Origin: Saccostrea echinata
Lineage: Eukaryota
Length of the DNA stretch: 64,000 bases
Assembly: GCF_033153115.1 (NCBI RefSeq)
Contig: NW_026889766.1
Location: 5,146,001 to 5,210,000 of the forward strand
Reading direction: 5' to 3'
This document shows, piece by piece, positions 1 to 64,000 of the stretch. The notes beneath the pieces are model-generated. The model did not search any database, was not told where the DNA came from, and saw nothing but the letters and a program-made list of their open reading frames with translations. The position numbers were made by a program, and so were the translations under genes. Numbering within the stretch: position 1 is the first letter of the stretch; each line of letters opens with the position of its first letter.

Positions 1-1250
1 ATTCAGGATATTTTGATCAAACTTCATATGCTGATCATATACTGATAAATACTGATGAGAGCTATTCAACTGCATCAGCATTTTTTTACCTTGACCTTTA
101 ATTTGACCTTGACTTCACTTTTCTTTAATTAGTGTTTAGCTCAGTTTTAAAGAAATCATTCAGGATAATGTTATCAAACTTCATGTGTTACATATTGATG
201 AGAGCGATTCAACTCCATCACCATTTTTTGACCTTGATCTATCCTTTGACCTTGACCTCACTTTTCTTAAATAAGTGTTAAATTTCATATGCTGATGTAC
301 TAGTAATCAATTCAACTGCATCAAACCGTTCACGGTAGCTCAGTCGGTAGAGCGCTCGCTCTGTGATCGGGAGGTAGTGAGTTCGAATCTCGGCCGCGAC
401 TGAACTAAGTCGAGAAAAAATGAGTAGCAACTGTTCCTCTGCCATGCGTTTGGCACTTTGAAGTGAAAGCTGCGGGTCCTTCGGATCAGACCTTAAAAAC
501 CGAAGCCCCGTGTCACGGCAGCCGTTGGCACGATAAAGATCCTTCACTGCTCAATGGCCCTGAGCCTGAGTGCCGAGTAAAGGTCAAAATTTTGAGCCCT
601 TCACCGGTATATGGTGACGTCTCTATATGAGTGAAAAATTCTCGAATGGGACGTTAAACAACATACAATCAATCAATCAAGCAAGCAAGCAAGCAACTTT
701 TTTGACCTTGACCTTTCGTTTGACCTTGACCTCACTTTTTATAAATTTGTGTTTAATTTAGTTTGTAAGAAAACATTCATAATATTTTTTAAATTTTTAT
801 CAAACTTCATATGCTTATACATACTGTTGTAAGCTTTTCAACTGCATCAACATTTTTTGACCTTTCCTTTGACCTTAACTTCATTCATTTTAAATTAGTG
901 TTTAGCTCAGCTTTAAATAAACCATTCAAAATATTTATATCAAACTTTGATATGTCAAACTCTGATATGTGTTTGACCTTGAACTTTCCTGTGATCTTAA
1001 CCTCACTTTTCTTAAATTTGCATTTTGCTTAGTTTAAAAAAACATTTAAGAAATATTTATGTAAGCTTATGCACTTATAATACATAATTTGGTGTGAATT
1101 TATATTCTATAACCAACTTTTTAGATTTCAATTTTAAAGAAACTATTCACGATATTCTCATCAAATTTCATACACTAATACAAATTTTCATGTTGCATTA
1201 CTAATATACCCTCTGCGGGGCATTCATGTCCTATGGACATATTTCTAGTT
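1..1250 (+). mobile_element. Non-autonomous Helentron/HINE-like element with ~145-157 bp internal tandem satellite (5' end outside window)
   Basis: Repeated units (atcaaacttcatatg...ttcaactgcatca...ttgaccttgacc) from 1 to ~1180, then hairpin atgtcc-tat-ggacat followed by CTAG and a T-run at ~1226-1250, the typical Helitron/Helentron 3' end. Confidence 0.7.
326..695 (+). mobile_element. tRNA-derived SINE (probably Meta-SINE-type core), inserted into the satellite
   Basis: Pol III A box tagctcagtcgg, B box gttcgaatc, core ggcacgataaagatccttcactgctcaatggcc, (caat)n/(caag)n tail. Near-identical copies at 28.3 kb and 60.2 kb. Confidence 0.9.
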
Positions 1251-1593
1251 TTTCTCAGGAATTATCAAAATCCAAATATTATGCACATAGATTCTAATAT
1301 ATGTACAATTGATCTGCATAATACATAAAAAGTCCTATCTTGAAAGCTGTAGGAGGATTTATTCGGTCAAATGATGTACCATTTTGGCAGTCGCCCACCC
1401 CTTTTCTTCATTTCAAAAATCTTATTTTTCCTACGCAAAACCCGGCTAATTGATAATAAAGTAAAGAATTTTACTGAATGAAAAAAAAAAACAAACAAAC
1501 AAACAAATACATATCCACTTTATTTCTTCTGATAATTGAATTTTAAATGTTGCTGACAATGAGAAGACGTAATCTTAACCTCTTGATCGTAGA

Positions 1594-1800
1594 TGGATTG
1601 ATTGTTAGTTGCTTTATATCCCTTTCGAGTTTTTTTCTCTCATATGAGACGTCACCATGTACCCGTGAAGGGCTTCAAAAGACCTCTCCTCGGCACTCAT
1701 GCATTGCCATTTAATAGTGAGGGTTTTTTATTGCGAGACCTCGGTTTTTAAGGCCCCGTGACATCTATTACCGGGCGCTTGGCGAAGAATGGTCACCACT
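1594..1800 (-). mobile_element. Degenerate 5'-truncated SINE copy
   Basis: Reverse-complement similarity to the SINE 3' half (catatgagacgtcacc...gaagggcttcaaa...cggcactca). Confidence 0.65.
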
Positions 1801-1873
1801 TTTGATTAGATCGTGTTAGGTTTGTTAGGTTAGTAAATAAAAATTATTACAAGCTGTAAGTTGTTATATTGTA

Positions 1874-1945
1874 ATTTTTAGCCCTCCTGAGCTGAAGGCT
1901 CAAGTGAGCTTTTCTAATCAAAATTTGTATATTGTCTGTCCTCGT
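1874..1945 (+). mobile_element. HINE/Helentron 5' end fragment
   Basis: ttttagccctcctgagctgaaggctcaagtgagcttttct matches the left end of the 22.9 kb HINE. Confidence 0.6.
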
Positions 1946-2984
1946 TGCCTTTGCCATCATTTTTGTATTCGTTAACTTTTCTTGCTGCAATCCACGATTG
2001 TCATACACTGTGTCCTCCCTCTTTCTATACTGTGCGAGAAAGGATGGGACGGATTAGTGAAGAAGTTATCAGAAGGTGGAAATCTATTGGACATACTGGA
2101 TTCTTAAACTTTTTTCAAGTCAAAAAAAAAAATAATAATAATAATTATCTTTTGTCATTTTTTTTTTTTTTGGTGAACCTGCATTTTTAGCACATTACTG
2201 ACAAACTTCAGTACCAAATTCATTTCAAGACCACTACAATCATTTCATTACTCGACAAACTGTGAGAAAAAAAATTGCAGCTTTGAAAACAAATCATAAT
2301 TGCATTCTTAGTTATAATGGCTTGAGTAAAGGTGTACATTTTACATCTTTCTTCCCCATATACCCATTTCGCTATCATTCCATGTTTTAGGTATTCAAGC
2401 AGGACAAAGATAATTTAATTTTACAATTTTTAGCTAACCTCAACAAAATTGGGGGAGCTTATATATACATGTAATACCTTTGTCGTCATCGTCATAGTTT
2501 GGGAAAATTTACTGTATAGTAAAATTTTTGGGAGGAAAGTTTGCTACATAGCAATGATTCCGAGATGGGCTTTATTACATAGTAAAATTTGCGGAAATAA
2601 TTCGATTGATCTAACAACAAGTAATCAAGCTCCTTTGCAGAGCAATGGCACCACTTCTAAACACAAACAGGCAAAAAGTAAGATCTCAATGTCTGGTATC
2701 TTCTAACAGTCGTAAAGCATACTAGTAGTAGCTAATTACTATAATGCTAAAAAAAATCTGCAAATCGGTATAACAGCATTTGTACAAAAAAATTGGACAG
2801 AGCGTTGAACAGAAGTCCTGCCAGCCTGCAATGAATTTTGTTGCTACCTGATGTTTGGTGCCAAGAAATAAAGGAATTTTTTCCTGATGTTCTTTTGACA
2901 TGTCTTTCTTGTAAATTATCATTTGGGGGACGGGGGGGGGGTAATTTTGGGGGCTTTAACTTCTATAGCTGTATATGAATTAAT

Positions 2985-3805
2985 GTCAACCAGACCTATT
3001 GTAGTGAACAGGATAAAGGGGTATCCCCCGGCCCGACTATAGAAAAAAGTAGTAGCTTAATTTGGAAATAAAAAGAAAATTAATGCAATTTTTTGGCCAA
3101 GAATGCCTTTTGAAGACAGGTAAGACTCCCGCCTAAGGATTATAGAGGTTTTTTTTTTTTTTTAGATATAAGCCAGAAACCGTATGTTTATTTGAGATAT
3201 TAGCCAGAAATAATATGTAAAAATATACATGTTTGTGACCTAAAAACCCTTTTCACTTTCACCTTAGACTCCTTTGCGAACATGTTTTCGTTAAATACAA
3301 CATTAAAGTAAATCTGATTTTATGCCATAGGAATTTGCGACCTTAATTGGGCCTTGCGTAAGTTAGAAAGAGTAGTCATCACCTAAAAAAGAAATCATTA
3401 CCTTGAAACCATGAATTATAGTGATCTTGACGTTTGGCCTTTACAACGCAAAATCAGTAGAGGTCTTCTTTAAGTTTTAAGAAGTTATGATATAAAAGGA
3501 TAGTATTTTCAGAGATATTATATAATCTGGAAATTAAAGTGCACCATTTCTTGATATATGAATTTGTAATTAAAATTATCTTTTTGATCTTTTGACCTAA
3601 AGTCAACTGGGGTCTTCTTCAAGTCATAGGAAGTTATGATATAAAATCTTATATTGCAAAAGATAATAGACTTTTAGGGATATATCTTCCGGAAACGAAA
3701 GTATTACAGACAGAATGATGAACAGCTAGACAGACTGACAGATTGGACGAGCGGACAGCTAGACGAAAATTAGATCCCTGTTATAGGGAAAAAAGGGGGG
3801 CAATT
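2985..3805 (-). mobile_element. Degenerate Helentron/HINE-like element with satellite units
   Basis: Repeated tttgacctaaaagtcaa..gggtcttct units and a gaca/gacg microsatellite near 3710-3765. Confidence 0.4.
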
Positions 3806-4339
3806 AATAATAATGCATCCTGGCGTAGAAATATTTACTATAAGACAATGAAATACTTTGAAAAATCCTCGTATATTTATCAGTATAAACTATTGCATAT
3901 ATTTGTTCAGCGAATTATTGAGTGGATAAAAGATTTACTTTTACCTACATTTATGGACACGTTTATGGATTTATCATTGCTATAAAGTTTGATTGTGTTA
4001 CGAAATCTGGTATGTGTTAGTGTATCAGAAAATCTTACCAAGGCTAAATATTGACACATCGACTTTAAAGGAACATTTAATAAAATTGATTCCACTATTA
4101 CTTCTTATGTAATTTTCTGTGACATATATAAGCGTTTTTAAGTGTGTCTTTGGCGTGTCCTATAAGTAGGAATAATATATGTTTAGTAATCTCGATTAAA
4201 GTAACCACTGATCTGCCTCTTCTTCATACAAACACCCCCATTTCTTTGAGTATTGGAATCGCCCGTTCTCAAAATTCGCACAATTATATGCGCGTGAATC
4301 GCTCTAAGCAGAGAGTTTTCATATTCAGCAATTAATAAT

Positions 4340-4471
4340 GCATGTTCGAGAACAGATGCGCGTGCAGGATGATGCGCTGGGACCACCTGTTTTCACACGT
4401 GCGTGTATCCTCTCAGGGTTGTAAATAATTTGACTCCCGTGGAATTTGTTTAAAATACGCCTATAGAACAG
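4340..4471 (+). promoter_or_regulatory. Candidate promoter and non-coding first exon of the LHFPL2-like gene
   Basis: Locally CpG-rich, E-box cacgtg, strong donor CAG|GTAAGT at 4471/4472. The first coding exon has an acceptor at 9203 and so needs an upstream exon. Confidence 0.35.
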
Positions 4472-4985
4472 GTAAGTCCGTCTAAGGACGTGGTGCTTTA
4501 AATGTTACATTTTTTTTAATATAGAAAGATGATACCTTGTGTTTATGCATCATTCAGTTTTTTGCTGTACTATCTCCCTTACACATGTGTGTTTCTGGTC
4601 ACTGTAGCTATTTATCATTTTGACAGAGGCTGAAAGGTCGAGGTGAAAGATATTTTTTTTCTCTGGGCAATCGTGAGGTACTTAATACTTCACAGTAAAT
4701 GTTGCGGCTCTTCACGCCGTGGAATATTTTCCCTCAGCATAGTAAAACGATGACATCAATGTTTACATACATTATTCATAGTTAATCAATTCCTATACCT
4801 AAAAGACGCGCGCACTGCTTTAACCTAGAGCTGGGGAGTGTCATAAATTAAGATACTTATACACTGAAGGGCTACCGGCGGTTCACATTCATTAACATGT
4901 AAATGTGTTTAATCATGAATGCAATAGAATTTGATCTGTATCAAGGGGTAATTTAACGTGTGTATTCATTACGCAGGTGAGTTAA

Positions 4986-5688
4986 GGCTAGGTATGGACA
5001 TTTCTATGCAAATTAACTAATTAAAACGTCTAAGGACTATATCTATTATACAGAAAAAGTTAAAACTTATTGTCTAATACATACTTGGTACCCACGACAT
5101 GAGATAGCCAGTACACATTATGACGTCATATTATGACGTCATAGTTCTTTACTTCACATGATTATAATGGACATCAACAAAAATGGTTCGGCGCAAGGGC
5201 ATGCTCTATTTTATTTAACTGAAACATGGTATATTCAGAAGCAAAATATTCCGAAGTTTGTTGGTATTGCTGCACAAAAATCAACAGCTTAGTTGAATAA
5301 TTTCTATTTGTAAAGTTCTAAGTTGAATAAGGGTAAAAATGTACAGTCCGGTAAAAGTTTCCTCAAATTCCGATCAAATGAGAAAATGCCTAGGATTTGT
5401 GCAGCAGTTTTATTAATCTATAGAATATTCTTCTTAGCATTATACAATTTTTATGTAAAAATAAATAGGGTAATCCCTTGCGCCGAAGCTGTTTTGTTGA
5501 TGTGTTTTATTACCTCCAGTAGGTAAGATCAGTGACGTCATAATATGACGTCATAATGTGCACTGGCTATGACATATCAATGGTACTAAGTATGCATAAG
5601 AAAATAAATCAAAACTTTCTCTGAATAATAAATATACCTCTTATGCATTTTTATAAGCTCATTTGCATAGAAACGCCTAAACCTAGCC
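4986..5688. mobile_element. Kolobok-like non-autonomous DNA transposon (MITE)
   Basis: TTAA on both sides (4982-4985, 5689-5692), GG...CC termini, ~155 bp imperfect terminal inverted repeats. Confidence 0.75.
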
Positions 5689-6639
5689 TTAACTCACATG
5701 CGTAAACAGGACGTTTATAACTTCTAGAGACGTGTTCTGCTACAGTTCATGTAAGTAAAGTGTGTTCTACTAACAAACACAGGAAGTTTTATTTTAAAGC
5801 TTTGATCAGTAGCCATTGGGCTGTGTGAAGGATGAGAAAAAATTTAAATTATCCCTCCATTTATTTTCTGGCTCATTAAGGACTTGTAAGACGAGGTAGG
5901 GTTTTTGATAGATTAAGGGTTGCAGTATAACTCTGACGGATTAAGTTTTGCTTGTTCATGTTGTTTGAAGGACGAAATCAGGACATTTTGAAGACTCTGA
6001 TTTCATACTGCGCTTTATAAAAGATTTCTACATACACTTGTCATGCGATCAACTGTATACGTTTAATTTTTGATTTGTGACGTGCAGTCAATCCAGCAGC
6101 TCTTATAAAAATGATTTTAAGAACTGGTTTTATCTGAAAATGCAGATATAATCGTCAAATAACATCGTAGGAATATATACATGTTTAAATTAAATAATCG
6201 CCATCTGGGAATGTAACAGCTAGGAGAGGGGAAGGTGTGGTGACTTTATTGAAGGGGGGGGGGGGGTATACTAACATGTATTTAGTTAGTTTAGGTGACC
6301 TTGACTTGATGTCGTGATTTTGCCTTTTGCATATAAATTTAGGAAGTAGCACGTATAGATAAATAAAAGTAGCGTTCAAATACCACATGTAATTTGAATT
6401 AAAAGTCTCTCAATAAATATATAGTTGGCAAGACTGTGCAATTAAGATTAAATCCTTATTTAAGATTTTTTAAAAATGTGAAAATGTAACATTATTCTAC
6501 ACAGGAAGGTCAAAAACTGACACAATATCAAAGTTGTGGAAATATCCCCCTTAGACATGTTAGAGCTGAATAAATGTGTCTTAATTTTTTCCTCTACGGC
6601 ATTGCTATGTTTTGATGTATTTACAGAGTTTAACAAATT

Positions 6640-6900
6640 GACAACGAACAATGTACAAACCGTTATCCTTGCTATTCAGTAAGAATTCATTATTACTTAC
6701 AAAACAACAGATTTATAACGAACATCCGTATCCTTATCGTCGCTATTCAGTAAGAACTCAATATAATTTACAATACAACCCATTTATAACGAACACCCAA
6801 ATACGAGTATCATTATCTTTGCTATTCAGAAAGATTATTTACAGTCCAGCCCATTTTAAACGAACATCCAAAAACTATTATTTTCACTTTTTGATAAGAA
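6640..6900. repeat. Degenerate ~70 bp tandem repeat
   Basis: Recurring aacgaaca...ttatc(c/g/t)t(t/c)gctattcag(t/a)aaga, 3-4 copies. Confidence 0.55.
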
Positions 6901-9252
6901 ATCATATTATTAAGAGTAATTTGTTTAATTTAAACCCCAGAACATTATTTTGATTCAACTCCCTATAAGAGTTAGTTATCTGTGTCTTCGTTTACACAAC
7001 AAGGTAGGCGCATATCATGCGTGCCGTTGTACAATTGTCTAAATATCTATATCAATGATTACGGTGTTTTGGACTACGTACGTTTTTCTTTAAATCATTT
7101 TCTTTACAAACACTGTTTGGTCATATTGGTAACTAAAAAACTTAATATGTAAATATCTTTTTCAGCAAAATATACAAAATTATTCATAAGAATTAAAAGA
7201 AATTAAACTTGAAGATGCACTACGAATATAAATTATTCGGCAAAAATATTGCGAATGGCTTTCCAGTTAAGCCCAGAGAACAGTAAAAAAATGATGGGTA
7301 AATGAGAAAATACAAATACTGTTTTGGCATAGAGACTGTAAGAGACGGGGGGACGCCGGATTATCATACCCTAAGTATGATCCAAACACAGCGGGGAGGG
7401 GCGCGCACCATCTGCCGCGGTTGTTGTGATAATGAGTAATAGTGGAGGCTGTCGACCAAGTAACGTGTTATCAAAGTTGTAACGGTAATCAGAGTTATCT
7501 CCACAGCTGTCTGTGATGTAGAGCCTGATTCAGAGTCAGGATCTCAGCGAATCTCTCTCTCTCCCCATCTCTCTCTCTCTCGCTACATTGTATTACTCTC
7601 TCTCCATCTCTCTGAAACTTGAAAAGATGAAGATATGCAAACAAAATTCAGTTCGATATTCATGCAATTGTGGAAAGATTTTAATGTATCACGCATGTAT
7701 GCATTACACTAAGAAAAGAATTTGCATGCAGGAATGGAAGTCAACATTTACATTGATGATTCTGATTTCAGGAAAATTGACCAGAGATTCAAAATGAAAC
7801 AAATATTGCTAAAACATGTAAAACAGAGTGTGACTCAATTCAAAACACGCTTCCTTTGAAAGCATTTACATAGACTATGGAATGCATTGGTATAGATTTA
7901 CATAGATATTGTCATGTACACATTTTGATATATATATTTTTTTTTTGGCATGAATACATTTTTAAGTATCAAATTCTAGATTTAGTGAACGACGATACAT
8001 TTGGAGTTCATAAGAAAAATTAACGACTTTTTCTTAGATCCGCTCCATATTAAACAAATACTTCAAAAGAAGCACCGTTGCAGATGATAATAGAAAGATC
8101 AAGACACGTTATCCGTGGGTATCCGTGTTATCGAATTCGTTAGAGGAAATCTTAGGGCAGGCGAGGTTCCTTAACCTCTGACAGGAACTTTTCACGGGGT
8201 GATAGCAACTGAGTTAATGATAGATTTTTTAATCACAATAAAGGCTTTCTTAATTAAACAATTATGTCTGGAATGCCTGTATATATACTATAGCTTATAG
8301 TGAAACTGTCGTATTTATCATTACCTGGGCCTAGTCGACCTTATCATACATTCTTTGAAATGTTTTTCGCGAAAAGAATCTAAGGAATACAATTAAAGAA
8401 TGCAACATTTCTCTAATAATGTCGGAATATGTATTTTACCCGTTGCAAAGAAGAAAAATACCACATAGCATTTTTTTTTCTATTTGTCACCCCCCTTCCC
8501 CCACCCAGTAACACACATACGCGTACGCGCGCATACAAACAGACAGATTGTTAGGACACCAGATTCTCGAGCCCGATCAGAAAGTCGATTGTTTGGTCAA
8601 AGATCGACCTACAGCACAGAAAACCGATTTAGTGAACGGTTTGCATAATCCGCGTATCATTAGATAAGCCGATTTAGACCACTTGATGTCAGACAGCGGT
8701 TTATTTGACATTGGACGGTGAATTATAATATAATGGTTTTATAATACAAAGATACATTTCTTTAAGAATCGGAATTAAAAGGCGATCAAAGTAAAAGCGG
8801 ATTAAAATACGGCGTGAAAATTCTGCAGGGCGCCTCGTATACTGATCCTTAGAATTCCTGGGTATAATTCTAAACTTAACATGTACGTTCATTTCGTTAA
8901 AATCTAGAATATGATATGATAAACAAATAAAATATCAAATAAAACACAATCGTATGCCTGGTTATTAAATAGAATCATGCATAATAGAGATGTTCCCCCC
9001 TTTTTATGAAAAGTTTACCTTAAGACGATATCTATCAGTTACATGTAATAGTACAGAGTGTATAGATTTATTTTAAAATCAGCTAAGGTTGGAAACAAAT
9101 TCGTCAAATTTTGCAATCTATAAAAATAACTAAACTTGTCATTTTATATATTAAATGGTATAAAAGATGCATGGTAAATATATTGTGTTTCTTTTATTTA
9201 CAGAAAGTAAACTTAATCGAACACGTTCGTTGATTTTCATCTGGAGGACATA

Positions 9253-9697
9253 ATGTGTTACGTCATCGTCACATGTCGTTCTTTAGGCTGGACGCTTTTA
9301 AGTGTCACTGTTACCTTGGCAACTGTCGCCGCTGTTATCTCGCCTCACTGGATGATCGGAACCCCTCGAGAAACTGCCATAAAATTGCTGAATGCTTCAG
9401 AAGATTTTATGGACTCTGAAACTTTCAGACCAACGCTAGGAATATTTAATAGATGTACAAAACTTCAGTTAGACTTCCAAATAGCCAAAGTCAGGGATAA
9501 TTGTGCCACATTCGTTGTGTCGTTTTCTGCAGCGGACGATTTTTTCCCGCATGCGTGGAAGGCATGTGTGATATTGTTCGGTATTGCCGGAACCCTTCTG
9601 CTCTTTTCCATGTTGTGTTCTGTAATGAGTTTGTTTGTCCGATCAATTTGTGGAAAAAGTATATTTACAGTTGCAGGATTTATACAAAGTATTGGAG
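9253..9697 (+). CDS. LHFPL2: LHFPL tetraspan subfamily member 2-like, coding exon 1
   Basis: MCYVIVTCRSLGWTLLS...PTLGIFNRC...KSIFTVAGFIQSIG matches the LHFPL2 N-terminus (MCHVIVTCRSMLWTLLS). Acceptor at 9203, phase-1 GT donor at 9698. Confidence 0.93.
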
Positions 9698-10039
9698 GTA
9701 AATATTTATAGTTACACAAGTCTTGTTCAACCTGAATAAAATCTAAAATCCCTTAGAAACATATTAAATTGGCCTTTTTGTATGATCGATATAATAATTT
9801 GGTAGACCAATAATTTCAACAGTCCGCTGACCTTTTTAAGACTGTAATACCTTCAGGGGTTCTTTTAAGACTGATGACATTGGTTACCAGCGCTCTGAAG
9901 ACTGCAATGAGGGGCAGAGAATCAGTGCTCCACATTTTCTGATTTTTTAATGTAAATAGTTAAGTAAGCCTTTAACAGTGTTTAAAATCATAATTCAAAT
10001 ATTTTAAGTTTTTAATCCCATATTTATAATTTTTTTCAG

Positions 10040-10153
10040 GTCTATTTTCAGTGATCGCGCTGGTCATATACCCCACTGGTTGGGGCACCAAAAGGGTGCG
10101 GGACCTTTGTGGTGAATATGCTGAGCCTTACGTTATAGATAACTGTACAATAG
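10040..10153 (+). CDS. LHFPL2: LHFPL2-like, coding exon 2
   Basis: ttttcag acceptor; GLFSVIALVIYPTGWGTKRVRDLCGEYAEPYVIDNCTIG contains the family YPxGW motif; donor gtgag. Confidence 0.93.
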
Positions 10154-11385
10154 GTGAGTACATGACAGAAAGTACTAGTGCACCTGCACCATAAACAAGT
10201 AAACGATGAAAACACTTAACGCAGCTGGGTAATAGCGTGCTCTATTTGAAGGACATAGCATACATGGAAAAATACATTATTTATCTTTAGAGAAGGAAAC
10301 TTTCAAAATGTATTTAATTTACATGATTTAGCGAATTTATAATCCTTTTAGTATTAACTCCTTGATGTTTAAGATGGTGCTGGTATCGTCCTTCCGATCT
10401 GGTGTCTACATATACACGAATTCTTTGAATCATTTTGCAAATATTATAACAGAAATATAATCATACGACATTAAGTTATACATCCTTAAATTAGATGTAC
10501 ATATGTACTAGCAAACATTCGAAATATGAAAATGATATATTATTGTTTAGAATTTGTACGTTTTATTGCAAAATACCGTTGAGGGTCCATGCTTTTCATT
10601 ATCATACATAATTTCAATTAGAAAATAACAACTTTCACAGTTAAAGAATAAAAACTGGCAAAATAGAATTATTTTTCATTTTATTTGACATATATTTCTT
10701 GTAATAAAATAAGTACCCTTGCATGAATAAGATTGAGTCAAAATAAAGACTAAAAATATCAGAACAATTAAGGTTTCTTCGACCCTTTGGTAAGAGAGGC
10801 AACTCGTACAGGGACTTATGACTATTACATGTAATTGTCTAGTTAAGGACATACGCAACGTAGTTTGAACTTTATTGTCTTTTTCCCTGGAGTTGAAGAG
10901 TTCCAATACTGAAAGGAACTGTGTGCTACATCTAATGTCTATATATGCCGTTGTACACTTCTTCTAAAACATGTTTGGATAAACAAAACATCCAGAATAT
11001 ATGTTTTGTAATTTTTGTATATTTTTCTTTGATTTATACAAGAATCTTCATCAATTGATATCTATTCAAAACCCCTGGTAATGCATGCTGATTTTTTGTC
11101 TACGAACATCTGATGGCACTATAATCTTAAATTAAGAATATCTTGAAAAAATATCAGTAGGTAAGGTACGTTGCGTATGTCCTTAAAAGTTATATTTTGT
11201 CAAACTTTAACAGGAAGGTAAGCTAAAATGTTTTGCATTTCAATGATTTTTCCTTTCAAATATCATCACTGATGCAGTTTTTTTTTATTTGTCAACAGAG
11301 GGATGGTGAACCTCTGTTAAATCTTATATACCAAGTTTGGTGTATTTTTACATAATTTTTTATTATCCAATATTTATTTGTTAAG

Positions 11386-11528
11386 GTTGGTCTTACTACC
11401 TCGGAATTGCGGCCACAGTACTCGTGTTTGTAGCAGCGGTTTTGTCTGTTCCCGCCGACAGATCCACAACAAGCAGGAAAGTAGAGGAGGAAATGCTGGA
11501 AGGAAAAAATCTCATTTGTGTATTGTGA
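11386..11528 (+). CDS. LHFPL2: LHFPL2-like, coding exon 3 (total CDS 702 nt, 233 aa)
   Basis: GWSYYLGIAATVLVFVAAVLS...KVEEEMLEGKNLICVL* matches the LHFPL2 C-terminus (EEGKNLICLL); frames join across all introns. Confidence 0.93.
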
Positions 11529-13489
11529 CATCACTTCCTGAACCCAATATTTGAAACACCTCGGCTTGTTTCTGAAGAAACATTTCCTTTTATTAACTTG
11601 TGCGTCCGATTGTTTTGTGCTGATGAAAAATGCTGGTAAATGAGATTAATTATGGCATTTTTTAAAAATACCAATTTCAGGGTTTCAAATATTTCTTTGG
11701 TAAAATATGTTAAGATTTTTTGAAGTTTCACTATGAAGCTATTAAAATGGAAATATTTTGCCAAATGAAATAACACAAAGGTGTAAATTTTAATAGAACA
11801 TGTTCATCTATTGTTGATCTATAATTTGTCAGTCGTAAAGTATACTAACTCTAGTCTCCAAGGATTATATGATATAAAGTTACAAATGAGAAACCAAAGA
11901 TATGTATGTATATCCGGAATATACGTGTACTCAAAACCGACTACTGAACATCGAGATGATCTGCATGTTCTCTAGTGTTGCCAGCAGGAAAAATACGATT
12001 CTTTAACTACTTTAAAAAAAAATCCTCGGCGAAGTTTTTTTTTCTAGTTGCACGTGTGCTTGTGTATTTTTATACCTTTGTAACTTACCCAAAAACGATC
12101 AATAAATGCAAGTTGAATTTTGAATCCTGTTTGTACTGAAACTTGCAAAAAATTATGTTAGTACCAAAAATTTTATATAAATACCAAGGGTAAAAAAGGT
12201 AATACATATAAGTTGATTGAATTCAGTGAATGAAAGAGTTATGTCTGTACGAGTGTGTTGATATTACGTTTATTAAGAATACTCAGTCCACAATGACAAA
12301 GAACGTAGATTAAATAAAACTTATTTATATGGCGATGTCATTGTGTATATATAGGAGGTTTGACTTAACATGGACTGTATTTATTCTCTCTAGAGAAGTG
12401 GACAAGCTTTCACCTACATCCAAAGCCTGTCCACTTCTCTATAGAGAATATAGAACAGTTTTTGTATACTTAAGTTATTATGAATTTTGTACTGATCATA
12501 TATATGTTTTTTCTCCCTGTGTACATATTCTAATGATATGAGTGTTTTTGGTTTGATTGTTCATTTATTTCAATGTGTAATTACAAATCATTAAATAATT
12601 GTTAATTTATTCCCTCTTTTTATTTATGTTTTTTTTTACATTTATATGATTTTTTTTCATTTTCACTTCTACCTTCATTTACACAATTTTTTCATTGTTC
12701 ATTTATCAACTGTTATTCAGAATAAATTATGAGCATGTTTACAATTGATTTAAAAATAAACGTAATTCAAAAAAAGTTTTTTTTTATTCTTTCAGACTGA
12801 CCCCATATGCAAAGTATGAATACACAACCCTAAAATTACTAAACAAGATAATTATACAGATGTATTAAAAAGTTGGGTCTTGTGTCTCCCATCTTTAATT
12901 CAAAAGTGTTGGGGGGATTTCACTGTGATGTTATTCATGTACTAGGACGTACATAACAAATTAGTGACTTGAAGCATTTCCCAGGCTCGCAACATGATAA
13001 TAAGGCCGTGATGTACAGTGTATCTTATTTAATTCAGCAGGCGTGTTTTGTTGAAAGTTCAAGCAATACTCTTTGAACTGCCACTTGGTTGCAATCAAAT
13101 GTTCACTGTTTGGAACTCTGATCTATCTTTGGACATTTTGATGCTCAAATATTTTGGTTTCTACTGGTTACTTACCACTTCTCCATGAATGTTGAGTTTC
13201 AGAAGACTCGGGTCCATTTTTGCGTTACATATATATATTGTTTTAACACTTTTACGAACACCTGCTAAACTTGACCTTTGAACCTTCAAGGCTGTATCAA
13301 GTCTAAGACTGAAATTCACTGCAACTTTTAAGGAAATGTTCATTTCCCTCTAGTCACCTATACCTTATATCTGTTACGAATACGATTGCATGTTTGAGAA
13401 GAAATATATGTTCTAATGCATGCAGTGCTAAGAGCATCGGCAAATGTGGCAGAGGCAGTGGTTGTCGCCACAATGATTTTGTCAAAAAA

Positions 13490-27003: not shown

Positions 27004-28251
27004 GTATTTATTTGATTAAAATGAATACTGCATAACAAATTTAAACACTCAGGTGGCTTGAAAAACGTGTTCTAACCGGTTGTTTACGGAAAGAAGTGGT
27101 TTTACTTAATAGTCAAAAAAATTTGCATTGGATGTATGAATTATTATTCGAAGAAACGTCATTAGAACTCGTTAAGAGCACGTCACATACTGGGAACATA
27201 TACAGTGGTTCATGTCTTTGGAATATAGAAAGTATGTTCAATTGAAACCATTTAAAAGGATCCTTATCTAAATATAAAAACCAAACGAAATTTTCCTTTC
27301 TCCTGGTCAGTGTATACAATTATAAAGAAAAAAAAAAATTCTAAATAGACTGAATAATCTAACATTTAAGTTGTTTTCATAAATAAGACTGCCAAAATTT
27401 CTAGGGTTTGTTGAATCATAAACTTGTAATGGTATGCTTATATAATATTTGTTAAAATGTTGTTCTACTCAATTGCAAGAATTTTTATCATATTAGATGT
27501 CACCATATACGGGTGAAGGACTTTATATTTTGACCTCCGAGCGCAGTTGAACAGTGATGGTTCTATCTCGTGCCAACTTCTACCATGATATCAGACGACG
27601 GTTTTAAGAACACCGGTTATTTGGCGATGAAAAAACCTAAATAGACTGATAAATCTAACACTTAAAGAGTTTTCATTTACATGACTGGAAAAATTTCTAG
27701 GGTTTTTCCGAAAGACCAATAGCTTTCAACTAACGTGGGTTGCTTGGCGATAGAACAATCATTATCTGTGTAACCGGAAGTAGAACTCTTCAGTAAATAA
27801 ATAAATAAAGTTAACAGCCAACTTGGCTTCAAATGTTAAACTTTCATGATTGTCAACCAAAGTAAGAGGATTTCTGAACTATGATTAACGCTAAATGAAA
27901 ACACTGTTGTAAGTTTTATGAATTTAATAAAGTGAGAATTAACCTTTTAAATGATAACAAATGATAAATAATATTCAAATTTAACAAAATAAAGTCTTTG
28001 AACATTGCACAGGAATAAATAAAGTTTTATCAAAAATATAATTTAATTTGGTAAATGAATAACAATACTCTCAATAAATGAAAAAGAAGCTTATGAAAAA
28101 TTTAATAGAAAATGGGAGGAATGTAGAAGACCTATGAAAAATCTAAGAGACCAAATAAAAATATCTATTTCCCTACTGGGCCTCCATACTTATGAAAAAT
28201 GCTCAAAAATCCTGTTCTATGATTAAACACTGCTATAAATACCAATGAGTT

Positions 28252-28594
28252 TGATTGATTGATTGATTGTATGTTCTTTTACGTCCCATTCGAGAATTTT
28301 TCATTCATATAGAGACGTTACCATATACCGGTGAAGGGCTTCAAATTTAGATCTTTACTCGGCACTCAGGGCCATTGAGCAGCGAGGCAATCGTGCCAAC
28401 GCCTGCCGTGATACGGGGCCTCGGTTTTTAAGGTCTCATCTCAAGGACCCGCAACGTTCACTTCAAAGTGCCGAGCGCATGGCGAAGGAATAGTTGCTAC
28501 TAATTTTTTTAGGTCAGTCGCGGCCGAGATTCGAACTCACGTACGGCCTTCCGATCACGGAGCGAGCGCTCTACCGACTGAGCTATCGTGACGG
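28252..28594 (-). mobile_element. Full-length tRNA-derived SINE
   Basis: Reverse complement of the 326 copy; perfect 10-bp TSD ccaatgagtt; (gatt)n tail. Confidence 0.92.
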
Positions 28595-28839
28595 CCAATG
28601 AGTTGGAAAAATGTAAGGTAAATGAGCTACATCACCCTAAATGAACTTATCAACACTCTAGAGTTGAACTTCAAATAATAATGGTAAGTCCAGGCTCTAA
28701 AAATGAATGACCCAGAAAAAACAACACTTATAAATATTTACTAAATAATGGTTCTAGTAATTATACCTGTAAGGAACATATCCCTAAACCAGGCAGGACT
28801 TGTAAAGGGGAACTAGATTTTTTATTCACTCCCAACATT

Positions 28840-30150
28840 TATAGGTATCAGAACACAATTTGGAATATCCTGCCTCAGTCATATACAGTACCTTGTACAG
28901 TACCTTGTAAGCAAATGAATATATTTTTTATTCATTTATCCTGGAAAATTTTTACTACTTCTATAGAATTTGTGCTTTGAAATGACCAGTTTTCACAAAC
29001 TTAAAGAAGAGACAGTTTACTTTCACTTTCATCAAATATGATTTGTTATTTGGCACAAAGTGTATAATTATACTTCTTTATTCAACAATATGGAAGAGAA
29101 GTGAAGAAAATGCAAAGTTTTTGTTTGACAATTTAAGCATTGTTGAAGTTGCATATTTTGTATTTTTCATAACTTGAACTAAAGGATACTCATTTAACTC
29201 TTATTTTTCAAAAATAAATTCTTATAAAATTTGACAATTCTTCAAGTTTTTTTTTCTTTTTTCTTTTTTTTTTTTGCATACGCTGCTTTAAGCTTTAAAG
29301 GTGAAAAATACGTTTGAGGTACAGCTATAATCAGTTTTCAATGTTACATAAGTATATTGAAGTCGTGCTCTTGAATATATCTGATAGAGCATTATAATGG
29401 TTTGAACATTTTGAAAATGAGAAAATGTAACATAATCGTTATGATCTTGTCAAATTCCATTGTCATTGAACAGAAAACTTGGTAGCTATGAAATAGCAAA
29501 AATTTAGGATTGATTATTTATTTAAAAAATAAAATGCTTTGTTACTTGTGGAATTGAATTTCGAAACCCTTAATTCGCCATCTAACAAAGGAAGACATTT
29601 TATTGTTTATATTTTTGTCTTTATAAATAATCACATAAAGTAGGTTCATATCATATACTGTATTTTTGATATGTACGCCAATGTGTACATGTGTTTCATT
29701 GATTGAAAAGCACACTGCATAAGAAATATATGCAGGTGGTCTTAAAAACGGGTTCTAGCCGGCGTTCACTATTTAAATAAAGAAGTAGTCAGTGAAACTT
29801 GTATCCGGATGTTGTGTATTCCGAAATCTTGTCTAATGATGATAACTTCAAGTCACTCTTAGCAATTTCAATCGTTTAAAGTGTTGCCTAATCAGGAATG
29901 TTGACTAATCCGGCCAATTTCTTTGGAACAAGTGGTGACCTGATTAGGCAGGTTTTACTGTAATCAAGAAAATCTTCATTGGATGTATGTACATTTATTT
30001 GAAGAACGTCATTGAAACTAGTTCAGAGCACGTTACCTATTGAGCACATATACAATGAGCGATTTTAAGTGTATCTTAAAATTTGTTGTAGCAAGTCCTA
30101 TCTTCCTATCAACATCCACCCCTGTCATTATTACTTACTGGTCACCTTAT
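28840..30150 (+). repeat. Partial duplicate of the distal CTIF-like 3' UTR and downstream flank
   Basis: Collinear similarity to 22350-22870 + 25825-26180 + 27010-27200 and to 46570-47300 and 58280-58960. Confidence 0.8.
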
Positions 30151-30689
30151 TTTGTCCTTCACGCCTTTTGTGTGGACAGAAATATTGCAAAAGTTTGTCA
30201 CTATCAGAACTACGGGGGTTGTTCGGAGAGATCGCGGACTACCGTCATATTTTTTTAAAATTTGGCAGAAATATTTCAACAATGAATTCAAATGACGTGT
30301 GTTAAAAATTATAAAATATCGTGATTGATGCCAAACTTACTTATACATGTACTTAAAAAAATTCGAAAATCGGATCACGGAGGAGGACAAAATTTCGTAA
30401 TATACAATGAAGACATCAAATAATGTTTGAAGTCATATCTTCAGTAAAATAGCACAGAACGAAAAAAAAATCCAACCGTTACTCATTCAAATTAAGAATT
30501 GTTACATCGTTTCAAATTCCCAATAACGCCTTAGTATTTTGCTTCGTTGAAAGAAATGAGTTTTGTCGTTGGCGACAATATGTACCGTGAACATCTGCAC
30601 ATTTTGTCGTCGATATATTGCATTGAAGAATATTTACTAAGGTCGTGAAGAGAGAGAGAGAAAGAGATGATACACACATATATACAGAC

Positions 30690-32630
30690 AGACAGACAAA
30701 CAGCTAGACTTTCAGTCCATTTAGTCCTTTTGTAAACTTTCACGTTTTCAGTTTCCTCTCAAGAACTACTGGGCCATTTATAACCAAACGTGCCACAAAG
30801 CATCCGTGGATAAAGGGGATTTAAGTGTGTTCAAATGAAGGGTTATGATGCTCTTTTTCAAGAGAAGTATTCAAGAATAAGTGAAACGTTAGTGTCTTCT
30901 TTTAAAAATCTTTTCAAAAACCGTTGTTTCAGAAAAGTTGATACTTATGTGAAAGCTTTATTATAAAAAGTAGATTCAGTTTTATCCAGATTATATCCCT
31001 CGTGGCAAGGATGCGGCTACAATAGGTGATCAAAGTTTTTCTTAGAACATATAGGAAAATATTTCTTTTAAAGTCTTCTCAGGAACTACTGGATTAGAAG
31101 ACATGCTGTGGCCTTCAACTCAGCATTTAGATATATTGACGACGTATTGTCAATTAACAATGGTTATTTCCATTCTTATGTCGATACGATATATCCTGGT
31201 GAGCTTGAGATAAAAGATACCACAGAGTCTGACACATCTGTTTCATATTTGGATATTTTACTTGAAAAAGACGTTAATGGTAATCTAACAACCAAGCTTT
31301 ATGATAAACGTGATGACTTTAACTTTTCAATTGTCAACTTCCCTTACTTATGCAGCAATATACCTTCATCACCTGTATACAGGGTATATATCTCTCAGTT
31401 GATTCGATACGCAAGATCATGCTCTACGTATGTACAATTTCTAAAACGAGGTAAATTATTGACAAACAAGTTGATGAAACAAGAATATCAGCTGTCTCGT
31501 TTAAAGTCATCATTTCGTATGTTCTATGGTCGATACAATGACCTTGTCAGCAAATACAACCTATCGCTAAGTCAAATGCTGACTAACATTTTTCATACTA
31601 ATTGTTAGACACACTGAATTGTCGACGGATTTTTCCGTTATTTCCCGATCATGACAAGGAGCACACGGCGGGTGTGACCGGTCGGCAAGGGATGCTCACT
31701 CCTCAATGGCACCTGATCCCACCTCTGATGTTTTGGAGGTCCGTGTTTGCTCTGCTCCTATTTTGTATTGTTTAATGGACTTTTGATCTTGAATACTGTT
31801 CGTTATCTCCATATATTTCATGTAAAAGCTTCATTACGTAGTGTATGTTCAATCATGTAGGTGTTTACATGAAAAAGATCCCTCAATGCTCAATGGCCCT
31901 GAGTGCCTAGTATAGGTCTCAAGCTGTAGTATTCAACCAGCAAATGTTGGCGTCTCAATATGAGTGAAAATTCTTGAGAGAGTTGTTAAAACAAGAAACA
32001 AACAAACAAAAACAAAATCAATTTTGATCACATCATGACCCCTGTGAGTAGGGTGGGGCTATAGTCGCTGAACAAAATTTTACATAGGAATACATACATG
32101 TAGGAATATATACAGAATACCTTAAAAAATCTTAAAAACTAAAGGCGGATCTAGCACCGACGCACATCCCCACCAACCCCTGTTGATTTAATTTTTAATT
32201 TTTTTTTTTTTGCTTTTGTAAATTCTGTTTGTTAAATTGTATATATTTAATATAATTCACAGATAAAATTTCGCTAATATATAATTTACTTATATATTTA
32301 TACTATATTTACTTTACTCAATATACAGTAACAAACCTTCACATACAAATGATTTTTTTTGCTTGTCAACCACATTACCTCCCTGTTCTGAAATTTCTGG
32401 ATCCACAACTGAGAATAGCAGTAAGCCAGGGATTTGTGATGTTTATATGGAAGCATCCTCAGGTAGTTTAAATTAAACTATCTTAAAATGATAAACTCCG
32501 GGCCCAGGATGGAGCCACAATGGGCGATCAAAGTTTTACGTAGCCTTATATAGGCGATTTCTTTAAAAAAAATTTCTCAGAAACAGTGATTAGTCATAAA
32601 AAAATATTGAAATTGATATGGAAGCATTGC
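30690..32630 (+). mobile_element. Degenerate HINE/satellite array hosting Penelope-like, SINE and MITE insertions
   Basis: aactttcacgttttc..tcaagaactactgggcc start and ~165 bp units like those at 24.7-25.7 kb. Confidence 0.65.
31108..31820 (+). mobile_element. Penelope-like retroelement 3' fragment (RT catalytic and thumb region plus 3' UTR); Naiad-type layout
   Basis: FRYIDDVLSINN catalytic motif, YLDI, KLYDKRDDFNF, SNIP..SQLIRYAR. The ORF stops after the thumb with no C-terminal GIY-YIG. Confidence 0.85.
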
Positions 32631-32835
32631 CATGCATTGTCATGCGACATGTACTGATGGACGACAATATGCGGAGTGAGAGAAGGTACAAATTGTCGCC
32701 GGCGAAAATAAGTAAAGGACGACAAAATTTACAGTCATAATCACCCTGAATGGAATAGCATACGAGACACGTCAGTATTATTTACACACCAATTACATTC
32801 ACAAAACTATCAAAAAACAACAAAAATATCATTAA

Positions 32836-34779
32836 AGCTGACATGAATTCTTAAAAACGCAATATTTGCATCAATGTACGACTTGTTTCATATCAACTAT
32901 TCCGCCATATTTCTTTCAGATACCTTGTCTTATTGTAACGATATATACCCCAGTGTCCTCGTTACACTTGAGTGAATTTTTTGGTTTGGATATCGACGCA
33001 TGCACATCTCCGATAGTAAAGTGTTTGGGAACACATGGATTGATGAAAATATTTTAAAACCAGAACAGATAAAAACAGTCAAAACGATAATTATGAATAG
33101 TTATCGGTTTGAATAATATAAATGCAAGTTTGGAAGAAAAAAAAACATAGTTGCGCGTCTTTTTTAAAAGCATACCAATATATATATATGCACAATAAAC
33201 ATAAACTTGAAATAATACACAGTAAAACTCATACAAACAATTTGCAATAATCTGTCGTAAGAATGGAACAAACAACTAGCGTATTTGCTATGCACGTCAA
33301 TATGCATTCAAAAACCAGCTGAAAACAGTTGATGCATATCGAGAGAACACGTCGAACACTGTAAACTTATTCATACCTGGAAAAAGACCATTGTACCCGT
33401 TCGAAGATATGCACACGCCGAGTGATTTACACCCTGTATTCCATTTATTGAAATAAGCATCACAAAAAAGAAATCAAGAATCACCCCACTTTACATTTGG
33501 GTACGCGGTAGAACTATTTCAATTATCAATATTACTTTCATATAATAATACTAATAGTGTACTTAAATTCAATATATACAAAAAAATGTACTGTGGATTA
33601 TTTTATATACACATAATTATGTCTGTGCTTGTTGGTAATTGTGTCAATTGTGCTTGTAATTTGTGACGTCTAAAAGGGCCCTGATTTGAAAATCTGTCTT
33701 GATCAGCGTGTGTAAATATAAGATATATTAGTTTTATATCTAAAATAGCTGAGGCCAGTTCAATGCACGTATTTAAATATATTTGATTAAGAAAAATCCT
33801 ACCTTTTTTACGACGTTTGTTTAAAATATATTGAAAAATGTATTCTACATATTCCACCCCCCCCCCTTTTCATTTTCTTTAAAGATGTAAAGATCCGTAA
33901 CAAGAATGTATGTTTATGTAATAAATTCGATGTAATGAAGCCACATGCATAAACATATTTACACAGTTAGTTCGATTTCTGAAATGTTTTTATTTGCGTG
34001 ACTAGATTGTCTAATCAGGCAAATACCAGCGTCATTTCCACCTTCGATATTTTCCCTGACCAAAAATGATGATCGGCAGGAACCACGTGTGTTCAAGTGC
34101 TAGTGACAACGTGTTTACCGTTGAGTTACAAATGGAGTTATTTCTTTTGTGATTCATGTTTCAATAAAACGAAAATAGGAAGTAATTCTTTCGACATGTG
34201 TACATCCCTGTAGCGATAGCAGTATTTCAGGCAAATTAGTTTAAAGCGTTCGACGCGTTTTCTCGGCATGCATGCATGTATTACTTGAATGCGTAAGTTG
34301 CATAATATGTGCTTATAATGTGTAGCATGCATAAAGCTCAACAGTACCGTGTTATTTGAAAAAAAATACATGCATGTGGTAGCCTTTTCTTCTTTATTGT
34401 TTAAATATATATGTATATCAAACATGCATTTAGCGTTTTGATTTTTATGCATTACATCTAAATTATTCAAAATTTATATACTCCTTTCCAGTTTTCAATA
34501 AAATTCCTAGTTTTGGTAGGATTGTTAGGTTTATTGCATGTTCCAAAACTGCTTTATCGGAGTTGATGTTTTCGGTGAGTTCATGGCGTGTTCCAGAACG
34601 GTTTGTACATGTCGACAGCCAGGCTAGAAAATGACTCAAGTGTAACAAAGGTATCAGGGATTATGTAGCCTGTAGAATAAGTGAGCGAATCTGAAGGAAA
34701 TTGACGGAAAAAAGAGAACGGGAATGAAATAAGTCGTACAAGGATGAAAAATTCACATATTGAAGAGTTCATGTCAGCT
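32836..34779. mobile_element. Kolobok-like non-autonomous DNA transposon
   Basis: TTAA|agctgacatgaa ... ttcatgtcagct|TTAA with long imperfect TIRs; inserted in an element made of gcgacaatatgtac repeats (32640-34980). Confidence 0.75.
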
Positions 34780-35221
34780 TTAAGCAACAATATCTGTGGG
34801 GCGACAATATGTACAGTGAGAGTAAGGCACATAATGTGTGCTACAATATGTACATGTTTAACTTTTTAGGCAGCGACAATATGTACCGATGGACGACAAT
34901 CTGTGCAGTGAGGGTAGGTACATGTGCATAATGTCGCAGACGACAATATGTTCAAAACGACAATATGTACTATCACACACCCATTTATGGTACAAAATAA
35001 GAAATAAAGGTTCATTCTTTGTAACATTGATTTGACTTGTACAGGATGATGATAAAAGTGAGTAAATTTTCCGCTATTTTGATTTCTGATTGCCGAAGTA
35101 GAGTTTATGCAAATAAAGTATTCGATACATACAATAACAACTCAATAGTTGTTATTGTCATTTAAAAGAATGATTTTGGTACGACTGTGTCAGCTCTTCA
35201 GTGTTAAGGGGTACAAGGGGA

Positions 35222-37342
35222 CAACTGCACTTTACCGGTACGTACAAATAACAAGAAATAGCACGTGCTCTTTCTCTATTAGAGAGTCACGCGTTAGCGT
35301 GACGATTTCGCTAAAAAGGCAATGCAATGCAAAAATATCCTATTTTATGAATTCCTCATCATTTTTTCTGTAAATAAACTTCGTTTAATTAACGAAGTTA
35401 TTAATTAAAACTGAAATCACTTTCAAAACAAACCATTTGCTCTCATTCCGTCAGCCACATTCCAAAGTCATGACATTGTTAAGCACGTAATTTATTTCAA
35501 TGCTGCGATTGGTCAAGGTAAGTGACGTTAATTTGGAGTTTGATGGTTGGGCTAAATGTAAGCAGTGAATCAGCTGATTGTAGTACTATGCCTTTTGTTT
35601 ACGATTTGTATGAGATATGCTATGAACGGGGATTTTAATCGATTGGTTGCAAATTTTTTGACTTCTTGGAAATTTTATTTGGAAACATGACTCTTGCATT
35701 GATGGAAATGTTAAATTAGTGGAAATAAGTGACATCAGATGGCGGTGCTGACAAGGATATAATAGCAAGATTAAATAAAGGCGGAGGATCCTTTGTCAAA
35801 CTTAAGAATATATGAGAGTCAAACAACATCAGCAGACACACTAAGATCAAGCTGTATAATAGCTGTGTACCATCTGTCTTAATGTATGGTGCTGAATGCT
35901 GGGGGATGACAGAAAGTGATATAAACAAACTATCAAGTTTCCATAATGGGTGCCTCAGGAAGATCTTGAGGATATTTTGGCCAGCAAAAATTACCAACAA
36001 AAATCTACATGAAACAACAAAAACAACTGATATGGGGATATTTCTAAGAAAATACAGATGGAGAGGGATTGGCCATGTCTTAAGAAAATCAACAAACGAT
36101 ATCATAAGGGTGGCACTAAGATGGACCCCAGAAGGGAAAAGGAGGAAAGTCTGACCAAAAAACAACATGGAGGCGGATAGTTGAAAAAGAACTGAAGGAC
36201 GGGAATCTTACATGAGGTGGAGAGGATAGATAAGAACAAAGAAGATTGGAAATCCCTAGTCCTTGCCCTATGTGCCTCCGGGTGCAACAAGGACTAGGTA
36301 GGTAGGTAGGTAGGTAGTGGAGGACCAATCAAGGATGGTGTTGTTTTGAGGTGTAGCAATAGACAGCGTAACAAAAAAAGTCAGTAACAGAGGGATCCTG
36401 GTTTTCCGGAAGCCATTTACTCCTAGAGCAGACAATTAAATTAACATACTACTGGGTATACGAACTACCCGGGGATTTTGTTGCAAGAATTATTATTGCA
36501 AGATTAGAAGTGACCAAACCATTGTAGACTGGAAAAACTTTGCAAGAGAGGTTTGTCTCTGCATTTCAAAACAGGACAGTGAGAGGATTGGTGGACCATT
36601 AAAAACGTGGAGATAGACGGGAGTAAATTTGGCAAGAGAAAGTACCATTGTAGTAAGAAAGTGGATGGTGTTTGGGTGTTTGGTGGGATTGAAAGGGAGT
36701 CCAAAAAGTGCTTCTTCGAAGAACTGGGGGAAAAAACACCCCGATTCCTATAATAAAGAAATTTGTAGAACCTGGAACCATTATTTTATCAGACTATTGG
36801 AAAGCATATTCTAGTTTGAAATCGGAGGGATACGGTCATCTAACTGTCGATCATTCTACAGAATTTGAAAATAAAGACACTCGAACCTGTACGAACTTTA
36901 ATGAATCTACATGGAACGCAATAAAAAAAGTTTGTACCCAAAATCGGAACACAGAAACAGCATTACGAAAGTTATTTAATTGAATATTGATTAAGAAAGA
37001 AATATTTGAAAGACGTAGACGATAAATTTACCTACTTCCTTTCCCTCATCAAACGTATTTACACCTGCAAAAGAACAACCATTGGCTTTTTTACAACAAC
37101 GCAGACCAGCTAAATGCTAGCTCAGACTTATTTGACGACTAAGGTAAGTTTAATCATATATTCACTCATATATTGGGGGCTGCCGCTACATAATCCCCGC
37201 TTAATATTGCGAAAACACACGTTTATTTTTTTTTCGCTTCCTAACAAACATTATAGTTGATACGTTGCTAAGTTTTAAAGCCGGGCCACCTCACGCACGG
37301 ATCTAGAATCAAAATGGCGACCGTACCGGTAAAGTGCATTCT
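35222..37342 (+). mobile_element. Decayed Merlin (ISXO2/IS1595-like DDE) transposon nested in Tc1
   Basis: 17-bp inverted repeat tgcactttaccggtacg (35226-35242 / 37322-37338); peptides VEIDGSKFGKRKYH, PGTIILSDYWKAY, HLTVDHS, TNFNESTW. Confidence 0.85.
35724..36314 (+). mobile_element. 5'-truncated RTE-clade LINE nested in the Merlin transposase
   Basis: YGAECW...CLRKILRIFW...GHVLR...ALRWTPEGKR RTE C-terminus with stops; (tagg)n tail; 7-bp TSD tagtgga. Confidence 0.88.
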
Positions 37343-38445
37343 ATGTTATTGAAAAAAAAAATTCCAGCAACAATCTGTAGGTTTTTGGAGCGGTATCTGG
37401 ACAGCGGGTCTATTGAAAATCGCCACCGATCTGAAAAATGGACAATTGGAATTGTCGGACACTTAATTACATCATTCGCAGGAACCGGACATCAACTCCG
37501 CTAGATATTACTGAAGAATTCACTACATTCAAAGATGACTTATCAGAAAACTATTCATAACTTTAATCTGAAAAAAGCGAACTATAGCCAAGAAGTTGGG
37601 AGTCAAACAAATAAACAGAGTACGTCGAGTTTCTTGGACCAGAAGTAAGTTAACATTGAAAGTAGGGTTGTTAAAGTCTGGAGAACAAAACGAGAGAAGT
37701 ATCTTCCCGAGTGTATTGGCCATACTAACAGGAACTTGAAAGTAATGGTGTGAGGTTGTATAACTTACCATGGCCAGGGATTATAAACTTTCGCAGACGG
37801 AAATATGGACAGCGAGAAATTTAAATGTGTAAGATGAGAAACTGTGGCCAGTTATAGCCAAATATTTCAGAAACAAACCATATATGTTTCAGGATGACAA
37901 TGCTCCACCTCATTCCTCCAGAATGACTAAAGCCTGAAACGAAAATAACAACATTTCAACCCTACCATGGCCTGCTCAATTTCCTGATGTCAATATTTGT
38001 GAAAATATTTGGCTTATCTTAAAAAATCAAGTAAAAAGACATATGATGAATATAAATACAGTTGATGATCTGAAAGCAGTACGTCAGCATGCCTGGCTTT
38101 CAATTCCTTTAATGTACATACAGAACTTATATTCCTCAATTCCTCGCCAACTTCAGTTGGTTATCAGATCAAAGGATTATATCACGAAAAATAAGTCAAC
38201 TTAGAAGAGAGGTAAGTAGTTTTTTTTTAATTAGCTTAATTAGTTTACACACAAAATTCAAAATGGCCACCAATGTACTCAGTTTTGTTACCACCCTATA
38301 TTCCATAGATACTTGATGCTTTTATTAGTAAATAAATAATTTCACCTAAACTAAAACAAAAAAAAAAGAAGTACATTTGTTTAAAGTAGTTTTCCTCACT
38401 CTTTATGTTTAAGTGTGTCAGGTACAATATGTATATGCATCGATT

Positions 38446-40419
38446 TTAATCTAAGTATTTTATTTTCAACACACAAGACTCTAACATGAATGAGGGATGT
38501 CCGTAACCAAAAAGGAACAAATTGTCCTCTGTATCTGTACACAACCCACATAATGTAACACGTTTCTCACAGCCTATGTAATGTAGGAACTGACCATCCT
38601 CATTTATGATGTGAACACAGTGATTGTTATCGTCACTTGTCAGAATATGACTCTGGCTGTCTCTAGTGATTCCTCTTGGATTGAATGGTATATTCTGTGG
38701 GTTAGGAATATGTCCATTATATCTAAACCTTAGTTTCCCGGCTTGATTGACCACCACTATTGCTTTAGCTCCACAGTCAGCCACACAGATATCAAGGTTT
38801 CTGTTCTCACATATGTATTTATCAGAAGCACCGCATGAGTAAAGAGGTTTACTCTCATCATCAAACTGTATAGATTGTTTCTCTGTGGAGGCAGAGATTC
38901 TGACAACTCTTGATTGTTTGTTTTCATCACTTTCGATGATAACCAGAAGGTCACCAGAGGAGGCACTACAGACACCGTGAGGTTTCCAGTTCGAAAACTG
39001 TAGTCTTAACACCTCCTCCATGTTCTCACTCTTCACAATGTTCACGGTTCTATCTGAGTAATCAGTGTAAATAAGATCTCCACTACTTTTCACTGCTATG
39101 TCTGCTGGTCTGTTTCCTGACTTTGTTGTTATTGTCTTGATTGGTAAGCCCTGTTTTATACTGTAGAGTGTCATGGAGCGGCTATACCCACTTATCCAAA
39201 TCTTTTCATTTCTCAAACAGGCAATAAGTCCAGGGTATCCTGATGCAATATTTCCAGTGTAGCTTAAATCAACATTTCGAGGGTAACTTGAAGCAACCTT
39301 TCTAGGGTAACCTTGCGCCAAATTTCTATTGAAGCCTGTGGCGACATTTCCATAGAAACCTGAGGTCATATTTCCATTGAAGCCTGTGACAACGTTTCCA
39401 GGGAAGAATGGAGGCATATTTCCAGGTAAGCCTGGGGCAACATTTCCAGGGAAGCCTGAAGCCATATTTCCAGGAATGCCTGATTTCATATTTCCAGGGA
39501 AGAAACCATTTCTATGGAAGCCTGGGGCAACATTTCCAGGGTAGCCTGAGGCAATATTTCCTCGATTCAACTTCTAATAATCTTTGTGTTCTCTGTATAC
39601 TGTATCCATTCTCCTCTGATTTTAGAGAAATTGATGATAAAGCTCCAAATAATTTACTAAGTTCTTCCCCTTGAATTGTCCCTGGAAGAAATGTAGGTAC
39701 TGAGAGAACAAGCTTGTGTGGAAGTTTCTTATATTTTTCTACATTGGATTTTACACTGAATGCTATTGAAATGTCATTAGTGTCTGCAGCAATTTCAAGT
39801 GAATCGATTTCGAATTTAATGGCAACAATTTTCTTGTTAACCTCATCCAGATGTTTCTGTAAAGTTTGTAACTGTGAGGTCTTCATTTCATCAGCTTGAG
39901 TTTTAAGCTTCCTGACAAGTTTGTCAATTTTTCTGTGCCAATCCTCACCATGTTTTGTTATGGCGTTGAGAGAACTCCATATTCCGTCTCTAACCGACTC
40001 ATTCTGTTTTGCACATCAGCTTCTATGTCCTGGTATGTTGGATAAATTGTTTCATTTAATTCATTTTGCTCTTTCCTTATGAAATCTTTCTTTTCACCCA
40101 CAACATGCAAAATTTTTGAGAGCTTGTGACTAAGATGTTGATCAGATGCCAGGCAAGTGTGACAGACAGGAATGTCACAATGTCTACAGTACATCTCACA
40201 TTGTTCTTCTTCATGGGAGGCACATCCAGGGTAGAGGGGGGTGGTTTTCCTAGATTGAAATTTAACCACTTTGTGATCCTTGGATTCATTTTTTGAGATG
40301 TGTTCTCCCACACATGACTTGCACACGTTGGCGAGACATGTATCGCAGTGCATCTGTACCACAGCAGTCTCACACAGATCACATCGCATCACATCCTGTG
40401 CAGTAGTACGGGTGTCCAT
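38446..40419 (-). pseudogene. RING-less TRIM-NHL-like gene A (2 B-boxes, coiled coil, NHL propeller), two frameshifts
   Basis: Three ORFs (39958-40419, 39512-39886, 38446-39570) are collinear with the intact 61300-63276 paralogue; one base missing at ~39965 and one extra at ~39563. Could be assembly errors. Confidence 0.85.
39228..39563 (-). repeat. Coding 24-bp minisatellite (8-aa GNxAxG(F/Y)P repeat, ~13 copies)
   Basis: GNIASGYP GNVAPGFH..GNMKSGIP GNMASGFP GNVAPGLP ... GNIASGYP in the ORF translation. Confidence 0.9.
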
Positions 40420-41092
40420 GATGAGTATTTGAATCTGAAAATATTAAAATTATGATTTTTTGTTGAATAATACTTGTATGAACATCATTAATACTTGATT
40501 TATGAATAGAGAAAATTGTGAGATAATCTTTTCCCCGCTTTTTCTTAACCTGGTTTACTTCTCTCTCAATAATGGATATCAAGTCTATATTTATATAAGC
40601 AAGTGTCTTATGTCAAAATGACAGAAGAACATAATTACTTCAAAGGTATCAATTTTAAAGGCATAAAATCAGATTTTTTTAGTACGTATTAACTACAGCA
40701 AAATGTTAATAATTTGTACGAACAAACAAGCTTCAAACTTTATGCTACTCGCTAATCAGCCAAGACTTTGTTTTCAACGGTTCAATTAGGATTGTATCTG
40801 AACATAAAAGTTCTGAGATTTATTGATTTCCCACAATAGTATTAAAAGTTTCTCTTTTTTGGTTTATGAATTCAAATGAATATGAAATCGTGTATCACTG
40901 ACCATTGATCTAACAGGTCTGTTATGATTCTTTGACTGTCAGACACATTCATTTGTAGGAACATAAATACTTAACATTTAACGCAATACCTCGATTACAA
41001 AATATTTCAAAAGATATATAGATATCAGAGTAAATTATGAGTTAAAAGGAAAAAAGTCTAGAATTCAAAATAATTCTATACATAATTATTAC

Positions 41093-41170
41093 CTGTCAAC
41101 AAAGGGGTAAATGGCGGTCCCTCTTAGTAACTGAAATCTAACACAACTGGTGTTTTTAGGTCACATGACC
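41093..41170 (-). promoter_or_regulatory. Non-coding first exon and core promoter of TRIM-like A
   Basis: Minus-strand donor cag|gtaata at 41092, acceptor upstream of the ATG at 40435, ggtcacatgacc E-box palindrome; homologous to 53880-53957. Confidence 0.55.
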
Positions 41171-41699
41171 CATATAACTGCGTTATGTACCTGTCATGTA
41201 TTTTTCGTCCTAGTTTGTGTAAGGTATTTAAATGTCTGTATTATAATACTCTGTAAGAACCATTTCATGCCCATTTTTCTGCATGGCTGGAACTAAGAGC
41301 TGCTATTTGTGATTTAATATAAAGTAACCAGTAAAACACAGAACTGAAGTTGAAAATATCATTCATTTATCATTAAATAACAGTTGAATAAAGTTTAGTA
41401 TTTTAAGTTTAAGAAAAAAAAATTCTTTACAGTGCCAATATGGTGCTGATACCAATTCAAATTGCATACTCAATCATATCCGTGGCTGTTCAAATACTTC
41501 AATGAAAAATTAGAGTTATCTCATTTGTCCCAATAAGCATAAAATGAAATGGGCATAAAACTTTCTATGAACATAAATAGCTTTCGTGTTTCAGCATGCA
41601 ACTTTTTCTGTGACACTATTTTATGTAAATATATGTCTAGAAATTATTTTATGTAAATATATATCTAGAAAATGAAGCATATTAATTTATAAACTTACA

Positions 41700-41948
41700 A
41701 TAGGGAATCCAAGTTTTTCATTGAAATATGTAGAAAAAATCTTTAAAAATCGTTTTCTCAAGAACCACTGGGCCAGAAAAGCTGAAACTTAAGTGGAAGG
41801 ATCCTGGGGCAGTGTAGATTCTAAATTGTTCAAAGCATGACCCCCAAGGGTAGGGCGGGGCCACAATAAGTACTACGGGGGGGGATCAGGTGAAAACAGC
41901 AAGGCCAATGTTACTCAGGTGAGCGTTGTAGCCCATGGGCCTATTGTT
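41700..41948 (+). mobile_element. HINE 3' end fragment
   Basis: One satellite unit plus terminal caggtgagcgttgtagcccatgggcctattgtt. Confidence 0.75.
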
Positions 41949-42110
41949 TTGGCTGTCATAAAAGGAGACAATTTTTTAGCAGATTTGATCCACCCTGTCC
42001 CAGAAAAATTTCTTGATCTGCCCTTATAAAGACTATCATTTCCCAAGATTTTTACTATATCGGATTTGATATGCATTATTGCTCTTACATGTGCGGATGC
42101 TTACACATGC

Positions 42111-42142
<32 letters not shown>

Positions 42143-43159
42143 ATACTTGTATTAAAAATGCAAAAAATATTTATCCATAATCTTGCGGTTTAGGTTTCAA
42201 GTAAGATTTTGAGATTTAAAATTTTCTCAAAGTACAAGAAATTGAATAAGTACCAAATTTTAGACTGCCTGCGGAAACTCCCCAATCTTGAAAGACTTTC
42301 TATACATGCATATAAAACAGGAACGTAGCACCGTTTCTCAAAATGTATGAATGCAAGGGGGAGCGAGTGGGGGTTGGGGGAGGGGGCAGTAAAATGATTG
42401 ACAAGCAAAAGAAAAACTTTAGGGACTTAAAAATTGGAGGAAGTGAAGAAGGAAAACAGGCATATAAAAAATCCGTAGTCAGGGGAGGGACAGATTCCAT
42501 TCATACTATCATTTTCGGCAGAAAAATATTTGAGTACAGTGTACAATAATGTTGGATGAGGGGGGTGGGGGAGCCAGCTAGTCCGAAAATAAAAATCCCT
42601 CCAAAATCAACCTTAAAGATAGGAATCTAGAACGCGTGGGTGTTGGATGCCCCCTTTTTTTCCGAGCATAATGTTTTACTGTTTAGTATGAAAAACACAC
42701 CCAAAGGCTATCTCCTCCACTTTTTGTTGCACTATACTCAAATCCTCGAAAAAGTGGCCCCGCCCACAAAATAGGATTTTTTAACTTTTTTTTTATGCTA
42801 TTTATTTTTTTATTTGTTGATTTCATTATTATTATAATTTTTATTATCAATTTTTTTTTTGCTTGTCAAAGATTTTTCAGGTAAAGTGTCAATTATTTCT
42901 AAGATGCTACGTTCCTGAAAGACACTCTGAGAAAAGGGAGTATATCCCCCCCGCTCCACGTGTGTGTATATTTGTTAATTTGTGTTCTGGTTAAATGCTC
43001 TCATGTCGTGTTCTAAATCATTTTTTACACCAAATTACTCAGTTAAGTTTTTAGATAATTAGCAATCAGACTTTTTTTTTTTAGTGATTTCTTACTTTTT
43101 ACCCAGTCCCGCAAATACTAATTCCTTTTTAACTTTTGATATTTTGCCTAACCAAAATC

Positions 43160-43880
43160 TGATCAGCACGGACTAAGTGTATTCGAGTGCTAGGCTGTAC
43201 GATGAAGTGACAACGTGTTTACTGTTGAGTATTTATGGAGATTATTACTTTTTGTGATGCATATTTCAATGAATGGAATACAAGGTGTAAATTATTCGGC
43301 ATGTGCACATCTTCGAACGGGTACAGTGGTCATTTCCAGGTATGAATAAGTATACAGTGTTCGACGTGTAATCAGACTCGATATGCATCAATTGCATTTG
43401 GATGCATGTGGACATGCATAGGAAATACGCTGGTGGTTTGTTCCATTCTTACGATAGATTATTGCAAATTGTTTGTACGAGTTTTACTGTGTAATATTTC
43501 ACGTTTATTGTGCATATATTGGTATGCCTTTTAAAAAAAACGCGCGCAACAATTTTTTTCTTCCAAACTTGCATTTATATTATTCAAAACGATAATTATT
43601 CATAATTATCGATAATTATTCATAATTATCGTTATCACTGTTTTTATCTGATCTGGTTTTAAATTGTTTTCATCAATTCATGTGTTCCCAAATACTTTAC
43701 TATCGGAGATGTGCACGCATCGATAGCCAAACCAAAAATACACTCAAGTGGAACGAGGGCACTGGGGTATATATCGTTACAATAAGACAAGGTATCTGAA
43801 AGAAATATGGCGGAATAGTTGGTATGAAACAAGTCGTACATTGAAGCAAATGTTGCGATTTTAAGAATTCATGTCAGCTC
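43160..43880. mobile_element. Partial second copy of the 32.8 kb Kolobok-like element
   Basis: 43420-43880 is the reverse complement of ~32836-33300 and ends in ttcatgtcagct. Confidence 0.75.
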
Positions 43881-43959
43881 TAAGATTAAGTAAATACTAA
43901 TATTAGTTCGAGCAGATAAATATATTTATTGGCTGTCATAATATAATACATTATATTCC

Positions 43960-44237
43960 AAATACAATTTATCATTGAGTCAAATGCTGACTGTCGTTTT
44001 TCATACTAATTGTTAGGCCATTATTTACACACTGAATTGTCGACGGATTTTTCCGTTATTTCCCGATCATGACAAGGAGCACACGGCGGGTGTGACCGGT
44101 CGGCAGGGTATGCTCACTTCTCCATGTCACCTGATCCCACCTCTGATGCTTAGAGGTCCGTGTTTGCTCTGCTCCTATTTTGTATTGTTTAATGGACTTT
44201 TGAGCTTGAATACTGTTCGTTATCTCCACATATTTCA
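43960..44237 (+). mobile_element. Penelope-like 3' end fragment
   Basis: Closely matches 31553-31820. Confidence 0.85.
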
Positions 44238-44379
44238 TAATACAATTCGGGAATTGCTTACCTTTGCATAGAAGCTGAAATCAAGCAAGCACAGGATTTG
44301 CTGTACCTATTGATTTGATCAATATTTATGATATCAAGGAAAAATACGTAATTGTAAGCTATAAAAAGGTAGAAAAAAA

Positions 44380-47300
44380 TCTGTAAATTTTATCAATATT
44401 TTCAGTCATTAAAAAGTATGTAAAATACTTATACATGAAACAACATATTTTATTAGATGTTTTGTGCATTTTCTGATTTCAAAAAAAAAAAAAAAAAAAA
44501 AATCATTCACAATTAAACATATTGAAACTATGCAAACTTTTGTGATTTATATTTTTAATTTCCTTTTAAAAATAATTCAAATTAAGTATTTTAACTCTGT
44601 GCTGACAAGAACTTGACAGCCCATTTCAAATGAATAATTTTGGCATGGCAAGATTGCGAAAATAGCCCAACAACACAAACAGAACACAAACAAGAAAAAG
44701 GTATCCAAGTTTTGAAAGCCTACTTATGATGAAACAAACTAAAATAACTTAAAAGTAGATATATTTGAAATATACATGACTGTATCTTTCCATGCAGATG
44801 CCATTGAATTTATTTGTAATCCTAACTGTTACAGACTGATAGCTAGAGGGCGCTGTACTCTTCTGGAACTGCTGGAGTGTGGATCACGGGGTTGGAAACC
44901 ATTATATAACGACCTGACGCGATTATACTGTGACACTGTGGTAGAGATATTTGCCACAAGAATCGAGTGACCCCCATTTTACAACCGTAGAATTACACCT
45001 TGTTACAACAGGAAGAGCTTCTGTTACGTCACGTGTCTGGTATGAATTCAAAAGAGCGTGACTGTATCCTGTCTGCTGAACTGTTACATTATATTTTTTT
45101 AGACATGACATATCAACATGTTCTGTTTAGATGAATTGAGAAGGCACCACTTGGTATGATTTCAGAGTTTGGCCTTATTTTTGTTCATGTGTTCACATGT
45201 TTTGCACAGATGACAAGTTTTGAACTTAAATTTTTGGATTTTATTTTTGGCAAGTTTAACAGAATCTCAAAAATTACTCCAAAAAATAGCCAACAAAAGA
45301 AAATACCTGCTATGCAGTATATATATGTTCTTTGCTGTTAACATTTAACAAAGTTTGAAAATTTTTCCTGACAAGTATATAATTTATTGTGTAGAGAGGC
45401 ATCTACATTCAATAATTAATTCAAAAATTAAATCATAATTGATTTTTTGTGGCCTTATTTTAATTTCTGCAATACTGAATATTTTGTGTCCAGTGTTACA
45501 TGTATCTATATTGATACTAAGGGAATTGTGGTGGTTCGATACAGAATATTTTAGTAATAATCCATTCTCTGTAAAATATTTGTTAAAGGGCATTATGATT
45601 GATTGTCTATTGTTTAGCGCCGAGTCGGCAATATTTCAGCCATGTTTCGGCGGACTGGCATTTGATATGCAATAGCTTTGATAAAAGCCTGTAGTATGTC
45701 AAATGTTTGAGTTAAACTTTCAAAAGTACATCGTAGTTTTGTGTCAAATGATATGAGATCATGAGAGGTAACCTTTTTTATCATTGTTTTGTCATTCATA
45801 CTGAATTATGTTTTTTACTTCTATAATTAGTCCACGATTAGTTGACCTGGGTGTCGCAAAGTGAACTTACGATTGATAAGTACATTTACAAAAGTTCAGG
45901 GTAATAGCTTATGTAATTTTTTTTCTTGATAAAAACTTCTTCTCTCATATTTCTTAATTCTAAATTTAAAAAAAATTGGATTTTTCATTCTAAAATAGAA
46001 ATTTTAAAAAATTCCAATATAAAGGCTCACATGGTCAGCTTTTGATTTTCTGTGACCTTTAATTAACATAAAAAGTTAGTAGCACTGTCTAAATGGTTAC
46101 TCAAATGCTATTCTGTTTGATCAGTTTATCATGAGTGGACAATATTTGACCATTTATTATACAGGTATTCCTAGTCTACTAATTGTACCACTGAAATATA
46201 GCTAAGATATTACCGACTCGGCAATAAAATGGTTAATGCAGTTAAATTTCATTTGTAGGAAAAATCTTATCAAAATTTCTTTTACAGTAGAAGTTAATCT
46301 AAACCAATCAATTATTCCATGGAATATCACCTTATTTAGCAACAGTACGGTCAAAGAATGTTTTAGAAAAATGGAAAATGTTATTTTGAGAATAAGATAT
46401 TTTGGCACACCATGCAGATTGGGCAAGTTTATTTACTGCAATATTTTTCATAAATGATAATGCTAGATTTCTTTATTCACTTCCACAGTTATTAAGGTAT
46501 CAAATTCTTCAAAGATCAAAGATTTTGATTTTAACAAATCACAGTTATGTAAACAGGTTTTCTAAGACTACAAACACAACTTGGATTATCCTGTCTCAGT
46601 CATATACAGTACAAATGAATATGACTTTTTTATTCATTTATCGAACAGGTTAGGAATTTTGTACTTCTATAGAATTTTGTCTTTGATTCACAATCGATCA
46701 GTCTTCACAAACTAAAAGTAGAGACAGTGTACTTTTACATTCACCAAAGATAATTTGTTATTTGACACACAGTGTATAAATATGCTTCTTTATTAAACAA
46801 AATGGAAGAGAATTGCATAAAATGTTCAGTTTTTTTTGTGACAAATTAAACATAGTTGAAGTTGCACATTTTGTACTTTTCACAACTTGAACAAAATGTT
46901 ACTCATTTCATTCTGATTTTTTCAGATAATAATTTTTTCTAAACATTAACAATTATTCAAAGATTTCTTTTTCTCATGCTGTCTTCAAGTTTGCAGTGTG
47001 ATAAAATTATGTTCGAGGTAGGGCTATAATCAAATCTCGAATGTGGCTTTAGAGTTTATTCAAGTTGTCGTCCTTGAAAAGTCTGAGAGAGCATTACGTT
47101 TACATGGTTTTGGAAATTCGTATGATTATTTTGAAAAAAAGGATGTTATTTATTCATGTTTAAATATAGGTTTGTCCTTGACAGATTTATTTTCTATTGA
47201 GCTGATAACCTGGTAGCTCCGAAACAGTAAAAGTTAATGATTTGTTGTCTATAAATATTTTAAGAAACTTCATTAGAACCAGCTCATAGCACATGACATA

Positions 47301-47620
47301 CTGGGCACTTACACGAGGGTCCATGTCTTTGTTTCTTAGAGCTGTAGAAAAAGATGAGAATTTTCTTATTCCATAAATGCCTTAAAGTACCTTTTTCTCT
47401 ATGAATTCAGAAAGTATATTCAAGAGGAACTATTTCAATGAACTGTTTTCTTAATATGAGAGACTAATGTATTGAAAATTCCCTTTTTATTGGTCAAGTC
47501 ATACATTGATAAAAATTTTTTCTAAATAAACTGATTACTTTAGTATTGAAGGTGTTTTTGTTTACTTTTTGTACATTAATAAAATTTTCTAGGTTTTGTT
47601 GCGTCATAAAACTTATAATG
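44380..47620 (+). repeat. Segmental duplicate 2 of CTIF-like intron 4 end, exon 5, 3' UTR and flank
   Basis: Collinear with 19905-22870; ~375 bp of the UTR is deleted near 45220. Confidence 0.92.
44835..44970 (+). pseudogene. Orphan copy of CTIF-like terminal exon (acceptor, frame and stop intact)
   Basis: ttacag acceptor; LIARGRCTLLELLECGSRGWKPLYNDLTRLYCDTVVEIFATRIE*; no copies of exons 1-4 seen upstream. Confidence 0.85.
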
Positions 47621-47629
47621 GTATCATTA

Positions 47630-47995
47630 TTGAATTTTTCAGTCATATGAGACGTCACCATATACCAGTGAAGGTCTTGAAATTAAGACCTTACTCAGGG
47701 ATATTGAGCAGTGAGTGTTCTTTTTCATGCCAACACCTTCAGAGACACGGGACCTTGGCTTCAAATTCATACCAATCTGATCACTCAGGGCCATTGAGCA
47801 GTGAGGGTTTACACTCGTGCCAAGTCCTACCGAAACACGAGACCTTGGTTTTCAAGGTTTCATCCGAAAAAACAATGACTTTCACGTCTTATGCCGGGTG
47901 CGTGAAGATGGAACAGTCTCTATATTAGGTTTAGCGCGGCGCCATGAACAAAAATCGATTCCGGACAAGAAGCTACCGCTCTACCAGTGGGCTAA
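47630..47995 (-). mobile_element. Degenerate SINE with internal duplication of the core
   Basis: Two ttgagcagtgag core copies; matches the SINE reverse complement. Confidence 0.65.
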
Positions 47996-49119
47996 CGCAA
48001 AAGCTTATGATAGAATGTAAATGAAGTAGATCCCATTTTCCAATCTGCATCCACCCGTGTCGTATATACTTTCGATAAAATTTTTGATAGTTTGTTGATT
48101 TATGTCCCTTGAGAGGATTTTTTATTCTTATGGTTATAAATGCAATCAATAAAAACATAACACAAAGAAAAATAGAAATTTATTCCTCGAAAAAAGTGCT
48201 AACACAATTTTCTAGCATTTCTAGGAAACGGTTACGCTTTAGTAAATACTAAATTTACTTGCCAGTTTGGGCATTTAAATATCTTTTTTTAACAATAGTA
48301 ACATATTTATTAAAAACACCATAAGCAAAGAGGTATAGCGCCCTTTCCCAGTATTTCGCCTACTACCACATTTAATTGGAAAGTACCTGTTACTATATAA
48401 GTAGATAAAGTTGGCGCATTGGTTTAGGAAATCAACCTTGTGAAAAAATATTGGATACTACTTTTACATTTATATCACTTAAAATATTTACCCGTAAACT
48501 TGTGGTCTAATTCGGGATATAAATTCACGAGAAACAAAACTTGTTTATGTACGAGATATTTTGATTACTTCACAACCAGCTTCTTTGCACATGTGAATAA
48601 ACATGTATCATTAAATAAAAATAAACATACGTTTCATAATTTTAATATTTTTGTTTCGTTTGACACGTTTCGGAATAACGCATCGAGATTATTTTTAGAT
48701 TGTTTTAAAGGTTTTTGTTATCATGACAGGTTTTCATTACTATTCGTTTTGAGAACTATTGTTGCATCTTATGCACGTCGTCAACGAATCCATATTTTTT
48801 TGTGTCTCTTCTTTCCACAAAAATCGAAAATCCATGTTGTATTTAGTCAGTTAACATTATTTCTAATATGTATATTATGTGGAAAATATATTGATTCAAA
48901 ATCAACTAGATTTAGTAAAAATATATGTATACTAATAACTATCATTAAAGCAAGAATAAAAAAAATTCTGGAATTTGGGGTACTTGAAACAGAGAGCTCA
49001 AATACAAAAACAGTTCAGCGTAAACCACTGGACCACGCAGACTATTGACAAACATCGTGTCCTTTCTGTATATATAGACCCGAGTAAGAGTTTTTTAGGG
49101 GGGGGGGAGATAACTACGT

Positions 49120-49333
49120 AAACACACTAAATTGTCTATGGATTTTTTTCGTTTTTTTCCCGATCACGACAAGGAGCACACGGCGGGTGTGACGGGTTGG
49201 CAGGTGATGCTTACTCTTTCATGACACCTGATCCAATCTGTGATGTTTTAAGAGATCCGTGTTTGCTCTGCTCCAAGTTTGTATTGTTTAAACGGACTTC
49301 GAATTTGAATACTCTTTTATCTCCAGATTTCAT
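49120..49333 (+). mobile_element. Diverged Penelope-like 3' UTR fragment
   Basis: acaaggagcacacggcgggtgtgac...cacctgatcc...ccgtgtttgctctgctcc motif. Confidence 0.8.
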
Positions 49334-49877
49334 TAGATATATAGACCAAGTTAAACCAAAAAGATTAAATATAACAGTATACTTTGATATCAAAAGAACA
49401 TAACCTCTTCCAGATGTATCTAGTTTAAGTTGGTCCAATTAATAAAATCTGAATTTTTTAAATTTTTAATGCTCACTCGATAGTTCTCTGCATATCCTAT
49501 GCAAATTCGGTCAATTTCATTGATCTTCTTTGAGATAATTATGACTATTTGTGCCAAGTACTGGTATAATTTTTTATGGTTAGATTTACTAAATATCATT
49601 GAATATTGAAATATATCGGATGTTTGTGAATGCGCCATATTATAGGCTATTTCGTATACAAAGTGCGCTATACCTTTTTACCTTGTCAAGTCCCAATGGA
49701 ATTGCGAAATATTGTCAAAACAGTAAACAATCCAATATCAATTTAAAAAAAAAATCCCTAGTCATGCATACAGCAATATGCATGGTAGAAGAATCCCGTG
49801 TCAGTTTTAAGCTATGAAATATATATACAAACTCATAAGATACATTTTTAATTATTGATTGGGCTTAATCTTGCCAA

Positions 49878-50080
49878 TTTGTTTGTTTGTTTGTTTATTT
49901 GTTTAATGTTCCATCGAGTTTTTAAAATTTATATTGAGATGCCACCACTTGGCTGTGGACGGCTTCAAATTTAGACCTGTACTCGGCACTTATGGCTTTT
50001 GAGCATTTTTGGGATCTTTTTCGTGCCAGTACCTACCAATACACGGGACCTCGGTTTATACGATCTCATCCGATTGACTG
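49878..50080 (-). mobile_element. Degenerate SINE 3' half
   Basis: (ttgt)n tail and core similarity. Confidence 0.65.
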
Positions 50081-50467
50081 GTCTCAAGTCTCTTGCCAAA
50101 ACACACATTGACAAAGAAAAAAGACCAGAATCTTGATGCTTTAAAAATCGTTTTAAGAACTTTGTCGAATATCAATGGTACGATTTGTCTCCTTAACCGC
50201 CCCCCTTTCGCTTTTATACAAGAACAGCTGTTGTCTCATCAGATTCTTCTGGTATTTTGTATTTATTGTCCTCCAAACCATTGATCTAAATAAGAATTTT
50301 AAAAGGAACTAGTGAAGGACTGGTATTCATAATTATTTGAGTTGTTAATTGCAGTAAAAATCACCTAAGTGAGAAAAATTAAAACGTAGAAATCAGTTAT
50401 ATGTTCTGTTTAATCTTCTTTCTGACTTTCAAGTATACCATTAAAATGATTATTAATGTGATTGATT

Positions 50468-52212
50468 TCACATATATTTTATTTTCATAACGCAACTGTG
50501 CGTATAAAATAAGTCATCCATTTCTTTATCCTTTTCTTTGCATATAACAAACAGATTGCCAACTGCATCTGTACAGATTCCATATGGTTTATTCTTTCCA
50601 AAGGTTAAGTAATGTAGGAACTGTCCATCGTGGTCCATGATATGGACACAGCGATTATCATAATCAGTTGTAAGGATGTGACTCTGACTGTCTGTAGTGA
50701 TTCCTCGTGGACTGAATGGTTTATTCTTCGGAGCAGGAGTATGTCCAGTATATTTAAATCTCAGTTTCCCGGCCTGATTGACCACAACTATTGCTTTAGC
50801 TTCATAATCAGCCACACAGATATCAAGGTTCATGTTTTCACATATATATTTGTATCGGCGAAAACCATCAGATGAGTAGAGAGCTTTACCCTTATCATCA
50901 AATTGAATGGTTTGTTTCTCTATGCAACCAGAATATCGAACAACTTTCGATTGTTTTTTGTCATCACTTTCCATAGTAACCAGGTGGTCAGCAGAGGAAG
51001 TGCTACAGACATTGCGAGGTCTCCAGTTCTGTAGTCTGATCACCTCCTTTATGTCTTCATTCTTCACAATGTTGACAGTTCTATACATGCCATCAGTATA
51101 AATGAGATCTCCAGTACTTTTCACTGCTATGTCTTCTGGCATGCTTTTTGACTTCGTTCTGATAAACCTGTTTTGTGAATGCTCTTTGATATCGTATAGT
51201 TCTATAATATTGCTTTCATCACACATCCATATTTTTTCATCACCCAGACACGAAATATTTTGAGGATCATTTGAAAGATAGAAAATGTCGATGTAAACCT
51301 GATGGAATCCAAAGTCTGGTGATTTCTTTTTGAGTAACAGAGAGGAACCAGCTTTTGGTAATTCTTGCATACCTGTAGTCTTCAATCTGTAGCCATGTTC
51401 TTCAATGTAAACAAAAATGGCGATAAACCTCCAAATTGATGACAGAATGTTTCGTCTTGAATTGTCCTTGGAGTGAATTTTGGTAGGGAAGGTACAAGTT
51501 TTTGTGGAAGCTCTTGATATTGATCTGTCTTGGGTCTTACACTTATAAATCTTGCAATGTCATTGGTGTGTTCAGCAATACATGTATCAAATGAATCAAT
51601 TTCATCTTTAATGTCAATAATTTTCTTGTTAATTTCATCCAAATGTTTCCGCAAAGTTTGTAACTGAGAGCTCTTCATTTCATCAACTTGGGATTTAAGT
51701 TTCTTCACAACTTTGTCAACTTTTCTGTGCCAGTAATGTCCACGTTTTGTGATGGCCTCTGAGATCCCTTTATATTCCCTTTCTAGCTCACTTATTCTGT
51801 TTTGAACATCAGCTGCAATGTGCTGATAGGTCGGATAAATAGTTTCATTTAATTGATTTAGCTCTTTTTTAATCATTTCTTTCTTTTCCCCCAGAACTTG
51901 TAAGATTTTTGATAATCTATGACCGAGGTGTTGATCAGATGCCAGGCAGGTGCAACAGACAGGAATTGCACAGTGTCTACAGTACATCTCGCATCGTTCT
52001 TTTTCATGGAAGGCACAACCAGGGTAGAGGGGAGTGGAATTTCTAAACTGAAATCTGACCACTTTGTGATCTTTAAAGTCATCAGTAGAAATGTGTTCTC
52101 CCACACAGGCATTGCACAGGTTATTATGGCATGTATCACAGTGCATCTGTACTTCAGCAATCTCACATAAGTCACATCTGATCACATCCTGGGAACTAGT
52201 ATTGGGGTCCAT
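50468..52212 (-). pseudogene. RING-less TRIM-NHL-like gene B, single frameshift (or intact gene with an assembly error)
   Basis: ORF 51382-52212 (B-boxes, coiled coil) plus ORF 50468-51385 (NHL). Adding one base at ~51405 restores EEHGYRLKTT, homologous to SEEDGYSMKTT. Acceptor at 52228. Confidence 0.85.
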
Positions 52213-52516
52213 ACCTTCGTGTTGTGGCTATGAAAATTAAAAAAAAAAAATTTTATACTGATAAATATTTAAAAAAACAACATTTGAAAGGGTCTTTTTA
52301 GCTCTACTGGTCAGACAGTAGAAGACCTTAATAAGCATTAATAAGGTTTTTTTTTTGTCTGATCGTCTGTATAGTTATCTATCTGTAAACAATTCTTTAA
52401 AATGCTCTTCCTTTTACAATTTTAGTGCGATTTTAGTAAGACTTGGCAAGCAATTAACTAATTAAGGGGGAATGCCCCTCTGTTAAGAGGGATAACATTA
52501 CAAGAAAAAAAATAAG

Positions 52517-52760
52517 GAGATGCCACCACCTGCCGGTGAAGAGCTGCAAATTTTGACCTATACTCGGCACTTAGGGCCATTGAGCAGTGAGGGATCTTTT
52601 TCGAGCCAGCACCACCTGCGACACATGACCTCTGTTTATACGGTCACATCAGAAGGACCGGTCTCTACGTCCCACGGTGGGATTCGAACCTGCGACTTAA
52701 GGATCAACTCCTTACGCCGCGACTCTAGAGCAAACGCTCTAACCACTGCGCCACGCGGGC
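52517..52760 (-). mobile_element. Related SINE family with a different tRNA head
   Basis: Minus-strand head gcccgcgtggcgcagtggttagagcg...ggttcgaatcc with the shared cactgctcaatggccc core. Confidence 0.8.
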
Positions 52761-53879
52761 AGCTCCATTTTTGGAAAGAACATATCATTAAATTCTTAAC
52801 TAAGAAAATAATGATTCACGCTGCTGCACGCTAAAGAATTGCCAATGTTTGATATCAAAATGTGTAAATATCAATCCAAGATAACTGAAGCTAACTAACT
52901 ATTTAACAATTCAACATGAGGCCTTACAAAAATCAAATGAGTACCTTTTAGGTAGAGTTTTTTAAAGAGTAAATTTTAGGTGTTGAAAAGAACAAAATTT
53001 TTATGCACAATTTATATTGATATTCATATAACCTGACCAACTCAAATCTGTTTAATGATATACTCTATATAATAACTCTGATGAAAGATTTTGCATTGAA
53101 TTATCTTCTGCAAATGATCTACAAAGTGACAACATATTTTCATTACGTATATCAAAACTGAAATAAGGACTAAACCCTGAAGTACATGTACCTCGGCATT
53201 AATAGTCTAGCTAGAGAATAACATGCCTGTATACAAACTTCTGACTTCAATTATTCAGATAACTATAACGTCATTCAAAGGGATTGCCAAATATTCAATA
53301 TGTTTGTAGTTTAAATAGAAGACCTTTATGCGATTCTCCAACGAAAACCTTTGATAGATCACAAAACACCATACAACAAGTTTTTCTCTCATCAATGCTT
53401 TTAAAATAACATTAAGAATAATTGACAATCGGCTGAGTGACCCTGTAAGAAACCTGCCAGATATTGATTATACACCGTTGGCCTTTTATCTCTCATAGTT
53501 TTAATTATGCAATCCAATAAGTGAAGCTAGTCCGTAATTTAATGCAGGAGATCTAATGTTTAATGTTGATAGATTTGAAATTTTTTTTTTTATAAAAAGA
53601 GGAAGAATGTGAGCTAATATGATTCCTGACACTTAAAAAACTACATAAATCTGTTTCAACTTATATGACACTATACCCGTCTTAAACAAAAATATACACA
53701 ATTGAAAAATAAGGAAATAAATAAAAATAAAACAAGATAAAAAAATCAATCTATAGTTTTTACTTCTTTACAAACAAGGAAAAAATGACTGTCGAAGCTA
53801 GGTTCAATTAATATATACAAAGTATAAAAAAAATCAATTTAAAATGAAATTAATGAATTATTTAACCAAGACTTATTAC

Positions 53880-53957
53880 CTGACTAGAACTAAGTAAAGG
53901 CGGCTGTCCTTACCAACGGAAACGCAACACAATATTGATGTTTCTACGTCACGTGAC
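53880..53957 (-). promoter_or_regulatory. Non-coding first exon and core promoter of TRIM-like B with GTCACGTGAC palindrome
   Basis: Donor cag|gtaata at 53879; GTCACGTGAC at 53948-53957; homologous to 41093-41170. Confidence 0.55.
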
Positions 53958-54219
53958 CAACATACTCGTGTGGTTAATCTCTCACCAGAGGGTGCTATAC
54001 TACATCGATAGTACCGGGAATGATAACTCCGGGTAGAGAGTATATTACTTTCCCGTTTTATTCTAGGTATATAACATGTCTACTCTCATGCCTACCGATA
54101 CTCTGCTCTTAATTGATCTTTAATTGTGCATACAACCAAGTGAAGGCTGATGAATGGTACGGCACATAAAAGTTTATCTTTCCTGACCTTTTCAAACCTG
54201 AATACGCATGTAAATCACC

Positions 54220-55045
54220 ACAAATATCTTGGTAATTTCAGTGTCAGATCATGTGAAGAAGCTAAGAGGAAGTTTACATCAGCAATGCTGGTAGATATCA
54301 GTGACTTCCATGATGTCCAGTGTCAACATTTGTATCGCAAACTTGCATTATATTACACAAAAATACCAGCAGCTGAGTATATCTTTTACAGAAATCTTGG
54401 TAACTTCAATGCCAGGTCATGTGCAGAAGCTGAGAGGAAGTTTATGTCAGCAATATTAAAACATGTAGATATAAGCTAATTCTGAATCTACTAACTTCAA
54501 TGATGTCAACATTTTAATCGCAAACTTGGAATATATTACTCAAAAAGTACTAATGCATAAAGATATCACTACCGATATCTTGGTAACATCAGTACCAGAT
54601 CATGTGGAGAAACAGAGGAAGTTTACATCAGTGATATTAGTAGATATCATCTTAGTAAGAGCACAGTTACTTCAGTGATGTTAAGAATTGTATAAAATTT
54701 ACGTACGATTCACAAATAGTATTAGTAGTTGAAAAGATGACTAAAGGTAAATGTCAATCGTCATCAAATATTATGTGGAGAACCTTGAAGACAATTCTTA
54801 TTACCTGTATCAGTAGATATCAAGTCTCTAAATACTAAGCTACTTGGGGAATGTTAACTTCTTACCAAAAAAAAACGGATTCATATGTCACAAAACGTAC
54901 TAGTTGCTAAAGATATTACAATAGATATCTTGGTAACTTCATTGCCAAATCATGTAGAGAATTAAACAGTAGGTTACATCAGCAACATTAGTTGATATTA
55001 GCTTAGTAAGAACCAAGTTACCTCAATGATGTCAATATTTGCATG
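54220..55045. repeat. ~175-bp tandem repeat, about 5 diverged copies
   Basis: atcttggtaacttcantgccagatcatgtg.agaa recurs at ~54226, 54394, 54578, ~54750 and 54928. Confidence 0.8.
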
Positions 55046-55624
55046 GCAAACAAGCTTTTTTTCAAAGATATAATTATTTCAAAATGCACACGAAACGACA
55101 GTATTAAACTTCAAGTATTAATTTAAAGTAGCATACTATGATATCAGATATTTTTACTAGCGAAACAAAAATAAGAGATTGTTATTCAAAAACTTTAAAA
55201 AATGCATTCAAAACATTTTTTTCCTTTAAATTAATATTGGTAATGTAGCCATTAAATAGAAACTACGTACCTTTAATAACATTTTAAGTCAGTTTCTAGT
55301 AGCCAGCTACTGTAGTAACTAGCTTTACTCACACTTCGCAGCCAGTTACTAGTAGCTAGCTTTATTCATCTTTTAAGTCAGTTACTAGTAGCCAGGTACT
55401 TGCAGCTAACTTTACACATCTATCACACTGTCATTATAACAGGTTAATACAAGTATCATAGTAATTTTCAATATCTAAAATCATTTGGTTGTATTGAAAA
55501 CTTATATATACAGGAAGATTTGATGTTATTAGTTACAAGAGACAAATATATTTTATGTTATCACTGCAGTTGTTACAATTTAAAATATGTAATAGGTACC
55601 TAAAAATATGCACAGCAGGTGGCA

Positions 55625-58600
55625 TATCTGTAAAATTTGTCAGCATTTTAAGTCTCTGAAAAATATGTAAAAATACTTGATACATGGAAAAATACATTTA
55701 TATTTTATTATATATATTGTGCATTTTCTTATTCACAGAAAATGTTCATTAGGCTTGACAGGAAGACAAAGTATCATTTCAATTTTATATTCAAAATACA
55801 TTTAAGAATGCTTTTCAACTGTGTGTTAGCATGATCTTAGCAGTCAAGATTAAATGAATTATTTGGCAAGATAAAAGCAAAAAATGTATTACTATTTTCA
55901 CCAAACATGACCTGATAAATACTATAATTAACCAAATTCCAAATAACTTGGCATATATACATATGGAAAATAATATGCTCATGCACCTTTTGATACAGAT
56001 GAACCTAGATTATAATTTATAACTCTGTTACAGACTGACAACTAGGGGGCGTTGTACTCTTCTGGAGCTGTTGGACTGTGGATCAAGGGGATGGAAGCCA
56101 TTATCTAACGACCTCACTCGTAAAACAGAAAGAGCTTCACTGGTTCAGTCACTTGGCTGTTAAGTGTTCACTGGAGCGTCACTGACCTGTCTGCTGAACC
56201 GTGACATTTTATTTTTAGAAATTAAGTATCAGTAAGTTTGGTTTTGATGAAACGAGAAGGCACCAATATGTTTAATTTCAGGGTTGAGCTTTATTTTTGT
56301 TCAGGTGTTTACTTTTTTTTTGCACAAGTGGGTCAAATTTGGCATAGGTGGGTCAAGTTTTCATGAGAACACTAATGTTTTACTACTGGTTGAACTTGTT
56401 AAATTTGAGCTATATTATAATCAAAACATATCAATTATAATGCAGGAAAAATTTCATTTAAAAAAATTATTTTTTATAAAATTTGAACATCCCTTTGGAA
56501 AAGAGTATTTTTCTACAATTTTGTAAATGCCATGGAGCAACATTTGAGTATCATTCAGAACAGAGTTTCCTATTTTAGATTGAAATTCTGTTATGGTTAA
56601 CTATAGGATCTGCATTTCTGTTATATAATCTTTCTCTCTTTTGTTTTGCATCTAAATTATATTTTTGGAAATTTAATTTCTGAGTTTGCAATTTTTGCAG
56701 TTTCATTCGAAGTGCAGAGTTAGAGCAACTATATCAAATTTGACAGTACCTCATAAACTCCTTAAAAAATGGACAATCACAGAAACTACCTGCTATGTAG
56801 TATATACGCACTTCAATGTTATTGTTTTTTTAAATATGTAAACAAAGTTGATAATTTTTCTTAAGCAAGGGTAAAATTAATTGTATAAAAAAGACTCCTT
56901 AAAAAATGGACAATCACAGAAATAACCTGCTATGTAGTATATACGCACTTCAATGTTATTGTTTTTTTTTTTAAATATGCAAACAAAGTTGTTAATTTTT
57001 CTTAAGCAAGGTTAAAATTAATTGTATAAAAATAATTTAGATTAATTAAGTAATTCAAAAATGAAATTATAATTGATTCTTTGTCCCCTAATTATTACTC
57101 CTGCAATATTGAATATTTCAGGTTCAGTATTATCTACATGTATAATGATACTATTTTTATTGTGGTGTTTCCTATATGATTTTTTTTTTGGATGATCCAT
57201 TCTCTGTTCAATGTTTTAAGGGCATTATTATTGAATTGATGCTTAAGGCTAATTGATTACATTCCTTGTGACTTTAAAATATATCTCAAACTTAATGTAT
57301 ATAACGAATTATATATTATAATGAAGCATAAGCGTCCCTCCCTAGCTGAAGCACTTCACTATAAGCGTGCATTCCCGTAAAGATATGCATAAGCTTTAAT
57401 AAAAGTCTGTATACAGAATATTGAATTTTTTTTAATTACAGTTTAAGTTTTGTGTCAATTGATATGTATACACGAGTACCTTTATTTTCTCACTGTTTTA
57501 TCATTCTTGTTAGATTATGTTCATTCTTCTATTGTTATTGCACGATTAATTGAACCAGGTGTTGAAAAGTGAACTTTTGGTTCAGTTGACAAAATTTATG
57601 GGGTAACAGCATGTGTAAAATTTTTTTTTTTAATTTTTTTTTTTTTTTTTTTTTTTTTTTGATGAACAACTTGAAAAATTTGATGAAATTTTGTTATTGT
57701 AAATTTAATTAAAACAATCAAAAAATAAAAAAAATGAAATCCCTGTGAGAATGCTGACATGATTAGCGTTATATTTTTGTAATTTTGCGTGATTTATAAC
57801 AGAAAGTGAGTAGAGTTGTTTAAATGGTAACTTAAATGTTACTCTGTCTGGTCAGGTTACCACGTGTGGAAAATAATTAGGTAATATTCACCTTTTCGAC
57901 TTATGCATATGGTAAATATGGCTGAGATATTGCCGACTCAGTGTTCAGCAGTAATAAATCAATCTAGTTAGGGCTGATGAAATTATAATTTTATTTATGG
58001 GAAAAATCTTATAAATCTTATAATGATATCACAGTAACACGTTTACGTAAACCGATCATTAGTTCCACGGAATGGAATCATATTCAGCCACAGAAGGGAC
58101 GGAGAATATGTTACAAACAGAAAATTATGTTTTAGGAATAAGATATTTTGCACATCACATAGAATAGACAAGTTCATTTCCTGTAATATTTTTTGATAAA
58201 TGATAACGCTAGATATTTTTAAAAATTCATTTTCCAATTTTAATAAGGTATCAAATTTTGCACAGATCAGGTTTTCTTAAGACAACAAACACAACTTGGA
58301 ATATCCTGTCTCAGTCATATACAGTAACTTTCAAGCAAATGAATGTGATTTTTTTTTACTTTCAGTTTAGGAAATTTATTACTGCTTCTATACAATTTAT
58401 GCTTTGAATTAATATGTCTTCACAAACTGAAAGTATACCTTCACATTCACCAAAGTAATTTGTTATTTGACTCACAGTGTAAAAATATGCTTCTTTATTC
58501 AACAAAATGGAAAAGAAGTGCATAAAATATTTTCTACCTCTCACAACTTGATCAAAATGTTATGCATTTATTCTTATTTTTTTTTCAAAAAACGAATTCT

Positions 58601-59650
58601 TATAAACTTTAAAAATTCTACAGAGTATTTTTTCCCCATACTGTACTTCAGGTTTGCAGAGTAATAAAATAATAATAAGGCTAAAATCAAATTTCGAATG
58701 TGACTTAAGAGTTTATTCTAGTCGTCCTTGAATATATCTGACAGAGCATAACGTTTACGTAGTTTTGGTAACTTGTATGATCATTCTGAAAAGAAAAAAT
58801 AAAATGTTATTTATTAACGTATAAAGTTACTGAATTGTTATGACATTGACACTGAGAAGATAACTTGATAGCTTTGAATTAGTAATAGCTTAGGATTTGT
58901 TGTTTATATAAATATTTGAAGAAATGTCATTGAAACTAGTTCACATTACGTACCTGGCAAATACGACGGTCCATGTTTCCATGTTCTGGAGTTGTAGGAA
59001 AGAAATTGAATTATTTATTCCATAAATGCCTTAGATTACCTTTTCCATTAGAATTTACAACGTATTTTCAAAGGAAATCATTTAAAAGGATCGTAAAACC
59101 CAACATGTATTGAAATTTCCCCTTGTATTAGTCAATGCATACGTTAAATTTTATAAAAATTCTTTCTATATATATATAGACTGATAACTCTAGCACGGAA
59201 ATTGTTAACAATTACATTTTTTAAGTTACTGTAAAAATATTTAGGTTGTGCTGTATCAAAAATTTCTAATGGTATAATTTTTAGAATCTTTGTAACCTCG
59301 TTGTTTTAGGTCCCTTAGACACGTTCTCGGCACTCAGGACTTTTGAACAGTGAGGGTTGTTTATTGTGTCAATTTCTACAGTGATACAGGACCTCAGTTT
59401 TTAAGGTCTCACTAGAAAGACCAATACTTTTTACATCCAATGTTGGGCGCTTGGCAAAAGAATAATCTCTATATATGTGTAGTGCCTTACGTCTGATTTG
59501 GAATCGGGATCGAAAATCAAAGCAGATACTTTCGATCAATAGACTGCAAGGAACAGTAACGATAAATGTGAATGTACCTTGATATTTGTTATAATAAATC
59601 CAGTATTCCTATCAGTATCCACCCCTGTCATTTTTACTCGCAAAACAATT
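55625..59650 (+). repeat. Segmental duplicate 3 (more diverged) of CTIF-like intron 4 end, exon 5, 3' UTR and flank
   Basis: Collinear with 19905-22870 and 44380-47620; includes a 138-bp local tandem duplication at 56757-57030. Confidence 0.88.
56034..56163 (+). pseudogene. Orphan copy of CTIF-like terminal exon with 3' deletion and new C-terminus
   Basis: ttacag acceptor; LTTRGRCTLLELLDCGSRGWKPLSNDLTR then KTERASLVQSLGC* read from former UTR. Confidence 0.8.
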
Positions 59651-60182
59651 ACTGGTTAGTCTAATTTTAGCCTTTCACAGGAAAACGCAACTTTTGACTG
59701 ACTGAAATTTTAAAGTCATTTGTTAATTACAAAATTGTGAGCGAACGTTATGAAACAATAACATTTTTTCCCATGACTTAAAAAATTGATGCGTATTCTA
59801 GAGCAGTTTTGAAGAAAAAATTATCTTAGTATTTTAAAAAATGTTACCCAGTGTCTTTTAATAATAGAAAATACATTTATAAGAAAGAATTCAAAACTTC
59901 TAAGGATCCTGACCAGTTACTAGGACAAGTATGTGAAATTGATACTAAAAGGAAACTCGAAAATTATCTTAATTTCCTCGCTTACAAAATTTGTAAAAAT
60001 TCTAGTAAGACAGACATGTGAAAATGAACAAATAGATAAGTTTAAAATTATTTGATGGTGTGTTAGTCTCAGGTGAACATTATACATAATATAGCCAGTT
60101 TAGCCGGCAAACTTTCTTCTATATTACATTCGGTTTTTTCCTACATTTTCCATATTTCATGTTTTGTTACAATTGCCCTTGC

Positions 60183-60531
60183 ACCGTCATGGTAGCTCAG
60201 TCGGTAGAGAGCTCGCTCCGTGTTCGGAAGGTTGTGTGTTCGAATCATGGCCGCGACTGACCTTGGTCAATAAAAACAGGTAGCAACTGTTCCTTCGCCA
60301 AGCGCTCGGCACTTTGAAGTGAAAGTTGCGGGTCTTTCGGATGAGACCTTAAAATCCGAGGCCTCGTCTCACGGTAGGGGTTGGCACGATAAAGAACCCT
60401 CACTCCTGAATGGCCCTGAGCGCCGAGTAAAGGTCTTAATTTGAAGCCCTTCACCGGTACATGGTGACGTCTCTATATGAGTGAAAAATTCTTGAAAGGG
60501 ACGTAAAACAACATACAATTAATTAATCATT
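60183..60531 (+). mobile_element. Full-length tRNA-derived SINE
   Basis: A and B boxes, core, 13-bp TSD caattg(c/t)ccttgc. Confidence 0.92.
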
Positions 60532-60759
60532 CAATTGTCCTTGCTAATTTAATGATAGTTGAAAGTATTTGTAATAAAAGACTATGTTTTGATAATTTAA
60601 TTTGCAGCGTAGTCCGTCCATATTTGACATAATGGTTATCATGAATAAATATTATCATCTTAACATACACAAAACAGCAAGTATATCAGGTATATGCTAC
60701 ATTTCCTCTGCATTTCGACACAGTTGTTTCAAAAGTTGCCAATGAAAAACTGCTTTAAC

Positions 60760-60978
60760 ATCAAGTATTTTATTATCTTCACATTGTTTGACAGACCTGG
60801 AAAAATGAGTCTGACAACAACATAGAGATTGATATCTTTTATCTCCACTCAAATTGTAAGGAAGAAAAAATTGAACTTTCTGTAACGTAGGAATTATCCG
60901 TTCTGGTCTATGATGTGAACGCATAAATATCATAATCACTTGTACATGTTTAACTCTTGACTGTCTGTAGTGATTCCA
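60760..60978 (-). pseudogene. Relic of a TRIM-NHL C-terminus
   Basis: Minus-strand translation gives GITTDSQ...CVHIIDQNG*FLRY...VKIIKYL with stops. Confidence 0.75.
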
Positions 60979-61090
60979 TTTTGACTGAACACTTTATTCT
61001 ATGGTTTAGTATCTTTGTCCTGGCTAATGTTATGATAGGTCATAATAAGAAAAAAGTCTTTCTGGTTAAAATATGTCTGGCTGTATTCTT

Positions 61091-61093
<3 letters not shown>

Positions 61094-61181
<88 letters not shown>
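61094..61181. repeat. (TA)n microsatellite, ~44 units
   Basis: Direct reading. Confidence 0.99.
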
Positions 61182-61183
<2 letters not shown>

Positions 61184-61299
61184 CAGAAAATAAGTGATCC
61201 ATAAAACATACAGAAATTAAAGAGTACATCAGCTATAAATATGTTTTAGTTACTTCTGCATTTAGACTCTTGTGTCTCAAGAAAATAACTTGATTGATT

Positions 61300-63276
61300 T
61301 CATCGTAAAAATTCAACTTTCTGCACTGTGTTTGGAGAAGAAGAATTTAATTCTGCGACTGCTAGAAACAGATTGTCATCTGAATCGATACACATCCTAT
61401 AAGGTCGAAACTTAAACTTAATGTAGCGTAGGAAATCTCCATTTTTGTCTAAGATGTGGACACAGCAATTATTATAATCCCCTGTAAGGATATTACTTTG
61501 ACTATCTGTGATGATTCCTTTTGGATTGAATACTTTATCAAGTGGGCCAGGTGTGTGTCCATCATATCTGAATTTCAGTTCCCCGACCTGATTGACCACC
61601 ACTACCGCTTTAGCTCCACAATCAGCCACACAGATATCAAGGTTCTTGTTTTCACATATGTGTTTATCAGAACCATCAGATGAATAGAGAAGTTTACCTT
61701 GATCATCAAACTGAATGGATTGATTCTCTGTTGAGCCAGAGTATCGGGTAACTTTTGATTGTTTATCATCACTTTCCATGGTAACGAGCAGGTCACCAGA
61801 GGAGGTGCTACAGACACCAAGAGGTTTCCAGCTTTGTAGTCTGATCACTTCTTGTATCTCTTTTTCTTTTACAATGTTCACAGTTCTCTCCTTCTTATCA
61901 GTATAAACAAGTTCTCCACTTCCCGTTACTGCTAAGTCTGTTGGGATGTTCCCAGACCTGGTTGTGATTGACTTAAGTTCAGAAGTGTTATTGATACTGT
62001 ACAGTTCCATAAAATTGTTGCCTTTACATGTAAGCCATATCTTTGTCTTTCCCAGACAAGCAATATTTATCATCAATTTTGAACATGGTATACTTGTGCT
62101 AAAAATCTGTGGTTCATTCTGCAGCTTTTTGATTAAAAAAGGGGATGCATCTTCTACTGATTTCTGTATCACTGGGGAAGGGAATCCATCTTCTGGTGAT
62201 TTCTTTTCAAATGACGGAAGGGAAGTAACTTCTGGTGATTTCTTTTCAAATGACGGAGGGGAAGTAACTTCAGGTGGTTTTTGTTCGCCTAAAGATGGGA
62301 ACAAGTTCATCTTTAGTGGTTTCGGCGGCACTGGTGGAAAGAATCGGGCTTCTGATGATTGTTGTTTAGCTTGAGGAGAGGATCTAGCTTCTGATGTATT
62401 TTGTCCGACTGGAGGAAAGGATTCCTCTTCTGATGATTCCTGTGTTGTCTTCATACTGTAACCATCCTCCTCTGACGTATCAGATACTAACAATAAAGCT
62501 CCAAAGAGTTTATGAAGTTCCTCCCCTTGAATTGGCCCTGGAATGAATTTAGGTACAAATGATACAAGTTTTTGTGGAAGCTTTTTATATTGATCTACAA
62601 TGGATCTTACATTGATTGTTGTTGAAATGTCATTGGAGTTTGCAGCGGTATCAAGTGAATCGATTTCAATTTTCATGTTGTCAATTTTTTTGTTTATGTC
62701 ATCCAAATGCTTTTTTAATGATTCAAGCTGTGAGACCTTAGTTTCATTAGCCTGAGCCTTAAATTTCGAGACAAGTTGGTCAATTTGCTGGTGCAGGTTA
62801 TTTCCATGTTGTGTTATGGTTGCTGAGAGATCTCCATATTCCTCCTCTAACTGACTTATTCTGATCTGTACGTCAGAGGCAATGCTCTTGTAGGTTGGAT
62901 AAATTCTTTTATGCAATTCAGTTTGCTCTTTTTTTATCATATCTTGCTTTTCACTAAGAACTTGCAAGATTTTTGATAACGTATGACTGAGGTGATGATT
63001 CGTTGCTAGGCAACTGTGACAGACGGGAATATCACAGTGTCGGCAATACATCGCACATTGTTCCTCCTCGTGGGAGGCACAATCGGGATAGAGGGGAGTG
63101 GTATTCCTATACTGAAAATTCACAACTTTGTGATCCTTGGAATCATCCTTTGAGATGTGTTCTCCCACACATGCTTTGCACAGGTTGGCGAGACATCTAT
63201 CACAGTGCATCTGTACTATAGCCGTCTCACAAAGATCACATCGCATCAGGTCCTGGGCAGTGGTACGGGGGTACAT
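61300..63276 (-). CDS. RING-less TRIM-NHL-like protein C (TRIM2/3/71-like architecture), 658 aa, single coding exon
   Basis: CxxC..CxxC..CxxC..H..H B-box 1, CxxH..CxxC..CxxC..H..H B-box 2, coiled coil, Pro/Ser-rich linker, NHL blades (PTDLAV, PLGVC, PKGII, CVHILDKNGDFL); acceptor at 63295. Confidence 0.93.
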   Translation of the reverse strand: MYPRTTAQDLMRCDLCETAIVQMHCDRCLANLCKACVGEHISKDDSKDHKVVNFQYRNTTPLYPDCASHEEEQCAMYCRHCDIPVCHSCLATNHHLSHTLSKILQVLSEKQDMIKKEQTELHKRIYPTYKSIASDVQIRISQLEEEYGDLSATITQHGNNLHQQIDQLVSKFKAQANETKVSQLESLKKHLDDINKKIDNMKIEIDSLDTAANSNDISTTINVRSIVDQYKKLPQKLVSFVPKFIPGPIQGEELHKLFGALLLVSDTSEEDGYSMKTTQESSEEESFPPVGQNTSEARSSPQAKQQSSEARFFPPVPPKPLKMNLFPSLGEQKPPEVTSPPSFEKKSPEVTSLPSFEKKSPEDGFPSPVIQKSVEDASPFLIKKLQNEPQIFSTSIPCSKLMINIACLGKTKIWLTCKGNNFMELYSINNTSELKSITTRSGNIPTDLAVTGSGELVYTDKKERTVNIVKEKEIQEVIRLQSWKPLGVCSTSSGDLLVTMESDDKQSKVTRYSGSTENQSIQFDDQGKLLYSSDGSDKHICENKNLDICVADCGAKAVVVVNQVGELKFRYDGHTPGPLDKVFNPKGIITDSQSNILTGDYNNCCVHILDKNGDFLRYIKFKFRPYRMCIDSDDNLFLAVAELNSSSPNTVQKVEFLR

Positions 63277-63332
63277 GACTTAGACCTTGTGGATCTAAAA
63301 CAAAATAGACACTATAGGACTTTCTGTTTATA

Positions 63333-64000
63333 CGAGGGCTGTTCGGAAATTATTGATACATTTACTTCTACTCCATAACGGACAGAGATAAATTCATGAA
63401 AATTTGTCAAGATTTTATGAACAACGAATAAAAGAAATGTGCAAAATTTCTAATTTATAGGATAATTAGACAAGTTGCGGTGAAATTATAAATATGCATA
63501 CGTCCACCGACCCGGAGAAGCATCGCTACTTCATTTTAAGGTCACGTCAGCCGAAGATGTTTTCGCATGTGAAACGATCGGGAAGCGTTTACTCATCTTT
63601 CTCTGTTATCACATATAACATTCAAAAAATCAAATGTCTCTTTTCTTAAACGATTCTTTAAAAAAATAAAAATAAAATGTGTGCTGTTGCTACCCCAGTG
63701 TAAAATATACATGAAGTGTCAAATACAAGTGGCTTAGCATCATGTAGTACCGATTTATGCAAAGAGGGTCAACGTTATTTAGTCCGTAATAATTGATGGT
63801 CGTCGAGTTTTTGTTTTTACTCTGGTTGAATTATTTTAAGAAAAAAATATATATCACTGAAAAAATCAAACCTATAGACACATTTTTTCACATTGTTATT
63901 GTTTTAGTAGGTCGTTTAGTCTGCAGGAAAAGAGTTCACTTTAGCGCTACACAAAATTTAAGGTATGCTCGCTGCGCTGCCTTGACGTCAAAATCCGTTT
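63333..64000. mobile_element. Probable Tc1/mariner-family non-autonomous element, one end seen
   Basis: TA|cgagggctgttcggaaa terminus; a similar terminus at 30211-30230; no partner TIR inside the window. Confidence 0.45.

Follow-up and report, generated by a model that had tools for sequence, protein, structure and literature searches.

The last coding exon of a CTIF/SLIP1-family gene occurs three times, in one orientation, in the 64,000-nt stretch of the Saccostrea echinata genome analyzed here (the window; positions 5,146,001 to 5,210,000 of contig NW_026889766.1). The most distal copy (copy C, 56034..56163, + strand) has lost its original end and carries a signature of purifying selection that, judged from the sequence, is very probably real. 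Our preferred explanation, to which we assign a probability of roughly 40%, is that copy C is a once-used distal alternative last exon that was spliced to exon 4, represents the oldest spare copy, and is now decaying.

The host gene and the copies of its last exon

Five coding exons on the + strand (14778..14882, 17102..17393, 19117..19313, 19655..19746, and 20315..20450) make up the host gene, and all of its introns are GT-AG. Exon 4 ends at a phase 2 GTATGT donor that is available to every copy of exon 5. When exons 1–4 are joined to the normal last exon (copy A, 20315..20450), the translation is identical to P0043, the S. echinata protein XP_061180726.1 ("CTIF-like isoform X1"). The RG-rich N terminus, which begins in exon 1, comprises approximately 45 residues and is predicted to be disordered. 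An AlphaFold model and a structure match indicate a MIF4G-like helical domain and a C-terminal helix past the HEAT repeats; exon 5 contributes predicted helices at residues 232–246 and 254–272, the latter modeled with low confidence (pLDDT approximately 50–60). The Pfam MIF4G match, located at exon 3, is weak (E = 0.0015, under the curated cut-off), and the best solved relative is zebrafish SLIP1 (E = 1e-24, residues 82–262 aligned). "CTIF/SLIP1 family", which does not presuppose a CBP80-binding region, is a safer label than the database name CTIF-like. Upstream of the host gene, there is an LHFPL-family exon at 9217–9711 (+ strand; Pfam PF10242, E = 5e-18).

Copy C lies downstream of exon 5 on the same strand and is 85% identical to it over 96 nt. 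It consists of 29 homologous codons, interrupted at 56120/56121 by an 82-nt deletion equivalent to 20402–20483 of A, which removed the last 15 codons, the stop codon, and 33 nt of UTR; translation would continue into 13 new residues taken from the former UTR and end at a TAA (56161–56163). Joined to exons 1–4, C gives a clean 271-codon frame. The AG acceptor and its phase are kept, the final nine intron bases are the same in A, B, and C, and the split Gly codon is GG-G in A and GG-A in C; a branch-point-like motif is less clear in C than in A and B. The deletion and the retained acceptor had been reported in a first-pass annotation of the region, and both were confirmed. The same annotation called C an orphan, which does not hold: a third copy of the exon (copy B, 44835..44970, + strand) had been missed, and C sits in a segmental duplicate. 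Its flanks are indeed clearly diverged from those of A, as had been described (K2P 0.28–0.50), but they can still be aligned over approximately 3.7 kb; C is therefore part of a segmental duplicate rather than a free-standing exon.

In a self-comparison of the window, each of A, B, and C stands at the head of a tandem unit comprising the tail of intron 4, exon 5, UTR, and a downstream spacer, followed by an antisense B-box/NHL gene. Unit B spans 44235..47639 (+ strand). Unit C begins with its intron-4 tail (55552..56033, + strand) and continues into a copy of the 3′ UTR and spacer (56121..59291, + strand) that is 65–75% identical to the counterparts in A and B; the UTR copy has no special conservation, and the first AATAAA or ATTAAA hexamer after the stop is at 57398, such hexamers being common in AT-rich DNA. 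The left breakpoints of units B and C both fall within intron 4. That of unit B adjoins a dispersed repeat (43959–44238), and short repeat arrays (54214–55051 and 55313–55392) lie just upstream of that of unit C (approximately 55552). Non-coding distances (K2P) are 0.09–0.24 between A and B and 0.28–0.50 between A and C, which makes C the oldest copy. Neither duplicate is accompanied by the earlier part of the gene: in the interval 52230–56034, all eight exon/strand tests for exons 1–4 scored below the best of 40 shuffles, in agreement with the first-pass annotation, and none of the 16 tests run upstream of either B or C exceeded its shuffles.

The antisense neighbors were scanned for RING, B-box, and NHL matches; B-box and NHL were found in the frames scanned and RING was not, and so we refer to them as TRIM-like rather than TRIM. 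The first (38446..40422, - strand) and second (50468..52212, - strand) have B-box and NHL matches in frames that are broken in the assembly, with first stops at codons 154 and 276, respectively, and may be pseudogenes, contain small introns, or reflect assembly errors. The third (61300..63276, - strand) has an intact 658-codon frame with B-box, coiled coil, and NHL, is arranged tail-to-tail with unit C, and encodes a product with no exact match in the protein collection. A tree of the TRIM-like genes left 8 of its 13 inner branches open at depth and gives no order of the units. Between copy A and the first TRIM-like gene, the spacer contains open frames at 31072–31608, 35816–36154, 36693–36983, and 37938–38204 that, by eye, resemble mobile-element fragments (reverse-transcriptase-like and transposase-like).

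Selection on copy C compared with other remnants

Contig C63 is collinear with this region at 93–97% identity on both sides and likely represents the other haplotype. It carries the same host gene (P0042) and neither B nor C. Among its TRIM-like genes are decayed remnants of exons 2–5 (D, E, G, and H) and one UTR-only remnant (F). D comprises exons 2–4 and part of intron 1, and E comprises exons 2–5; H is common to both haplotypes and is located at window-extended position 77709 on the one studied here. All matches in a genome-wide search mapped to this locus, with at least eight to exon 2, at least four to exon 3, and at least four to exon 5. Across 414 kb, exon 1 occurs only as the two parental alleles, whereas exon 2 has five extra copies. 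Most of the remnants (D, E, G, and H) look dead from birth, and none of the exon 2–4 remnants rejects that state (P = 0.08–0.99). Comparison of the units for an ancestral left junction common to all of them gave a mixed picture: the breakpoint of E is sharp and lies 28 nt upstream of exon 2, but D extends beyond it into intron 1, and the flank of C is not alignable at the junction of E. From the host gene to the shared distal TRIM-like genes (C63:90001–290000), the arrays differ in unit number and content, and an inverted exon-2 remnant lies at about C63:218127–218357. The spacer and third TRIM-like gene of the window (58272–63331) match C63:226395–232442 at 80–88%, with neighbors on both sides at 93–97%; either the haplotypes are deeply diverged in this block or the pairing is non-allelic.

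Over the 29 aligned codons (56035–56121 in C and 20316–20402 in A), C and A differ by 12 synonymous and 2 non-synonymous codon changes (A232T and E243D), and the count in the first-pass annotation was exact; third positions hold 11 of the 14 changes. A copy dead since duplication would be expected to have roughly equal numbers of both kinds, and the binomial probability of two or fewer among 14 is 0.001–0.004. Nine other remnant fragments served as controls (H of contig C17, the allele of C63 H, was omitted). Pooled, these have 91 synonymous and 125 non-synonymous differences and also contain stops and frameshifts. For the contrast with C, Fisher P = 0.0017, or 0.0033 if the breakpoint codon is excluded, and the value becomes approximately 0.02 once multiplied by six copy lineages. 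The non-synonymous divergence of C is 0.033 (95% CI 0.004–0.12) compared with a flank-based branch of approximately 0.14–0.25, whereas pN for D and E (approximately 0.08–0.13) is in line with their flanks. In simulations of a dead C, two or fewer non-synonymous changes arose with P = 0.0003–0.017 or lower at flank-based branches of 0.14–0.25. When both branches were simulated under selection, a length of 0.25 each fitted the data, with a mean of 9.6 synonymous changes. Both amino acid changes fall on the branch leading to C because S. cucullata and M. gigas share the residues of A; the synonymous changes are unrooted, and metagenome scans for outgroup DNA with which to root them confirmed 0 of 138 and 0 of 543 candidates.

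It is improbable, in our judgment, that C has been dead since duplication and that the 12:2 ratio is a small-number outlier from a genome-wide read. The test rests on 29 codons and 14 changes, C is one of six copy lineages and was chosen after the fact, the simulated P rises to 0.07–0.08 if the branch of C is 0.10, and a comparison of B with C alone gives P = 0.03–0.07. Set against this are the local controls and the joint outcome of at least 12 synonymous and at most 2 non-synonymous changes, which was reached in no more than 1 in 4000 simulated runs in each of 12 settings. Gene conversion from A was rejected by reasoning, as it would reduce synonymous and non-synonymous changes alike. An antisense frame was also considered as the source of constraint: two minus-strand frames contain stops, and the stop-free third came without supporting evidence. 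The earlier claim that this exon was translated for a long time is thus supported by the internal control (P = 0.002), and C was likely translated for most of its history, which says nothing of its present use.

Copy B retains a full frame and stop, with the changes T231I, S253Y, F259L, M264V, and S271R. Compared with A, it has five synonymous and five non-synonymous changes (P = 0.43 for dead since duplication, in a test of low power). B thus looks neutral although it is annotated as spliced, and splicing alone does not yield purifying selection.

Annotated isoforms and the predicted dimer surface

RefSeq isoform X2 (XP_061180727.1, a predicted record) equals exons 1–4 plus copy B, letter for letter, which implies a 25,088-nt intron spanning one antisense gene. 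RefSeq-type gene models normally rest on aligned transcripts. The first-pass annotation had proposed splicing of C from the exon 4 donor (19746); a distal route of this kind is plausible at the locus, but the annotated copy is B, at 25 kb, and not C, at 36 kb. In the four-member RefSeq cluster, one record contains B, three have an A-type end, and none contains C. A sequencing-run search with 55900–56800 listed no run, which counts neither for nor against use of C. In Ostrea edulis, two of four records have short, different exon-5-like ends, a pattern suggesting that duplication of this kind has also taken place in a second genus. The 17 protein matches included one cluster per oyster species, although clustering at 90% might hide a second paralogue. 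A protein search with the C exon gave four longer proteins among six candidates, none with the residues of C, and no candidate of 23–74 residues; both are weak negatives from a search that missed the species' own cluster.

Host residues R222, E243, and F259 align to R178, E200, and Y215 of SLIP1, which are described as dimer-interface residues (PMC3763545), and the E243D site matches a dimer salt bridge. A homodimer model of the host protein scored 0.70 compared with 0.21 for the best control, a result that may reflect memory of the solved SLIP1 dimer; the score mark was attained for 21 of 30 homodimers of solved structure (eukaryotes, 17 of 29) and for 0 of 23 monomers. At least 95% of contacts agreed among runs, with pLDDT of at least 90. 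Exon 5 codes for 10 of the 18 named interface residues, including 232, 243, 259, 263, and 267. Both substitutions in C and three of its lost residues (259, 263, and 267) are therefore in the predicted interface, and F259L in copy B also falls on a predicted dimer residue. E243, Y260, and D262 do not vary among the 17 molluscan proteins compared; in C, E243 is changed to D, and Y260 and D262 were removed by the deletion. Given how much of the predicted interface is coded by exon 5, a C-type protein would probably be dimer-impaired according to the model. With C also absent from the other haplotype and from the annotation, we consider a decaying exon more probable than a new isoform under selection, and the evidence on its present state leans that way.

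Explanations for copy C and related systems

The tandem units, the pattern of non-synonymous and synonymous changes, the lesions in C, and its absence from the other haplotype are observed, and the mechanism that we infer behind the copies would run as follows. The 3′ end of the host gene is tail-to-tail with a TRIM-like cluster that would gain and lose units, so that copies of the intron-4 tail, exon 5, and UTR could land downstream in the same orientation with an acceptor ready. Such copies would not need a promoter: skipping of the acceptor and poly(A) site of A would leave the exon 4 donor to pair with the next copy. Since exon 5 codes for much of the predicted homodimer surface, selection would act against defective variants of a copy in regular use. 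C would have been damaged later by the 82-nt deletion and E243D, and the younger copy B, now situated between A and C, may intercept read-through transcripts. Several results sit poorly with this scheme. None of the four RefSeq cluster members uses C, and B is spliced in the annotation yet has a 5:5 ratio. Had B shielded C since the A/B split (approximately 0.12 changes per site), about seven amino acid changes would be expected in C, compared with the two observed, so shielding would require that B and C became neighbors only at a late stage. D and E are near-whole-gene duplicates, which shows that a duplication extending to exon 1 was also feasible, and the array loses units easily.

C could instead be what is left, at the 3′ end, of a full tandem paralogue that functioned for a long time and whose promoter and exons 1–4 disappeared fairly recently when the TRIM-like array underwent unequal crossing-over or deletion; we regard this as unlikely, though a serious contender. 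A complete paralogue is the simplest source of purifying selection; duplicates of exons 2–4 and 2–5 do exist on C63, the haplotypes differ in the units kept, and the neutral-looking B implies that a copy may escape constraint even when it is spliced distally. The 414 kb, however, hold no copy of exon 1 beyond the parental alleles, no trace of exons 1–4 was found upstream of C, the signature of C is seen in no exon 2–4 remnant, and no second paralogue appears among the 17 protein matches, within the limits of their clustering. We favor the distal alternative last exon over the lost paralogue because of X2, the O. edulis ends, the lack of an exon-1 copy, and the lack of a selected exon 2–4 remnant. 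These are the two routes that the first-pass annotation had offered; both stand, and this assembly alone does not separate them.

It would be still less expected for C to be a working exon 5 from a long-separated haplotype or lineage, captured beside A through unequal crossing-over within intron 4. The positions of the left breakpoints of units B and C would suit such an event, and the TRIM-like gene beside C differs by 13% from its C63 counterpart, compared with 1–2% for the A alleles, which means that deep haplotypes may exist; the non-coding A–C distance, however, is roughly 15–45 times the A–A63 allelic divergence of 0.008–0.019, too deep for ordinary alleles. We give similarly little weight to C being still used and selected as the last exon of a 271-residue isoform with an altered dimer surface (A232T, E243D, and the new tail) and untouched partner-binding helices (exons 2–3), which would be monomeric or dimer-diluting. 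The frame with exons 1–4 is clean, the acceptor is kept, the changes and losses described above lie in the predicted homodimer interface, and a human SLIP1 mutant at E200 is described as impaired in dimerization with SLBP binding kept (PMC3763545). Yet C is absent from the other haplotype and from every annotated isoform, two changes among the 7 interface positions of the 29 carry a P of approximately 0.05, and the new tail, derived from old UTR, has no sign of selection. A broader version of this proposal is that gain and loss of units in an immune-type TRIM-like cluster repeatedly supply a housekeeping translation-factor gene with distal last exons that are haplotype-specific and alter its dimer interface, with C still spliced across 36 kb into a monomeric or dimer-diluting isoform, the same process occurring independently in Ostrea, and the isoform repertoire depending on haplotype; this too we hold to be improbable.

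Duplicated terminal exons and promoterless truncated duplicates are both known. Tandem-duplicated, mutually exclusive terminal exons are described for exon 10 of AOX in the oyster C. virginica, where expression of both forms was measured (PMC5589949), and for Drosophila pip (PMC9013439). As far as those descriptions go, the present locus resembles them in having homologous last-exon copies in one orientation that share an upstream donor; it differs in that the copies are 25 and 36 kb away, with antisense TRIM-like genes within the alternative intron, and are passengers of a neighboring cluster that vary between haplotypes, C being truncated and known here from sequence alone. ROCK1P1 is described as a 5′-truncated, promoterless partial gene duplicate in a segmental duplication (PMC6169893). 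The oyster copies are likewise promoterless 3′-end copies made by segmental duplication, and D, E, G, and H look dead from birth. Unlike duplicates of that type, which acquire new promoters or fuse with neighbors, they lie downstream of their parent and could splice back to it, and C bears a purifying-selection signature. The host protein itself is like the MIF4G proteins SLIP1/MIF4GD and CTIF (PDB: 4JHJ and 2I2O; PMC3763545) in its match to zebrafish SLIP1, its aligned dimer residues, and its predicted homodimer, and unlike them in its length of 273 residues and its short RG-rich N terminus. Among freely accessible main texts, we found none that treats CTIF and MIF4G together in oyster, and no title concerned this locus. 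The features that set it apart are the origin of the copies as passengers of an antisense cluster, the distance, the haplotype difference, and the series of fates at one locus.

The locus offers a compact natural case of the birth and death of alternative last exons, bringing together the normal A, the young, neutral-looking, and annotated B, the old, apparently once-selected, and damaged C, and copies that look dead from birth as controls. Because the copies would stem from the instability of a neighboring cluster and the haplotypes differ, RNA-seq and resequencing data that already exist allow tests of how the copies are used and what becomes of them. Should C still be in use, it would likely yield a dimer-altered CTIF/SLIP1-type factor; if not, then it is a relic of modest interest. 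Variation at the exon 5 end also extends to other oysters. Among the O. edulis records P0004, P0025, P0026, and P0027, the full-length isoforms have a derived exon-5 start and the two short ones an ancestral one, a residue pattern that could reflect turnover between exon-5 copies. The C. virginica-type exon-5 ends differ among P0002, P0003, P0019, P0020, P0022, and P0023 in their last residues, with one read-through, and represent either alleles or further exon-5 copies.
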